In this document: piece by piece, positions 1-64,000 of the stretch
How positions within the stretch are numbered: the first letter of the stretch is position 1
Layout of the letters: the number at the start of each line of letters is the position of its first letter
DNA from: Candidatus Latescibacterota bacterium
GTDB lineage: Bacteria > Latescibacterota > UBA2968 > UBA8231
Length of the DNA stretch: 64,000 nucleotides
Assembly: GCA_965243025.1 (NCBI GenBank)
Contig: CBDETY010000003.1
Location: forward strand, 64,001 to 128,000
Reading direction: 5' to 3'
The notes under the pieces: model-generated
What the model was told of the DNA's origin: nothing
Seen by the model: only the letters and a program-made list of their open reading frames with translations
Databases searched by the model: none
Position numbers and translations under genes: made by a program

Positions 1-1
1 C

Positions 2-2464
2 TTCGGGATAGCGTTCGTCCTGTTCCTGCTTCCCACCACCGCCATGGGGATGACCCTTCCCGTCATGGTGAAGGGTTTGAACGAGTGGAGTCGCAGTTTC
101 TCCATGACGCTGGGAAAGCTGTATGGCTGGAACACGCTGGGTGCCATGAGCGGCGCGGTCCTGATCGAAGAAGCGCTGATCTCGCACCTCGGCATAAACG
201 AAAGCGCCCTGGCTGCCGCATCGCTCAACGCCGCCGCCGCGGTCATCGCCCTCGCAGTAGCGTACCTCGCGGCCGCACCCCGGTCTCCCGCTTCACCCGA
301 GGTCCCGCTCCTGCTGCCGCGTCGTTCCCGCAGGCTGGTCTGGGCCGCCGCCCTGTCGGGAGCGATCCTGCTGGCCCTGGAGGTCGTCTGGTTCCGGTTC
401 CTGCAGTTGTTCATCCTGTCGTCGACCCGCGGCTTCGCCGTGATGCTGGTGGTGGTGCTTCTCGGTATCGGCGCGGGGGGGTTGCTCAGCGCTTTGTGGC
501 TCCGCTTTCAACCGGCGGCCTACCGGTATTTCGGCCACCTCGCCCTGGGAGCCGGGCTTGTCACCGCGTGGTCCTACATCGCTTTCGAGGGGGTGCCGCA
601 GCAGTTCAGCGGCGCGAGGACGGGCGACCTCGCCCACATGCTCGCCCTGTCGCTGCGCCTCATGCTGCCCGTCTGCCTGGTCTCCGGAGTGCTGTTCACT
701 TTCCTGGCGCGCGGAGTCTTCGAGGACTGCCCGGAGGAGACGCGTTCCACGGGCTGGGTGACCTTGTTCAATACCCTGGGGGCCGCGGCCGGGGCGCTCC
801 TGGGCGGCTTCCTCCTTCTGCCCCGCCTGGGGATTGAACTCTCCTTCTTCCTGCTTGCCCTCTGCTATCCGGGAGCGGCCTTGCTCTCACCCCGGGACTG
901 GTACTGGCCGTCCCCCAGGAAAATCAGCCCCGCCTGGGCCGTACTCGCCCTGCTCTCCCTGCTGACGTTTGCGGCCTTCCCGTTCGGTCTGATGCGGGAC
1001 CATTTCATTCCCGCCACGGCGCGCCCTTACCTCGTGGAAGATTCCCGTATCGCCGCGGTGGAGGAAGGGTTGACCGAAACCATCATCTACGTGGAGCACA
1101 ACTACCGGGGCGTTCCCATCTCCTATCAGGTGATGACGAACAGCTACTCCATGACCGCCATCAACCTGGTGGCGGAGCGCTACATGAAACTCTTCGCCTA
1201 CTGGCCCCTGGCCTTTCATCCCCGGGTGGAGAAGGCGCTGCTGATCAGCTTCGGGGTGGGGAGCACGGCGGAGGCGCTCACAAGCGCCCGGGAGATCGAG
1301 CGGATCGACGTGGTGGACATCTCGAGGGACATGGTCGAATTCAGCGAGGTCGTCTTCGGGCCGGAGCGCCGATCGCCGGCAGCCGACCCGCGGGTGCGGG
1401 TTTTCATCGAGGATGGACGTTTCTATCTCCTGACGACCGGAGAGCAGTACGATCTCATCACCGCGGAACCGCCCCCCCTGATGATGGCCGGCGTGGTGAA
1501 TCTCTACACGCAGGAGTACTTCGATCTGCTCAAGCGGCGTCTCCGGGAGGGTGGTTATGTCACATACTGGTTGCCGGTATGGCAGCTCACAGCCGGCGAC
1601 GCACTATCGATCGTGAGGGGTTTCTGCAACGTGTTCGAGGATTGCTCGCTGTGGAACGGAGGAGCGATGAATCTGATGCTCGTCGGTTCGCGGGATGCAT
1701 CCACCGGGCTGAACCGCCGCGAGTTCTCCCGGCAGTGGCGCGACGAAAAAACCGCCGCCGACCTCGGGTTGCTGGGTTTCGAGAACCCCGAGCTCCTCCT
1801 GACCACCTTCGTGGCCGACGCCAACCAGCTGGGTCAGCTGGCCGGGGAGCTGCCGCCGCTGACAGACAATTACCCCCACCGCCTGGGCCGGGAGGTCGGA
1901 CGCGGCAACGGTTTCTTCGCCCGCCTTCTGGCACCCCGGGCCCTGGTCGAGCGCTACCGGGACAGCGACTACCTGGCGGAACTGCTGCCTCCGGAGTTGC
2001 GGGAAAGCGCGGGGGATCATTTCGCTTTCCAAACGCTTGCAGACCGCGCCCTGCTGAAATTCCCCAAGCCGCCCCCTCTCGACCTGCCCGCCCTGGACCG
2101 GGTTCTGACCGGTACGAACCTGCGCACCGTTGCTCTCTGGACCCTGGGAGACCCGCTGGAGACGAGCGGCGCCATCGAGCAGCTGGTGGAGAACGGCTCG
2201 ATTGACGGAAAGGTTCACTACCACCTCGGCCTTCGCCTGATGGCCGACAGGCGCTTTATCGAGGCCGAGGACCACTTCCGTCAATGGCAGCTGCTGGAAG
2301 GGAACAGACCGAACATGTACTACTTCCGCATTCTCTGCTTCGCCTACGCCGGAGATATGGAGAGGGCGCGCGAGCTCGTGGCCGAGCTGTCCCGGGCCGG
2401 CTCTCCGGAAGGGGATGAACAGTACTGGTCCTTCGTCGGCGAGCGCTTCGGGCTGGAGCGATAG
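2..2464 (+). CDS. Fused MFS-like membrane domain / spermidine synthase-like SAM-dependent transferase (5' truncated by window edge)
   Basis: Frame is open from base 2 (FGIAFVLFLLPTTAMGMTLP). Many TM helices precede the spermidine-synthase motifs LLISFGVGSTA, VVDISRDMV, EDGRFYL, YDLITAEPPP and NLYTQEYF. Confidence 0.85.
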   Translation, partial: FGIAFVLFLLPTTAMGMTLPVMVKGLNEWSRSFSMTLGKLYGWNTLGAMSGAVLIEEALISHLGINESALAAASLNAAAAVIALAVAYLAAAPRSPASPEVPLLLPRRSRRLVWAAALSGAILLALEVVWFRFLQLFILSSTRGFAVMLVVVLLGIGAGGLLSALWLRFQPAAYRYFGHLALGAGLVTAWSYIAFEGVPQQFSGARTGDLAHMLALSLRLMLPVCLVSGVLFTFLARGVFEDCPEETRSTGWVTLFNTLGAAAGALLGGFLLLPRLGIELSFFLLALCYPGAALLSPRDWYWPSPRKISPAWAVLALLSLLTFAAFPFGLMRDHFIPATARPYLVEDSRIAAVEEGLTETIIYVEHNYRGVPISYQVMTNSYSMTAINLVAERYMKLFAYWPLAFHPRVEKALLISFGVGSTAEALTSAREIERIDVVDISRDMVEFSEVVFGPERRSPAADPRVRVFIEDGRFYLLTTGEQYDLITAEPPPLMMAGVVNLYTQEYFDLLKRRLREGGYVTYWLPVWQLTAGDALSIVRGFCNVFEDCSLWNGGAMNLMLVGSRDASTGLNRREFSRQWRDEKTAADLGLLGFENPELLLTTFVADANQLGQLAGELPPLTDNYPHRLGREVGRGNGFFARLLAPRALVERYRDSDYLAELLPPELRESAGDHFAFQTLADRALLKFPKPPPLDLPALDRVLTGTNLRTVALWTLGDPLETSGAIEQLVENGSIDGKVHYHLGLRLMADRRFIEAEDHFRQWQLLEGNRPNMYYFRILCFAYAGDMERARELVAELSRAGSPEGDEQYWSFVGERFGLER

Positions 2465-2520
2465 TTTCAGTCCCGGTTGGAGACGGCGGCCGACCGGGCG
2501 GGCGAAGAGCCCCATATCAG

Positions 2521-2588
2521 CGGCTCCCGGCGTTGCCTTCCCCCCGCGGTCCCCGGAACCACTCGCCCAGGGCGCCTTGCGAGCCGGG
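2521..2588 (+). repeat. Degenerate copy of the intergenic MITE core hairpin
   Basis: cggctcccggcgttgccttc...actcgcccagggcgccttgcgagccggg aligns by eye with 43742-43813. It lies between convergent genes. Confidence 0.7.
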
Positions 2589-2625
2589 CGCCCCAGCGCC
2601 GGGGTTTCAAGTTATCCGTGGGACG

Positions 2626-3975
2626 TTACAGCTCGAGCACCGCCGGGGTGTCGCGGCCGCTCGCTCTCAGGCGGGGGCTGTCGTTGATGAGATCGGGGCT
2701 GTTGCGCAGACACAGCGCGTGCATCGGAACCGCTGCTTTTTCCGGCCAGTGGTACTCGACGTTCCGCAGGGACAGGCGCACGACGTTGTCCGCGACAACG
2801 GCGGCGCGCACGGCCCGGGTGTGCGGGTTGAAGTTGGATAGCTGCATGCTCCTGGCGGCCGGCACCGATTCCTCCGGATCCTCGATCTCGGGAACCCTGA
2901 CGATGACGGTGTCGAGGGTGACATCCCGTATGGTCGCCCCGTCCTGGGCCGTCATCACGATACGGCCGCGGCTTTCGCAGATGATGTCGCGGAAGATCAG
3001 GCCGCTCACTTTCCCCAGTTCCGCTCCGGGCCGCTTGAACTGCTGAATGTCGACGTAGATGGGGCGCTCGTTGGCCACCCCTTCATCGGGGAAGGTTTTG
3101 CCGGTGATGCCGCTGAAGAGAGCGCGCTCCACCTGTCCGGGAAACCACATCTCCACCTGAATCATGCGCAGGGACCGGTTGACGACACAGCCGCTGAAGA
3201 CCACGTCCCGTACAACGCCGGCCACGTCGGCGCCCAGGCCGAGAGCGGCGCAGTTGCTCGACAGCACGCAGTTGGCGACCGTCACCCGCTCGCAGACCGA
3301 GTCCTCGTTGGTCGCCTTGACGATGATCGCGTCGTCCCCGGTATCGACGTCGCAGTGGCTGATCCTGACGCCGCGGCAGCCGTTGACGCCGATGCCGTCG
3401 GTGTTCGGCCCGTAGCGGTTGCCGCGGATTCTGACCCCGTGCACCGATACGGTTTCGCAGTCGAACAGGTGCAACGCCCAACCCGGGGCCCGGCGAATGC
3501 CGATGTCGACGATCCTGAGATTGGTGCAGCCGGCCAGCTGCACGAGCGGGCTCGGGCGGCCGTCGGCGCCGCCGTTCACCTTGAACCTGAAAATGCCGTA
3601 AGGCCGGTCCTCTTCCCCCTCGCAGGGGATCCAGAATGCCGTGTCCTGTCCATCGATCACGCCGTCGCCGCTCAAGGTGACATTGTCGCAGCCCCGCGCC
3701 AGCAACAGGTGGAAAGGGGACTGGTCGACGTTGCGGGCGGCCCTCTCCGCCCGCGGGTAGTCATTCAGGTCGTGGTGGGCCTGAAGGACCGCCCCGCGCT
3801 CCAGATGGAGCTCGATGTTCGATCTCAGCGTGACCGTGGTCGTGATCCAGGTTCCGGGCCCGACGGTCACCCTGCCGCCGCCGCTTTCATGGACGGCGTC
3901 TACAGCCGCCTGCAGGCGTTCGGCCTGCTGGCGGCCTGGATTCAGCTTCCCATCGAATTCGATCCGTTCGTTCAT
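2626..3975 (-). CDS. Glycoside hydrolase family 28 / pectin-lyase-fold beta-helix protein
   Basis: LQAAVDAV..GGGRVTVGPG N-terminus and GPNTDGI...DTGDDAIIVK motifs. No signal peptide. Confidence 0.8.
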   Translation of the reverse strand: MNERIEFDGKLNPGRQQAERLQAAVDAVHESGGGRVTVGPGTWITTTVTLRSNIELHLERGAVLQAHHDLNDYPRAERAARNVDQSPFHLLLARGCDNVTLSGDGVIDGQDTAFWIPCEGEEDRPYGIFRFKVNGGADGRPSPLVQLAGCTNLRIVDIGIRRAPGWALHLFDCETVSVHGVRIRGNRYGPNTDGIGVNGCRGVRISHCDVDTGDDAIIVKATNEDSVCERVTVANCVLSSNCAALGLGADVAGVVRDVVFSGCVVNRSLRMIQVEMWFPGQVERALFSGITGKTFPDEGVANERPIYVDIQQFKRPGAELGKVSGLIFRDIICESRGRIVMTAQDGATIRDVTLDTVIVRVPEIEDPEESVPAARSMQLSNFNPHTRAVRAAVVADNVVRLSLRNVEYHWPEKAAVPMHALCLRNSPDLINDSPRLRASGRDTPAVLEL

Positions 3976-5015
3976 CCCGCCCTCTTTACCTCCGCAACAC
4001 CTTGTCCCTTTTCCGCTTCAGCCATGGCTTCGATGATCCTCAGGCCGGAGACGATCGATTCGGGCGTCGCGGTTTCATCGATCGACTCACCCCGGACGGC
4101 GGCTGCGAACTCCTCCCACTGATAGTCCCCGCTCATGCGGCCGACCTGCCCCCTCTCCACCACGGCGCGCCCGGCGTCCTGCGAGCCCATGACGAGCGCC
4201 AGGTCCGCGCCCGGCCTGCTGTTCCGCGCCGGATCGGCGTTTCGATACACCGTTCCCCTCTCGAAGTTGAGCACCATGCGCAGGCGGTGGTGATCGCCGT
4301 CCTCCACGCAGAAGGATGCATAGACGCTGGCCAGGGCGCCGCTCCTGAACAGAATGGACAGCTGGGCGTTGTCCGCGGTGGGTCGCGGGGTGAACACACG
4401 GCTCGAAAAAACGGACAGGCGCTCCGCTTCCCCGAACACCCGGACCAGGTCGTTGATGAGATAGATGCCGATCCTGAAGACGGGTGCCGCCGGGCATTTC
4501 CCGGGGTCGTCGTACCACCGGCCGTCGGGCGCTTCGCGGTAGCGGACCCACACCGACGCGCTGCAGCCCACCGGCTCTCCGAGGCGGTGGGTCTTCTGCC
4601 ACCGGCGGATCAGCTTGAAGTCCGGCGTCTCCACCGGCGATGGAGAGTTTAGATGGATGACGCGGCCGAGCTCCTTCGCTTTCCTCAGAACTGAAAGCCC
4701 GGCGCCGCAGTCCAGCTCCAACGGCTTTGTCGTCATGACGTCCTTGCCCGCCTCTACCGCCCTGTCCAGGAGCTCCGCTCTCCCGCCGGGCCCGGTGAAC
4801 AACCCGATCGCCGGGATGCCGCCATCGGCCAGCAGCCGATCCAGATCGGTGTAAAACGGCACCCGGAATTCATCGGCGCGCTGCCTCGCCTTGTCTTCGT
4901 CGATATCACAGACGGCAGCGAGCTTCACATGCCTTCCCGCTTCGCCACGGGCGATTTCGTGCGCGATATGGCGCCCGAAGTTCAACCCGACGATGGCTAT
5001 CGGGACGGGTTCCAT
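3972..5015 (-). CDS. Gfo/Idh/MocA family oxidoreductase
   Basis: Start re-called at MEPVPIAIVGLNFG. Rossmann N-terminus and AGKDVMTTKP (EKP variant). Its stop overlaps the GH28 start. Confidence 0.85.
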   Translation of the reverse strand: MEPVPIAIVGLNFGRHIAHEIARGEAGRHVKLAAVCDIDEDKARQRADEFRVPFYTDLDRLLADGGIPAIGLFTGPGGRAELLDRAVEAGKDVMTTKPLELDCGAGLSVLRKAKELGRVIHLNSPSPVETPDFKLIRRWQKTHRLGEPVGCSASVWVRYREAPDGRWYDDPGKCPAAPVFRIGIYLINDLVRVFGEAERLSVFSSRVFTPRPTADNAQLSILFRSGALASVYASFCVEDGDHHRLRMVLNFERGTVYRNADPARNSRPGADLALVMGSQDAGRAVVERGQVGRMSGDYQWEEFAAAVRGESIDETATPESIVSGLRIIEAMAEAEKGQGVAEVKRAG

Positions 5016-5177
5016 TGACGATATCCCTCGTTGTTCAATCTTTTTCCGCCGACCGTTTCGGGCCTCAATATAGAGGGCCTTCGGGTGGCATCCAGAAGCG
5101 CCCGGACCTGCCCGGCGGTGGCCAGGGGCGGTGCAGGCCTCGGGCCGAAAAGTGGGGATGAAGCGGGACGATCCGGA

Positions 5178-8100
5178 GCAGAGGAGACGCGGATGCGGGT
5201 GATTGAAAAATGGGACCTGGTCGAATACGTCGACCACGACTGGCCCGCCGAGGTGGTGTGGCGCGGCCTCGAGTCGATGCCCGGCGCGGACCATCTGGAG
5301 GTGGTCGACGAAAGCGGCAGGGCAACGGCGGCTCAGCTGCACCACTCCGAGCCGAAGGTCGCCTGGGTGACCGATCTGCCCGCGGGGGCGCGCAAATCCT
5401 TCGCTTTGCGCGAGGCTGCGGCGCCGCCGGACACTCCGCTTTCGCTGAAGATCTCCCCCGGCATCGCGGAGGTGACCAACGCTTCCTTCGGCCTGCGCCT
5501 GGGCTGGGAGGGAGCCGACCCGCAAGCGGGCCCGATAGTCGCGGTCCGCGGAGTCGACGGCATCTGGTTCGGGGGCTCCTCCTTCGCCGCGGACACGCCG
5601 GAGCCGCAAGGCCTGGGCTGCGAAGTCCTCGCCGGCGGTCCGGTGGTGGCGCGGCTGCGCCAGACCTTTGCGCTGGCCGGCGGCTCCACCCTCCGGCTGA
5701 CCTGGGAGGTCGACGCGGCCACCGCCGCGGTGCGCTGCTGGCAGGAGCAGCAGGGGGACGCCGGCGGAGCCGTGGTCTGGCACCTCGGCCGCGGCTTCGA
5801 GCCGACCCAGGCGTACTGGCGCCCGCACACCTCCTCCCGGGTGCCCATCCATCGCCAGCACGATTACCACCGGCATACCTACCCCATGCGCTATCCGTCG
5901 GAGCCCGAGCGCATGGAGCTGGGGTTGATGTACATGCACGGGTTCGACCGCAGCAACATCTGGGCGGGCTGGTACGCCGGAGGGGAGCGGCGGGACGTGC
6001 TGATGGTGGCGCCGATCCGCCCCTCCCGGACCCGGGTGGCCGCAGGAGAGCTGTGGACGCGGCACCCTTCAGGCGCCGGCTACACCCACGCCAACCGGCT
6101 GCGCTGGACGCAGCACTCGGCGGTTGAAGTCGACGGCGAGAAGCGCATCGACCTGGCGCTGCCCCTGCAGGAGGGGGTCAGGCCGTTCGCGCTGGCCATG
6201 CTCGACCGCGAAGGGGCCGACCTTTCCTGCGAGCCGGGGAGGAATCCCGCCAACGACATCGACCGTCTGTGCGCGCGGCTGATGGCGCTGGGTCTGAACG
6301 ACTACGCCCGGATGGATCTCGACTGGCCCGGCATCGAGGAGGCCCGTTTTCCCGGCATCTTCCTCGGCGCCGGCGAGCTGCCGGAGATCCGCAGGACGCT
6401 GGAGGAATGGGACTGGTTCAGGGAGACCTTCTTCGCCCATGTGGAGGACGAGTTCTTCAACAGTCTCGCCGCGGAGGACATGCTGCTGTCCAAGGGGCTG
6501 CCCCCGATCGGCCGCGATCTGGCGGGCGGATACCTGGCCACCGGCGACGAATCCTACGCCCTCCGCGCCAAGGAAGAGCTGGTTCCGCGCTTTGCCGGCC
6601 TGGTCGAACACATGCTCGGATACAGCATCGGCAACGAGCTGAATTTCGGCATGAGCCTGGGACAGTGGATCCCCCGCGACGCGCTCGCCCTCGATTTCAT
6701 TCTCGGCAGCGGGCAGTTCACCGCTCAGGAGCGCCTGGCCCTGCTGCGCAAGATGCTGTTCCTGGCCGAGACCGTCATCAGCGAGGACGCCTGGCCGCGC
6801 TACGAATCCGGCCTGGCCCTCAGCATGCGGAACTTCAACACCCACGTGATCTTCGGTCGCGCCGTCCTTGCGGGCCGCGCCGAGGGACATCCGAAACAGA
6901 AACAGTGGTTCGCCGCCATCCGCGATCAGATCGACTGGGTGCTGGAGAACGAGGTCGACGACGCCGGGACCGGGAACGAAGCGCTCACCTACCAGATCAT
7001 CGATTTCGGCTACTTCCTGCAATGCGCCCTGATCATGGGCACCGACGAGGCCAGGCCGTTCCTCGAGAAACCCCGGTTTCGAAAGGTCCTCGAGTACTGG
7101 ATCGACACCCTGACGCCGCCGGATCCGCGCAACAGGAACAAGCGCATGTACCCGCCGCTCGGGCATACGTCATCCGGATCGGACGGCTTCGCGCAGTCGG
7201 CCTTCCTCGCCCTGGCGGCAAAGGTGTACCGCCCCATCGACCGCGGCTTCAGCCTGCGCTGCATGCGCGCCTGGCGCGCCTGCGGGTCCTACATCATGAA
7301 CTGGCGCGACGCCGGGGCGCACGGCTGCACGGTCTGGGCCCAGCCCTTGTGTTTCATCGACCGCGAACTGCTCGAGGACGATCTCGAAGTCGAGGTCGCC
7401 GACTCGCGCATGTGCGGCGGGACCGGCGCCATGCTGCGCCACCGCCACGGGGACGGCAAGCGGACCGAAGGCTTCCTGATGTTCAAGACCGGAAGAAACC
7501 GGGGGCACTTCGACGGGGACGAGGGGAGCTTTCTGTGGTATGCGTACGGCACGCCGATGCTGATCGACTACATGACCGGGTACAGCCCGCTGATGTCCCA
7601 GCCCTGGATGAACAACCGCATATCCATCGACCACAGGCAGGACCGCCGCAATCCCGGGCGCTTCCTCGCCCACCGGTTTTCCCCGGAGATCGACTTTCTC
7701 TGCGCCGAACAGACCATCTCCGAGCTGCAGGAGGTCCCGGAATGGCCGCGGCGCTTTAGATACCAGGTGTTCGAATACGACCGCGCCCCGTGGGAGCAGG
7801 TGCCCGAACACCGCTGGCGCCGCCACCTGCTGTACCTGAAGCCCCTGGAGACCTTGGTGCTGCTCGACGACATCGCCGGCACCCTGCCCACCGACTGGAG
7901 CGTTCACGTGCTGGCCGACAACGTGCGGGCGACCGGGACCGGCGCCCGTTTCACAGGCCAGCTCGGGATCGACCTGGCCGTCGCTTTCGCCCGGCCGCAG
8001 GAGCCGGATCTGCTCACCAGCGGCTTTGCCCATCTCGGCAAATACGAACGTGGACAGATGGGGGAGTACAAGCGCACCTGGTACTGGTCCCGCGAAGACA

Positions 8101-11100
8101 TCGGCGAGGGGGACCTGTTTGCGCGCACCGGGGGGGAGCATGCGATGATTCTGCGCGCTCATGCGCAACCGGGCAGTCCCTTCCTCGCCATGCTCACCGC
8201 CCATCGCTCCGGCGGCCCGCCGCCGGAGATCGCGGTCAAACCGGACCACGACGGGTTCGAGCTGCAGACCGGCGCCGGCGAAGCCGACGTCAGCGTCGAC
8301 GGCGATTTCACGTCGTGGAAGGTCAGGCTGCGCACATCCTCCGGGGAGGTCCGACAGGAGCTGAGCATCCGATGACGCGGGGTGAGTCAGAGGCAGAGGA
8401 GACACGGATGCGGGTGATTGACGAATGGGACCTGGTCGAATACGTCGATCACGACTGGCCGGAGGAGGTGGTGTGGCACGACCTCGAGTCGATGCCCGGC
8501 GCGGCCCATCTGGAAGTGGTCGACGAAAGCGGCAGGACAACAGCGGCCCAGCTGCATGAATCCGAGCCGAAGGTCGCCTGGGTCACCGATCTGCCCGCGG
8601 GGGCGCGAAAATCCTTCGCCCTTCGCGAGGCGGCCGCGCCCCCGGACACCCCCCTTTCCCTGAAGATCTCGCCCGGCATCGCGGAGGTGACCAACGCCTC
8701 CTTCGGCCTGCGCCTGAGCTGGGAGGGAGCCGACCCGCAAGCCGGTCCGATCGTCGCCGTCCGCGGGGTCGACGGCATCTGGTTCGGCGGCTCCTCTTTC
8801 GCCGCGGACACGCCGGAGCCGCAAGGCCTGGGCTGCGAAGTCCTCGCCGGCGGTCCGGTGGTGGGGCGGCTGCGCCAGACCTTTGCGCTGGCCGGCGGCT
8901 CCACCCTCCGGCTGACCTGGGAAGTGGACGCCGCCGCCGCCGCGGTGCGCTGCTGGCAGGAGCAGGAAGGGGACGCCGGCGGGGCCGTGGTCTGGCACCT
9001 CGGGCGCGGCTTCGAGCCGACCCAGGCGTACTGGCGCCCGTCCCAGTCCCCGCGGGTGCCGATCTATCGCCAGTTCGACTACCACCGGCATACCTACCCC
9101 ATGCGCTATCCCGCCGAGCCCGAGCGCATGGAGCTGGGGCTCATGTACCAGCACGGGTTTGACCGCAGCAACATCTGGGCGGGCTGGTATGCCGGCGGCG
9201 AGCGGCGGGACGTGCTGATGGTGGCGCCCATCCGCCCCTCACAGACACGGGTGGCCGCGGGAGAGCTGTGGACGCGGCACCCTTCAGGCGCGGGCTACAC
9301 CCACGCCAACCGGCTGCGCTGGGCGCAGCACTCGGCCGCCGAGGTCGACGGCGAAAAGCGCATCGACCTGGCGCTGCCCCTGCAGGAGGGGGTCAGGCCG
9401 TTCGCGCTGGCCATGCTCGACCGCGAAGGGGACCTTTCCTGCGAGCCGGGGAGGAATCCGGCCAACGACATCGACCGCCTGTGCGCGCGGCTGATGGCGC
9501 TGGGTCTGAACGACTACGCCCGGATGGACCTCGACTGGCCCGGCATCGGGGAGGCTCGCTTTCCCGGCATCTTCCTCGGCGCCGGCGAGCTGCCGGAGAT
9601 CCGCAGGACGCTGGAGGAATGGGACTGGTTCAGGGAGGTCTTCTGCGCCCATGTCGAGGACGAGTTCTTCAACAGTCTCGCCGGAAACGACATGCTGCTG
9701 GCCAAGGGGCTGCCCCCGGTCGGCCGCGATCTGGCCGGCGCGTACCTGGCCACCGGGGACGAATCCTACGCGGCCCGCGCCAAAGAAGAGCTGGTTCCGC
9801 TCTTCGAGCCCCTGGTGGAGTGCATGCTGGGATACAGCATCGGCAACGAGCGGAACTTCGGCATCAGTCTGGCCCAGTCGATTCCCCGCGGCGCGCTCGC
9901 CCTCGATTTCATTCTCGGCAGCGGGCAGTTCACCGCCCGGGAGCGCCTGGCCCTGCTGCGCAAGATGCTGTTCCTGGCCGAGACCATCATGAGCGAGGAT
10001 ACCTGGCCGCGCTACGAATCGGGCCTGGCCCTCAGCATGCGGAACTTCAACACCCACGTGATTTTCGGGCGCGCCGTCCTGGCGGGCCGGGCCGAGGGCC
10101 ATCCCAGGCAGAAACAGTGGTTCGCCGCCATCCGCGATCAGATCGACTGGGTCCTGGAGAACGAAATCGACGACGCCGGGGCCGGGAACGAAGCGCTTAC
10201 CTACCAGATCATCGATTTCGGCTATTTCCTGCAGTGCGCCCTGATCATGGGCACCGACCAGGCCCGGCCGTTCCTCGAAAAGCCGCGGTTCCGCAAGGCC
10301 CTCGAGTACTGGATCGATATCCTGACGCCGCCGGATCCGCGCAACAGGAACAAACGCATGTACCCGCCCCTCGGGCATACGGCATCCGGTTCCTCCGGCG
10401 GTTTTTCCCAGTCCGCTTTCCTCGCCCTGGCGGCGAAGGTGTACCGCCCCATCGACCGCGACTTCAGCCTGCGCTGCATGCGCGCCTGGCGCGCCTGCGG
10501 CTCCTGTATCATCAACTGGCGCGACGCCGGGGCGCACGGCTGCACGGTCTGGGCCCAGCCCTTGTGTTTCATCGACCGCGATTTACTGGAGGACGATCGC
10601 GAAGTCGAGGTCGCCGACTCGCGCATGTGCGGCAAGACCGGGGCCATGCTCAGGCACCGCCACGGGGACGGGAAGCGGACGGAAGGGTTCCTGATGTTCA
10701 AGACCGGAAAGAACCGGGGGCACTTCGACGGGGACGAGGGCAGCTTCATCTGGTATGCGTACGGCACCCCGATGCTGATCGACTACATGACCGGGTACAG
10801 CCCGATGATGGACCAGCCCTGGATGAACAACCGCATCTCCATCGACCACAGGCAGGACCGCCGCAATCCCGGGCGCTTCCTCGCCCACCGGTTTTCACCG
10901 GAGATCGACTTTCTCTGCGCCGAACAGACCATCTCCGAGCTGCAGGAGTTCCCCGAATGGCCGCGGCGTTTTCGACACCAGCATTTCGAGTACGTCAGCG
11001 CCCCGTGGGAGCAGGTGCCCGAACACCGCTGGCGCCGCCACCTGCTGTACCTGAAACCCCTGGAGACCCTGGTGCTGCTCGACGACATCGCCGGCACCCT

Positions 11101-11584
11101 GCCCACCGACTGGAGCATCCAGGTTCTGGCCGACAACGTGCGGGCGACCGGGACCGGCGCCCGTTTCACAGGCCAGCTGGGGATCGACCTGGTCGCCGCC
11201 TTCGCCCGGCCGCAGGAGCCGGACCTGCTGACCAGCAGCTACGCGCATCTCGGCTCCTATGAACCGGGACAGATGGGGGAGTACAAGCGCACCTGGTACT
11301 GGTCCCGCGAAGACATCGGCGAGGGCGACCTGTTTGCGCGCACCGGAGGAGAGCACGCGATGATTCTGCGCGCCCATGCGCAACCGGGCAGGCCCTTCCT
11401 CGCCATGCTCGCGGCCCATCGCGCCGACCGCCCGCTGCCGGAGATCGCGGTCGGACCGGACCGCAACGGGTTCGAGCTGCGGACCGAGGCCGGCGAAGCC
11501 GAGGTCGGCGTCGACGGCGGCTACACCCGGTGGAAGGTCAGGCTGCGGACATCTTCAGGCGAGGTCCAACAGGAGCTGAGCATC
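5178..11584 (+). repeat. Direct tandem duplication of a ~3.2-kb gene unit including its RBS
   Basis: Start codons are 3215 bp apart, with colinear high identity throughout. Confidence 0.95.
5193..8375 (+). CDS. Large heparinase II/III-like (polysaccharide lyase-type) protein, copy A
   Basis: RBS gaggag at 5181 and ATG at 5193. GHFDGDEGSFLWYAYGTPMLIDY resembles the Hepar_II_III H-x-D-x-G-S-F motif. MRNFN and NEALTYQ lie in the helical region. No signal peptide. Confidence 0.65.
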   Translation: MRVIEKWDLVEYVDHDWPAEVVWRGLESMPGADHLEVVDESGRATAAQLHHSEPKVAWVTDLPAGARKSFALREAAAPPDTPLSLKISPGIAEVTNASFGLRLGWEGADPQAGPIVAVRGVDGIWFGGSSFAADTPEPQGLGCEVLAGGPVVARLRQTFALAGGSTLRLTWEVDAATAAVRCWQEQQGDAGGAVVWHLGRGFEPTQAYWRPHTSSRVPIHRQHDYHRHTYPMRYPSEPERMELGLMYMHGFDRSNIWAGWYAGGERRDVLMVAPIRPSRTRVAAGELWTRHPSGAGYTHANRLRWTQHSAVEVDGEKRIDLALPLQEGVRPFALAMLDREGADLSCEPGRNPANDIDRLCARLMALGLNDYARMDLDWPGIEEARFPGIFLGAGELPEIRRTLEEWDWFRETFFAHVEDEFFNSLAAEDMLLSKGLPPIGRDLAGGYLATGDESYALRAKEELVPRFAGLVEHMLGYSIGNELNFGMSLGQWIPRDALALDFILGSGQFTAQERLALLRKMLFLAETVISEDAWPRYESGLALSMRNFNTHVIFGRAVLAGRAEGHPKQKQWFAAIRDQIDWVLENEVDDAGTGNEALTYQIIDFGYFLQCALIMGTDEARPFLEKPRFRKVLEYWIDTLTPPDPRNRNKRMYPPLGHTSSGSDGFAQSAFLALAAKVYRPIDRGFSLRCMRAWRACGSYIMNWRDAGAHGCTVWAQPLCFIDRELLEDDLEVEVADSRMCGGTGAMLRHRHGDGKRTEGFLMFKTGRNRGHFDGDEGSFLWYAYGTPMLIDYMTGYSPLMSQPWMNNRISIDHRQDRRNPGRFLAHRFSPEIDFLCAEQTISELQEVPEWPRRFRYQVFEYDRAPWEQVPEHRWRRHLLYLKPLETLVLLDDIAGTLPTDWSVHVLADNVRATGTGARFTGQLGIDLAVAFARPQEPDLLTSGFAHLGKYERGQMGEYKRTWYWSREDIGEGDLFARTGGEHAMILRAHAQPGSPFLAMLTAHRSGGPPPEIAVKPDHDGFELQTGAGEADVSVDGDFTSWKVRLRTSSGEVRQELSIR

Positions 11585-11587
11585 TGA
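8408..11587 (+). CDS. Large heparinase II/III-like protein, copy B (tandem paralog)
   Basis: Same RBS context (gaggagacacggATG). Near-identical to copy A along its length. An alternative start at 8372 overlaps the copy A stop. Confidence 0.65.
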   Translation: MRVIDEWDLVEYVDHDWPEEVVWHDLESMPGAAHLEVVDESGRTTAAQLHESEPKVAWVTDLPAGARKSFALREAAAPPDTPLSLKISPGIAEVTNASFGLRLSWEGADPQAGPIVAVRGVDGIWFGGSSFAADTPEPQGLGCEVLAGGPVVGRLRQTFALAGGSTLRLTWEVDAAAAAVRCWQEQEGDAGGAVVWHLGRGFEPTQAYWRPSQSPRVPIYRQFDYHRHTYPMRYPAEPERMELGLMYQHGFDRSNIWAGWYAGGERRDVLMVAPIRPSQTRVAAGELWTRHPSGAGYTHANRLRWAQHSAAEVDGEKRIDLALPLQEGVRPFALAMLDREGDLSCEPGRNPANDIDRLCARLMALGLNDYARMDLDWPGIGEARFPGIFLGAGELPEIRRTLEEWDWFREVFCAHVEDEFFNSLAGNDMLLAKGLPPVGRDLAGAYLATGDESYAARAKEELVPLFEPLVECMLGYSIGNERNFGISLAQSIPRGALALDFILGSGQFTARERLALLRKMLFLAETIMSEDTWPRYESGLALSMRNFNTHVIFGRAVLAGRAEGHPRQKQWFAAIRDQIDWVLENEIDDAGAGNEALTYQIIDFGYFLQCALIMGTDQARPFLEKPRFRKALEYWIDILTPPDPRNRNKRMYPPLGHTASGSSGGFSQSAFLALAAKVYRPIDRDFSLRCMRAWRACGSCIINWRDAGAHGCTVWAQPLCFIDRDLLEDDREVEVADSRMCGKTGAMLRHRHGDGKRTEGFLMFKTGKNRGHFDGDEGSFIWYAYGTPMLIDYMTGYSPMMDQPWMNNRISIDHRQDRRNPGRFLAHRFSPEIDFLCAEQTISELQEFPEWPRRFRHQHFEYVSAPWEQVPEHRWRRHLLYLKPLETLVLLDDIAGTLPTDWSIQVLADNVRATGTGARFTGQLGIDLVAAFARPQEPDLLTSSYAHLGSYEPGQMGEYKRTWYWSREDIGEGDLFARTGGEHAMILRAHAQPGRPFLAMLAAHRADRPLPEIAVGPDRNGFELRTEAGEAEVGVDGGYTRWKVRLRTSSGEVQQELSI

Positions 11588-11627
11588 CGGCCCCGGCCCG
11601 CCTGGTGCATGCGCCCGCAATTCCGCG

Positions 11628-11703
11628 CATCCCGGCTCGCGGCCTGGCCTTCGCTCGCCCGACACCCCCGGAACGACTCGCTCAGGCGCCATGAAAGCGG
11701 GGG
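11628..11703 (+). repeat. Degenerate copy of the intergenic MITE core hairpin
   Basis: catcccggctcgcggcctggccttcgctcgcccgacacccccggaacgactcgctcaggcgcc closely matches 43738-43801. It lies between convergent genes. Confidence 0.8.
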
Positions 11704-11751
11704 GCATCGGCGCCCTCGTCAGGACGCTTGCCTGGCGTCCAGGCGCCAGTT

Positions 11752-13227
11752 TCATCCGGGTCTACCCGGAAGAGAATCCACAAGCCGCAGGTCCCAGCGC
11801 ACCAGTTCTTCGGTCAGCTCCTGCCGTCTACCGCTGTGGGCCGGGTCGTTCGCCAGGTTCCTCAGCTCGTGCGGATCGGCCTTCAGGTCGTAGAGCTCCC
11901 GGGCGCCGTACGGATCCAGAACCAGCTTCCAGTCCCCCTTGACCACCATCTTCCACTTGCCGGTCTGGGTGACGTCGTTGAGCTCGTTCCAGGTCCCCAC
12001 CGACTTCAGGGTGAAGCTCCCCCCGCGCAGCGGCGGATCGTCCTCCGCTTCGTACGGCCTGCCCTCCACCCCGGCTTCGGCGTACATCGAGTCGAGCTCG
12101 GCCCCGTCGCCGGCGCCGCTCAACAGCGGCCACAGGTCCCTCCCCTGCACCCCCGGGGGCGGCTCCAGCCCGAGCATGCCGCACAGCGTCGGCAGCACGT
12201 CGACCAGGGAAACGTGCGCCATGCCGGGCTGCGGGCGCGGCGCGATCCCAGGCCCGCGCCAGACCATCGGGATCCGCACCAGGTTCTCCGGCAGTCCGAC
12301 CCCTTTGCGGTGCAGGCCGTAGTCGCCGGCGTAGTCCGCGTGATCCGAGGTGAAGAGCACCGCCGTGCTCTCGCTCAGGCCGCTCCGGTCCAGGAAATCC
12401 AGCAGGCGCCCCACCTGGTCGTCGATCAGCCGCAGCATGCCGCAGTAGTTGGCGCGGTAGCGGGGGACCAGCCGCTCCGGATCGGGGAAGTACTCCTCGA
12501 TCAGCCGCCGCGAGAAGCGCCACTGGAAGTTCCGCCCTTCCAGGACCTCCCTCCCAGCGGCCGGGGGCGGGATCTCACCGGGAGGAAACAGGCTGAAATA
12601 CGGCTCCGGAACCTGGTAGGGACTGTGCGGCGGGTCGATGCCGAGGAACAGGTAGAACGGCTCCCGGCGCATCTGTTCGAGCAGCTCGATGGCCGCGTCC
12701 ACCACCCGCACCGGCTGCTGCAACCGCGCGGGAAAAGGAGTCGGCTCTTCCGAGATCCCGTGGGCGAGGCCGCGCATCCAGCGCCAGTACTCCTCCTGCC
12801 GGGCGCGAAGCGCCGGGTCGGGATGGGCCATCTCGTCGACGTACCAGCCGTACATGTGGAAGTGGTAGCCAGTGGCGGGGGGACTGCACGACCCGCGCAG
12901 GGCCCCTTGCCGGTAGGTGTGGTCCTTGCCCACCAGCGCCGTGGTGTAACCGGCGTCGTTGAGGAGATCGACGAGGTCGCGCTCGTACCGGGGTTCCGCC
13001 ATGGTGTGGATCCTGACGCCGTGGGCCCGCGGGAAGCGCCCCGTCAGGTAGCTGCAGCGGGCGGGCAGGCACAGCGGAACCGGAGTGTAGGCCTTGCGGA
13101 AGCGGACGCCTTCGGTCGCCAGCGCGTCGACGCGCGGCATGGTGTCGAGCGGAAAACCCTCTCCGGCCATGAAGTCCGGCCGCTGCTGGTCGGTCATGAC
13201 GACGATGATGTTGCGAGGTGAGCTCAT
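11752..13227 (-). CDS. Cys-type (formylglycine-dependent) sulfatase
   Basis: NIIVVMTDQQR, CLPARCSYLTGR (CxPxR), GKDH, PHSPY, TSDHAD and ELYDLKADPHE motifs. Start re-called at MSSPRN. No signal peptide. Confidence 0.92.
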   Translation of the reverse strand: MSSPRNIIVVMTDQQRPDFMAGEGFPLDTMPRVDALATEGVRFRKAYTPVPLCLPARCSYLTGRFPRAHGVRIHTMAEPRYERDLVDLLNDAGYTTALVGKDHTYRQGALRGSCSPPATGYHFHMYGWYVDEMAHPDPALRARQEEYWRWMRGLAHGISEEPTPFPARLQQPVRVVDAAIELLEQMRREPFYLFLGIDPPHSPYQVPEPYFSLFPPGEIPPPAAGREVLEGRNFQWRFSRRLIEEYFPDPERLVPRYRANYCGMLRLIDDQVGRLLDFLDRSGLSESTAVLFTSDHADYAGDYGLHRKGVGLPENLVRIPMVWRGPGIAPRPQPGMAHVSLVDVLPTLCGMLGLEPPPGVQGRDLWPLLSGAGDGAELDSMYAEAGVEGRPYEAEDDPPLRGGSFTLKSVGTWNELNDVTQTGKWKMVVKGDWKLVLDPYGARELYDLKADPHELRNLANDPAHSGRRQELTEELVRWDLRLVDSLPGRPG

Positions 13228-13234
13228 ATCCCTG

Positions 13235-15268
13235 CTAGCCTCCGGCGGATCCCAAGGACAGCGCCACCACCGCCCAGAACACCTCCATGGCAAGGTGTCC
13301 GAGCGCCAGCCCCAGGAAGGCCGGCAGCGCCTTCTGATACAGCCGCACCCCGCCGTAGCGCAGCATCGTCGACTTGATCGCCCAGGCGATGAGCACCGAG
13401 GACCACAGTTTGTAGCCGAACCCGGTGCCGACCACGAAGCCGATCGGATGCAGCGGCCAGTGCGAGAACACCCGCCGCAGGACGGCGAGGGCGGCGGTTA
13501 CCGCGAAACCGATCCCCTCGAAGGCGTAGTTCAGCCAGGCCGCGGCCTGCGGTTTGTATGCCCAGTGGACGGTGTGATGCACCTCACGGCCGTGGTAAAA
13601 GGAGACTGCCGCGTACTGGTTGCCGCTCCCCATGTCCTGGAGCCCGTGGGTGTAGATCGCCGTCAACGAGGTCCAGAAGGCGATCGCCAGCCCCAGCGCG
13701 AAAGCCAGCACCAGCGCCAGGGTCATGCGGGGGGCCGGTACGGCGGCGGCCTGTCCCAACTTGTACGATTCGAAGAGGATCACCATCAACATGCCGAAAC
13801 CGCCGGCGCAGAGCATGTTGAGGTGAGAGAGGACCTGGTAGTCGGAGGCGGAGTAGATTGCCGGGCCGGTGCCGGTCGCCATGTAGATCAGGAACGGTAC
13901 CGGCAGCAGCTCGTAGGTGAACGGCACTCCAGCCTCGGCGCGCATGCGGGCGAAGGCCAGCGCCAGGAGCAGAAACAGCACGAAAAAGGCCAGTCCCCAG
14001 CCGATACCCAGGCCCGCCATGTGAGCCCAGATCACGCAGATGGCCAGGGCCCCGGCCAGCCCCCCGACCGTGAAACCCGCGGAGAATGGTTCCCCCTCTT
14101 CCCGTCCCGGGCGGGCTTGCCGGAATCTGAACGCTTTGCCGAGGAGTTCCCGCAGATGCGACCGGGCGCTCCAGACCATGAAGATGATCAGCACGTAGAT
14201 GCCGCCCTGGGCCTGGCTGCTGAAGAAGGGAAACTGCCTGGCGCCGGAAAAGAACATGAGCCGGTTCGCAGCGGTCATCTGGGACAGCCCGGTCAGCTCG
14301 GCACCGAGCAGTTGCAGACGGGTGAGCAGGAAAAAGAGCCAGACGCTCAACAGCGTATTCAGCGGGAACAGGTAGGCGATGCCGATCATGAGCGGGGAGA
14401 CCGAAAACAGGAAGGGATCGGAAGGCAGCATGGTTTCCAGGGTCATGGCGCTCCACGGTTTCTCCACCAGGAAGTTGGCGAAGTCCAGCTCCAGGCTCAC
14501 CGGGGTCAACGCCTGCACGTACCTGGTCAGCCCGTTGTAACCCAGAAGCAGCGCCGATACCGCAAAGCCGGTCCACGTCAACCGGTTGCGCAGCAGTCCG
14601 CCCGGGGCGGCCCCCGGGGCCTCGCCGCCGATGAGGGCCAGCGGCAGCTGCGCTATCGGGAAATTGAGGTTCTCTGTCTCCGTCCACTGCCGCCGCAGCA
14701 GGATCACCACGCACAGCATGGCGAAGAACAGACTGCAGATCAGCACCGACCAGGCGGCCAGCGGCAGCAGCCAGGCCCCCCAGGGCACGCCCCCCCCGGT
14801 GGGCGCGAAAAACTCGTCCACGGCCCCGGGGTCGGCGGCGGCGGGACCGAACCAGGCGGGGATGTATTTCAGGAAAGGGTAGTACCACGTCCCCGGTTCG
14901 GCGTACATGAAATGGTTGGTGACCATTCCGGGCAGCAGCCGGTGCACCAGACCGGTTCCCGACAGCAGGGAGCCCACGCAGGCCATGCAGTAGATGACGG
15001 CCAGTTCGCCGCGACTCAGCCGCAGCCACGGCAGCAGTCCCCGCAACCCGGACAGCAGCAGCACGAGCAGGCCCAGCAGGAAGACCGGGCCCGCCGGCGG
15101 GGCCCACTCGTTCAGGTCGGGACCGCCCAGGGCCAGCGTCACCCGCTGCAGGAGCAGGCTGATCAGCGCGATCGCCCCGGCCCCGAGCAGGAACGATTTC
15201 AGCGTCAGCCCGCGGTCGACTGCCCCGCTGCTACTGTCGCGCCGATCGGTGCCGTGCGTCCTGGCCAT
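13235..15268 (-). CDS. Polytopic membrane protein, DUF6785/DUF6784-like (distant OPT-like transporter)
   Basis: Many TM segments, with LSRGELAVIY, RRQWTETENLNFPIAQLP, FARMRAEAG and WPLHPIGF motifs. Confidence 0.75.
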   Translation of the reverse strand: MARTHGTDRRDSSSGAVDRGLTLKSFLLGAGAIALISLLLQRVTLALGGPDLNEWAPPAGPVFLLGLLVLLLSGLRGLLPWLRLSRGELAVIYCMACVGSLLSGTGLVHRLLPGMVTNHFMYAEPGTWYYPFLKYIPAWFGPAAADPGAVDEFFAPTGGGVPWGAWLLPLAAWSVLICSLFFAMLCVVILLRRQWTETENLNFPIAQLPLALIGGEAPGAAPGGLLRNRLTWTGFAVSALLLGYNGLTRYVQALTPVSLELDFANFLVEKPWSAMTLETMLPSDPFLFSVSPLMIGIAYLFPLNTLLSVWLFFLLTRLQLLGAELTGLSQMTAANRLMFFSGARQFPFFSSQAQGGIYVLIIFMVWSARSHLRELLGKAFRFRQARPGREEGEPFSAGFTVGGLAGALAICVIWAHMAGLGIGWGLAFFVLFLLLALAFARMRAEAGVPFTYELLPVPFLIYMATGTGPAIYSASDYQVLSHLNMLCAGGFGMLMVILFESYKLGQAAAVPAPRMTLALVLAFALGLAIAFWTSLTAIYTHGLQDMGSGNQYAAVSFYHGREVHHTVHWAYKPQAAAWLNYAFEGIGFAVTAALAVLRRVFSHWPLHPIGFVVGTGFGYKLWSSVLIAWAIKSTMLRYGGVRLYQKALPAFLGLALGHLAMEVFWAVVALSLGSAGG

Positions 15269-15274
15269 GGCCGC

Positions 15275-18200
15275 TCAGATTCCCAGTACCGCGCGGGGGT
15301 CCCTGCCTGCCAGTCCGGCGGCGCGGCCCTCGTAGCCCTGCCGGGCTTCGTCGCCGATGGCGCGCCAGATCAGGAACTGCTTTCGCAGGTCGTTGAAGAA
15401 GGCATAGTTCTTGCGCAGCCAGCTTTCGCGGTCGCCGGAAACCCGGCTCGCCTGCACCTCGACCTCGTAGACGTCCTCCTGGCCGGGGACGGCCTGCAGC
15501 TCGAGCCGCTGGCTCACATTCAGGTCGAAGGGAGCCAGCCAGACCTGCAGGCCGACCGCGTGCACCGCTCCGCCGGGTGTGTCGAGGCGCTCGTAGCGGG
15601 CATCCCGGGTGTAGAAGGCGGCCCCCACGGTCTGCTCTTCGTGCAGGGCGAAATACTCCGTGAGGTAGGCCATCAGGCCGGCGACGTCCGCCTGCCGCAC
15701 GGTGACCGGGATCGTCATCGACAGCTCGTCTCCCACCGCCGGGGGCAGGATCCACTTGCGCTGCACCGCCGAGGCCGCAACCCGGAAGGCCAGGCTCGCC
15801 GGATACAGGCTGGAGAGCAGCACCATGGCCATCACCAGGGCGATGCTGTAGACGACCGACAGCGAGGAGTAGTTGAGGGTCAGCCCGGAAACCAGGTCGA
15901 AGGAAGAGACCACGGTCGACACCAGCTGGCCCGCCAGGTATCCCAGCACCGCTCCGAAACTCGCATACACCGCGGCTTCGGCGACGAACAGACCGGCCAC
16001 GTGCAGCGGCGACAGCCCCACCGCGGTGTAGGTGTTGATCTCCTCCCGCCGCTCGTACACGGAGCCCAGCATCGTGTTCAGCACGATCAGGGCCCCGATG
16101 ACCAGCGGTACTATGATGTTGCTCAGACCGCCCACCGACTGCAGATCCACCGCGTTCAGCAGGTAGCGCCGGCCATCGATGCCCGCGGTCATGTTGACCG
16201 CCAGCCCCGCCATCCAGTCCTCGATCGCCCTGCCGACGGCTGCGGCGCTGGCAAAGCCGATGGCGACGGAGCGGATGCTTCCCCCCCAGCGGCGCGCCAC
16301 CGCGTAGGGCACGACGACCGCCTGCTCGGCGGCGAGGTGGACGAAGCTGACCTCTTCTCCCGACAGGGCGCGCTCGGCGGCCCCCCCGGTCTTCTCCGGC
16401 GGCTGCGTGGCATCGGGATCCAGCGGCGTCAACGGCGCGTTGCCGAGGTCCAGCAGATTGTCGAACAGCCCTTCGTCCAGCAGCCCGACGACGGTGAAGA
16501 CCTCCCCGGAGATCACCACCCGCGCGATACCCGCGTCGGCCGCCCCGATACGCAGCTGGCGCGCGAGGCGCAGCGGCAGGATGCAGACCTGCTCCTCGCC
16601 CGGCTCGAACCAGCGGCCGGCGTACAGGGCGCGCTGGGGGGCGGTCAGCGCCGCCTCCTGCGCCGTCAGTCCGAGGACCGCCATCGCCGTGCCGGCCCGG
16701 TCGCGCCGGTCCAGCCGTTCGACCCGGACCCTGCTCTGCGGCGCGACGCCCGCCACCCCCTTCGCCGTGCCGTCGAACCAGGCCCGCGGGCTCACGATCT
16801 GCTCCCGGAACTGGTTGGCGATGCCGGCATGGATCCCTTCGTTCACCGGTGCCCAGCCCACCTGCCGCACCAGCAGTCCGTCGTAGAGGGCAGGGCCCTG
16901 TGCCGGCACCTGGTTGAAGCCCAGGAAGGTCTTTACCGAGGTGAAACCCAGCACCGAGAACGTCACCAGGACGATCGTCGACATCGCCAGCAGGGTGCGC
17001 AGCGGCCGGCGCCGCATGTTGTTGATGCCCAGGTCGAAGGCGCTCCAGACGGCCCCCGAGCGGTCCATGTCCGCCCGGTGCACCCCGCCCACGCGGCTCA
17101 TCATCCTCCGGATCTGTCGCTGCATCCTGGTCAGACCGATGCGGATCACCAGTACGCTGAGGGCGAAGATGATGAAGCCGAGCAGGATGATGCCGGGGTT
17201 GAGCGCCAGGTCGAAGGCGGGGTGGACCCACCTCAGGATCCCGAAGGCCGCCAGGAAGAACGCGGCAAGTCCCAGCAGCTGCCGCCTGATGGTCGCCCCG
17301 GCCAGCAGCAGCCGTTCGCCGAACCAGGCGAAGGGGATCAGCAGCGCCATGTAGAAGAGCACTCCCTTGACCACGTCGCCGGTCGTGCCGTGCACGTCGA
17401 GGTAGGCTCGGCTGGCGTAGGTCCAGGAGCGGCGGGCCATCTCGCCGAAGCGGTCGTACTCCTTCTTCTCCAGCGCCTTCCCGGCTTCGTCCAGGTAGTC
17501 CAGCGCCCGGTCGTGCAGGTTCCGCAGGCGCTCGTTGCGCACCCCGTGCCGCCGCAGGTTGTCGATGCGGCTGTCGTTCAGCAGACTGATGTCCCTCGCC
17601 ACCCGGTAGGCGGTATGGGTCAGGCGCGTCTGCCGGGAGACCGGGAAGCCCTCCCCGATCGCCGTTTCAGGAGAGCTGTTGAGGAGCAGAAGGCGGTTGC
17701 CCAGGCCGTAGAATCCCCAGGTCATGGCGATCTTCATCCGCGTCCCGGGCGGGGCGAAGACTGTCACGCAGGGTTCGACCAGCGAATCCAGTTTCTTCTG
17801 CACCCATCTGGCATTGTAATCGAAACGAACCCCCGCCTCGCGGTCGTTATACGGATACAGCGGCAGGGTGTAGCCGAATTCGACCGGCTGCACCTCGCGC
17901 CCCTCCTCCAGCACCGACAGGCTGTTCAGCACATCCAGATAGCGGTGGTCGAGCGCTTCGAAGAGGGTCATCCCGTCGGCCTCGAAGAGCACGACGCTGA
18001 CTTCTTCGCGCTTGCGGTCCAGATCGAGCTCCAGCGGGTAGCGCTCGGCCCCGTTGACCCCCAGGTCCGCGACATGGTCGACCGAACCATCGACGGGATC
18101 GAGGTGATACGCTTCCAGCTTCACCGGCACCATTCCGGAAAAGGAGGCGGCGCGGATTACCCCGGGCATGAGGAAACGGCCGTGGCGGTCGGCCATGGCC

Positions 18201-20284
18201 AGGAACTCGGTGCGCACCCCGACGAGGGTCTTGGCGGGCAGGCGCAGGCGCACCAGGGAATGGGGTACCGGCGCGTCAGGGACGAAGCCGGTGTGCGGAT
18301 CGAAGTAGACGGTCCGGCCTTCGACGTAGCCGAAGAAGTCGGACTCGCCGCGGGCGATCATGGCGATCCGCGGATCGTCGGCGGCTTCGCGCAGGAACGG
18401 CAGGAGGAACTCCGCCTGGCGGCCCAGGCGCGAAAGGTCGAGCCCGGCGGCGCGGTCCAGGGGCGTGTCGAAGGCGGAACGGGTGTCCGCCAGGGTGGCC
18501 AGGGTCGCGGTGAGGAACCCCCAGGCGTTCAGGGGGCCGCCGTTGAACGGGAGGGGCTCGTGGTGGCCCCCCAGGACCAGCCGCCCGCGCTCGAACTGGA
18601 TGCCGTCGAAGAACAGCGGCGGTTGGCCGAAGCCGGCGGCCGCCAGTGTTTCCTCGACCCGTTTGCCGGCCGCCATGACCCGTTCGTAGAACGGGGAATC
18701 GCCATGGGTATTGCGGTTGTGGGCCCAGCCCGGCCCGAAATCATAGAAGCCGCCGCCCCCGAAGATGCCGACCCGGTCTCCCCCCGCCGACAGATCCAGC
18801 CCCAGGCAGGCGTCGAGGCGGTAGCGGTCGAGCACCGCCAGAAACCGGCCCTGCCCATCGACGACACGCAGCTTCTGCCGGAGATCCCTCATCTCCTCCG
18901 CCAGGCGCCGGCGCAGCACTTCCACCAGGGCGGGTGAGCGAAACAGGGACTCCATCTCCGCGGCGGTTTCGATCCAGCGCAGGGGGCGCGCCACCTCGAG
19001 CATGGCTTCCAGGCGAACGCGTTCGGCTTCCTCCAGCTCCCCTTCGAGCCTGTTTTCCTGCCCGGCAACAACGCGGGCGGCGTTGTCGGCGAGCTCTTCG
19101 ACGAGGCGGGGGAGGCTCTCCGTCCCCGGCGGCAGGGAACCGCCATCCTCCAGATAAGCGGTGAACTGCTCCAGCAGGCGCAGCCGCCCGGTGAGGCGGC
19201 TACGGCGCTGCGCCAGCCCTCGCTGCCCTCCGTCCATCAGGGCAACCAGCTGGCGCATGCCGATCAGCGCCTGGAAGTGGCCGCCGCTGGCGACGAAAAC
19301 CACGGTGCGCGCCGGCGGCCGGGCGGCAAACTCCCGGGCGGCCTCCAGCAGCACCGCCACACCCGACGCCGCCCCGGCCCCGGGAGCACGGGCCGGCACC
19401 ACCGAGGCGGCGTCGTAGTAGGCCTCCAGCACGAGGGCGTGGTCCCTGAGCTCGGGGTCGCTCCCCTCCACGACGCCGAGGATGTGGCGGCCAAGGGCGT
19501 TCGCCCAGTCCATGCGGGCGGTGAGATGGACCGGCTGGCCGAGGTGGTTTTTCAGGGTTTCCCCGGCCCGGCGCGGCACCCAGAACCGCGGCAGGTCGGC
19601 CGGCACCGAGAGGAATTTCTGTTCGGCCTCGGTGCGGTTCGGCTTTTCGGGCTCCAGAAACAGGACCGCCGAGGCCCCCAGGTCGAAGGCGTTTATCCAG
19701 TTCATCCCGGAATCGAACTCCATCAGCACCAGCTGCCCGGCGACGTCGAGTCCGTTGAAAGCCGACAGCTCGCCATGGCCGCCGTAGACCAGCCGGCCGC
19801 TGATGCCGCCCGGAGGCAAGGTGGGCGTGCGCACCAGGTTGGGCCACAGGCAGAACAGCTCGACCGCCGGACCGTCCGGCTGCACCACCAGGCGCGCGCC
19901 CCGGTCGAGCGGCACCGGCAGCTCGAACGGCATGGCGGTCACCGACTGCAGGCCGATCCGGCGGAACCGGTCTTCGATCCAGGCGGCGGCGCTGTCAGCG
20001 CCGGGATAGCCGGTTACGCGGGAAGGGTAGCCGGAAAGGGTCGCGATCGCGCGCCGCAGGCGCTCCAGGTCGACGCCGCTCCTGGCGGCGGAGCCGGCGT
20101 CGGCGGAAATGCGCGGCGCAGCGGTATCCGGGAAGGACCGGAAGGAAAACGGGAAATCGGCGAAGTAGAAGTGGAGAAGCGATGCGAGGGCGGCTGCGGA
20201 CGCCAGCGCCGCGGGCCAGGCCCATGGGAAACCCGCCGGCGGGCGCTGCGGATCGTCCCCTTCCCGGGATCCGGAGTTGTGCAC
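15275..20284 (-). CDS. 1669-aa fusion: PA/M28 peptidase-like ectodomain + FtsX/MacB-like permease
   Basis: SRVTGYPG and EAYYD..APGA..ASGVAVLLE (M28-like). NNMRRRPLRTLL and NTMLGSVYERREEI..AVG are FtsX/MacB signatures. Confidence 0.8.
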   Translation of the reverse strand: MHNSGSREGDDPQRPPAGFPWAWPAALASAAALASLLHFYFADFPFSFRSFPDTAAPRISADAGSAARSGVDLERLRRAIATLSGYPSRVTGYPGADSAAAWIEDRFRRIGLQSVTAMPFELPVPLDRGARLVVQPDGPAVELFCLWPNLVRTPTLPPGGISGRLVYGGHGELSAFNGLDVAGQLVLMEFDSGMNWINAFDLGASAVLFLEPEKPNRTEAEQKFLSVPADLPRFWVPRRAGETLKNHLGQPVHLTARMDWANALGRHILGVVEGSDPELRDHALVLEAYYDAASVVPARAPGAGAASGVAVLLEAAREFAARPPARTVVFVASGGHFQALIGMRQLVALMDGGQRGLAQRRSRLTGRLRLLEQFTAYLEDGGSLPPGTESLPRLVEELADNAARVVAGQENRLEGELEEAERVRLEAMLEVARPLRWIETAAEMESLFRSPALVEVLRRRLAEEMRDLRQKLRVVDGQGRFLAVLDRYRLDACLGLDLSAGGDRVGIFGGGGFYDFGPGWAHNRNTHGDSPFYERVMAAGKRVEETLAAAGFGQPPLFFDGIQFERGRLVLGGHHEPLPFNGGPLNAWGFLTATLATLADTRSAFDTPLDRAAGLDLSRLGRQAEFLLPFLREAADDPRIAMIARGESDFFGYVEGRTVYFDPHTGFVPDAPVPHSLVRLRLPAKTLVGVRTEFLAMADRHGRFLMPGVIRAASFSGMVPVKLEAYHLDPVDGSVDHVADLGVNGAERYPLELDLDRKREEVSVVLFEADGMTLFEALDHRYLDVLNSLSVLEEGREVQPVEFGYTLPLYPYNDREAGVRFDYNARWVQKKLDSLVEPCVTVFAPPGTRMKIAMTWGFYGLGNRLLLLNSSPETAIGEGFPVSRQTRLTHTAYRVARDISLLNDSRIDNLRRHGVRNERLRNLHDRALDYLDEAGKALEKKEYDRFGEMARRSWTYASRAYLDVHGTTGDVVKGVLFYMALLIPFAWFGERLLLAGATIRRQLLGLAAFFLAAFGILRWVHPAFDLALNPGIILLGFIIFALSVLVIRIGLTRMQRQIRRMMSRVGGVHRADMDRSGAVWSAFDLGINNMRRRPLRTLLAMSTIVLVTFSVLGFTSVKTFLGFNQVPAQGPALYDGLLVRQVGWAPVNEGIHAGIANQFREQIVSPRAWFDGTAKGVAGVAPQSRVRVERLDRRDRAGTAMAVLGLTAQEAALTAPQRALYAGRWFEPGEEQVCILPLRLARQLRIGAADAGIARVVISGEVFTVVGLLDEGLFDNLLDLGNAPLTPLDPDATQPPEKTGGAAERALSGEEVSFVHLAAEQAVVVPYAVARRWGGSIRSVAIGFASAAAVGRAIEDWMAGLAVNMTAGIDGRRYLLNAVDLQSVGGLSNIIVPLVIGALIVLNTMLGSVYERREEINTYTAVGLSPLHVAGLFVAEAAVYASFGAVLGYLAGQLVSTVVSSFDLVSGLTLNYSSLSVVYSIALVMAMVLLSSLYPASLAFRVAASAVQRKWILPPAVGDELSMTIPVTVRQADVAGLMAYLTEYFALHEEQTVGAAFYTRDARYERLDTPGGAVHAVGLQVWLAPFDLNVSQRLELQAVPGQEDVYEVEVQASRVSGDRESWLRKNYAFFNDLRKQFLIWRAIGDEARQGYEGRAAGLAGRDPRAVLGI

Positions 20285-20296
20285 CTCGACAAAGGC

Positions 20297-20737
20297 TCAG
20301 GGTCCGACTTGCACCGAGTCCGGCTCGGACGGCGGCCCCTGGAAGAGGTTCCGGTCGTAGGCGCGGACGCGGGCCAGCAGCCAGGCGCCGGTCTCTCCCT
20401 CATCGGCGGCGATACCGTCCGTGTCGAGACCGCTCGACGTGAAGCTGCGCACGTCGGCTCCCTCGACGGCGCGCTCGTACACGGGGTTGCCGCGGTGGCT
20501 CAGGGTGACGAGGAACCCGTGCGCGTCGGAAACCGCTTCCATCTCCCACGTCACCCGCACCTCGCCCGTTTCCGTCCACGCCGCCTGCACCCGGACCGGG
20601 GGCTCGAGATTCTGGTGGAACGAGGTGACCGGCTCGTGGTCCTTGTCGCAGCCGGCGAGCAGCGCGATAGCGGCCAGCGCCGCCGGAACGGCTCGCCGCA
20701 GCAGGGCGCCTGCGCGCGCAATTGCGCAACCAGCCAC
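20297..20737 (-). CDS. Small lipoprotein with a fibronectin-III-like domain
   Basis: Lipobox LLAG-C. PPVRVQA..VRVTW ... RVRAYD..GPPSE follows the FN3 pattern. Confidence 0.65.
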   Translation of the reverse strand: MAGCAIARAGALLRRAVPAALAAIALLAGCDKDHEPVTSFHQNLEPPVRVQAAWTETGEVRVTWEMEAVSDAHGFLVTLSHRGNPVYERAVEGADVRSFTSSGLDTDGIAADEGETGAWLLARVRAYDRNLFQGPPSEPDSVQVGP

Positions 20738-22032
20738 TATTCAGCCGCCCGGAAGACGAAGGGATAGACCACCGTGACCTCCTGGGTGGAAGCCCGGCGC
20801 TGGAGGGCCTGAGAGGCAGCGACCGCACTCTGGCGGGAGGGGCCGGCGCCGCCCACCTCGTCGGTCTCTCCTCCCGTTGTGCCCTCGACACCCGGCAGGG
20901 GGGCCTCGGCCATCCCCTCCCCCGCGGTCCGGAAGCGCCAGGCCGACACCCGCTCCGCCACACATGAACCCACCTCGTCGTTGGCCACGCTCGCCTCGAC
21001 GACCTCGGAGCGCCCCACCAGCCCGCTGGGAGCGATGGTGAACTCGATCACCACCTCGCCCGCCACCGCCTCGCCGGCGTCGAACCGCTGGCTGAAACAG
21101 CTGTTCACTTCACCGAGGCGGGACCTCGCCATGGCGTTAACCGCGGCTGCGGTCCGGGTGGGGTCCCCGGGTACGTTGCCGGTAATGCTCCGCGGCCCAT
21201 CCGCCGTCGCCTCGGTCGTCGCCGTCTCGACCTCCTGCCGGTCCCGGGTCCTCTCCGCCACTTCGATACGTCGATGGAAGTCGAAGGGGATGTCCAGCGT
21301 CTCCAGGGGGCGCCCGAAGCTGTCGAACCTGGTGACGAAATCCACGAGCACCAGACGCACCTTCTCCGCCTCCGGGCGCGGAACGTCGAATGCTATCAGT
21401 CCGCCGTAGTCGTCCCCCTTGAAGACCGGTTCGTCGCGGCCGTAGTAGGTGCTGCGCACCACGCCCATGCGGTAGTCGAAACGGTAGTACTCGTTGCCGC
21501 TCTGTCCGCGACGCGACCGGTAGTAGCGCTCGAAGCTGTTGCCATAGGGAGAAGAGAGAGCGGAAACGCCATACGCGTGGAAGAGCTCCCCCATGTCGGT
21601 CTTCAGTACCGCTTCGGTGGGGCTCAGCTCCACCTTGGCGTAGGTGTAGTTGTGCACCGAGATCTCGAAGCAGACGAAGCGGACGGGAGTATGGCCGAGA
21701 CCGGGATCCACCCAGTCGCCGTAGGTGTATGGATTGGTCGAGTGCTCGCCCTGGGACGACTCGTCGGGATAGCGCCGGTTCAGCTCCTCGTCCGCAAGCG
21801 GGCGCACATCTATACGCAACCCTTCCAGACGGAAGGAGACCTGGCCGCTCTCGTCCACCTCGTAAACCCCCAGGCCGGTCTCCAGTTGTTTCCCGGAGAT
21901 CGCCGAAGTCAGGGAGGAGCGGTAGTCGAAGCTCCTGGGGAACAGGGAACAGCCATCCATCAGCACCGACAGGCTCAGGGCGACCGCAGCCGTCGGCCAC
22001 AGCCGCCCGCGCCTCCAGAGTCGCTCAGCCAT
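20737..22032 (-). CDS. Lipoprotein with C-terminal AgmX/PglI-type (TonB-C-like) domain
   Basis: Lipobox-like MDG-C. C-terminal VNSCF...GEVVIEFTIAPSG.V...VGSCV...WRF...VVYPFVF. Confidence 0.7.
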   Translation of the reverse strand: MAERLWRRGRLWPTAAVALSLSVLMDGCSLFPRSFDYRSSLTSAISGKQLETGLGVYEVDESGQVSFRLEGLRIDVRPLADEELNRRYPDESSQGEHSTNPYTYGDWVDPGLGHTPVRFVCFEISVHNYTYAKVELSPTEAVLKTDMGELFHAYGVSALSSPYGNSFERYYRSRRGQSGNEYYRFDYRMGVVRSTYYGRDEPVFKGDDYGGLIAFDVPRPEAEKVRLVLVDFVTRFDSFGRPLETLDIPFDFHRRIEVAERTRDRQEVETATTEATADGPRSITGNVPGDPTRTAAAVNAMARSRLGEVNSCFSQRFDAGEAVAGEVVIEFTIAPSGLVGRSEVVEASVANDEVGSCVAERVSAWRFRTAGEGMAEAPLPGVEGTTGGETDEVGGAGPSRQSAVAASQALQRRASTQEVTVVYPFVFRAAE

Positions 22033-22044
22033 ATCCCCTGCCCT

Positions 22045-23310
22045 TCACCGGCTCGCGGAATGCTCGTAGAAGTCGATGTGCTGCTGCGCTATCGAACCCT
22101 GCTGGGTCAGGGCGAAGACGACCATGTTGACCCCCATCTTCAACTGCGGCTCGTTCTCGTACTCCCGCTCCCAGTACTTGCCGTAGGCCTTGTCGGAGTA
22201 CACGGCCACCAGCCGGTCGCCCAGATAGATCCCCTCGAGGAAGTGAACGGGCTTGGATACGGCGTGCTGGATGCCGCGGGTGTCGCCCGTCAGCACACCC
22301 CTTCTTTCCCCGGACACGAGGGCCTTCCGGCTGACTTCCTCTCCCGGGGGCGGTCCGTCGAAGTCGAAGAAACAGTGGTATATGGGATGATCGTTGGGAA
22401 GGTTCCGGAAACGCGCCTTGTTGCCCAGCACCTGCTTGAACATCTTGCGCAGGGAGGCCTCGCCAGGCCCGTACTCCAGCTCTGCGACCCCGTTGTCGGC
22501 GAGGATGAACCCCCCGCTCTCGAGGTAGCGGCGCAGGCTCTCGATCTCCTTCTCGGTGATCTCGAAGGCGTCGTCGGCGGTGATGTACACGAACGGGGTC
22601 TCGAGCAGTTCGCTGGAGTCGATGAAGAGGTGGTTGTCGACGCGCGCCTCGATGCCGGTGTACCGGTTCATCGCCTCCACCAGCTTCGGAACGGCTCTGG
22701 GCGCATTCGGTTCGAGGTCCGTCCCCCAGGCCAGCGCCAGGTGGACGAATCCCTTGATATCCTGCCTGTTCTGCGGATCCTGGATCACCAGCGCCTTGTA
22801 CTTGCCCGTGTCCAGGGCGCGGACGTCGATGAACTCCTCCTGCATGCTGATCCGCTTCCCCGGTTCCTTGAAGCTGGCGACCTGCGCCGCGCTGTGGGCA
22901 GGCATCACCACCTCGTCACCGAGGGCGGCCCCGTCCTCCACGGAATAGGAAACCGTGGCCACCGTGCCGAAGACGTCGGGCCGGTCGATCCGCTTGCTCA
23001 GGGTGCGCACCTGCTCGGGCCTGGCGGTTGAGACCCTGCGCGTCATCACCCTCTGGGGCACCCGCTTCTTCTTCAACTCGAAGGGTTTCGTCATGCGCGG
23101 CTGGCGCACGAGGAACTCCACGGTCTGCGGCTTGGGCACGGGCTCTTCCCGCTGACTGAGCGTCAGGTAGAGTGCCATCCCCAGGTGGCAACCCAGGGCG
23201 ATCCCCAACCCCAGGTAGAGAAACTTGCGCGATCTGCGCCTGAGCAGGCGCAGATCGAGCCGGTCTGACGGTGTGGAAAAACGCTCTTCGCGCCGGGGAC
23301 GTGAAGTCAT
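22045..23310 (-). CDS. Membrane-anchored DUF4159 domain protein
   Basis: N-terminal TM plus linker, then PFVYIT, LRRYLESGGFILAD, LPNDHPIYHCFFDF, LEGIYLGDRLVAVYS and KMGVNMVVFALT. Confidence 0.8.
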   Translation of the reverse strand: MTSRPRREERFSTPSDRLDLRLLRRRSRKFLYLGLGIALGCHLGMALYLTLSQREEPVPKPQTVEFLVRQPRMTKPFELKKKRVPQRVMTRRVSTARPEQVRTLSKRIDRPDVFGTVATVSYSVEDGAALGDEVVMPAHSAAQVASFKEPGKRISMQEEFIDVRALDTGKYKALVIQDPQNRQDIKGFVHLALAWGTDLEPNAPRAVPKLVEAMNRYTGIEARVDNHLFIDSSELLETPFVYITADDAFEITEKEIESLRRYLESGGFILADNGVAELEYGPGEASLRKMFKQVLGNKARFRNLPNDHPIYHCFFDFDGPPPGEEVSRKALVSGERRGVLTGDTRGIQHAVSKPVHFLEGIYLGDRLVAVYSDKAYGKYWEREYENEPQLKMGVNMVVFALTQQGSIAQQHIDFYEHSASR

Positions 23311-23408
23311 GCGAACTCTGACCGGTGACTGTCTTGGCGCTGGCGCGGGAACAGGTCGGCGGAACAGCCGCTGAAAGCGGTCGCCGCTTTCCGTTCCGGA
23401 GGAAATGG

Positions 23409-23450
23409 GGTCCGGGTGCGCGCCCCGCAGCTGAGACGCGCACCCGGACC
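23409..23450 (-). terminator. Strong 14-bp stem-loop after the first gene of the leftward operon (terminator or mRNA stabiliser)
   Basis: Perfect inverted repeat ggtccgggtgcgcg / cgcgcacccggacc. The U-tract is weak. Confidence 0.6.
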
Positions 23451-23472
23451 TGGAGCCGGAGAGTCTGCCTGC

Positions 23473-25392
23473 TTACTTGAGCAGACTCATCCTCTTGGTA
23501 TCGGTATAGGACCCCGCCCGCATCTGATACAGGTAGACGCCGCTCGAAACAGGACGGCCGCTCGCATCGCGCCCGTCCCAGGTCGCGGTATAGAAGCCGG
23601 CGTTCATGACTTCGCCGTCAGCCAGCCGCACCACTTCCTGTCCGGCGGTGTTGTAGACCGTGAGGACCACTTCGCTGCGCTGGGGAATCTCGAAGCCCAG
23701 GGTGGTCATCGGGTTGAACGGGTTGGGGTAATTGTCGCCCAGCGAGAATTCCCCGGGGAGGCCGTCCCGCTGCTCTTCCACGACCGCCGTCGCCTCGCCG
23801 CCGATCATGCCCCGGCGGATTGCTCCGGGAGTGTGCACGAGCCAGCCCGGCTGCTCCTCGCTGTCCCACTCGTTCCTCGCGATCTGTTGCCTGTCGAAGA
23901 TGTGATCGAACCCCATCGAGTCGTAAAAGCCGTCGTAGTTGTTTCCGAACTCGTGGTACTGGATGCCCCCGTAGGTGAAATTGTTGGCGCCGTCGACTTT
24001 GAGCCGGGCCAGGCCGTTGCCGTCGGGGCCGATCACGAGTCCGATATACTGACTGAAGACACCCTGATCGCCGTTGGGACCGGTAAAGAACATGCCGTAC
24101 GGCCCGGCATTGATATTCTGCGAGGCTCGCCGCATGACGAGCTCGTTCCTGGTCTCCGGATCGTTGTCGTGGTCCCAGTCGATGGTGTCGCTCCAGCCGT
24201 CGCCGTTGTCGTTTATCCAGAGGACCTCGCTGTCGTGGGAGACGAAGGGGATCCAGGGATTGAAGTGGGTCACCGCGGCGACTCCTCTCGGGTTCAGCCC
24301 GGAGTCGACCGGCCCGTTGGACCAGGGAACCTCGTTCCCTTCGGCGTCGATTCTGACACCGGTGAAGACGTCGCCGAGGTCGATTGCGTGGAGGACCTCG
24401 CCGGTGGTCGGATCCAGCTTGATCACCGACGAAGTGAAGTCGGTCCTGTTCCAGCTGTCTACCCAGATGGCATCGTCGTACCAGTGGCAGTTGTAGACTC
24501 TCGACGGCAGCGGGAAATGACCGTTGTCGCCCCATTCGGTCACCGGCTCGACGGTTCCGTCATCCTTCATGAGGAGTTTGTGCACCCCCGTCGAAGGCCC
24601 CGAGAACATGGTTACGTAGACGGTGTTCTCCGCGGTCGGATCGAGCTGGATCCCGTTCGCCTGCAGAATCGCGTCCGGCTCGCCGCCCGCGTCGTTGACC
24701 GCCCTCATGTAGTCCGACGCATCGAATTGCTCGTAGGCGTCCGGGCTGGCCGCGTAGTCGGTGCCGATGAAGCTGCGGATTATCACCCTCTCCTCGAACC
24801 CCCTGCGGCCGTAGGGCGCCCAGACTTCCGGCGGGTCCTTCCTCCAGTCGATCGACCAGTCGCTCCAGGCGTCGTTGGCCACCCGGGCCACGGTGCGGGT
24901 GTTGTCGCCCCGGACGATGAGGTAGAACTGGTACTCCCCGGCCGCCACCGCGTCGCCGTCCATGTTGGTCCCGGGCCAGGTGATCGCATGCGAGCCGGCC
25001 CCGAAGTGAACCCCGTCCTGGGGCGTGCGCCACACCATGACATCGATGTTGGTGTTCTCGCCGCGGGCGATGGCACCCTCGGTGCCGTCCACCCATTCCT
25101 GCGCATCGTTGTCCCAGCGGCCGTCCGGTTTCCAGGCTACTGCCGGGGGATTGTACCCCGAAGTGTAGACGGCGGCGTACACCGTTGCGGGTTGGTCGAT
25201 CTCGAACGGAATGTCCACCGGCGTGCTGCCGTCGAACTCCGCCAACGCCTCCGGCACCGTCACCGAAATCGCTTCGGGCGGACCGCTGACCGTGGGGGTC
25301 CAGTTGGGTTCGTCGACGTCGTCCTGAGCCGATGCCGCGCCGGCCAGAGCGATGCATCCAGCTGCTGCGCAGACCGTTATCCATCTGGCCAT
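23473..25392 (-). CDS. Secreted protein: FlgD-Ig-like N-domain, probable beta-propeller, T9SS type-A/FlgD-like C-terminal sorting domain
   Basis: Signal peptide ending ASA-Q. C-terminal LGDNYPNPFNPMTT...WDGRDASGRPVSSGVYLY..TKRMSLLK. RBS aaggag is present. Confidence 0.8.
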   Translation of the reverse strand: MARWITVCAAAGCIALAGAASAQDDVDEPNWTPTVSGPPEAISVTVPEALAEFDGSTPVDIPFEIDQPATVYAAVYTSGYNPPAVAWKPDGRWDNDAQEWVDGTEGAIARGENTNIDVMVWRTPQDGVHFGAGSHAITWPGTNMDGDAVAAGEYQFYLIVRGDNTRTVARVANDAWSDWSIDWRKDPPEVWAPYGRRGFEERVIIRSFIGTDYAASPDAYEQFDASDYMRAVNDAGGEPDAILQANGIQLDPTAENTVYVTMFSGPSTGVHKLLMKDDGTVEPVTEWGDNGHFPLPSRVYNCHWYDDAIWVDSWNRTDFTSSVIKLDPTTGEVLHAIDLGDVFTGVRIDAEGNEVPWSNGPVDSGLNPRGVAAVTHFNPWIPFVSHDSEVLWINDNGDGWSDTIDWDHDNDPETRNELVMRRASQNINAGPYGMFFTGPNGDQGVFSQYIGLVIGPDGNGLARLKVDGANNFTYGGIQYHEFGNNYDGFYDSMGFDHIFDRQQIARNEWDSEEQPGWLVHTPGAIRRGMIGGEATAVVEEQRDGLPGEFSLGDNYPNPFNPMTTLGFEIPQRSEVVLTVYNTAGQEVVRLADGEVMNAGFYTATWDGRDASGRPVSSGVYLYQMRAGSYTDTKRMSLLK

Positions 25393-25459
25393 GGTACTCT
25401 CCTTTGTCGAAAGGAAGTGGGAGAAACACTCGATAAATGCCGAATGCTCGATGGAGCCC

Positions 25460-25545
25460 GATAATAGCCAATCTACCTGTCAAATCCAATAATAATCGAT
25501 TGCAATAATTGCTTGACACCCCACATGGGCACGTCCATCGTATTC
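25460..25545. promoter_or_regulatory. AT-rich divergent promoter region with LacI-type operator-like palindrome
   Basis: AATCGATT palindrome at 25494-25501 (taatcgattgca), between outward-facing TTGACA hexamers at 25513-25518 (+) and 25483-25478 (-). The -10 elements are not clear. Confidence 0.5.
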
Positions 25546-25649
25546 CGACTTCACCGCTCCGGCCAGCGAGGTCGAAACAGCTCGATGAAGGTCTCTGACA
25601 AGCGGACATCCGGAGCACCTGCTCCAGGCACTGTCGCCAGGAGGTCGCA

Positions 25650-27755
25650 TTGGTAGCGGCATGCGGACTCCGGCCGGCTCTGATCGCCTCCCTCGCGGCG
25701 GCATTCACCGTCGCCGCCAGTGCTGCGGCGGACGGCGAGATGCTTTCGATCGACCGCTGGCCGACAACGACCTGGTACCGCTACGATTTCACAACCGGAT
25801 CCGGGGGAGGGGGCACCATCCGCCTCACCGCCGTGGACCGGTACGTGCTTTTCCTCAACGGCCAGAGGGCCGGCGACGGTGCGGACTGGACCGCGCTCGA
25901 GGAGCATTCCGTCGACCTCGAGGACGGCGACAACCACCTGGGGCTGGTGGTCGACAGCGACGGGGACGGCTCGGGCGCCGGCCTGATGGTCGAAATCGTC
26001 GCCGGGAACGAGCAGTTCGTCAGCACCGTGACAGGGCCCTGGTACTGGAGCGGCCTGGAGCCGGAAGACGATGCCTGGCTGACCGACCGCGACATCGCCA
26101 ACGAACCGTCCTGGCAGCGGGTGCAGACGGCGACGTTCGACCGGTCGCGGATCTCCGGCTTCCAGAGCCTGGAGGTCGAGCCGGTCGCCGGCTTTCCCGG
26201 CGGCGTCGAGACCAGCCCGCATGGGGAAGGCGCCCTGCAGCTGCGCCAGATCGACGGCGAGAACCTCGCCGCTGGGGTGTTTGCCGCCCCGGCCGAGATA
26301 ACCGACGGCGATCTCAAGACGGCGTGGAACCTGTCGACGGGGGCTCTCAACGACTTCGCCCGTGTCGACCTGGGCCGCCGCCGGAGCGTCAACCGGGTGC
26401 GCGTGATCACCGAGGGGGACGACGCCGAAGAGCTCGAAGGCAACTCGCTGAGAGGCTACTCGGTCCAGATCAGCGACGACCGCTTCCGCTGGACGGAGGT
26501 GGGCGCCCTGTTCGGGATCACCGATTACCGCGAGACCGAGGTCGGCTTCCCGGCCGTCACCACGCGCCATGTGAGGATCGTGGTGACCGAAGTAGCCCGC
26601 GGCCTGTCCCCGAGCGTCGCCGAGGTGGAGGTCTTCGGCACCGGTTTCGCCGAAAGCGCCAGCTATCTTTCGCCCCCTCTCGAGTTCGACGCACCGGATT
26701 CCCCGAAGAACTTCGGCCTCGTCACCTGGGAGGCGGAGGTGCCGGAGCGTACCGGTCTCAGCCTGCAGTTTCGCAGCGCCGGAGCGGACATGGAGTGGAG
26801 CGACTGGAGCCGCCCCTATGCGGAGAGCGGCGTCTTCGCCGGTGTTCCCGAACCCCGGACACTGCTGCAGTACCGGGCGGGCTTCTCGACCAGCGACAAC
26901 AGCCGTACTCCGGCTCTGCGCTCGCTGCAGCTGCAGTTCGACGAAGGGCCGCTCGCCGCCGGCGGGGCGTCGGGCTCGATCAGTCCCCGCTCCGTCCCGA
27001 TGGGGCGGGATACCACGTTCGTCTACGAGGTGAACCTGGATTTCTCGGGGGACGAAGCCGGGGTGGAGAAGCTGTCCATCGACGTCCCCTCCCGGGCGGG
27101 GGCGGCCGGCAGCGTCACGGGGCCGGATGGCCAGGCCCTGCCGGTTGACAGCCGTTTCGATGCCGCAAGCCGGCAGTTCGTCGTGACCTTCACTCCTCCG
27201 ATCGCGGCAGAGGACGGGATTACCTCCATGCGTATTCCCTTCACCACGGCCCAGTTTCTGCCGCGGTTCGATTTCCGGGCCCGTCTCTTCGCTCCCGGCA
27301 GCGACAATCCGCTGGAAGCAGCCGAAGACCGCCAGGTGGATGAAGACACGGGGGAAGTTCTCAGATCGTGGGTGGTCTCCGTCTCCGAAGTGGTCGACGA
27401 GCTGCTCGTCCGCGCCGAGGCCAGGCCTCGCGTCATCACTCCCAACGCCGATGGCCGCAACGAATTCACCGTCATCGAACTGGTCATCAGCAAGCTCGCC
27501 GAGCCCCAGGGCGTCGAGATCCGCCTCTTCGATCTCGGCGGCCGGCTGGTGCGCGCCCTTCCGCCCGCCCGCCTGAGCGCCGGCACCTACCTCCATCCCC
27601 GGGACGCGGCGCTGGCCAGGCAGACTCCCGGGTTCTGGGACGGCGCGGATCAGGGCGGCAATCCCGTACCCCCGGGCAACTACATCTATCGAGTCGAGAT
27701 CGATCTCGGCGACCGTACCGAGGTCGGCATCGGCACCGTAGCGGTCGTCTACTAG
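25650..27755 (+). CDS. Secreted discoidin (F5/8 type C)-domain protein with T9SS type-B-like (TPNxDG) / FlgD C-terminal domain
   Basis: Signal peptide, ITDGDLKTAW..VDLG..RVRV..YSVQISDD..RHVRI..AEVEVFG, PRVITPNADGRNE and WDGADQGGNPVPPGNYIY. Confidence 0.75.
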   Translation: MVAACGLRPALIASLAAAFTVAASAAADGEMLSIDRWPTTTWYRYDFTTGSGGGGTIRLTAVDRYVLFLNGQRAGDGADWTALEEHSVDLEDGDNHLGLVVDSDGDGSGAGLMVEIVAGNEQFVSTVTGPWYWSGLEPEDDAWLTDRDIANEPSWQRVQTATFDRSRISGFQSLEVEPVAGFPGGVETSPHGEGALQLRQIDGENLAAGVFAAPAEITDGDLKTAWNLSTGALNDFARVDLGRRRSVNRVRVITEGDDAEELEGNSLRGYSVQISDDRFRWTEVGALFGITDYRETEVGFPAVTTRHVRIVVTEVARGLSPSVAEVEVFGTGFAESASYLSPPLEFDAPDSPKNFGLVTWEAEVPERTGLSLQFRSAGADMEWSDWSRPYAESGVFAGVPEPRTLLQYRAGFSTSDNSRTPALRSLQLQFDEGPLAAGGASGSISPRSVPMGRDTTFVYEVNLDFSGDEAGVEKLSIDVPSRAGAAGSVTGPDGQALPVDSRFDAASRQFVVTFTPPIAAEDGITSMRIPFTTAQFLPRFDFRARLFAPGSDNPLEAAEDRQVDEDTGEVLRSWVVSVSEVVDELLVRAEARPRVITPNADGRNEFTVIELVISKLAEPQGVEIRLFDLGGRLVRALPPARLSAGTYLHPRDAALARQTPGFWDGADQGGNPVPPGNYIYRVEIDLGDRTEVGIGTVAVVY

Positions 27756-27801
27756 ACGGGCAGACTGCAGGGATCGGGCTGGCAGACTGGACGGATTCGC
27801 C

Positions 27802-30474
27802 ATGAAACGGTACCGGGCGGGGATTCTGGCGGCAGGGGGCTGGGCAGTGCTTTTCAGTCTCCTTCACGACAGCGTCCATGCCCAGTTCCTCAACCGGCAG
27901 TTCTATCCGCGCTGGCAGCAGGAGAAGTACGAGAACCTCGCCACCATCGGCTACCGCGGCTACGACATCGACAGCGAGCAGCGCACCTTCGATGCCTTCG
28001 GCATGTACATGCTGGACGGTGTCGAGGTGTTCCGCCTCGAGGAGTTTCGCAGTATCGACCCCTTCGACGGCAGCCTCCTGTTCAAGGATTTCGCACTGAC
28101 CAACCTGTTCCAGAACCTGGTGATATCCAGCGACAGCTACCGCACCTGGTCCAGCAGACTGACGATCGGCAGGGCCGTGGAGTCCACCTTCACACCTCTG
28201 ACCCTCGACGTCGCCCGTCTCAACGGCGTTCGCTGGGACGCGGCGACCCGGCGCAACCGCTTCGCGGTGGTGGCCTCGCGCGTGTCCGACCCCATCCTCT
28301 TCGGAGGGCTGCGCAGCCGGGAGTTCGCCAACTACCTCTACGGGGGCCGCTGGGAGGGGACCCTCGGCGACGTGCTCACCTTCGGAGCCTCCTACGTCAA
28401 TCTCCACTACATCGACAGCCTGGCCGGCAGCAGGAGGAGCTCGCAGAAGGGCAACCTTCCCAACGACCTGCAACCCCCCGAGACCCTGTTCGTCCTGGTC
28501 TGCGACGACTCGCCCGACGACGGGTCCGGCGGCAGGGTGTACGACATGGTGATGCAGGTGGACGGCGTTTCCCGCGCTGACCTGACCCCGGAAATCCGAC
28601 GGGTGGAAGACATCGAGCACGAGCGCGAGCTGACCGTGGAAGAGGTCTCCCACCTGCGGCGGCGGCGGTCGTGGTTGAGCACTCTGCTGCCCTGGACGTC
28701 GATGCGAAACCTCATCGACGATGCCCCGGTCGTTTCGCCGAACGGACAGGAATACCTCGAAGCGAGCGGCACGGATGTTCTCGTCTACCGCTTCGACGTT
28801 CCCCGCGGCGCCTCCGCGGTGGAGTTCGAGGCGCTCGTCTCCCACGACTACAGCATCGACGTCGCGGCCGAGCTGCCCCGGCGAGGCGTTGTCGGCATCA
28901 CCTGGGACGACTGGCACAACGTGCTGCGGGCGCCCGGCAATCCCGGGGCCGGGGATGCCAACCCGCAGAGGAAGAGATTCTCCTACTCCGCCTCAACCGG
29001 GATCGCCACCTACGGAGCCGATATCGATCTGGCGCTGTACGGTTTTGCTCTCGAGGGGGAGTACGCGCGCAATTTCGACTTCTCCCAGTACCCGGCATTC
29101 GACGGCCGCCGGTTCGAAGGACAGCGCGATGCCTGGTACCTGACCCTGGAGCGGCCGTTGGGAAAATGGCGGCTGGGCATGGAACTGTTCGACATGCCGG
29201 CGACTTTCTCGACGGATTTCACCTACTGGCGGCAGGATATCAACCAGTTCGACGTCTACCGCATGGTGGAGGACAACGACGACCGCGACCAGTGGCCGGA
29301 CAACTGGGAGCACTGGGAGCCCCTCGATTCCCGATACACCCTGCAGTCGGTAGGCCGCCCCACCCCGGAAGCCAACCGCAACCTGGTTCCGTCTCCCGAC
29401 GTGGCGATCGGTTTCGGGGTCTTTCCGGGACTGGATGAGGACGGGGACGGCACGCCGGACACCAACGTCAACGACAACGAGCTGCCCGACTACCTGGAGC
29501 CCTTCCTCATGTACCACGTCGAGCCGGAGGACTTCGTGTTCGGAGACGACTTCAACAACAACGGCATCGTCGACGTCCGGGAAAACGACAACCTGCCCGA
29601 CTATCCCTACGAGCTCGACTCGGGAGGGCCGCACACCTTCGCCGCGTACCGTCCCTCGCCGGCGTTGGACATGACCGCCGGCTGGTACGGTATCGCACAG
29701 ACTGCGGGAGGGGGCGAAAACCGGGCGGCCTATCTGCGGCTGCGCCACCACCGGAAGCTGTCTTCGACGAGCCACCTCGAGTTCAACTACCTGGGCAGGA
29801 GGGTGCGCGACGACATCCCTTCGAGCACCTACGAGTTCAAGGTCGATCCACGAGTGCTGGGGAACTTCTCGATCCATGCGCGGCCCGATCCGCTGGAGAT
29901 GCGCAACAGCCTCGTCAACACCCTGTTCGCCAGGGCCCGGTCGCACCCGGTTTCCTCTCTGCGCCTGGAGACCATTTTGCGCTGGGAGCAGAACAACCAG
30001 CTCGAGGAGTCCGGGCAGGCGCGGGCGATCCAGGAAGAGCGCACCCTCCGTGGGTGGAGGGCGGTCGCCAAGGCCGACTACCTGCGGAAATGGCGCTCCT
30101 TCTCGCTCATGCCGATGGTCAAGTTCACCACGGCGCGAAAGACCGCCTCGGATGCCGAAGAGGCACTGGTTCGGGATTACACCCTCTTCCCGATCATCCG
30201 CCTCGACTACCATGCATCGCCGCGAACCGTGGTGCGGACCGGGGTCCAGGGATTTCCGGTCCTGTTCAAGCACCGCTTTCGCAGCGGCACGCCCGAGGTC
30301 GACGACTTCGACGCCGAACACTTCATCTTCACCGTGCAGACGCGGGACAACTACATCGGCTACGACGCGAGCTTCCTGATGGGCTACAAGGCAAGCCGGT
30401 TCGAATTTCCGGGAGACAGCTCGGCCGGGCCGCGAACCACGAGCGAGGTCTTCCTTCACATGCGGGTCGAATGA
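27802..30474 (+). CDS. Putative outer-membrane protein with Asp/Asn-rich Ca-binding-like repeats, paralog 1
   Basis: Signal peptide (VHA-Q), TFTPLTL..LNGVRWD, DNDDRD and GVFPGLDEDGDGTPD...PDYLEPFLM. The C-terminal half has amphipathic beta-strand patterns. Confidence 0.6.
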   Translation: MKRYRAGILAAGGWAVLFSLLHDSVHAQFLNRQFYPRWQQEKYENLATIGYRGYDIDSEQRTFDAFGMYMLDGVEVFRLEEFRSIDPFDGSLLFKDFALTNLFQNLVISSDSYRTWSSRLTIGRAVESTFTPLTLDVARLNGVRWDAATRRNRFAVVASRVSDPILFGGLRSREFANYLYGGRWEGTLGDVLTFGASYVNLHYIDSLAGSRRSSQKGNLPNDLQPPETLFVLVCDDSPDDGSGGRVYDMVMQVDGVSRADLTPEIRRVEDIEHERELTVEEVSHLRRRRSWLSTLLPWTSMRNLIDDAPVVSPNGQEYLEASGTDVLVYRFDVPRGASAVEFEALVSHDYSIDVAAELPRRGVVGITWDDWHNVLRAPGNPGAGDANPQRKRFSYSASTGIATYGADIDLALYGFALEGEYARNFDFSQYPAFDGRRFEGQRDAWYLTLERPLGKWRLGMELFDMPATFSTDFTYWRQDINQFDVYRMVEDNDDRDQWPDNWEHWEPLDSRYTLQSVGRPTPEANRNLVPSPDVAIGFGVFPGLDEDGDGTPDTNVNDNELPDYLEPFLMYHVEPEDFVFGDDFNNNGIVDVRENDNLPDYPYELDSGGPHTFAAYRPSPALDMTAGWYGIAQTAGGGENRAAYLRLRHHRKLSSTSHLEFNYLGRRVRDDIPSSTYEFKVDPRVLGNFSIHARPDPLEMRNSLVNTLFARARSHPVSSLRLETILRWEQNNQLEESGQARAIQEERTLRGWRAVAKADYLRKWRSFSLMPMVKFTTARKTASDAEEALVRDYTLFPIIRLDYHASPRTVVRTGVQGFPVLFKHRFRSGTPEVDDFDAEHFIFTVQTRDNYIGYDASFLMGYKASRFEFPGDSSAGPRTTSEVFLHMRVE

Positions 30475-33128
30475 TGCCCCCCCTGATCCTCCTGATCCTG
30501 TGGCTCGCCGCCCTTCCCGGCTCGAGCGAGGCGACGGACCAGCTCCTCTACAAGGAGTCGCCCCGGTACGAGAACTACGGCGAGCAGGGATACCGCCATT
30601 ACGGCCGCGGTGTCCTGGGGCGGTCGACGAGGCCCCTCTTCGACCGCCTGGGGGATCAGCTGATGAACGGCGTCGAGATCTACTCCCTCGGGGAAAGCCG
30701 GGTCGAGGCGGAACTTGTTCCCCCCGGCAGCCGCCTGAACAAGCACTTCTTCTACTACAGATATCTCAATGGCCTGGCCATAGCCCAGGACAGGTACAAC
30801 GGGTGGACCACCCGCCTGCTGATCGGCGACCGCATCCGCACCCACTTCACGCCTCTCACTCTCGACCTGGCGGCTCTCAACGGCATCCGCTGGGACGTGG
30901 AGGGCAGCGGTCACCGCCTGTCGCTGGTGACCTCGCGCCGCGACTTCCCGCTCTGGACCCTGCCGGACGTGGACCAGAACCAGGAGCTCAGCTTCTCCAC
31001 CTACCTGCTGGGGGGGCACTGGGAAAGAGACTGGGGCCCCTTGAAACTGGGCGCCACGTTCACCAACCAGCTCAGGGTGAACACGCTGCTGGGCACCGAG
31101 GGAAGCAGCATCAAGGGAACCACTCCATTCACCATCACAACGGTCCAGATGCTCGTCGTCAAGGTCGCCAACGCCGACGAACGCATGCACCACAACGCCC
31201 GCGTCTACGGTATCGACCTTGCGCTCAACGGGGAAGCGACGGATATCGAACCGGTGGTGACCCGTCACGACGCCAACTTCGTCAACCCGCGGTTCGAGAA
31301 CTTCGACGAGTTCTTTCCCCTCGGGAGAACGGTCCCTCCCTTCGTCGACTTCATCGAGGGGGACTTCCCTGCGGAAAGTCCCGATTCCCGGGGCGGAATT
31401 CAGGTGAACGACAGCGAATACCTGCTCTACTGGTTCGAGCTGCCGGAAGATGTCGTGGTTCAGCAGGCCAGCTTCGACGCCCTGGTCGCCAACAATTACG
31501 AGATCTCGGTCTCCGAGGTCTTCGTCCGCAACCCCCTTGCGGGCAGGCGCGACCCGGGGCAGCGGAACCGCGCCACCTACTTCGCCCGCATAACCGGAAG
31601 CGACGAACCGGCCCTGGATGGATCGAACCTGCGGCGGGTGCGCTTCGACTACGGCCGGCAGACGGGCAACATGGTCTTCGGGGCCAACGCGCAAACCGCG
31701 TTCAAGGGGTTTCTGTTCCGGGGCGAATTCGACGTCAACCTCAACCACCTCCAGTACCCCGACCTCGAGGGCGCACGGCACCGGCGCGAGGCGCTGGCGT
31801 ACTTCGTCAACCTCGAGAGGGAGCTGGGACCCCGGGTATCGATCGGGGGCGAGTACTTCAACGTCGACCCGGACTACAGCACCAGCATAACCGTACAGAG
31901 CGAAGGCTACGCGGCCTACACCGACCTGCCCGTCCAGCCGTATGTCAACGAGATCCACCACGGGTTTCCCGGGGATTACAACAACACCATCGAGATGGAT
32001 ACGGTGGACGACAACGACGACAGGGATCCGTTCGCCGATTCGTACTTCATCCCCACCCAGGGAGACATCGACGGCGTGTTCCCCGGACTGGACGAGGACC
32101 TGGACGGGAGACCGGATATCAACGAGAACGACAATGCCCTGCCCGACTACGTCGAGCCGTTCATGCTCTACCGCGTCGACCCGGACGAGTTCGAGTACGG
32201 CGACGACCTCAACAACAACGGCGTCATCGACGTCCGCGAGAACGATCTCAAGCCCGACTACCCCTACGACCGGAATCTGCGCGGCTGGCACCTGTTCGGG
32301 GAATGGCGCCCATCGTCCCCGCTGACGCTGACCCTGGGCCGTTACGATACCCGGCAGCTGTGGGGATCGGGAGAGAACGCCGTCTCCTACGCGAAGGCGG
32401 AGTACAGGCGCGACTTCGCCGGTCTGGCCAGGGTCCGCGCCGTCAACTTCCTCAAGCGGGTGCGGGACGACATCCGCAACGACGTCTTCCGCTTCACCTT
32501 CAGCAGCACCGGTTTCGGCACCGTCTTCGCCGAAGACCTCCTGCGCATGCAGAACAGCCTGGCGAACTCGGCGTTCGCCGATATCGAACTGTACCATTTC
32601 CGCCCGTTCCACGTCCGCCTGAAGACCCTGCTGGAATCGAACCGGCAGTGGGCTACGGCGCAAACCGATGTGAACTGGATCCGGCGCTCGGCTGCGGTCC
32701 TGCGCAGCGACTACACCTGGAAGCTGGGTGCGCTGTCGGCGATGCCGCAGATGAAGCTGATGGTGCAGAAAGCCACGGACGAGGCGGGCAGAATCCATCC
32801 CCTCCACGAGCTGCACTACTACCCGATCTTCAAGATCTACTGGCATATGACGCCGGATACGGCGCTGCGGCTGGGGGCCCAGGGGTTCCCCTTTCTCGAG
32901 AGCCGGTTCCGGGATTTCGAACAGGGGGACAACGGCTACGACGCCCGGGACTACATGATCAGTCTCACCAACGTGTCGTCGTACAGCGGCTACCAGTTGG
33001 GGCTGAGCGCGGGCTATCACATCAAGACCAGGCGCATGGTCGACAGGCGGAGGGCTTTTCTCGACCAGGACTACACGCTCTTCTTCCTGCGTCTGATCGC
33101 GGGCCTTAATCCAAGCCAGAATCTCTGA
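30471..33128 (+). CDS. Putative outer-membrane protein with Asp/Asn-rich repeats, paralog 2
   Basis: Start re-called at the ATGA overlap (MMPPLILLILWLAALPGSSEA). Same motif set as paralog 1. Confidence 0.6.
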   Translation: MMPPLILLILWLAALPGSSEATDQLLYKESPRYENYGEQGYRHYGRGVLGRSTRPLFDRLGDQLMNGVEIYSLGESRVEAELVPPGSRLNKHFFYYRYLNGLAIAQDRYNGWTTRLLIGDRIRTHFTPLTLDLAALNGIRWDVEGSGHRLSLVTSRRDFPLWTLPDVDQNQELSFSTYLLGGHWERDWGPLKLGATFTNQLRVNTLLGTEGSSIKGTTPFTITTVQMLVVKVANADERMHHNARVYGIDLALNGEATDIEPVVTRHDANFVNPRFENFDEFFPLGRTVPPFVDFIEGDFPAESPDSRGGIQVNDSEYLLYWFELPEDVVVQQASFDALVANNYEISVSEVFVRNPLAGRRDPGQRNRATYFARITGSDEPALDGSNLRRVRFDYGRQTGNMVFGANAQTAFKGFLFRGEFDVNLNHLQYPDLEGARHRREALAYFVNLERELGPRVSIGGEYFNVDPDYSTSITVQSEGYAAYTDLPVQPYVNEIHHGFPGDYNNTIEMDTVDDNDDRDPFADSYFIPTQGDIDGVFPGLDEDLDGRPDINENDNALPDYVEPFMLYRVDPDEFEYGDDLNNNGVIDVRENDLKPDYPYDRNLRGWHLFGEWRPSSPLTLTLGRYDTRQLWGSGENAVSYAKAEYRRDFAGLARVRAVNFLKRVRDDIRNDVFRFTFSSTGFGTVFAEDLLRMQNSLANSAFADIELYHFRPFHVRLKTLLESNRQWATAQTDVNWIRRSAAVLRSDYTWKLGALSAMPQMKLMVQKATDEAGRIHPLHELHYYPIFKIYWHMTPDTALRLGAQGFPFLESRFRDFEQGDNGYDARDYMISLTNVSSYSGYQLGLSAGYHIKTRRMVDRRRAFLDQDYTLFFLRLIAGLNPSQNL

Positions 33129-33145
33129 CGGTCGAAGAGGGATCG

Positions 33146-36037
33146 ATGTCGGCGGGATACGGCGTAACAGCTCTGGCGTCAACAGCGGCACTGCTCTGTG
33201 CGATTCCGCTCGGCGCCCGGGACGGCTCCGGCGGCCGAAAGGACGAAGCGGGAACCGCGGACGTGGCGCTGCGGCAGGTCTATCCCGCCCACCCGTTTCT
33301 CGGGCGGCGGCTTTCAGGTTTCACGAGCTACGCCATGTCGCCCTGGACCAACTACGAGGACTTCGAGTTCCCCTATACCACTTCGCGCCGCACCTTCTTC
33401 GGCCCCCTGGGGGATCGCCTGCTCAGCGGCTACGACGTCGTCTCGTGGCGGGAGGTGCACTCCCCGGAGGGGCACGACAGCGAGCTCTTCAAGTCCCGGA
33501 GCCGCCTCGAGCACGTTTTCAACCATGTGATGGTAGCCGGCGACTCCTACAGCGGCTGGTCGGCCAGGGCGATATACGGCAGCGAGATCCGCACGATGTT
33601 CACGCCGCTGACGCTCTACTGGGCCGGACTGAACGGATTCCGCGGCGACTGGATGACGGACAGAACGCGGGTCTCGATGGTGGCGTCGCGCCTCTCCACT
33701 CCGATCTACTCGCGGGAATACGAGATGGCATGGGTCCTCAACGGGCTCGCCCGCGACCAGAATCCCGTGCAGCTCTTCGGGGCCCGTGCCGAGCGCAGCA
33801 TCGGCATCCTCGACCTGGGCGCCAGCTACGTCAACGTCCACTCGGAGAACAGCGCCGACGGGGAGCGAAGCATGAAGGGAACGTTCCCGGCCACGCGCGG
33901 CACGCCCCTGTGGCTGGCGGTGCAGATCGCCGACGACTCGCCGGCGGACGGCAAAGGGGGGCCGCAGGTCTTCGACATCGCCGTCTGGGTCAACGGCGAA
34001 CGCCGGCACGACATCCGCCCGGACGCGGTGCTTTACCACACGCGGAACACGGCGGTGGGCCGCACGAACAGGACGCTCGGCCGCTTCATCCCGAACGGCT
34101 ATGCCGTTCCCATCAGCCGCAGCGTTCAGGGGCAGGCCGACATCTTCAAGCTCCTCGAGCAGCCGGCTCAGCTTCCGCTCTTCGCCGACTATCTTTACCT
34201 AAAGGACCACCTGAACGACAAGGATGTGAGCCGCCAGGCCAGTGTGCCGCGGTTGACGGCCAACGTCGAGCTGCTGCCCGGCAAGGTGCACAGGGCGGAC
34301 GGCGAGGACTTCCTGATCTACTACTTCGACCTGCAGGACCTCGAAGATGAAGTCAACGAGGTGGAACTGGGTTTCCTGGTGGGGAACGACTACCACATTT
34401 CGGTCTCCGACGTCCAGGAAAAGGGCCGCAGCAGCAACTACGAAAACCGCTACCGGGCGGAGCTCCTCCGCACTGTCGAACGGGCCCCCGGCAACGTGCA
34501 GAATCTCTCCAACGTGCGCTGGGTTCGCTTCGAGTACGGATGGCCTACCGGTCTGTCGCTGTACAGCGTCGACATGCACGCCGAATTCGGGGGATTGAAG
34601 ATCGCCGGGGAATACGCGCTGAGCAGGGAGTTCAACCGCTACCCGAACGAAGCGCGGGAAGGCGGCCGGCACGAGAGCCATGGACGGGCCTGGTACCTGG
34701 TCGCGACCCGGGATTTCGAGCGCTGGGGACTGGGGGGGGAGCTCTTCTCCATGCAGCCCGACTACACCACCAACCTCATGACCTCGCTGCCCGACCACGA
34801 GAACCACCAGTACACCCGCCGCGGCTTCATCAACGACACGGGTCTGTGGACGCTCGTCCAGGACAACGACGATCACGATCGCTTTCCCGACATCTGGGTC
34901 GGCCAGATCACCGACGACGCCAATGTCACCGAAGACACCGACGGGGTGTTTCCCGGCAAGGACGAGGACCGGGACGGCATTCCGGACACCAACCGCAACT
35001 TCAACAACCTCCCCGACTACGTAGAGCCGTTCCTGATGTTCGACGTCGAGTCCGACGACTACGTCTACGGCGCCGACCTCGACAACAACGACGTTCCCGA
35101 CGAGCGCGAAGACGACATCGACCCGGAATACCCCTACGACCTCGACCTGGAGGGGTTCCACCTCAGCACCTGGGTGGAGCCCTTGCCGGGTCTGCGCCTG
35201 GTACCCGGACTTCTGCGCACCGAACAGATCGCCGGCGGCCGCGGGAACCGCGTCGACTACATGCGCCTCCACTACACGTTGCGCGAACCCGGTCTTGGCG
35301 AGGTCCGCTTCGAGCACGAGATCAAGCGCGTCCGCGACGACATTCCCAACGAGACCGTGAGCGTCTCGGAGGTCCCCAGCGGCGCTTACAATTTCAGCGG
35401 GGTCAAGTACGAAAGTCAGTTCGGCACGCTGCGGGTCGCCGACGAGCTCAACTACCGCAACAGCCTCGCCAACCGCAGCCATGTGACCAGCCGCCTGACG
35501 GCGTTCGGCCGTCTGCAGCTGGTCAACCGGGTGAAAGTGGAGATCAACGAACAGCGGGAGAGGCTTTTCGACGACGGCGTTTTCCAGCCGGAGGATCGCC
35601 TGGGTCTGCTGGCCGGGGTGCACAAGACAAGCTGCTCCTGGCGCCGCGGCAGGTTGACCCTCACGCCGCAGTTCAAACTGCTCTACCTGCGCCGGGAGCG
35701 CCGCACCCTGGGAGTTCCGCTGACCCACGAGCGCGAGATCATGCCGATTCTCAAGGCCGAGTACCGCGTGACTTCGAGAACCGCCGTCAAGGCGGGCATG
35801 CAGGGTCTGCCGTTGTCCGGCCTCGCCTACCAGTTCAAGGACCTGACCGACGACAGCCGCAGCTTCGAGAGCCGGGACTGGGCGCTGTTCGTCACCAACC
35901 TCTCCGAGTACTTCGGCTACGACATGACCGTCAACACGGGACTGGCCTACCGCAGGGTCGAGTTCCTCGACGCGCGCCAGCAGCAGCGCAACAGCAGGAC
36001 CACGTCGATGTTCATGAGCCTGATACTGGGATTCTGA
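33146..36037 (+). CDS. Putative outer-membrane protein with Asp/Asn-rich repeats, paralog 3
   Basis: Same motif set. Ends MFMSLILGF, a terminal Phe resembling the BAM beta-signal. Confidence 0.6.
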   Translation: MSAGYGVTALASTAALLCAIPLGARDGSGGRKDEAGTADVALRQVYPAHPFLGRRLSGFTSYAMSPWTNYEDFEFPYTTSRRTFFGPLGDRLLSGYDVVSWREVHSPEGHDSELFKSRSRLEHVFNHVMVAGDSYSGWSARAIYGSEIRTMFTPLTLYWAGLNGFRGDWMTDRTRVSMVASRLSTPIYSREYEMAWVLNGLARDQNPVQLFGARAERSIGILDLGASYVNVHSENSADGERSMKGTFPATRGTPLWLAVQIADDSPADGKGGPQVFDIAVWVNGERRHDIRPDAVLYHTRNTAVGRTNRTLGRFIPNGYAVPISRSVQGQADIFKLLEQPAQLPLFADYLYLKDHLNDKDVSRQASVPRLTANVELLPGKVHRADGEDFLIYYFDLQDLEDEVNEVELGFLVGNDYHISVSDVQEKGRSSNYENRYRAELLRTVERAPGNVQNLSNVRWVRFEYGWPTGLSLYSVDMHAEFGGLKIAGEYALSREFNRYPNEAREGGRHESHGRAWYLVATRDFERWGLGGELFSMQPDYTTNLMTSLPDHENHQYTRRGFINDTGLWTLVQDNDDHDRFPDIWVGQITDDANVTEDTDGVFPGKDEDRDGIPDTNRNFNNLPDYVEPFLMFDVESDDYVYGADLDNNDVPDEREDDIDPEYPYDLDLEGFHLSTWVEPLPGLRLVPGLLRTEQIAGGRGNRVDYMRLHYTLREPGLGEVRFEHEIKRVRDDIPNETVSVSEVPSGAYNFSGVKYESQFGTLRVADELNYRNSLANRSHVTSRLTAFGRLQLVNRVKVEINEQRERLFDDGVFQPEDRLGLLAGVHKTSCSWRRGRLTLTPQFKLLYLRRERRTLGVPLTHEREIMPILKAEYRVTSRTAVKAGMQGLPLSGLAYQFKDLTDDSRSFESRDWALFVTNLSEYFGYDMTVNTGLAYRRVEFLDARQQQRNSRTTSMFMSLILGF

Positions 36038-36065
36038 TGAAGCGCGCTGAAGGAGGGGAGCTGCC

Positions 36066-39000
36066 GTGAGCGTGGGCTGGGGTATTCTCGTCGGCCTGTC
36101 CCTGTTGATCGCCGCGGCGCGCAACGTCCCCACCGCCAGCGACCTCCAGTGGTGGTTCGAGGAGGGGCAGAAGTTCTACGCCTCGGGGGCGTACGACCAG
36201 GCGGTGGAGAAGTACGGCCTGATCACCGCGGTCGAAAGCCGTTTCCTCGAGACCGACTCGCTCTCCTACGCGGTGGGAGAAATCTCCGCGCCGGTCCGGG
36301 ACGTGGCGCTCTACCAGACCGGGAACTCCTACTTCAAGATGGCCGGGGAGGAGCTGGAGCTCGCCCGCCGGGCGGCCAGCGAACAGCGGCGGGACCGCCA
36401 TCGCGAGAGCGCGCGGGAGCACCGGACGCTGGCCATCCGGTTCTTCGAGAAGACGGAGGGGCAGACGAGGAACGCCGATCTGCAGGAGCTCGCCCGCAAC
36501 CGCATCGTCAAGGTGCTGTACGAAAGCGGCGACTACGAGCGCACGATACGGGAGGCGCGCCGCCTCATCGAGAGGTACCCGGAGAGCCGCTACACGAGGA
36601 GCGCCCTTTACGACATCGGCTGGTCCTACTACGAGTTGGAGGAGTACGGACTGAGCGTGGAGGCATTCGAGGAGCTGGTGGCGCGTTTTCCGTCGGGGTA
36701 CCAGCACGACCGGGCCCTGTTCCAGATCGGCGAGAGCCACTACAGCAAGGGGCAGTACCGGCAGGCCCTGCCCTACTACCAGCGCCTGGTGGAGCTGGCC
36801 CGGATCGACCAACTGACCGACGAGGAGCTGGCGCGAATGCGCCGGGAGAAGATCGCCGGCCTGGTCGACGAGACGGTGCTGGAACTGGCCATGAAATCCC
36901 AGATCAGAGCCGGTTCCTGCTACGCCAGCCTCGGGGAGTACGAGAACGCGGCCGAGGTCTACCGCAGCGCCATCGGGCTGTTCACCAGGGAGCGCTCCCT
37001 GGCCGAAGAGGCCTACCGGCGCCTGGCCGACATGTACCAGCAGGCAGGTCAGTTCGAGCGGGCGGTGGCCATCTACCGCGAGGCGATAGACTCGGTCTCC
37101 GATCCCGCCTTCCGGGCGCGCATGCAGTCGCTCCTGGCCGAGCGCTACTACCAGAGCGGACGCTTCGAAGAGGCCATAGAGGAGTACAGACTCTACATGG
37201 GAGCCTACGCCGACGCGGCCAGGGCGGCCGGGTTCGGTGTCGACGAGGCGCGTTACAAGGTCGGACGGTCCTATTACGAGCTGGCCCGCGGGCAGCGGGA
37301 AAGCCGCGGTTCCCAACAGGCAGTACCGCACCTGCTGAGTGCCGTCGATGAATACCAAGCGGTGCTGGAGGAATTCCCGGACAGCTGGCTGGGACTGGCC
37401 TGCCACTTCAACATCGGGCTCTCCTACCAGACGATGGACACCGCCGAGGGCCGTGCCCGGGCCATGGAGAAGTTCGACTTCATAGCACGGGAGCATCCCC
37501 GGGACGAGTACGCTCCCGGCGCCCTCTTCCAGATCGCCCGCATCCACTTCAACCAGGGTTCGTACGCAAGCGCTGTCGAGACCTACGAACGCATCGTGGC
37601 CGACTACGGCGATTCGCCGCGGCTGGACACCGCCTTTTTCGAGCTGGGAATCGCCCGGAAGAAAGCCGGCCTCGACGAGCCGGCTGTCGCCGACTTCCTC
37701 GGAATCGGAACCGAATCCGCCCTCTACGTGAAGGCGCGCCACGAGGCGGCCCAGCTCCTGATGGACATGGGGAAGTTCGATCGCGCGCTGGAAGAGCTCG
37801 CCGGGGCCCTGGCGCTCGCCGAAGGCCCCGAGCGCGGGCTCAACCACTACCTGCAGGGCAAGGCCCAGGTCGGCAACGAGGCCTACGCGGAGGCCGCCCT
37901 CCAGTTCGGCGAAGCCCTCGAGCTGCTCGAAGATCCCAAACTGGCGGAGAGCGTCCGCTACAGCCGCGGAGTCTGCCTGATGCAACTCGAGCGCTACGCG
38001 GAGGCCGAGGCCCTCCTGGTGGTCCTGACCGACGCCGAAGACCTGAAAGTGCGCCGGGCTGCACAGCGGATGCTGGGCAAGGCGCGCATCGAGCTGCACC
38101 GGGAGGAACAGGCCCTCGAAAACTATCGCATCCTGGCCGCGGAAGCCGCCGACCCGGCTGAGAAGGCGGAGTACCTGCTCCTGCTGGCCGAACTCTACCA
38201 CGGGTTGGAGCGGAACGAAGATGCCGCCCGGCTCGCCCGCCAGGTCATCGGGTTGCCCTTCGAGGACACGCGCGCCGAGCAGGGAGACTATTTCATCAAG
38301 GAGCGCGCCTTCTACCTGCTCGGGGATACGTTCGTGCGGCGCGGCATGCACGAAGCGGCGATTGAAACCTATGCCGAGGCCCTGGGTTCCTATCCGTCGG
38401 GCTTCTACGCCTCGGACATGCGCTTCGCCGTGGCCAGTTCCCGCATGCAGCTGGACGACCTGGACAGGGCCGCCGATTCCTTCGAGGCCTTCATACGGGA
38501 GTTCGGGGAAGATCCGAATCTCCCCTATGCCTATTACTACGCGGCCTACTCCCATTTCAATCTCACCCGCTTCGAACGGGCCGCCTCTCTGTTCGCCGAA
38601 ATGGCGAGCCGTTTCCCCGGGCTGGACGTGACCCCCGATGCCCTGTACCGGGCCGGCGAGAGCTGTTTCAATCTCGGCCGCTTCGAGGAGTCCCTCTCCT
38701 ACTACCAGCGAATCCTCGACGAGCACCCGCAGTCGGACCAGGTGGACGGCGCCCTCTACAACAAGGCGTGGGCGCTGCTTGAAAGGGACCGCGGCGCCGA
38801 AGCTGCCGCCGTCTTTCGGCAACTGGTCGAGCGTTTTCCCGACAGCGAGTTCGGGCCGAGCGCCCAGTTTTCCATAGGCGACTATCACTACAACCAGGAG
38901 AACTACCGGGATGCCCTCGATGCCTACCGGAAGGTCGCCGAGCTCTACCCGCGGAATCCACTGGCCGGGAAGGTCCCGGACCTGATCGCGGGGCTCCGGG

Positions 39001-39311
39001 AGAGCCTGGCGTTTCTCGATTACCAGAAAGCGGTCGAACCGTACAGGGAGGCGATGGCCGACAAGGATCCGGAGAAATTCCGACGGGCCATCGCGCTGTT
39101 TCAGCGGGTGGTCGAACAGTATCCCGGCACGGAGAGCCACACAGGCGCCCTGGTCAACATGGGCATCTGCTACGAGAGCCTGAACCGCTGGAAAGAGGCA
39201 GTCGCCGCCTATGACATGGTCTACCAGGCCTACGAGGACGGGAAGGCGACGGCCGAAGCCTATCAGTTCGCCAGGGCCCACAGGGAATGGATCACCGCCA
39301 ACCGCCTCTGA
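36066..39311 (+). CDS. Large exported tetratricopeptide-repeat protein (BamD/CpoB-like TPRs)
   Basis: N-terminal hydrophobic signal and many ALY/FxIG..Y...A...F..L..R(F/Y)P.S repeats. Confidence 0.88.
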   Translation: MSVGWGILVGLSLLIAAARNVPTASDLQWWFEEGQKFYASGAYDQAVEKYGLITAVESRFLETDSLSYAVGEISAPVRDVALYQTGNSYFKMAGEELELARRAASEQRRDRHRESAREHRTLAIRFFEKTEGQTRNADLQELARNRIVKVLYESGDYERTIREARRLIERYPESRYTRSALYDIGWSYYELEEYGLSVEAFEELVARFPSGYQHDRALFQIGESHYSKGQYRQALPYYQRLVELARIDQLTDEELARMRREKIAGLVDETVLELAMKSQIRAGSCYASLGEYENAAEVYRSAIGLFTRERSLAEEAYRRLADMYQQAGQFERAVAIYREAIDSVSDPAFRARMQSLLAERYYQSGRFEEAIEEYRLYMGAYADAARAAGFGVDEARYKVGRSYYELARGQRESRGSQQAVPHLLSAVDEYQAVLEEFPDSWLGLACHFNIGLSYQTMDTAEGRARAMEKFDFIAREHPRDEYAPGALFQIARIHFNQGSYASAVETYERIVADYGDSPRLDTAFFELGIARKKAGLDEPAVADFLGIGTESALYVKARHEAAQLLMDMGKFDRALEELAGALALAEGPERGLNHYLQGKAQVGNEAYAEAALQFGEALELLEDPKLAESVRYSRGVCLMQLERYAEAEALLVVLTDAEDLKVRRAAQRMLGKARIELHREEQALENYRILAAEAADPAEKAEYLLLLAELYHGLERNEDAARLARQVIGLPFEDTRAEQGDYFIKERAFYLLGDTFVRRGMHEAAIETYAEALGSYPSGFYASDMRFAVASSRMQLDDLDRAADSFEAFIREFGEDPNLPYAYYYAAYSHFNLTRFERAASLFAEMASRFPGLDVTPDALYRAGESCFNLGRFEESLSYYQRILDEHPQSDQVDGALYNKAWALLERDRGAEAAAVFRQLVERFPDSEFGPSAQFSIGDYHYNQENYRDALDAYRKVAELYPRNPLAGKVPDLIAGLRESLAFLDYQKAVEPYREAMADKDPEKFRRAIALFQRVVEQYPGTESHTGALVNMGICYESLNRWKEAVAAYDMVYQAYEDGKATAEAYQFARAHREWITANRL

Positions 39312-39324
39312 TCCGGAAAGAGAA

Positions 39325-39903
39325 ATGCAGGTGCACCGACTTCTGATCTGCCCCCTGGCCCTCTTCCTCGCAGCCGCCGTTTCACTCGATCCGGCCGGCG
39401 CCCAGGTGTTTCCCGAGGAGACTTTCACCCAGCGGCAGCGCGCCGGGAAAAAGCGGGCCATTGCCATATCCGCGGTCCTTCCCGGTCTCGGACAGGTAGC
39501 CCTGGGCTCTCGCTTCAAGGGCCTCGGCATCTTCCTCGGGGAGCTGACCACGCTCGTCGTGGCGGTCAACGCCAACGAGAACTACAAGACGCTCAAGGGG
39601 CGGCACGAGCAGGAAACGGAGCGCTACCTGGCCCTGCGCAACGGGGGACGGTTCGAACAGGCGGAGGAGCGCTGGCAGACGCTCAAGGGTATGGAAGAGG
39701 ACCTGGACAGCTACCACAGCTGGCGCCAGCTCGCCTATCTGTCGGCAGGCATCTACGTGTACAACATGGTCGACATACTGTTCTTCGCGGCACCCGGAAG
39801 CGGCGCCCGGGAGGCGCGCCGGGAAGCGCCGGAGCGGTTGCGGTTGAGCGCGAGGATGATCGACCGGTCGCCGGGAGTGGGCATCACCTGGCACGGCCTC
39901 TGA
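39325..39903 (+). CDS. DUF5683-like exported/membrane protein
   Basis: Signal peptide, KKRAIAISAVLPGLGQ motif and IYVYNMVD. Start re-called at MQVHRLL. Confidence 0.65.
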   Translation: MQVHRLLICPLALFLAAAVSLDPAGAQVFPEETFTQRQRAGKKRAIAISAVLPGLGQVALGSRFKGLGIFLGELTTLVVAVNANENYKTLKGRHEQETERYLALRNGGRFEQAEERWQTLKGMEEDLDSYHSWRQLAYLSAGIYVYNMVDILFFAAPGSGAREARREAPERLRLSARMIDRSPGVGITWHGL

Positions 39904-40616
39904 TGAGCCGGCGCGGACCGGTTCATCCCCCGCTGCTCGCCGCGCTCGCGTTCGCTCTCCTCACTGCTTCCGGTTGTCTGCATGTCCGTCTCAACACGGC
40001 CATCGCCGCCGACGGCGGGACGCTGCGCAGTCTCGACCTTTCCGTGGACGAGGAGTTCCGGCCGCTCCTGATGCAAGCGCACGAGACCGGGGGGCAGCTG
40101 GTTCCCGCCCGGGACCGGTGGAGGGAGAGGAGCCATGTCGAGGAGGGGCGCTTCCACCGGGTCCTCACGAGGGAATCCCACGATGCCGACGGCATTTCGG
40201 ACCGCGAGCTGCGGAGCCTCTTCGGCCAGTGGATCGAGCTGGGCCCCTACGAGGAAGGGGACGCGGTGGAGTTCGACGTCTACCGCACTCTCCCGGCGAC
40301 CACCTACGCCTTTCGGGAGACGTTCAACATACGTCCCGGCGCCGCCGCCCTCGCCAGGGCGCGCGAACAGCCGCTGCCTCCGGTGGAGATCGAGATTGCG
40401 GTCGAGATGCCCGGTGAGTTGCTGGAATCCCCTTCAGCGACGCGGACAAAGGGGGGCACCGCCGCCTGGAACTACACCATGGCCATCGAGGACACGGCCT
40501 CATTTGCCGGGCAGGTGACGGTCAAGTCGGGACGCACGCATTTCTGGCACTTCCTGCTTGCGGGGATTCTCGTCATCCTGTTCCTCGTCTCCCTGCCCGG
40601 TCAGTTCCGCCGTTGA
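39903..40616 (+). CDS. Lipoprotein with C-terminal TM anchor (LppM/DUF3153-like)
   Basis: Lipobox ASG-C, then I..DG, VEMPG and a C-terminal hydrophobic helix. Confidence 0.55.
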   Translation: MSRRGPVHPPLLAALAFALLTASGCLHVRLNTAIAADGGTLRSLDLSVDEEFRPLLMQAHETGGQLVPARDRWRERSHVEEGRFHRVLTRESHDADGISDRELRSLFGQWIELGPYEEGDAVEFDVYRTLPATTYAFRETFNIRPGAAALARAREQPLPPVEIEIAVEMPGELLESPSATRTKGGTAAWNYTMAIEDTASFAGQVTVKSGRTHFWHFLLAGILVILFLVSLPGQFRR

Positions 40617-40645
40617 GAAACGGTCTCCCGCCCTGAGAGAGGAAT

Positions 40646-42643
40646 GTGCTGAAAGAGAGGGATCGCTCCACCCGGGATCTGGAAGAATACCGCGGCCTGA
40701 TGGAGGTGCCGTCCGAGTTCGAGGATGGCTTCAACATGCGCTCGGTCCTCGGCGCCTTCTTCATCGGTTTCGTCATGCTTCCCGGGTCGATCTATCTCGG
40801 TCTCATTGCCGGGCGCGGCATGGGACCGGCGGCGGAGTGGGTCACCATCATCCTGTTCGCCGAGATCGCCCGGCGGTCGTTCACCGTCCTGCGCAAGCAG
40901 GAAGTTTTCATCCTCTTCTACATCGCCGGCGGCCTGACGGAGGTGGTGCTCGGCGGCGGCCTGATGCTGGCCGGCGGTCCCTTCGCCGAGGCGATGTGGC
41001 ATCAGTACCTGGTCCAGTCCACCGCCGCCGAGGGGTTCGGCATCTCCGGGCAGATTCCCGAATGGGTATCCCCGCCGGCCGATTCGCCGGCCATGGTGCA
41101 CCGCACCCTGTTCCACAAGGCGTGGATCCCCGCCGTCGCCCTCATCGCCTTCAAGTACATCGCCACCAGGGTGGCCTGGTTCGGCGCCGGTTACACGCTC
41201 TTCCGCATCACCTCCGACAGGGAGAATCTGCCGTTTCCGATGGCGCCGGTCGGCGCCCAGGGAGCGCTGGCGCTGGCCGAATCGACCGGCGAGAAGGAGA
41301 CGTGGCGCTGGAACGTCTTCATCGTCGGGATGACGACCGGGGTCCTCTTCGGCACCGTCTACGTCGGCGTGCCCGCCCTCACCGGGCTGATCATGAAGGA
41401 GCCGCTCAACCTCATCCCCATTCCCTGGATCGACACGACCTTCCTCACCGAATCCTTCCTCCCGGCCAGCCCCACCGGGTTGATGACCGATCTCGGCGTG
41501 GTGATCACCGGCTTCGTGCTGCCGTTCTGGGTGGTCGTCGGCGGCTTCCTCATGGCCATGGTTTACGTGCTGGTCAATCCCCTGCTCTACAACGCCGGGC
41601 TGCTGACGATCTGGCGCCCGGGCATGGACACGGTGACCACGGAGTTCGCCAACTCCGTGGATCTGTGGATGAGCGTGGCCATTGGAATGGGCTTCGCCGT
41701 CGCCGCGATCGGCCTGGTCACCGTCTTCCTTTCCGCGAGGCGGACGGCGCGCGCGCGGACCGGGAAGCCCGCCTCCTCGGCGCCGCCCCCGGGGCGCGGC
41801 GACATCCCGTTCTGGGTCGGGATCGGGCTGTACGTGCTGGCCACCAGCGGCTACATAGCGGTCTGCATGCTGATTCTCGAAGACGACGAATTCCCCCTCG
41901 GCTTCCTGCTCCTCTTCGGCTTCCTGCTCACGCCCGTGCTCTCCTACATCAATGCGCGCATGGTCGGCATGACGGGACAGACCGTGGGTTTTCCCATGGT
42001 TCGCGAAGGCTCCTTCATCCTCTCGGGCTACAGGGGTGTCGACATCTGGTTCGCGCCGGTCCCCTATGACAACTACGGCGCCAGCGTGCAGCTGTTCAGG
42101 CAGTTCGAGCTGACCGGGACGCGCTTCACCAGCATCATCAAGGCCGAGCTCCTGCTGATTCCGGTGGCCCTCGGCTGCAGCCTGCTCTTCTGGACCCTGA
42201 TCTGGAACAGCACTTCCATCCCTTCGCCGATCTTCCAGTACGCGCAGAAGTTCTGGCACCTCACCGCGCTCCGGCAGTCGATCTGGATCTCGGCGACGAC
42301 CGAGGGCAACCACCTGTTCATGGAGGCGATCAAGTTCGACTGGATCGGGGCGGGCTTTCTGTTCGGAGTATGTTCGTACGTCCTGCTGACCGTGCTGGGA
42401 CTGCCGGTCCTGCTCATCTACGGATTCATCAGGGGGGTGGGGCAGTTGTCCCATCTGCTGATCCCGGAAATGATCGGCGCCATGCTGGGGCGCTACTATT
42501 TCGAGAGGCGGTTCGGCAAACGGAAGTGGCGCCAGTACGCGCCGGTGCTGCTGGCGGGTTACGCGGCGGGAATGGGACTGATCGGCATGAGCACCGTAGC
42601 CATCGCCCTGGTTTCGAAGTCGGTGTCCCAGCTGCCTTATTGA
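40646..42643 (+). CDS. OPT-superfamily (oligopeptide transporter-like) membrane protein
   Basis: FEDGFNMRSVLGAFF, AAEWVTIILF, DRENLPFPMAPVGAQGA and LLAGYAAGMGL. Many TM segments. Confidence 0.78.
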   Translation: MLKERDRSTRDLEEYRGLMEVPSEFEDGFNMRSVLGAFFIGFVMLPGSIYLGLIAGRGMGPAAEWVTIILFAEIARRSFTVLRKQEVFILFYIAGGLTEVVLGGGLMLAGGPFAEAMWHQYLVQSTAAEGFGISGQIPEWVSPPADSPAMVHRTLFHKAWIPAVALIAFKYIATRVAWFGAGYTLFRITSDRENLPFPMAPVGAQGALALAESTGEKETWRWNVFIVGMTTGVLFGTVYVGVPALTGLIMKEPLNLIPIPWIDTTFLTESFLPASPTGLMTDLGVVITGFVLPFWVVVGGFLMAMVYVLVNPLLYNAGLLTIWRPGMDTVTTEFANSVDLWMSVAIGMGFAVAAIGLVTVFLSARRTARARTGKPASSAPPPGRGDIPFWVGIGLYVLATSGYIAVCMLILEDDEFPLGFLLLFGFLLTPVLSYINARMVGMTGQTVGFPMVREGSFILSGYRGVDIWFAPVPYDNYGASVQLFRQFELTGTRFTSIIKAELLLIPVALGCSLLFWTLIWNSTSIPSPIFQYAQKFWHLTALRQSIWISATTEGNHLFMEAIKFDWIGAGFLFGVCSYVLLTVLGLPVLLIYGFIRGVGQLSHLLIPEMIGAMLGRYYFERRFGKRKWRQYAPVLLAGYAAGMGLIGMSTVAIALVSKSVSQLPY

Positions 42644-42687
42644 GTTCGGCATCGTCGCAAAACCAAACGCTCCAAAGAAAGGCTCCC

Positions 42688-43698
42688 ATGCGAACAATCG
42701 GCATCGGCTGCTACGGAACGAACGGCCACCAGATACTCGGTCTGGCGCCTGTGTTGAAGGGCGCCTCCATCGAGGCCGTCGCCGGCGTCTCCGAAGCGGA
42801 GTTCGCCAGGATTGCGGAGGAACATCCGAACCTGGCGGGGAGCATGAAGCACCTCCCCGACCTGGAGGCGCTGCTGGCCGACGAGCGGCTCGCCATGATC
42901 AGCCTCTGCAGCCCGCGGCGGGACCGTCAGGCGGAGGAGACGATCCGCGCTCTCGAGGCGGGCAAGCATGTCCTGGCGGAAAAACCGCTCTGCCTGACGC
43001 TGGAGGAACTGCAGCGCATCCGCGGCGCCGAGGAACGGACCGACAGGGAGCTGCGCGCCATGACCGGGTCGATCTACGAGTCCTCCTGGACGGCAATGAA
43101 GGAGGTGGTCGACAGCGGCGAAATCGGAGAGCCGGTGCAGGTCGCGGCGCAGAAATCCTACCCCTACCACGACAGACGCCCCCAGGACCGGGGCGTCGAC
43201 GGCGGCCTGATCCGCCAGGCGGGAATCCACGCCGTCACCTTCATCCGCTGGGCGACCGGCCGTGAGTTCACAACGGTCTCAGCCTTCGATTCCACCAGCG
43301 GCAATCCGCGCGCCGGCCGGCTGCAGATGACGGCCGGACTTGCCTTCACCCTCGACAACGGAGGCACCGGAGCCGCCAACCTCAACTACCTCAATCCGCG
43401 CCAGACCGGCAGCTGGGGCGACGACCGGCTGCGGGTGTACGGCACCGAAGGCATGGTGGAGAACCTGCGGGGGACAGCCCGCCTCCAGGTCGCGACCAAC
43501 CGCAAGGGGACGCGCGAAATCGAAGCGCCGGCGGAAAGCCCCGGCAGGCTGGAGCAGGCCTTCATCGACCTGATCCTGCACGGAACCCCGATGCGCGCCA
43601 GCGCCGGGGACTGCCTGCTGGAGACCGAGGTGGTGTGCGCCGCCCAGCTCTCCGCGGACCGGGGCGGTGAGCCCGTTCGCATCGGGCAGGGGGTTTAG
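42688..43698 (+). CDS. Gfo/Idh/MocA family oxidoreductase
   Basis: ALEAGKHVLAEKP and GGLIRQAGIH. Start re-called at MRTIGIG. Confidence 0.88.
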   Translation: MRTIGIGCYGTNGHQILGLAPVLKGASIEAVAGVSEAEFARIAEEHPNLAGSMKHLPDLEALLADERLAMISLCSPRRDRQAEETIRALEAGKHVLAEKPLCLTLEELQRIRGAEERTDRELRAMTGSIYESSWTAMKEVVDSGEIGEPVQVAAQKSYPYHDRRPQDRGVDGGLIRQAGIHAVTFIRWATGREFTTVSAFDSTSGNPRAGRLQMTAGLAFTLDNGGTGAANLNYLNPRQTGSWGDDRLRVYGTEGMVENLRGTARLQVATNRKGTREIEAPAESPGRLEQAFIDLILHGTPMRASAGDCLLETEVVCAAQLSADRGGEPVRIGQGV

Positions 43699-43862
43699 TG
43701 TCCCGTCGCAGAAATATGTCGACATCGGGAAGCCGATCCATCCCGGCTCACGGCGTTGCCTTCGCTCGCCGTACACCCTCGGTACGACTCGCTCAGGCGC
43801 CTTGTGAGCCGGGCGCCTCGGCATCCCGATTCTGTCAATCTATCTCTGCGACGGGACACCAG
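43695..43862. mobile_element. ~165-bp non-autonomous MITE with terminal inverted repeats and a Correia/ERIC-like core
   Basis: Ends (ta)gtgtcccgtcgcagaaata / tatctctgcgacgggacac(ca). Nested inverted repeats atcgggaagccga/tcggcatcccgat and cccggctcac/gtgagccggg. Core ggcgttgcc..gccgtac..gtac..cgccttgt. Confidence 0.8.
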
Positions 43863-43928
43863 TGTCCTGGACATTCCCGACGACTCCGCACTTCTTCGCC
43901 CGGCGTACTTCTTTCAGGGAGATCACCC

Positions 43929-44651
43929 ATGCACCTCAAGCACATGCGTCCCTACCAGCTGAAAGCGGCGGCGGCCGCCAACCAGCCGCTGCTGGTGCCG
44001 GCCGGCTGTATCGAGACCCACGGTCCGCACATGGCCATCGGCCACGACACCATCATCGTCGAGGAGATCTGCGCCCGCATCGCCGAGCGCGTCGGCGTCG
44101 TCATCGCCCCTTCCTTCGACTACGGGCCCACGGCGTACGCCCTGGGCGGGCCGGCCGACGGCACCATCGACCCCGACTACGACGGCTTCCACCGCCTCGT
44201 CAAGTCCGTGTTGCGCAATTTCCTCGAAATGGGGTTCAAGCGCGTCGTCGTCATCATCATGCACCAGGGAATGGGGGGCCCCCTGGCCCAGTCGTTTTCG
44301 AAGGCTGCCTCGGAGCTTTCCGGGGAGCGGGTGCTCGAGCAATACCCGCGCGGCTGGTGGGCGGACCCGGCGCTGCGCGACAGGTGGGGCGATTTCGGGA
44401 GCGTCCAGGTCGAGCCGATGATCCTGCCGGAGGCTTCCCCCCCGGCAGGAGGCGACCACGCCGGGTACAACGAGACGTCCTTTCTCATCGCCACCCGTCC
44501 CGAGCTCGTCGAGCAGGACCGTCTCGACGGAGACGCCCCCTGGTACTGCGGCGTCGAGGGGGAGGAGCGCACGAGCTGGAGCGCCAACGCCGGGCACGGA
44601 CAGGCCATGGTCGACGCCGTCGTCGACGCCTGGGTGTCCCGGTTGGGTTAG
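43929..44651 (+). CDS. Creatininase family amidohydrolase
   Basis: PAGCIETHGPHMAIGHD, MHQG and DHAGYNETS motifs. Start re-called at MHLKHMRP. Confidence 0.88.
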   Translation: MHLKHMRPYQLKAAAAANQPLLVPAGCIETHGPHMAIGHDTIIVEEICARIAERVGVVIAPSFDYGPTAYALGGPADGTIDPDYDGFHRLVKSVLRNFLEMGFKRVVVIIMHQGMGGPLAQSFSKAASELSGERVLEQYPRGWWADPALRDRWGDFGSVQVEPMILPEASPPAGGDHAGYNETSFLIATRPELVEQDRLDGDAPWYCGVEGEERTSWSANAGHGQAMVDAVVDAWVSRLG

Positions 44652-44674
44652 AGGGTGCTGAGCGAACTGTCGGG

Positions 44675-44862
44675 TTAATTCTGAGCTATCAGGCCGGCGA
44701 CCTTCTCGGCCAGACGAACGGCCTCCTCGGCCGCATTGAGGTCGGGTTCTACCGGGCTCTCACTCGGATACCGTACTGCCGTTCCATATTCATTCAGAAT
44801 TCAGCCTCCAGATCCTGCTTCGCCTTCTCAAACCAGTCCCGCTCAGGCCGCAGGTCGCTCAT
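44675..44862 (-). pseudogene. HEPN-domain gene with internal deletion and frameshift
   Basis: N-terminus MSDLRPERDWFEKAKQDLEA runs to an early stop. A different frame gives the HEPN C-terminus ILNEYGTAVRYPSE..AEEAVRLAEKV. The middle is missing. Confidence 0.75.
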
Positions 44863-45184
44863 ACAGCACCTCGCCCTCTTCAAATGCCTTGTGGATCAAC
44901 GAATACGGATCGTTGCGCTGCTGGGCTACAGCTTCTGGAGACCTCACAATCACATCGACGGGCAGCACGAATCGCTCGGCGATTGCCCGCCGAATGGGAT
45001 TGCCCCGCCCCCTTTCCCTCTCATCCCGCATCACGACCAACAGGTCCACATCACTGTGCACTCCAGCCTGTCCGCGGGCGTGGCTGCCGAAGAGGATGAC
45101 CTGATCCGGATCAAAGCGTTCAGCGATCAACCGGGCGATGGCCTGGATGGTGGGTTTGTCGATTCGGACTTCAATGGTCTCCAT
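44843..45184 (-). CDS. Minimal nucleotidyltransferase (MNT antitoxin-type)
   Basis: ILFGSHARG...SDVDLLVV (GS..DxD) motif, PVDVIV, and RBS gaggag. Confidence 0.9.
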   Translation of the reverse strand: METIEVRIDKPTIQAIARLIAERFDPDQVILFGSHARGQAGVHSDVDLLVVMRDERERGRGNPIRRAIAERFVLPVDVIVRSPEAVAQQRNDPYSLIHKAFEEGEVLYERPAA

Positions 45185-45447
45185 CAATGACCCTCCTCAT
45201 CAAGGACCCCCTCCTGATCGCAAGAGGATCTACATGTACAAAGAGCCTTGCCTGCTCAGTCGGTGGTCTGTCCGAACAAGAATACGAAGGCCGCATGGTT
45301 TTTGCCCCATGACAACTCTGGAAGCAATTCCAGGATTCTGGTCCTGGGCAAACTCGATAACGGCCGCTGCAAGGGCCGCGCGATGGCCTCTTGGGTGCAA
45401 GGCCATCGTGGCTTCATCAAAAACCAACATGTCTGGCGGTTCTGAGG

Positions 45448-46332
45448 TTACCCCGATTTCACGGACAGTTTTCCGTTTGGATTTATACCCCTTGATAAAT
45501 GATACCTCTCGTAGTTGATGGGAGATCGTTGTCCCAGGGCCGAGTGCCGCCGATGGGGGTTGTACCAGCCTTCCAGGTATTCGAAAACCGTACGCTGGGC
45601 TTGCGACTGGGTAGCAAACCGATGACGATCCAGCAGCTCCCTTTCCAAGGTGGCGAAAAAGCTTTCGCACAGAGCATTGTCGAAGCAGTCACCGACCGAT
45701 CCCATCGACGGACGTACCCCGGCCTGGCGACAGCGCTTCCCGAAGGCCAGGGCCGTATACTGACTGCCGTGGTCGGAGTGGTGAATCACTTTCTTGGGAC
45801 GGCGCCGGTGCAGGGCCATGTCAAGGGCGTCCAGCACCAACTGCGTACGCATATGGTTCGCCATGGCCCAGCCCACCACTCGGCGGCTCCAGGCGTCCAT
45901 GACCACGCTCAGATACAAAAACCCCGACCTCGTGGGAATGTAGGTGAGATCGGCAACCCACAGGCGATTCGGGCCGGAGACCGAAAACACCCGCTTGACC
46001 AGGTCGGAGGCGACCCGGCCCTGCCGGCCGCGACGGGTGGTGGAGAGGCGGCGGCGGGCGCATACCCCGCGCACCCCGAGCTCAAGCATCAATCGGGCGA
46101 TGCGCTTGCGACCGATGGCTTGGCCCTCCTCGGCCAGTTCGGCCCGGATCCTCGGCGCTCCATAAGTGCCCCGGGAGTGTTGGTGGATCTGCTCGACACG
46201 TGCCTTGAGCACGGCATCGGCCCGGGCGCGACCCGAAGGCGGGCGTTTCAACCAGGCGTAGTAGCCGCTGGGGGAGACCTTCAGCACGCGGCACATCGTC
46301 AGCACCGGAAAGTCGGCCTGGTGCGCTCTCAT
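45448..46332 (-). CDS. IS3 transposase OrfB (DDE integrase core)
   Basis: WVADLTYI, HHSDHGSQY, DNALCESFFATLERE and YNPHRRHSALG motifs. Confidence 0.95.
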   Translation of the reverse strand: MRAHQADFPVLTMCRVLKVSPSGYYAWLKRPPSGRARADAVLKARVEQIHQHSRGTYGAPRIRAELAEEGQAIGRKRIARLMLELGVRGVCARRRLSTTRRGRQGRVASDLVKRVFSVSGPNRLWVADLTYIPTRSGFLYLSVVMDAWSRRVVGWAMANHMRTQLVLDALDMALHRRRPKKVIHHSDHGSQYTALAFGKRCRQAGVRPSMGSVGDCFDNALCESFFATLERELLDRHRFATQSQAQRTVFEYLEGWYNPHRRHSALGQRSPINYERYHLSRGINPNGKLSVKSG

Positions 46333-46643
46333 GAACTCGTAGACGGGCCGGACTCCGAGTCGGCCTCGCGAGCGAACCAGGCCGTGGCTTTTGCCAGGAT
46401 CTCCCGTTCGATACGCAGTTGCTTGTTCTCACGGCGAAGGCGCCGCAATTCCTCCTGCTCCGGACGGGAGGGGCCGTCGCGGCGCACCCCCTCATCGCGT
46501 TCGGCCTGGATCACCCAGTTGCGGATCGTCTGCCCGGACGGCTCGAATTCCTTGGCCAGCGACTCCGGACTACGACCCGCCCGTACCAGTTCCACCATCT
46601 GTTGCCGGAATTCGGGCGGATAAGGGGAATGGGATTTCGGCAT
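46329..46643 (-). CDS. IS3 transposase OrfA (HTH)
   Basis: YPPEFRQQMVELV..LAKEF..TIRNW..EELRRLRREN..EREILAKA. ATGA overlap with orfB. Confidence 0.95.
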   Translation of the reverse strand: MPKSHSPYPPEFRQQMVELVRAGRSPESLAKEFEPSGQTIRNWVIQAERDEGVRRDGPSRPEQEELRRLRRENKQLRIEREILAKATAWFAREADSESGPSTSS

Positions 46644-46898
46644 GGTTGGACACCCTCCTTTCTTTCAAGAAATGAAGTGTCCACGAAATCGGGTCAACTC
46701 CAGTTCATCGGATTCGGGGCGGATGTCAAACGATCGACCGAATGACAAGTAGAGGGCGACGAGGTCCTCGATTGCCTGGGAGCCGAACAATCATGTCAAG
46801 CCAGGGGCTTGCTTGAACAGTAGACCCAGAATCCCACTCTGACCTGCCGCATCGCCTATGTGCAAGGTGTGACTCTTGACAACAGTCACGGCCATCTT

Positions 46899-46985
46899 CA
46901 CCGCCACCCTCGTTTCCGCATCCCCCGCCGCCAGGGTGTTCATCCAGGCCAGGATCAGCTCCTCAGTGCGATAGCGGCCGAATTG
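46899..46985 (-). pseudogene. Short remnant resembling the C-terminus of a type IIG (Eco57I-like) restriction-modification enzyme
   Basis: Translates QFGRYRTEELILAWMNTLAAGDAETRVAV. The family match is recalled from memory, not searched. Confidence 0.45.
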
Positions 46986-47136
46986 CCCTGGGCTGCCCGA
47001 AGGTTCTGCGCCGGGGGGCGCGGTAACAGTCGCGGCCTATGGAAGAATGGGAATTTCTCGCGCCCCCGGAACCGCCGAAATCGCTGTCCACTTCATGGGA
47101 CGTCCGGGATTTTCGGGGCCGGCTGCCGGATGCGGG

Positions 47137-48252
47137 TCAGGGCTCGACGACCACCTTCATCGAACCCTCGCTGCCGGTGAGGCGGATACCCTCCTCGGTA
47201 TCGGCGAGCGTCACCCGGTGGGTGATGAAGCGGTCGAGGGGGGCGGCGGAGTTCTTGAGGAAGCTCAGCGCCGTCTTGAACTGCATCCCCGGGTAGGCCC
47301 ACATGCCGCGGATGTCGAGGTCCTTGAAGCAGACGGTGTTGGGGTGGATGTCGACGCCCCCCGGGTCGGTGAAGTGGCCGACCTCGACGACGATGCCGCC
47401 CCGCTTCACCAGGTCGAGGGACTCCTTGAAGACGACGGGGACCCCGGCGGTCTCGATGACGATGTCCGGGCCGATACCCCCGGTCAGATCCTGCACCGTC
47501 TGCTGCCGCTCCTCGAGATTGGCGGCGGCGTCGACTACCTGGTGCGCCCCCATCGCGGCGGCCATCTCCAGCCGCGAGGCGCTGAGGTCGGAAGCGATGA
47601 TCAGGTCGGTGCCGATGTGGGCGAGGACGGCGATGACGAGCTGGCCGATCGGCCCGGCCCCGAGCACGAGCACGGACTTGTCCATGCCCAGTCCTTCCCC
47701 GATGTGGGGGATGCCTGGCCCGAGGGCGCGCTCGACGGCGCGGGTGGCGACCGCGGCCGGCTCGGTGAGCACGGCCCGGTCCGAGCTCAGCTCGTCGGGG
47801 ATCCTGAAGATCCAGGAGCGCGGCCCCAGGTGCATCTGCTCGGCGAAACCGCCGCGCGGGGCCGGCGGCAGGTCGCAGGAGACGAACCCGTGGACGTAGC
47901 GCCCGGTGCAGAGGGTGGGGCGCTGCGGCATGTGCAGGCAGTAGTGGCAGCGGCTGCAGGCGGTCGAGCTCGGGGTGGTGGTGACGCGGTCCCCTTCGGC
48001 GAGGGAGCCCCCGACGACGGCCATCTCTTCGGCTGCTCGCGGCCCGATCTCGGCGATCCTGCCGACCAGCTCGTGCCCGGGAACGAGGGGGAACTGCAGC
48101 GGCATGTGGCCGGCGTAGATGTGCTTGTCGCTGCCGCAGATGCCGGTGCTCTCGATGTCGAGCAGCAGCTCGTCGGCGGCGATGCCGGGGCGCGGGAACT
48201 CCCGCACCTCGACGGCGCCGGGTTGCGTCATCACCGCCGCCTGAATCGCCAT
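47137..48252 (-). CDS. Zinc-binding (MDR) alcohol dehydrogenase
   Basis: GICGSD, GHE, CSRCHYC..C and GAGPIG motifs. Confidence 0.93.
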   Translation of the reverse strand: MAIQAAVMTQPGAVEVREFPRPGIAADELLLDIESTGICGSDKHIYAGHMPLQFPLVPGHELVGRIAEIGPRAAEEMAVVGGSLAEGDRVTTTPSSTACSRCHYCLHMPQRPTLCTGRYVHGFVSCDLPPAPRGGFAEQMHLGPRSWIFRIPDELSSDRAVLTEPAAVATRAVERALGPGIPHIGEGLGMDKSVLVLGAGPIGQLVIAVLAHIGTDLIIASDLSASRLEMAAAMGAHQVVDAAANLEERQQTVQDLTGGIGPDIVIETAGVPVVFKESLDLVKRGGIVVEVGHFTDPGGVDIHPNTVCFKDLDIRGMWAYPGMQFKTALSFLKNSAAPLDRFITHRVTLADTEEGIRLTGSEGSMKVVVEP

Positions 48253-48277
48253 CGCTCGTCCCCCTGACTGAAGCGGG

Positions 48278-49537
48278 TTACTCGAAGGGGAGCAGGTCGT
48301 CGTTGGCGTCGAACTGCATCTCCCGCGGCGGCTCGACGACGCTGAGTTCGTCGCGGCGCGCCACCTCCTTCTCGCAGGCCTCCGAAACGAGGATCTCCTC
48401 GACGTCGAGGGTGTTGCGGATGCGCATCACCCTGGCGTCGGGCGGCTCCACCAGCCCGCAGGTCGACAGCGCCGCTTCGAGCACCTTGCGGTCGCTGTCG
48501 AAGGAGATCGGCACCGCCCCGGCCGACGGGTGGTTGCCGGTCATGGTGTTGATGGCGGTCGCCTCGAGGTCGATCTGGTCGAGGATGCGCGAGTGGATGT
48601 AGTCGGCCATGCCGATGCCGGAGGCGTTGCCGTGGGTCTCCTCGGTAAGGCTGCGCACAGCGATGCGGGTGACCTTGGGGTACTCCTTCTCGGCGGCCTT
48701 GTGGTCGTAGTACTTGCGGCCGATGACGTTGGTGTCCATGCCGGAGCCGCTGATGTTCTTGCCCATCTCCTCGACGACGAGCACGTCGATCTGCTCGAAC
48801 GGCAGCGAGGGCATCCACTTCTTGGCCAGCAGCAGCAGCTCCTTCTCCCCCTCGACGAAGTTCTCCGGCTCCACGGCGCGCACCAGGGCGGTCCTGTCGT
48901 ACTGGTTCTCGACGATGCCGAGGCCGAACAGCACCCCGCACTTGTCGATCACCGTCTGGCCGACCGAGCGCACGATGCGGTCGAAGCTGTAGTGGACGAT
49001 GGCCTGGTGGTAGAGGGCGGCCCCTTTGTGCTTGCCCAGCCCGATCAGCATCATCTTGTGCAGGCCGCTCTCGATCTCCCCGACGAACCCGGTGTGCGGC
49101 TTGACGCGCCCGGCGACGACCACGTGGTCGGCCTCGTACGCGTACTTGTCGAAGAAGACGGGCACCCCGTCCCCGGTCTCGCCGACCTGCACCACCTCCA
49201 TCGACGACCGGATCGGCGCCCCGATGTACTCCTCGGTGACCCCGTAGCTCTCGATGATTTCCCGCTGCCCCTCGGCCCTGCCGCCGCCATGGCTGCCCAT
49301 CGCCGGGACTGCGAACGGCTCGGCACCCAGGGCCTGCAGCTCCTCGATCATCGATCTGGTGATCAGGGCGATGTTGGCGATGCCGCGGCTGCCGACGCTG
49401 ATGGCGACGCTGTCTCCCTTGCCGACCTTGCCGGAAAGGTTCAGCCCGGCGATCTCCTCGCGCACGGCGCCGGGAATGTCCTCGAGCGTAGGTCCGTCGA
49501 AACGCTGTTTTACCCGCATCATCCTGGGAAGTTGCAT
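48278..49537 (-). CDS. Lactate racemase N-terminal domain (LarA/DUF2088-like) protein
   Basis: VGSRGIANI, PAMGSHGG, RVKPHT, ESGLHKMMLIGLGK and GKNISGSGMDTNVIGR. Confidence 0.8.
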   Translation of the reverse strand: MQLPRMMRVKQRFDGPTLEDIPGAVREEIAGLNLSGKVGKGDSVAISVGSRGIANIALITRSMIEELQALGAEPFAVPAMGSHGGGRAEGQREIIESYGVTEEYIGAPIRSSMEVVQVGETGDGVPVFFDKYAYEADHVVVAGRVKPHTGFVGEIESGLHKMMLIGLGKHKGAALYHQAIVHYSFDRIVRSVGQTVIDKCGVLFGLGIVENQYDRTALVRAVEPENFVEGEKELLLLAKKWMPSLPFEQIDVLVVEEMGKNISGSGMDTNVIGRKYYDHKAAEKEYPKVTRIAVRSLTEETHGNASGIGMADYIHSRILDQIDLEATAINTMTGNHPSAGAVPISFDSDRKVLEAALSTCGLVEPPDARVMRIRNTLDVEEILVSEACEKEVARRDELSVVEPPREMQFDANDDLLPFE

Positions 49538-49634
49538 GATCCGCTCCTGCTATGTGAAGGTGTTTTCCAGTTCCGGTACAGCGGGGTCAAATGTAGGCAA
49601 TTCCGGGCGCCGGTCACGGGGCCGGCAAGGGGGT

Positions 49635-50792
49635 CTAAATCGCCTGCCTGAAGATCCCCTCGACGTCCCGGCGCGCGGTCTTGCGGGGGTTGACCTGGAT
49701 GTTTGCGCTCTGCATGGCGGCTTCTGCGAGGTCCTCGATGCCGCTCTCCTCGACCCCGAGCGTTCCCAGCTTCTCCGGAATTCCCAGGTCCTCGTTGAGC
49801 TGGCGCACCAGCTTCACCGCCTGTCGGGCCGCCTCATGGTCGCCGAGCCCATCGGTATCTCCCCCGAGCGCCCCGGCGACGTCGGCGAACCTGCCGGTCC
49901 GCGAGGGGAGGTTGAACTCCATCACGTACGGCAGCAGCACGGCGTTGGCGAGCCCGTGGTGGACGCCGAACTGGGCCCCGACCGGGTGCGACATGGCGTG
50001 CACGTTGCCGAGCCGGGTCTGCGAAAAGGCGATTCCCGCCATGGCGCTGGCCAGCAGCATGTTCTGGGTCGCTTCGGTCTCGTAGTCGTTGGCGCAGGCG
50101 AGCCGCAGGTTCTCCCCGATCAGGCGCATCGCCTCGAGGGCCATGCCGTCGCTCGCCGGGGAGGCCATCAGGTTGGTGTACGACTCGATGGCGTGGGTCA
50201 GGGCGTCCATCCCGGTGGGACCGCCTACCGCCGCGGGCAGGGCGGTGCACAGGGCGGCGTCGAGGACGCCGGCGCGCGGGGCGATCCGCCAGCTGACGAC
50301 GGGGTCCTTGTTGCGGGATGCCGGGTTGGTCAGCACCGCGAACGGGGTGACTTCGCTGCCGGTGCCGTAAGTGGTGGGCACGCAGACCAGGGGGGGGATG
50401 TCCCTGGTGATCTTCCCAGGGGCCATCAGGTACTCCTCGATGCGGCCCCCGTGGGAGGCGAGGACGCCGATCATCTTGGCGACGTCCATCGGGCTTCCGC
50501 CCCCCACGCCGAGCAGGGCGCCGCACTCCTGTTCGCTGAAGATGCGGGCCCCTTCCTCGACGCAGCTCGCCGGGGGGTTGGGGAGCACCCCGGAGAACAG
50601 GGTGCAGTCGACCTCCGCCTCATCGAGGACCGCGGCGACCTTGTCTATCACCCCGGCCTCGCGCAGCCCCTCGTCGGTGACGAGGAGGATCCGGGTGCCG
50701 GAGGGCAGCAGTTCGGGAAGCCGGGAAAGGGCGCCGGGACCGTGCAGCAGCCGCGTCGGGCTGCGGAACTCGAGGATTTCCTGATAGGCCAT
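49635..50792 (-). CDS. Iron-containing alcohol dehydrogenase
   Basis: GGGSPMD, PTTYGTGSEVT, DALTHAIE and HAMSH..HHGLAN motifs. Confidence 0.93.
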   Translation of the reverse strand: MAYQEILEFRSPTRLLHGPGALSRLPELLPSGTRILLVTDEGLREAGVIDKVAAVLDEAEVDCTLFSGVLPNPPASCVEEGARIFSEQECGALLGVGGGSPMDVAKMIGVLASHGGRIEEYLMAPGKITRDIPPLVCVPTTYGTGSEVTPFAVLTNPASRNKDPVVSWRIAPRAGVLDAALCTALPAAVGGPTGMDALTHAIESYTNLMASPASDGMALEAMRLIGENLRLACANDYETEATQNMLLASAMAGIAFSQTRLGNVHAMSHPVGAQFGVHHGLANAVLLPYVMEFNLPSRTGRFADVAGALGGDTDGLGDHEAARQAVKLVRQLNEDLGIPEKLGTLGVEESGIEDLAEAAMQSANIQVNPRKTARRDVEGIFRQAI

Positions 50793-50845
50793 AAGTCCGT
50801 CTGTCTGATAGGGTTAGAACAGTGGTGGGCCCAATGCGGCTGGCC

Positions 50846-51850
50846 CTATTCCATCTCAAGGGAGGCCTTGATCCGCCCCCAGGAGACCGATTCGACCGCG
50901 GAGCCTTCCGGCTCGGTGTTGGCGGGCAGCAGGATGCCGTCGAGGAAAAAATCCGCTTGAACAAATATTATGTCGAAAATTGTGTCTAATTCCCTACCCT
51001 CGCCGGGATCAGTGGGCTCCATGGCTTCGGGGATCCACCAGGTCGGCGCCCTTTCGTTTTCGTCCCAGTCATTCACCATGATCGCAAAGCCGATCACTTG
51101 TCCCGGTGCCAGATCGCTGAATTCCGTCTCTTCTATCTCATCCCACGCTCCCCCCGAATCGTGCGGAGTGACATACAGCTCGATCACGCTGATGGTCGGC
51201 GCTTCCCCGAATGCGCCCCCGCCCGCATCTCCATACGGGGGAAACATTTTCCAGGAGAATCCCCGAGCCCCGTCAGGGGTATCGATCAGCGGCCCGGTGA
51301 CGGTGCGGGCAATCGCCTCATATCTCTGGGTTCGGCCGTATGCCTGCATTTGCTCCTCCTGGGTCGAAAAAAACGAAAATCCTTCCCCCCCACTGTGGTC
51401 TCCGTCGAATGCCAGAGTGATGCTGTCATGCATTTCGATGGAGCTTCGGCCCCCATCAGGAGCATCGTAGTCGTGATCGTTCCGATACAGATCATCGCTG
51501 GCTGCGAAGGCGACGTAGAGACGGTCCGGGTCGTCGTGCCAGGCCAGCCAGATCCGGAAGTCGAGGTTGGAGGGATCCGGAAGCATGTAGTTCGTGGGTG
51601 TCTTAAAATCCAGCAGGGTCATGGCCGGCTCGCCGATCAGCTCGAACCATTCGTCTAACATTCCGTCGTCGAGCTGGATCTGTTCCAGCATCTCGTCGGT
51701 CAGCTCGGCGATCGGGAAGACTCGACCGCCGCTGTGGGCGCCTGCCTGAGCAGGAAAGCAGGCGGACAGGGCCGACCCGACGAGCAGGCCGAGGGCCATG
51801 CGCCGGTGATTCCTGAGACATCCCGCACCATCTGGTTTCCTTCGGCTCAT
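50846..51850 (-). CDS. Secreted CBM9/DOMON-like protein with SWGRIK C-terminal tail, paralog 1
   Basis: Signal peptide ending AGA-H. DG..DEW, FRIWLAWH..RLYVAF..DD, DGDHSGG, IGFAI.V.D and AVESVSWGRIKASLE. Start is uncertain (51850 or 51799). Confidence 0.65.
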   Translation of the reverse strand: MSRRKPDGAGCLRNHRRMALGLLVGSALSACFPAQAGAHSGGRVFPIAELTDEMLEQIQLDDGMLDEWFELIGEPAMTLLDFKTPTNYMLPDPSNLDFRIWLAWHDDPDRLYVAFAASDDLYRNDHDYDAPDGGRSSIEMHDSITLAFDGDHSGGEGFSFFSTQEEQMQAYGRTQRYEAIARTVTGPLIDTPDGARGFSWKMFPPYGDAGGGAFGEAPTISVIELYVTPHDSGGAWDEIEETEFSDLAPGQVIGFAIMVNDWDENERAPTWWIPEAMEPTDPGEGRELDTIFDIIFVQADFFLDGILLPANTEPEGSAVESVSWGRIKASLEME

Positions 51851-51866
51851 GCCCGAGAGGACTGTC

Positions 51867-52751
51867 TTACTCCCGGCTGGAGACGAAACAGAGGCTCTCG
51901 CCGTCAGGCGACCAGGCCGGCTTCCAGTCTCCGTCATGCCCCGACGTCAACCGGGCGATACCGGTTCCATCCGCGGCCATGCGATATATGGAGGTCACCC
52001 CGTCCCGGTTGGAAACGAAGGCGATCTCTTTGCCGTCGCTGGACCACGTCGGCTGCCGGTCCAGGGCAGGGTGATCGGTGAGGTTGACGACCTGGCCGCT
52101 GGCCACCTCGAGGATGCAGATCTCGAAATTGCCGAACCGGTTGCTCTCGAAGACAATCAGGCTGCCGTCCGGGGACCAGGACGAGTGAGCGTCGAACCCC
52201 TCATTCAAAGTCAGGTTCCGCAGGTTCCGGCCGTGGTGGTCGGCGACATACAGCTCGAGATTGCCGTCGCGGTGGGTGGTGAAAGCGAGGTGTTGTCCAT
52301 CAGGCGAGAAGGCCGGCTGGATGGCGTCCGCCAGGATCGGTTCCAAAGCGGAGTCTCCGGCACGGAGCTTCATGACGTAGATGTCGTAGGACTCCGGCTC
52401 CTCTGTTTTTCCGGCGAAGGCGATCCGGGTGCCGTCGGGAAACCAGGAAACCCCTCCCACGCTGGTTATCCGCGGCGGTACCGGCATTCTCAGGAGTACC
52501 TCCCCGGCCCGGGAGGCGAGGTGGAACTCGTTCCCGTTTTCGGTGTGCGCGACGTACAAGAGCCGGCCGTCCGGGCCCCAACTCGGGGTGGACCGGCCCT
52601 CCGTCGGAGACAGGCGCTCGATGGAGGTTCCGTCCCGACCCATGCGAAAAACGCTCTCGACCTGAGTATGTGCGGCTTCTGGATTGGACCACTGCCAGAG
52701 GAGCGAAAAAAAGGACAGGCCAATCGTCAGTTTGCAAGGCATTTCAGTCAT
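51867..52751 (-). CDS. TolB-like PD40 beta-propeller protein
   Basis: Repeated P.WSPDG..I.F.S.R.G..(E/D)IY units and an N-terminal signal. Confidence 0.88.
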   Translation of the reverse strand: MTEMPCKLTIGLSFFSLLWQWSNPEAAHTQVESVFRMGRDGTSIERLSPTEGRSTPSWGPDGRLLYVAHTENGNEFHLASRAGEVLLRMPVPPRITSVGGVSWFPDGTRIAFAGKTEEPESYDIYVMKLRAGDSALEPILADAIQPAFSPDGQHLAFTTHRDGNLELYVADHHGRNLRNLTLNEGFDAHSSWSPDGSLIVFESNRFGNFEICILEVASGQVVNLTDHPALDRQPTWSSDGKEIAFVSNRDGVTSIYRMAADGTGIARLTSGHDGDWKPAWSPDGESLCFVSSRE

Positions 52752-52839
52752 AGGTCAGTCCCCTGAAGTGTGATTACGGAAGGGGGGGCGGTCGAGTTTG
52801 GGTAACCCGTCGAAGGCTCGATGGGGGGCATGACTTTGG

Positions 52840-53805
52840 TTACTCCATCTCCAGGGAGGCCTTGATCCGCCCCCAGGAAACCGACTCGACTGCGCTGTCT
52901 TCTCCCGGTTCGGCCGCGCCGGCCGGCAGCAGCAGCCCATCGAGGAAGTGCTCCGCCCGGTAACGGTACAGGATGTCTATTTCCGGGTCCTCACTCTGGA
53001 CTGCTTCAGGCCCCAAGAACCAACTGCCTTTGTCTTCGCTTTCCCCCACGAGGATCGCAAAGCCTATGACCTTTCCTGCCGTCAGATCGCTGACCACGAC
53101 GTCTTCAGGCCGACTGTCGCGTCCCTGCCAACTATCGTATGGAGTGAAGTACAGCTCGATTACCCTGATGGTCGGGTTTTCCCCGGCGACGCCACCGCCT
53201 GCGTCTGCGTAGGGAGGAAAGAACATCCAGGAATCCTCCGTGGTAACTACTGTGTACCCGCCACTCAAGCCGGACGTATGATAGCCATACAACGCAGTGC
53301 GGCCACTGGCAGTACGGGCAATTGCCCCGTATTGTTGCGATTCCCCCCAAAAATCCCACGTTTCGAAGGATTCCAAACGATTCCCACCGCCGCTGTGATC
53401 TCCGTCGATAGCCAGGATAAGATCATGATTATTATCATCCAGAATGTGCACGTCATCGCTGGCCGAGAAGGCCACATAGAGCCGATCCGGCTCATCGTGC
53501 CAGGCCAGCCAAATGCGGAAGTCCAGGTCAGATGGATCAGGTACCTCACCGAAGGCTCTGAAATCGACCAGGGACATGGTGGGTTCGCCGATCAGATCGA
53601 ACCACTCCTCCACCGAGCCGTCGTGAAGCTGGATCCCGGCCAGCATCTCGTCGGTCAACCCGGCGAACGGGAATAGTCGATTGCCTGCGTGGGCTTCTGC
53701 CCGGGCAGACAGGCCTGCCTGGGCAAACAGGCTCGCGGACACCGCCAGCAGCAGGAGCACGCTCAGAGCAGGGGGCACTTGCTTTTTCATGCGGATGCAG
53801 GTCAT
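52840..53805 (-). CDS. Secreted CBM9/DOMON-like SWGRIK protein, paralog 2
   Basis: Start re-called at MTCIRMKKQ. Leader nearly identical to paralogs 3 and 4, divergent core, same C-tail. Confidence 0.65.
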   Translation of the reverse strand: MTCIRMKKQVPPALSVLLLLAVSASLFAQAGLSARAEAHAGNRLFPFAGLTDEMLAGIQLHDGSVEEWFDLIGEPTMSLVDFRAFGEVPDPSDLDFRIWLAWHDEPDRLYVAFSASDDVHILDDNNHDLILAIDGDHSGGGNRLESFETWDFWGESQQYGAIARTASGRTALYGYHTSGLSGGYTVVTTEDSWMFFPPYADAGGGVAGENPTIRVIELYFTPYDSWQGRDSRPEDVVVSDLTAGKVIGFAILVGESEDKGSWFLGPEAVQSEDPEIDILYRYRAEHFLDGLLLPAGAAEPGEDSAVESVSWGRIKASLEME

Positions 53806-53857
53806 CTGTCTTTCTCCCTGTTCGCAGGTCACCATTGATGAGGAGATGGCGGTACGG

Positions 53858-54856
53858 CTACTCCATCTCCAGGGAGGCCTTGATCCGCCCCCAGGAGACC
53901 GACTCGGCCGCGGTGTCTTCCGGTCCGGCGCCGGCCGGCAGCAGGATGCCGTCGAGGAAAAAATCCGCTCGGGCATTACGTATGTCGACTTCCGTACGGA
54001 AACGAGGATCACTGGGCTGCATGGCTTCGGGGGTCCAGGACCACCCGATTGCCTCTTCTTCCTCGTCCCAGTCCTCCACCATGATCGCAAAGCCGATCAC
54101 CTGTCCCGCAGCCAGATCCGTGAACTCCGTCTCTTCGATCCCATCAAATGTCCCCCACCGGTCGTAGGGGGTGACATACAGCTCGATCACGCTGATGACC
54201 GGCGCTTCCCCGAAGACGCCCCCGCCCGCATCCCCGTACGGGGGAAACAGCTTCCAGGAGAACGCCCCCGTCCGACGTCCAACGTAGTTGTCCATGGTCG
54301 GTCCGCTGGCGGTGCGGGCGATGGCATCATATAGCTGCGCTTGCCCACTGGCTTCCATCAACTCCTCCTCTGTCGAAGTTGAGGTAGTTCCGGCGCCGCC
54401 ACCGTGATCCCCGTCGATGGTCAGAGTGATGCTGTCATGGTTCGGGATGTTCCTTCGTATGCCATACCCATCGTGGTCGTGATCGTTCCGGTACACATCA
54501 TCGCTGGCCACGAAGGCTACGTAGAAACGGTCCGGGTCGTCGTGCCAGGCCAGCCAGATGCGGAAGTCGAGGTCGGAGGGATCGGGTGGCAGGTAGTTGC
54601 TATGGGTCTGGAAATCCAGCAGGGTCATGGCCGGCTCGCCGATCAGCTCGATCCACTCGTCTATGCGGCCGTCGTGGAGCTGGATCTGTTCCAGCATTTC
54701 GTCGGTAAGCTCTGGAATGGGGTACACCCGCCCGCCGCTGTGGGCGTCTGCCCGGGCACACAGGCCTGCCTGGGCAAACAGGCTCGCCGTCACCGCCAGC
54801 AGCAGGAGTACGCTCAGCGCAGGGGGCACTTGCTTTTTCATGCGGATGCAGGTCAT
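53858..54856 (-). CDS. Secreted CBM9/DOMON-like SWGRIK protein, paralog 3
   Basis: 999-bp ORF from MTCIRMKKQ, near-identical to paralog 4. Confidence 0.65.
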   Translation of the reverse strand: MTCIRMKKQVPPALSVLLLLAVTASLFAQAGLCARADAHSGGRVYPIPELTDEMLEQIQLHDGRIDEWIELIGEPAMTLLDFQTHSNYLPPDPSDLDFRIWLAWHDDPDRFYVAFVASDDVYRNDHDHDGYGIRRNIPNHDSITLTIDGDHGGGAGTTSTSTEEELMEASGQAQLYDAIARTASGPTMDNYVGRRTGAFSWKLFPPYGDAGGGVFGEAPVISVIELYVTPYDRWGTFDGIEETEFTDLAAGQVIGFAIMVEDWDEEEEAIGWSWTPEAMQPSDPRFRTEVDIRNARADFFLDGILLPAGAGPEDTAAESVSWGRIKASLEME

Positions 54857-54911
54857 CTGTCTTTTCTCCCTGTTCGCAGGTCGCGGTTTGGATGAGGAGA
54901 TGGCGGTACGG

Positions 54912-55910
54912 CTACTCCATCTCGAGGGAGGCCTTGATCCGGCCCCAGGAGACCGACTCGACCGCGGTGTCTTCCGGTCCGGCGCCGGCCGGCAGCAGGA
55001 TGCCGTCGAGGAAAAAATCCGCTCGGGCATTACGTATGTCGACTTCCGTACCGAAACGAGGATCACTGGGCTGCATGGCTTCGGGGGTCCAGGACCACCC
55101 GATTGCCTCTTCTTCCTCGTCCCAGTCCTCCACCATGATCGCAAAGCCGATCACCTGTCCCGCAGCCAGGTCGGTTAACTCCGTCTCTTCGATCTCATCC
55201 CACGTCCCCCACCGGTCGTAGGGGGTGACATACAGCTCGATCACGCTGATGACCGGCGCTTCCCCGAAGACGCCCCCGCCCGCATCCCCGTACGGGGGAA
55301 ACAGCTTCCAGGAGAACGCCCCCGTCCGACGTCCAACGTAGTTGTCCATGGTCGGTCCGCTGGCGGTGCGGGCGATGGCATCATATCGCTGCGCTTGCCC
55401 ACGGGCTTCCATCAACTCCTCCTCTGTCGAAGTTGAGGTAGTTCCGGCGCCGCCGCCGTGATCCCCGTCGATGGTCAGAGTGATGCTGTCATGGTTCGGG
55501 ATGTTCCTTCGTATGCCATACCCATCGTGGTCGTGATCGTTCCGGTACACATCATCGCTGGCCACGAAGGCTACGTAGAAACGGTCCGGGTCGTCGTGCC
55601 AGGCCAGCCAGATGCGGAAGTCGAGGTCGGAGGGATCGGGTGGCAGGTAGTTGCTATGGGTCTGGAAATCCAGCAGGGTCATGGCCGGCTCGCCGATCAG
55701 CTCGATCCACTCGTCTATGCGGCCGTCGTGGAGCTGGATCTGTTCCAGCATTTCGTCGGTAAGCTCTGGAATGGGGTACACCCGCCCGCCGCTGTGGGCG
55801 TCTGCCCGGGCACACAGGCCTGCCTGGGCAAACAGGCTCGCGGACACCGCCAGCAGCAGGAGTACGCTCAGCGCAGGGGACACCTGCTTTTTCATGCGGA
55901 TGCAGGTCAT
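54912..55910 (-). CDS. Secreted CBM9/DOMON-like SWGRIK protein, paralog 4
   Basis: 999-bp ORF with RBS aaggag. Offset from paralog 3 by 1054 bp. Confidence 0.65.
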   Translation of the reverse strand: MTCIRMKKQVSPALSVLLLLAVSASLFAQAGLCARADAHSGGRVYPIPELTDEMLEQIQLHDGRIDEWIELIGEPAMTLLDFQTHSNYLPPDPSDLDFRIWLAWHDDPDRFYVAFVASDDVYRNDHDHDGYGIRRNIPNHDSITLTIDGDHGGGAGTTSTSTEEELMEARGQAQRYDAIARTASGPTMDNYVGRRTGAFSWKLFPPYGDAGGGVFGEAPVISVIELYVTPYDRWGTWDEIEETELTDLAAGQVIGFAIMVEDWDEEEEAIGWSWTPEAMQPSDPRFGTEVDIRNARADFFLDGILLPAGAGPEDTAVESVSWGRIKASLEME

Positions 55911-55960
55911 CTGTCTTTTCTCCTTTTTGTTTCCCTCCAAACGAAATCGGCGTATGCGCG

Positions 55961-55999
55961 GTGCCCCAACGCCCCCAATGGTCAAGGGCGTTGGGGCAC
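55961..55999 (-). terminator. 14-bp perfect stem-loop downstream of the small peptide gene
   Basis: gtgccccaacgccc / gggcgttggggcac. A second small hairpin gcaggg..ccctgc lies at 56012-56030. No U-tract. Confidence 0.55.
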
Positions 56000-56034
56000 T
56001 CTTCAGCCGGGCGCAGGGTTCGGGGCCCTGCCGG

Positions 56035-56259
56035 TCAGTCGCTGCAGCTGCAGTCGCCGGTGTCGCAGTTCCAGCTGTAACTGTCGTGGTTCACGAGTGC
56101 GCACTCGTATGCGCACATGTTGGCGGTGCTCGTCGTCTGCTCGTGCGACGACTCATACCAGGACAGGGGCGGGGAGTGCGCGTCCGTCAAGGACGCACCG
56201 CCCAGCAGGAGCCCTGCCCCCAGCAGGACGGCGACGATGTACTTCGCAAGATGCGACAT
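56035..56259 (-). CDS. Small secreted Cys-rich peptide with CS-alpha-beta (defensin-like) spacing
   Basis: RBS aaggagg, signal peptide ending TDA-H, and a mature part with C-x3-C-x11-C-x4-C-x-C. Confidence 0.7.
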   Translation of the reverse strand: MSHLAKYIVAVLLGAGLLLGGASLTDAHSPPLSWYESSHEQTTSTANMCAYECALVNHDSYSWNCDTGDCSCSD

Positions 56260-56318
56260 GCTGCCTCCTTTGTGTTCGGGGTTAGCGCCTGTCGCTACCC
56301 CGTTTCATCCAGAAGACA

Positions 56319-56334
56319 TGCAAATGCCGTGCCG
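56319..56334 (-). promoter_or_regulatory. Sigma54 (-24/-12) promoter
   Basis: Minus strand reads CGGCACGGCATTTGCA (GG-N10-GC; consensus TGGCACG-N4-TTGCA), 60 bp upstream of the peptide ATG and next to a sigma54 activator gene. Confidence 0.8.
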
Positions 56335-56467
56335 GTACCGGGCCGGCGGCTCCATCGGTGCTGTCCGTGACGACGTAACCTGTTATTTTCATGGTGGTTA
56401 TTACACCACATTTTTTTATTTTCGGCACAATCAGCTCCCGCGGCGCCGCCATCGGCTTCTCGGTCTC

Positions 56468-56527
56468 GTCGTATTTAATACGATTCGGCCGTATTTAATA
56501 CGACTTGGCCGTATTTAATACGACTTC
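56468..56527. repeat. Three tandem 20-bp units each carrying the palindrome CGTATT-T-AATACG (candidate enhancer/UAS)
   Basis: cgtatttaatacga at 56470, 56490 and 56510. Confidence 0.9.
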
Positions 56528-56635
56528 CCCGATAGCCGCGGCCGACGGCTGGTTGCTCCTGCTTTCGTTCTTCCTTATTGGTACGGTTCTGTGGATAACA
56601 ACCCACCTTGCCCCACAAAGAAAACGGATTCGAAA

Positions 56636-59600
56636 ATGAACGAGGCACGCGAACCCCATTCCCCATCCACCCGGGTCGAGGGTGGGGGGGTGGCTTTCGA
56701 CCATATCCTCGGGCGCCAGTACACGGTCTTCGACGGGCTGGCCGGGATGCACGTGGAAGACATCTACCAAGACCGCCGGGGGCTCCTCTGGATCGCCACC
56801 GCCGACGGCGGGGTCAGCCGCTTCGACGGGGCCCGGTTCGAGACCTTCGGCCCCTCGAACGGGCTTCCCCATCTCAACGCGATGACCATTGCCGAAGACG
56901 AGGGCGGGCGCCTGTTGTTCGGCACTCTCGGGGGCGGGCTGGCCGCTTTCGACGGGCAGGGGTTTCAGGTGTACACCACCGCGGACGGACTGCCCTCCAA
57001 CGACATATTGAGCCTGCACCCCCGGGCGGACGGCTCGGTACAGGTGCTGACCGGGAACGGGATCGCCCGCTTTGTCGAGGGGCGGTGTCTGGAGCCGCTG
57101 ACGGACGTGGCCGGCCAATCCCTCGGAGCGGTGTACGACATGGCTACCGACGCGGCGGGTACGACGTGGCTGGCGTCGCGGGAGCGGGGGATCATCGACC
57201 TGGAAGGTCAGTCCATGAACGGGCATCCGGGCACCGGGGAAACAGCTATGCAATGGCCCTGGAAGTTCGCCCCGGACGCCTCCGGCGGTCTGTGGATCGC
57301 CTTCCGGTACGTGGGCAGCGAAGCCGTTGTCGGCCGTTACGACCCCGAGCGCCGGCAGCTCGACCTGATCGAGGTGGACCACGAGGTCGAGAGCGGCGAA
57401 GTGGTCCAGCACGGCACGCGGCATGTGCGCCAGGACGACAGGGGCTGGCTGTGGATGAGCCGCCGGGGGGTCCTGGTGTACGACGGGCAGGCCTGGCATT
57501 CGTTTTCCGCCCGCTTGCAGGGCACCCATTTCTCGGACACGCGGCTGACCTGCGAGGACCGCGAGGGCAACATCTGGATAGGACTGTGGGGCGGCGGGCT
57601 GCTCTTCTGCGATCCGGTCAGCGTGCAGTTGTACACGGAAGCCGACGGTTTGCCCGACAACGAGGTCCAGTGCCTGGACGAAGACGGGCGGGGTCGGCTG
57701 TGGATCGGGACCATGGGGGGCCTGGCCTGCCGGGAAGAGGACCGCATCCGTACGGTCAATGCCGGGCAAATGGTTTCGGCGCTGGCGGCAGACGGCCCCG
57801 GGCCGGTTTGGAGCGGAAGCCCGGAGGGCAAGGTATTCAAGTGGACGGGAAAAGAATCCCGAGCGATCGAGGTGGCCGAAACCGGCTCCGGGGAAGAGAT
57901 CACGGCCCTGTGCGCGGACGGCCGCGGGCATGTATGGGCCGGCACCTCCCGGGGGCGCCTGGGGCGGGTGGAAGCCGACCGGTTCAACCCGGTGGCTGAG
58001 GAGCTGCCCCATGAGTGCAGCGCCGTGCTGCCGGCCCGGGACGGTGTCTTATGGGTCGGCACCGGGGGGCCCGCCCCGGCGCTTTACCGGTACGAGGATG
58101 GCCGCTTCCAGCCGCCCTCCCTGGCCGGCCTGGAGGCCGTATCCGAAGTGACGGCCTTGTGCGAGCACCAGGGCCACCTCTGGGTGGGCACGGCCAACAG
58201 CGGCCTGTTCGCCCTGGATTTCTCCGCGCAGGAGATTCGCCGGTTTACCGTGGACCGGGGGGACTTGTCGGTAAACGGCATTCTCTGTCTGGTGGCCGAC
58301 CCGGAGCAGGACTGCCTGTGGGTCGGCACGAGCGGCGGCGGGGTGCTGAGGTACGACGGGCATGCGTTCCAGACCATCCGCCTGGGGAACGCCGGCCTGG
58401 AGAACGTGGTCGAGGCCATCCTGATCGACAGCGATGACAGCCTGTGGTTCGGGACCCGGGCGGGTCTCGTCGCGTACCACCCCGGCCAGGTGCCGCCTGC
58501 CCTGGCGATCGGGCGGGTCGAGGCCGGGCGTCTCTTCAAGGCCCCCCGGGCCGTGACCTGCAAGGAAAGCACCCGCGAGGTTCTGATCGAGTTCCAGGGC
58601 ATCAGTTTCAGAACCGGGGCGGAGCAACTGCGTTACAGCCACCGCCTGGCCGGTCATGCCCCGGCGGAAGCCTGGAGCGAATTCACCTCCGCCAATTCTG
58701 TTTCGTTTTCCGGTCTGCCGGCCGGCCGGTTCTGCTTCGAGGTGCGGACCATGGACCGGGACCGCTTGATTTCGGAAGCGGTCAGCCTGGAGGTGCAGGT
58801 GGTTGCGGAGAAGCAAAGCGCGCCCGGTTCGGCCCTGGAGCATATGCCGTGGACCTCTCGGGAGGACATGCTCAGAAACAGTCCGGTCATGTCCCGGGTC
58901 CTGAAACTGGCCGAACAGGTGGCCGGGACCGGGATGACGGTGCTGATTCTGGGGGAGACCGGGGTGGGCAAGGGGGTGCTCGCCGAACACATTCACGCCG
59001 CGAGCTCGCGCCGGGGGCATCCCTTTGTACCGGTCAACTGCGGTGGCCTGCCCCCGGGGTTGGTTGAAAGCGAACTGTTCGGGCACGAAAAGGGCGCCTT
59101 CACCAACGCGGTGGAACGGAAGAAAGGCCGGTTCGAACAGGCGCACGAGGGCACCCTGTTCCTCGATGAAATAGGCGACCTGCCCTTGGAGGCTCAAGGG
59201 GTCCTGCTTCACATCCTGGAGGATCGACACCTATTACGCGTCGGCGGGGAGACGCCCGTCCCGGTGGATTTCAGGGTGGTTGCGGCCACCAACCGGGATT
59301 TGAAAGAGGCCATCACCAAAGGGGATTTCCGGGAAGACCTGTTCCACCGCCTGAACGTGTTCCCGGTGAAAATCCCGCCTCTGCGGGATCGGGGGGAGGA
59401 AATACCGTTCCTCGCCGCCTACTTCGCGAGCCGGTTTGCCGGCGAGTTGGGGCGGCCGGTGCCGTCTCTGAGCTCCGAGGTGTTGAGGCACTTCCAGGAG
59501 TATCCCTGGCCGGGTAACGTGCGCGAGCTGGAGCACGTGATGCAGCGGGCGGTGCTCGTGTGCCGGGATCACGTCGTGCAGCTGGAGGATGGGCTTCCTG

Positions 59601-59851
59601 ATGAAGACCTGTACTGGGATGATGGGTCTGCTTCGTCGCCTGCGTCGGCTCCGCCGGTCGACCCAGGGGAAGGAACCGAAGCCGGCACGGTCTTCAAGTC
59701 CGAAGAGCAACAAATCCTGGAAGCCCTCCAGGCAACCGAAGGGGTCGTATATGGGCCGAAAGGCGCGGCTGTCTTGTTGGGCATGAATCCGGAGCGGTTG
59801 CGTTCCCGCCTGCGGGTGTACGGGTTGGAAAAACCAAAGAAACAGTCTTGA
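56636..59851 (+). CDS. Sigma54-dependent activator with N-terminal two-component-regulator propeller repeats and Y_Y_Y-like domain
   Basis: DGL...V..I..D..G.LWI.T..GG repeats, then [54 protein letters not shown] and a C-terminal HTH. Start could be 56591. Confidence 0.9.
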
Positions 59852-59869
59852 GCGGGGAGAAACCCGCTC
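59850..59869. terminator. Short hairpin between convergent genes
   Basis: gagcggg-gagaaa-cccgctc begins at the activator stop codon. Confidence 0.4.
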
Positions 59870-59951
59870 TCCCTCGGTGCCTCCCGGTTCGGTTCGGGTC
59901 TGCTGTGTATTGGGTAGACGTTCAGCCCACCTTCCTCTTGGCCGCCGTAAG

Positions 59952-60974
59952 TCACACGAACAAACGGGTGATCTCGTCGACCTCGTAGCGGGGCAGCTGC
60001 TCCAGCCTGCCGCGGCGCCGCAACCGCAGGCCGGCGGACCGGTCGACGGCGCGGGCGACGACCTCGGCGCCGATCCCCGCTTCGGCCAGCGCCGCAAGGA
60101 TCGGTTCCGCCGCCTCCTGCGGGCAGCCGATCAGCAGGGCCCCGGAGGAGATCGCCCCGAACGGGTCGAGGCCGTACTCGGCGCACAGGCGCCGCGATTC
60201 GTCGCGGCAGCGCAGGCGGTCGCCGAACACTTCGAGGCCGACCCCGGAGGCTGCGGCGAGCTCCCGCAGCCCGGTGGCGACCCCCCCTTCGGTCGGGTCG
60301 TGCATGGCGTGCACCTCGGCCGCTTCTGTGGCGACCGCGGCGTCCCGCACCACGCTGATTCCGGGGTCGCGCAGGTACCCGGCGCAGCGGTCGAGGAAGG
60401 CGGCCTCGAACCCCCGTTCCTCCAGCTCCCCGCGCTTCTCCCGCGCGATGATGGCGGTGGCCTCGACCGCCATCCCCTTGGTGAGCAGCACCGCGTCTCC
60501 GGGCACCAGGCCTGAGGAGCGCACCACCTTTCCGCAGTCGACGTCCCCGAGCATCTGGCCGACGACGATGGGCCGGTCGATGCCGTGAGTGATCTCGGTG
60601 TGGCCGCCGCAGACGGCGATCCCGAGCTGCCGGGCGGCCTCGTCGATCGAGCGGAACACCGATTCGATCAGGGCCTCGGTCGCCTGCTCTTCGGGGAGGA
60701 TGACGGAGGCGAGGAAGAAGCGGGGGGTAGCTCCCATGGCGGCGACGTCGTTGGCGTTGACGTGGACGGCGTACCAGCCGGCCTCGTCGGTGGCGAAGGT
60801 GATCGGGTCGGTCTTGGCGACCACGCAGCGGTCCCCGAAGCGGATGACGGCGGCGTCCTCGCCGATTCCGGGGGGAACCAGCAGGCGCTCGTTCTCTCCG
60901 GCGGCGTAGCGGGAGAGCATGCGCCCGAGCAGCTCGGGGGGGAGCTTGCCGGCGGGGTAGCGCTCGCCGTTCAC
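59952..60974 (-). CDS. AIR synthase-related (HypE/ThiL/PurM-like) protein
   Basis: GKLP.ELL, PGIGEDAAV, KTDPIT, VNANDVAAMGA, GGHTE and MHDPTEGG. GTG start overlaps the upstream stop (GTGA). Confidence 0.88.
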   Translation of the reverse strand: MNGERYPAGKLPPELLGRMLSRYAAGENERLLVPPGIGEDAAVIRFGDRCVVAKTDPITFATDEAGWYAVHVNANDVAAMGATPRFFLASVILPEEQATEALIESVFRSIDEAARQLGIAVCGGHTEITHGIDRPIVVGQMLGDVDCGKVVRSSGLVPGDAVLLTKGMAVEATAIIAREKRGELEERGFEAAFLDRCAGYLRDPGISVVRDAAVATEAAEVHAMHDPTEGGVATGLRELAAASGVGLEVFGDRLRCRDESRRLCAEYGLDPFGAISSGALLIGCPQEAAEPILAALAEAGIGAEVVARAVDRSAGLRLRRRGRLEQLPRYEVDEITRLFV

Positions 60975-62515
60975 CGGCGCTCCCCGGCGTAATGGGCGCA
61001 GATCGACCGCACGAGGGCGGGGATGCTGCTCTCGGGAGGCTGCAGGGCGGCCTCGAGCCCGAGGTCGCGGACCGCCTGCGCCGTGGTCGGGCCGATGCAG
61101 GCGAGGGCGGCTGCGGCCAGGTGGGCCATCCCCTTTTCCGGGCCGCAGACAGTGAGGAAGTTGCGCACCGACGAAGGGCTGGCGAAGACGATCATGTCGA
61201 GCCGGTTTTCGGTGAGGGCCGAGGGCAGCTCGACGGTTTCGGGGTCGGGGGGGCGGTTCTCGTAGGCGACGACGCGATGGACCTGCGCCCCCCGGCGCGC
61301 CAGCGCGGCGTCGAGACCGGTGCGGCCGATTGAGGATGCCGGTACCAGGAAGCTGGCCCCGGAAACCGCGATCTCCTCGAAGGCTGCGGCGAGCCCTTTC
61401 TGGGACTGCTCCCCCGGGACGAGGTCGGGCGCCAGTCCGCGGCGGCGCAGGTGCTGCGCCGTCGACATGCCGACCGCGGCGATGGAGCAGGGCCCGAGAG
61501 CGCGGGCGTCCTTTCCCAGGGCGGCGAGGCGGTCGAAGAAAAAGCTGACGCTGTTGGGGCTGGTGAACAGGATCCAGGCGAAATCCGGCAGGCGGCGGAG
61601 GGCGTTGTCGAGATCGCTCCAGTCCGGGGGCGGTCCGATCTCCAGCAGGGGCAGCGCCGAGACCTCGGCCCCTTCCGCCTCGAGCATCAGCTGCAGGCGG
61701 CCGGCCTGCTCGCGGCTGCGGGTGACGAGGATGCGGCGGCCGAACAGCGGCTTCCCCTCGAACCAGTTGAGCTGCTCCCGCAGGGAGACCACCTCCCCCA
61801 CGAGGACGAGGGTCGGCGACTCGAGGGACGCGTCTCTGGCCGCCTCGGCGACCCGTCCCAGAGTCGACACCACGGTGCGCTGGTGGGGCCAGGTCCCCCA
61901 CTCGATGGCCGCGGCCGGGGTTTCGGGAGTGCGCCCGTTCCGGGTCAGGGTGGCGGTGATCTCGCCGAGCTTGCGCGACCCCATGAAGACGACGAGGGTG
62001 CTGTCGAGCCGGGCAAGCATCTCCCAGTCGACCCCGGGGGCGCCGCGCGCGGGGTCCTCGTGCCCGGTGACGAGGACCGCGGCCGCCGAGACGTTGCGGT
62101 GGGTCAGGGGAATGCCGGCGTACGCCGGAACCCCGGAGGCCGCGGTCACTCCCGAGACGACCTCGAAAGGCACCCGGGCTTCGGCGAGGGCTACCGCCTC
62201 CTCACCGCCGCGGCCGAAGATGTAGGGATCTCCTCCTTTGAGGCGCACCACCCGGCGCCCCTCCCGCGCCAATTGAACGAGCAGCCCGTTGACCTCCTCC
62301 TGTTTCCGCGCGCCGCCGCCGCCGCGATGGCCGACGTACACCTTTTCGCAGTCCTCCCGGGCGAGCCTGAGAAGGCGCCGGTCGAGCAGGTCGTCGAACA
62401 GGATCACGTCCGCCTCGGAGACCAGGTGGGCCCCTTTCAGGGTCAGCAGGCCCGGGTCTCCAGGGCCGCCCCCGACGATGTAGACGGTTCCCGGCGCCGC
62501 CGGCGCGAAGTTCAT
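60971..62515 (-). CDS. cobA: Uroporphyrinogen-III C-methyltransferase / uroporphyrinogen-III synthase fusion (CobA-HemD)
   Basis: VGGGPGDPGLLT, RLKGGDPYIFGRGGEE, KPLFGRRILVTR, FTSPNSV, FASPSSV and CIGPTT. Confidence 0.93.
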   Translation of the reverse strand: MNFAPAAPGTVYIVGGGPGDPGLLTLKGAHLVSEADVILFDDLLDRRLLRLAREDCEKVYVGHRGGGGARKQEEVNGLLVQLAREGRRVVRLKGGDPYIFGRGGEEAVALAEARVPFEVVSGVTAASGVPAYAGIPLTHRNVSAAAVLVTGHEDPARGAPGVDWEMLARLDSTLVVFMGSRKLGEITATLTRNGRTPETPAAAIEWGTWPHQRTVVSTLGRVAEAARDASLESPTLVLVGEVVSLREQLNWFEGKPLFGRRILVTRSREQAGRLQLMLEAEGAEVSALPLLEIGPPPDWSDLDNALRRLPDFAWILFTSPNSVSFFFDRLAALGKDARALGPCSIAAVGMSTAQHLRRRGLAPDLVPGEQSQKGLAAAFEEIAVSGASFLVPASSIGRTGLDAALARRGAQVHRVVAYENRPPDPETVELPSALTENRLDMIVFASPSSVRNFLTVCGPEKGMAHLAAAALACIGPTTAQAVRDLGLEAALQPPESSIPALVRSICAHYAGERR

Positions 62516-63456
62516 GGTGAGGCCGTGTCCTTGCGGCCCGCCCGCTCCAGCAGCCGGTCCGCTCCGGCTTCGAGCAGCTCGGCGGCCTGGTCGCGGCCGA
62601 GGGCGTCCGCGGCGTCGGGAAGGCCCTCGCCGGTGCGCCGCAGCAGCTCGCTGCCGTCCGCGGAGGCGACCAGGCCGTCGAGGAACAGCTCGCCGCTGAT
62701 CTCGCGCCCCCAGGCGGCGACCGGGGCGCGGCAGCCGGCGCCGAGGGTGTGGAGGAGGCTGCGCTCGGCCGCGGCGCCGGCCCGGGTCGGTCCGTGGTTG
62801 AGCTCGGCAACCAGTCCGCGGCGGGGGTCTCCCCGGCGCATCTGCAGGCCGAGAACTCCCTGTCCGGGGGCGGGCAGCATCTCGTCGGTGTCGAGGTAGG
62901 AGCTGATGCGGTCGAGCAGGCCGAGCCGCTGCAGGCCGGCGGCTGCCAGCACGACGCCGTCGAGGCCGTCCGCGCCGACTTTGCCTATCCGGGTGTCGAC
63001 GTTGCCGCGGATCTCCGCGAACCGCAGGTCGGGCCGGAGCGCCAGCAGTTGGGCGCGGCGGCGGGGGCTGCCGGTACCGAGAAGGGCTCCCCCGGGCAGC
63101 TCCTCGAGGCTGCGGTCCCCGGCGGTGACCAGCACGTCCCGCACGTCGGCCCGGGCAGGGGCGGCGGCCAGCTCGAGATCGGCGGGGACCGCTGTCGGCA
63201 GGTCCTTGAGGCTGTGGACGGCGAGGTCGACCCGACCGTCCCGCAGGGCGGTTTCGAGTTCCGCGGTGAACACCCCCTGCCCGCCGATCTCCGAGAGCGG
63301 ACCGCGGGAACGGTCCCCCTCGGTGCGGACGATCTCCAGCTGCAGATCCAGGGTGTCGCCGACCTCTTCCCGGAGCAGCGCGCAGACGCGCTCCGCCTGG
63401 GCGAGGGCCAGCCTGCTGCCGCGGGTGCCAACGGTGAGGGAATGCCGGGGGGCCAC
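62512..63456 (-). CDS. hemC: Hydroxymethylbilane synthase (porphobilinogen deaminase)
   Basis: GTRGSRLALAQ, AVHSLKDLP, RGNVDTR, LPAPGQG and LGAGCRAPV. GTG start re-called at 63456. Confidence 0.95.
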   Translation of the reverse strand: MAPRHSLTVGTRGSRLALAQAERVCALLREEVGDTLDLQLEIVRTEGDRSRGPLSEIGGQGVFTAELETALRDGRVDLAVHSLKDLPTAVPADLELAAAPARADVRDVLVTAGDRSLEELPGGALLGTGSPRRRAQLLALRPDLRFAEIRGNVDTRIGKVGADGLDGVVLAAAGLQRLGLLDRISSYLDTDEMLPAPGQGVLGLQMRRGDPRRGLVAELNHGPTRAGAAAERSLLHTLGAGCRAPVAAWGREISGELFLDGLVASADGSELLRRTGEGLPDAADALGRDQAAELLEAGADRLLERAGRKDTASP

Positions 63457-63552
63457 GAGTGACGGGAAATTCTGCCGAAGGGAAGGAGGGAAGTGAGTCG
63501 CCCGAATATAGAAGCGGCCCCGGACCATCAACAGCTTTCGGCCCCTGGCCAA

Positions 63553-63611
63553 GGGGGGCTCTCAGGGCGAGGCCGAGTCAATGGCGGGGTGTAAGGCAAC
63601 GACCGTGATCG
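63553..63611 (-). repeat. Highly degenerate possible copy of the MITE core
   Basis: Minus strand gatcacggtcgttgccttacacccc..gactcggcctcgccctgagagccc retains the cgttgcctt / gactcg / cgcc landmarks. Confidence 0.4.
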
Positions 63612-63784
63612 AAGCGAACCGCCGGGGGATTCGGGAGGCCGGCAACCTCAGAGTTCGGAACCCTCCGGAGAGCGCCGGAGAAGGGCCAGGCTCCGGGCAC
63701 GGACGAGCCCATGCTCCGGACACGAGCGGTCAGGTTCGCGGCCCGCAACGGACCGGCCGCAGCACGGACCCGCTATTTCATCGG

Positions 63785-64000
63785 TTACAGAAGAACCCCC
63801 GCGGCCTTCCTGCGGGCCGCCGTCAGGTGAGCGATCACCGTGTCGACGCCGGTGCCGTCGGCGATGCAGGCGAAGACGGTGGGGCCGTCCCCTCTCATCC
63901 TGCGGGCGTCCCGCGCCATCACCCCGAGGTCGGCTCCGACAAGGCGGGCGAGGTCGATCTTGTTGACCACCAGCAGGTCGGACTGGGTGATCCCCGGCCC
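63785..64000 (-). CDS. ureG: Urease accessory GTPase UreG, 3' part (truncated by window edge)
   Basis: [40 protein letters not shown]. Confidence 0.88.

Follow-up and report, generated by a model that had tools for sequence, protein, structure and literature searches.

The window, as we call the whole 64,000-nucleotide stretch of DNA that was analysed, carries on its minus strand an operon headed by a gene for a small, cysteine-containing peptide with a predicted signal sequence. The peptide gene is followed by a G+C-rich hairpin, three paralogous genes for secreted proteins with a predicted CBM9 fold (copies 1–3), a gene for a PD40 protein and a fourth CBM9-fold copy, and a sigma-54 enhancer-binding protein is encoded divergently upstream (Table 1). 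Flanking genes assign the DNA to Candidatus Latescibacterota. High-GC DNA contains many spurious long open reading frames (ORFs), and two on the plus strand overlap the peptide gene, but third-position G+C content (GC3) of the coding type is confined to the peptide frame (0.88, compared with 0.52 at codon positions 1 and 2; GC3 is 0.52 and 0.51 in the two overlapping ORFs), a ribosome-binding site and a promoter precede it, and conservation across 34 homologues is residue specific. The notion of a functionless chance ORF in G+C-rich DNA is effectively refuted, and the peptide ORF is a genuine gene.

Table 1. Features of the peptide operon and the divergent activator gene (positions within the window)
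Feature	Position	Strand	Basis
CBM9-fold secreted protein copy 4, ..AGA|HSGG	50846..51937	minus	hmmsearch with the copy-1 family (A3) profile, E 1.5e-148
PD40 (TolB-like) beta-propeller protein, predicted signal peptide to ..PEAA|HTQ	51867..52751	minus	Pfam PD40, E 6.9e-43
CBM9-fold secreted protein copy 3, ..AEA|HAGN	52840..53790	minus	A3-profile hmmsearch, sequence
CBM9-fold secreted protein copy 2	53858..54841	minus	A3-profile hmmsearch, E 1.1e-158
CBM9-fold secreted protein copy 1, 327 aa, ..ADA|HSGG, C-terminal tail SVSWGRIKASLEME	54912..55895	minus	Foldseek
G+C-rich hairpin, 18-bp stem, 3-nt loop, 36 nt past the peptide stop	55961..55999	minus	folding compared with shuffles
Peptide gene, 74 aa, ATG start	56035..56259	minus	ORF list, GC3, homologues, family conservation
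Stop codon of the peptide gene	56035–56037	minus	sequence
Mature peptide, 47 aa	56038–56178	minus	predicted
Predicted signal peptide, aa 1–27	56179–56259	minus	cleavage site judged by eye
Ribosome-binding site AAAGGAGG, 4 nt 5' of the peptide ATG	56264..56271	minus	sequence reading
Sigma-54-type promoter cGGCACGgcatTTGCa (-24 GG / -12 GC), core GGCACGgcatTTGC at 56320–56333, 61 nt upstream of the ATG	56319..56334	minus	motif scan
A+T-rich stretch between enhancer sites and promoter; possible DNA-bending site	56380..56425		sequence reading
Three exact copies of the near-palindrome CGTATTTAATACG, 20-bp spacing; candidate enhancer (UAS)	56470..56522		motif scan
Divergent sigma-54 enhancer-binding protein	56591..59851	plus	Pfam, NCBIfam

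The promoter is the sole match to GGCACG-N4-TTGC in the window. One or more such matches also arose in 22 of 100 shuffles; its weight therefore comes from its position and strand. The near-palindromes lie 154–194 bp upstream of the -12 element, and the six strand-matches to this motif in the window are a number reached in 0 of 100 shuffles. The divergent protein contains Reg_prop beta-propeller repeats (E 3.6e-38), a Y_Y_Y domain, a Sigma54_activat AAA+ domain (E 3e-65), a lid domain and a weak HTH_8 match. It may really begin at the ATG at 56636. Neither inspection of its sequence by eye nor its Pfam domains revealed a signal peptide or membrane segment. Reg_prop/Y_Y_Y sensors are of a kind known from carbohydrate-sensing regulators. 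Given a GG/GC promoter, upstream sites and an adjacent AAA+ protein, all present in the sequence, we infer that the operon is regulated by sigma-54 together with the adjacent enhancer-binding protein: the peptide gene would be transcribed from the sigma-54 promoter, and the beta-propeller activator would switch it on via the three upstream palindromes. No Rfam family matched positions 50000–60000 at E ≤ 1, so no known riboswitch or leader lies there.

A preliminary description of this DNA had pointed to a first gene followed by a strong hairpin, and both observations held: the peptide gene leads the operon, and the 18-bp stem folds with a predicted -52.9 kcal/mol (z about -2.9 to -2.8), a value equalled by 1 of 200 shuffles. 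In the operon's other three intergenic regions, folding is no better than in shuffles (z of -0.64, +0.46 and -0.38). There is no U-tract 3' of the hairpin, which is therefore not a canonical intrinsic terminator. It may instead attenuate read-through or protect the 3' end, and either effect would leave the peptide message more abundant than the downstream messages; judging by this gene-specific predicted hairpin, the peptide is plausibly the most abundant product of the operon.

Peptide homologues were recovered in a first search (seven matches, best E 4.5e-41), a second at E ≤ 0.001 (12 matches, two of them judged spurious) and a widest search at E ≤ 1 (34 matches). The repeat proteins P0013 and P0014 (692 and 1602 aa), which match over short stretches only, were rejected as spurious. 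The peptide family is small and without a name, and has so far been found only in metagenome-derived sequences. When the peptide alignment was searched against genome contigs, none of eight pattern matches was confirmed, and the proposed check for unannotated homologues, run as tblastn against plasmid and phage collections, found none. Pfam and NCBIfam returned only sub-threshold matches, to the signal-peptide region; no Pfam defensin, toxin or thionin model matched any of 33 members at E ≤ 10; and the best ESM Atlas score for the peptide, 0.80, is below the level of a usable lead. In a full-text literature search, no paper joined "defensin-like" with "Latescibacter". Seven of the 35 family sequences (P0006, P0007, P0148, P0152, P0153, P0155 and P0156) end early and lack the C-terminal CxC; six lie on contigs of 522–3,862 bp and one on a contig of 48,408 bp, and we read them, from the protein sequences alone, as cut-off or frameshifted predictions. 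They were set apart, and the conservation counts given below for the peptide cover the 28 intact members.

The peptide precursor begins with a hydrophobic, signal-like segment that extends to ..SLTDA and continues as a 47-aa part starting with His. Because the cleavage site was placed by eye, from small residues at -1 and -3 and from the alignment register, exposure of His as residue 1 of the mature peptide is a prediction. The preliminary description had a signal peptide and an acidic mature part of ~47 aa with the arrangement C-x3-C-x11-C-x4-C-x-C, and rereading the sequence gives the same result (spacings of 3, 11, 4 and 1). The CxxxC..CxC core is kept in 28/28 intact members, which takes the Cys pattern beyond chance. 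Other features that had been emphasized are true of the window copy but do not extend to the family. The first Cys is missing, leaving an odd Cys, but the fifth-Cys column of the window peptide holds Cys in only 10 of the 28, so that the conservation expected of the Cys pattern applies to the core and fails at this position. Cys counts are odd in 25 members (18 with five Cys and seven with seven), and only two have six. The mature part has no Lys or Arg and a net charge of -7, but charges across the family run from -7 to +3. Acidity is thus no family trait, and the absence of Lys/Arg and the position of the odd Cys are peculiar to the window copy and the members closest to it. The window peptide also has a GXC "gamma-core" (G-D-C) ahead of its CxC; this motif occurs in 16/28 members and is therefore not a family invariant either.

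Histidines are conserved far more consistently. His occupies the predicted +1 position in 26 intact members, and the other two begin N-S-G-H. His39 (mature His12), which sits just before the first predicted strand, and His58 (mature His31), just after the helix, are both present in 28/28; Tyr51 is found in 27/28 and His41 in 17/28. Several members have His-dense N-terminal tails, with, for example, seven His in 43–45 residues. Cys and His together make up 8 of the 47 residues of the window peptide, a share that reaches 12 of 43 in relatives.

AlphaFold (AF2) models the peptide as a β-α-β-β domain (strands at 40–42, 60–64 and 69–73; helix at 46–55) with block pLDDT values of 80–85, within a model of overall mean pLDDT 66.5 and pTM 0.42; the N-terminal tail is modelled poorly (block pLDDT 50–55, residues 21–40). 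A Foldseek search of PDB gave no match at E ≤ 0.001. Rank 1 was the scorpion toxin Tc32, a CS-alpha-beta protein (E 0.43, TM to target 0.58), and ranks 2–7, likewise none of them at E ≤ 0.001, were PAN/apple N-domains of HGF. The family profile matched five PDB sequences, all defensin-like (brazzein, an insect defensin mutant), at non-significant E values of 2–3.3. The CS-alpha-beta fold claimed in the preliminary description thus agrees with the invariant CxxxC/CxC core, and the structure prediction proposed as a check returns the helix, the hairpin strands and a scorpion toxin at the top of the list, but no significant fold, profile or Pfam match confirms it. On the model, the helical CxxxC would be bonded to the CxC of the last strand by two disulfides, the minimal core of a cis-defensin.

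The same fold had been called rare in bacteria, a view superseded by the publication of 74 such peptides, the bacterial cis-defensins of classes I–V (Cardoso et al., 2024; PMC11561630). As those peptides are described there, with xanthusin-1 of Myxococcus xanthus as an example, they share with the present family a small mature peptide made with a signal sequence, the CxxxC...CxC cysteine-stabilised helix motif with a predicted helix and beta-strands, and a GXC before the CxC (here in the window copy and 16/28 members). An unstructured, often acidic N-terminal tail of ~20 residues is a further point in common with classes II–IV; non-cationic members occur in the published set, and xanthusin-1 is not antimicrobial (PMC11561630). 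The published search pattern, CX(2,18)CX3CX(2,12)CX(4,17)CXC, requires six Cys (PMC11561630). The window peptide has five and, because the first (C1) is absent, fails the pattern along with its third disulfide, C1–C4; in P0010 the six-Cys order is present, yet only three residues separate C4 and C5. Unlike the peptides described in that survey, the present family would keep only the two disulfides of the cysteine-stabilised helix (CSH), carries three conserved His including the mature N-terminus, and comes from Latescibacterota rather than Proteobacteria, Acidobacteria or Actinobacteria. No significant sequence or fold match links it to known defensins. By description only, it resembles the secreted two-disulfide "cysteine-stabilised alpha-helix" peptides of myxobacteria, which build the CSH core on two disulfides (Zhu, 2007, as described in PMC11561630), but differs in having an extra Cys that is mostly unpaired, in its three His and in belonging to an operon of the sigma-54 type. 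The family extends the known bacterial set with defensin-like peptides from an uncultured phylum, with the scaffold reduced to a two-disulfide core.

What the peptide does had been guessed to be signalling, host mimicry or metal binding. Of these, metal binding gains support from the three conserved His, which had been missed (26/28, 28/28 and 28/28), and we tentatively interpret the peptide as an extracytoplasmic metal-binding peptide on a defensin scaffold rather than a killer of microbes. The mature product would be a secreted mini-protein of ~47 residues in which a cysteine-stabilised helix packs on a beta-hairpin and displays His1, His12 and His31, beside one presumably unpaired Cys in most members. 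These residues could form a metal site of the N-terminal-histidine type (a "histidine brace" or tri-histidine brace), through which the peptide would capture or hand over a transition metal such as Cu, Ni, Zn or Co. According to PMC12537917, only 2.6% of secreted proteins have His at position +1, and a conserved N-terminal His marks metalloproteins, one example being a His1/His28/His32 site that binds Ni, Co and Cu (PMC12537917). Two sequence features of such proteins occur here: a conserved His directly behind the predicted signal peptide, at the site placed by eye (26/28), and further conserved His, from the alignment (His39 and His58, 28/28 each). LPMOs, the CopC histidine brace, the DUF6702 tri-histidine site and the "anglerases" share this arrangement as presented in PMC12537917, and the role proposed here would match their extracytoplasmic metal capture or hand-over; the proteins treated in that source are beta-sandwich domains of at least 150 residues, however, as opposed to a 47-aa disulfide-knotted peptide.

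Plant histidine-rich defensins provide a precedent for metal binding on a defensin fold (PMC7557933), with iron chelation reported for AtPDF1.1 (PMC5569111) and zinc tolerance for AhPDF1 (PMC4475384). As portrayed in these three reports they resemble the present family in a His-enriched defensin scaffold that binds metal instead of, or beside, killing, but they are eukaryotic and longer, have an eight-Cys framework and carry their His away from the mature N-terminus, and we have no evidence of common descent with the plant peptides described there. Two observations on the operon weigh against the metal-binding interpretation. Pfam found no gene for a metal transporter, metal sensor or metal chaperone in it, and the Reg_prop/Y_Y_Y sensor of the activator, being of the carbohydrate kind, points to a sugar rather than a metal cue.

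The downstream genes share the N-terminal feature. The residues A|H flank the predicted cleavage site of the peptide, of all four CBM9-fold copies and of the PD40 protein; in four further secreted proteins of the window these residues are A|Q or A|D. Foldseek matched the predicted fold of copy 1 to CBM9 structures (1i82, E 2.8e-7; 7nwn, 4e-7; 4jpq; span to 1e-4) and more weakly to the haem-binding gamma subunit of ethylbenzene dehydrogenase, and Atlas look-alike clusters of the CBM9-fold protein carry PF06452; copy 1 itself has no Pfam match at E ≤ 1 and no NCBIfam match. Copies 1 and 2 share near-identical stretches (98%), and translation of copy 4 probably begins at an internal Met (51850 or 51799). 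A lipoprotein assignment for copy 1 was rejected, the signal-peptide Cys not being conserved in the alignment. In predicted fold these paralogues, although not the peptide, resemble CBM9 modules and DOMON-like beta-sandwiches; unlike CBM9 modules, they are secreted as stand-alone proteins, not appended to an enzyme, and have an N-terminal His (28/28 homologues in alignment A3) and a C-terminal tail, SVSWGRIKASLEME, that are both invariant. Because they share the predicted N-terminal His, the downstream CBM9-fold and PD40 proteins would be the likeliest clients or partners of the peptide. Identical longest-contig sizes, including 3,862 and 6,768 bp, suggest that 9 of the 34 peptide matches share a contig with a CBM9-fold match. 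Searching genome contigs with the CBM9-fold alignment gave 110 pattern matches and four loci, all in one Latescibacterota metagenome-assembled genome (MAG). None of these four loci contains a peptide homologue or any other small Cys-rich ORF with a signal peptide, and the syntenic locus L001 also has no peptide homologue.

CS-alpha-beta peptides are classic protein binders, acting as channel blockers and enzyme inhibitors, and the peptide could serve the co-transcribed CBM9-fold proteins as a small partner, whether subunit, inhibitor or lid, with its His forming a protein–protein interface instead of a metal. Its place at the head of the same operon, the inferred shared contigs and the common A|H start all suit such a role. 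CBM9-fold genes occur without the peptide in 4/4 loci of the related genome and at the syntenic locus, however, so the peptide is not required by these proteins; the two families are also very unequal in size (34 matches, compared with at least 562), and the hairpin implies non-stoichiometric expression. We consider a partner of this kind rather unlikely.

An antimicrobial, defensin-type bacteriocin directed against competitors is improbable. The CSH core is present, the window copy has the GXC motif, and one bacterial defensin, actifensin, is antimicrobial as reported in PMC11561630 (see also PMC6989792). Against this, the surface is not cationic (no Lys/Arg and charge -7 here, -7 to +3 among intact members), what the family conserves is His, Tyr and Cys and not a cationic or amphipathic face, and Pfam finds no immunity, ABC-export or processing gene in the operon.

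With similarly poor prospects, the peptide might be metallothionein-like, its four to seven Cys kept reduced in an anoxic periplasm and binding a metal cluster together with His, in which case the defensin-like spacing would be coincidental. In its favour, Cys and His are abundant, and an odd number of Cys, as found in 25/28 members, sits poorly with a design in which every Cys is bonded. Yet the invariant spacing is exactly that of a helical CxxxC and a strand CxC, AF2 builds a compact β-α-β-β domain without metal, and Cys beyond the four core positions are not conserved.

The layout of a first gene next to a regulator is familiar from peptide quorum-sensing loci, and here the gene lies beside what is probably its regulator and is probably expressed more strongly than the genes downstream. 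That the peptide is a secreted autoinducer feeding back on its own sigma-54 activator is nevertheless highly improbable: with no visible signal peptide or membrane segment, the activator cannot meet an exported, folded 47-aa peptide, and Pfam shows no histidine kinase, importer, processing or export gene at the locus. A RiPP precursor was rejected as well, no radical-SAM, cyclodehydratase, lanthipeptide, peptidase-ABC or similar gene being detected nearby by Pfam among 32 window proteins and the operon genes.

Bacterial defensin-like peptides have been catalogued only recently, and nearly all are without an assigned function. In the present family the selected surface consists of three His and not of cationic residues, and the idea that a peptide of 47 residues, short enough for synthesis, binds metal is a concrete hypothesis that is cheap to test. 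The predicted N-terminal His is found again on all the other secreted products of the operon. A more important lead to new extracellular metalloproteins of polysaccharide-degrading bacteria may be the CBM9-fold family, whose more than 500 unnamed proteins are spread over genomes of Latescibacterota, Gemmatimonadota and the Poribacteria type. A bolder proposal, and one to which we give little credence, is that the peptide, by means of its N-terminal tri-His site and spare thiol, is a dedicated extracellular Cu/Ni carrier or redox partner of the co-transcribed N-terminal-His CBM9-fold proteins. The latter, a family not recognised before, would in turn be polysaccharide-active metalloproteins with a histidine brace, and the cytoplasmic beta-propeller sigma-54 activator would switch on the entire module. 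If true, the defensin fold would gain its first metal-handling role in bacteria, and Latescibacterota, Gemmatimonadota and Poribacteria would have a histidine-brace system of a new type.

The peptide gene runs on the minus strand from an ATG at 56259 to 56035 (74 codons), a strand that the preliminary description had left unstated, with AAAGGAGG 4 nt upstream of the start codon. Read directly, the N terminus is basic and hydrophobic, ends in GGASLTDA, and is followed by a 47-residue part that begins with His; the cleavage site was assigned by eye and its position is a prediction. The Cys pattern first described, C-x3-C-x11-C-x4-C-x-C, is exact (spacing 3, 11, 4, and 1), and the mature part does lack Lys and Arg (0 of each), with a net charge of −7. 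The G+C content of the frame is 0.88 at codon position 3 vs 0.52 at positions 1 and 2, and the two long plus-strand ORFs that overlap it have a non-coding G+C pattern; by composition, the peptide frame looks coding.

A word-indexed protein search returned 7 relatives, an exhaustive representative search returned 12 at E≤0.001, and a profile search returned 34 at E≤1; no relative found carried a name or Pfam domain. Two of the 12 were discarded as long repeat proteins. The window peptide was aligned with 32 of the 34 profile matches (alignment A4). P0006 and P0007 were left out because their C-terminal halves run into unrelated tails (alignment A1), and five rows with an early stop or unrelated sequence (P0148, P0152, P0153, P0155, and P0156) were dropped before counting. 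The C-terminal CxC is absent in seven of 35 family sequences (contigs of 522–3,862 bp for six and 48,408 bp for one), which were read as truncated or frameshifted predictions.

Conservation of the Cys pattern in homologues was borne out, with CxxxC…CxC present in 28/28 intact members, as are His39 and His58 (precursor numbering). Tyr51 is kept in 27/28, and His stands at the predicted mature N terminus in 26/28, the other two beginning N-S-G-H; GXC precedes CxC in 16/28. Intact members contain 5 (n = 18), 7 (n = 7), 6 (n = 2), or 4 (n = 1) Cys, so an odd number, 5 or 7 in 25/28, is the family rule. The odd Cys noted earlier therefore holds as a number but not as a position: the extra Cys lies at varying places, and the column of the window peptide's fifth Cys has a Cys in 10/28. 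Likewise, acidity describes the window peptide, but the net charges of the 28 intact members span −7 to +3. As judged from the alignment, the family invariants are thus a predicted two-disulfide core and three histidines, whereas odd-Cys position and acidity vary.

AlphaFold2, using a 13-sequence alignment, modelled the peptide with a mean pLDDT of 66.5 and pTM of 0.42; the predicted N-terminal tail was poorly modelled, and the mature part contained 10-residue blocks at pLDDT 80–85. By its topology (strand 40–42, helix 46–55, strand 60–64, strand 69–73), CxxxC falls within the helix and CxC within the final strand, as they do in CS-αβ peptides. A Foldseek search of the PDB with this model gave nothing at E≤0.001; rank 1 was a non-significant match to Tc32, a scorpion toxin (E 0.43, 31% identity across 39 columns, TM to target 0.58), followed by PAN/apple N-domains of hepatocyte growth factor. 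The five PDB sequences matched by the family profile were all defensin-like (variants of brazzein and a mutant insect defensin), with E values of 2–3.3, and Pfam defensin models matched 0/33 family members. The window peptide does not fit the six-Cys framework that defines bacterial cis-defensins in the pattern given by PMC11561630. The CS-αβ claim of the preliminary description therefore survives in part: it is reasonable to say that the peptide works like a CS-αβ core, but the matches stop short of placing it in a known defensin family.

The region ahead of the gene has the predicted standard layout of an enhancer-dependent promoter with an adjoining activator. The σ54-type element is the sole match in the 64-kb window, but 22/100 shuffles have at least one match per window, so its position, not its uniqueness, carries weight. 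Activator domains comprise Reg_prop β-propeller repeats, Y_Y_Y, a σ54-interaction AAA+ domain (E 3e-65), a lid, and a weak HTH_8; inspection of the ORF showed neither a signal peptide nor a membrane segment. The cytoplasmic Reg_prop/Y_Y_Y sensor is paired with the AAA+ domain in place of a receiver domain. The σ54-contacting loop reads GAFTNA, the usual consensus being GAFTGA. Downstream of the peptide gene, the hairpin has no U-tract after it, and the other three operon intergenic regions fold no better than shuffled sequence; a hairpin specific to the peptide gene would fit attenuation or 3'-end protection and hence a more abundant peptide message.

Features of the peptide operon and its control region
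Feature	Position	Strand	Details
Fourth CBM9-fold paralogue	50846–51937	minus	
PD40 β-propeller gene	51867–52751	minus	
CBM9-fold paralogue	52840–53790	minus	one of three in tandem
CBM9-fold paralogue	53858–54841	minus	one of three in tandem
CBM9-fold paralogue	54912–55895	minus	one of three in tandem
Hairpin	55961–55999		downstream of peptide stop codon; 18-bp G+C-rich stem, 3-nt loop; −52.9 kcal/mol, z −2.9
cGGCACGgcatTTGCa, σ54-type −24/−12 element	56319–56334	minus	61 nt ahead of peptide ATG
A+T-rich stretch	56380–56425		
CGTATTTAATACG, three exact copies	154–194 bp upstream of −12 element		20-bp spacing; 0/100 shuffles reach this
σ54 activator ORF	56591–59851	plus	1086 codons; divergent from promoter region

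The CBM9-fold paralogues have no match in Pfam or NCBIfam. An AlphaFold2 model of a paralogue (pTM 0.70) matched the CBM9 modules 1i82 (E 2.8e-7), 7nwn (E 4.0e-7), and 7nwo (E 6.1e-7), as well as 4jpq (E 7.8e-5 and 1.1e-4) and, more weakly, the haem-binding γ subunit of ethylbenzene dehydrogenase. In look-alike clusters of the Atlas, commonest in Latescibacterota, Gemmatimonadota, and Poribacteria, the share of members with PF06452 spans 13–94%. The family counts at least 562 matches (best 120 listed), with several copies per genome. Across 28 aligned members (alignment A3), a His directly after the predicted signal peptide and a C-terminal SVSWGRIKASLEME-type tail are invariant, and this may be an unrecognised N-terminal-His metalloprotein family. 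The His/Asp motifs WLAWHD, NxHDY, and DGDHSGG are also invariant in A3. Stretches of 300 nt in copies 1 and 2 (53837–54136 and 54891–55190; repeat period 1054 bp) are 98% identical, which speaks for tandem duplication or gene conversion in the recent past.

The PD40/TolB-like protein has a predicted start of …PEAA/HTQ after its signal peptide (slash, cleavage). Since the peptide, CBM9-fold, and PD40 proteins all have A/H at this point, all secreted operon products are predicted to start with His, a residue placed at the first mature position of 2.6% of secreted proteins according to PMC12537917. At the predicted site of four further secreted proteins of the window, the pair is A/Q or A/D. A/Gln, in contrast to the A/His of the operon, is seen at 23473–25392, 27802–30474, and 39211–39903 (..ASA/QDD, ..VHA/QFL, and ..AGA/QVF), reminiscent of the N-terminal Gln rule for secreted proteins of Bacteroidota. 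Several very long plus-strand ORFs (890–1265 aa; 27802–36037 and 5031–11587) have coding-type GC3 and no Pfam domain at E≤1e-5.

Synteny links the window with locus L001 of a MAG labelled Candidatus Latescibacterota (49635–63552 vs L001:2026–11986): hemC, cobA-hemD, and the AIR-synthase-related (AIRS), Fe-type alcohol dehydrogenase, and LarA-like genes keep their order at 84–95% protein identity. Between the AIRS and Fe-type dehydrogenase genes, L001 has one CBM9-fold gene, whereas the window has ~9 kb that encodes the activator and peptide, three additional paralogues, and the PD40 protein; from this difference, the peptide module is a lineage-specific addition, by insertion or expansion. The LarA-like (Lar_N) gene of the window (48278–49537, minus) closely follows the operon and is flanked by alcohol dehydrogenase genes of the Fe and Zn types; LarA-type enzymes use a nickel cofactor. 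About 0.5 kb past the dehydrogenase genes is a two-ORF IS3-type transposase (45448–46643, minus; HTH_Tnp_1, then HTH_21 and an rve integrase core). CBM9-fold genes in the MAG are broken into ORF pieces (L001:4669–6840, L003:5974–6705, and L004:5983–8144), either by frameshift errors introduced during assembly or sequencing or as pseudogenes. A divergent Nramp-family metal-ion transporter gene (L004:4539–5777, minus) adjoins the tandem pair of CBM9-fold genes at L004:5983–8144, a single instance of a metal-related neighbour.

PMC12537917, in its treatment of N-terminal histidines, describes a conserved His bared by signal-peptide cleavage as a well-established sign of an extracytoplasmic metalloprotein. 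The metal is chelated by the amino terminus together with the imidazole, and additional His residues fill out the site. The histidine brace found in LPMOs and CopC is one example; DUF6702, whose His1/His28/His32 site binds Ni, Co, and Cu, is another. Plant histidine-rich defensins, as presented in PMC7557933, illustrate that the defensin fold can specialise in metal binding. Because the peptide family conserves His1, His12, and His31 (mature numbering), generally alongside a single spare Cys, on a predicted rigid two-disulfide core, the favoured reading in the light of these precedents, possible though short of probable, is an extracytoplasmic metal-binding peptide. It would capture a transition metal or pass it on outside the cytoplasm, and the co-transcribed N-terminal-His proteins would be its likeliest clients. 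Counting against metal binding, the operon has no metal transporter or sensor gene, two intact members lack His1, and the N-terminal tail is poorly modelled. The sensor type of the activator, which points to a carbohydrate cue, also counts against it.

Nine of the 34 peptide matches have a longest contig exactly as long as that of a CBM9-fold match among the 120 listed (including 3,862 and 6,768 bp), suggesting that at least these nine share contigs. None of the four CBM9-fold loci of the MAG holds a peptide homologue, so the peptide is dispensable for the CBM9-fold proteins. Set beside both results, the role of a metal-free protein partner to them is an unlikely one. An antimicrobial defensin, with the CS-αβ-like topology on one side and the acidic window peptide on the other, seems improbable, and we rate just as low a reduced thiolate-cluster peptide, which has the odd Cys number to speak for it and the invariant CxxxC…CxC spacing to speak against it. 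A signalling function is more doubtful still, and a chance ORF is barely credible beside the coding composition and 28 intact members.

PMC11561630, in its main text, catalogues 74 bacterial cis-defensin-like peptides in five classes, mostly from Proteobacteria, among them xanthusin-1, which has a solved structure and is not antimicrobial. Full-text searching of the literature turned up no paper that pairs "defensin-like" with "Latescibacter". Bacterial cis-defensin-like peptides are already known, and the present family is a variant that differs from those catalogued in coming from a different phylum, in retaining the predicted two-disulfide core alone, in its conserved His triad including the N-terminal His, and in its place in a σ54 operon.
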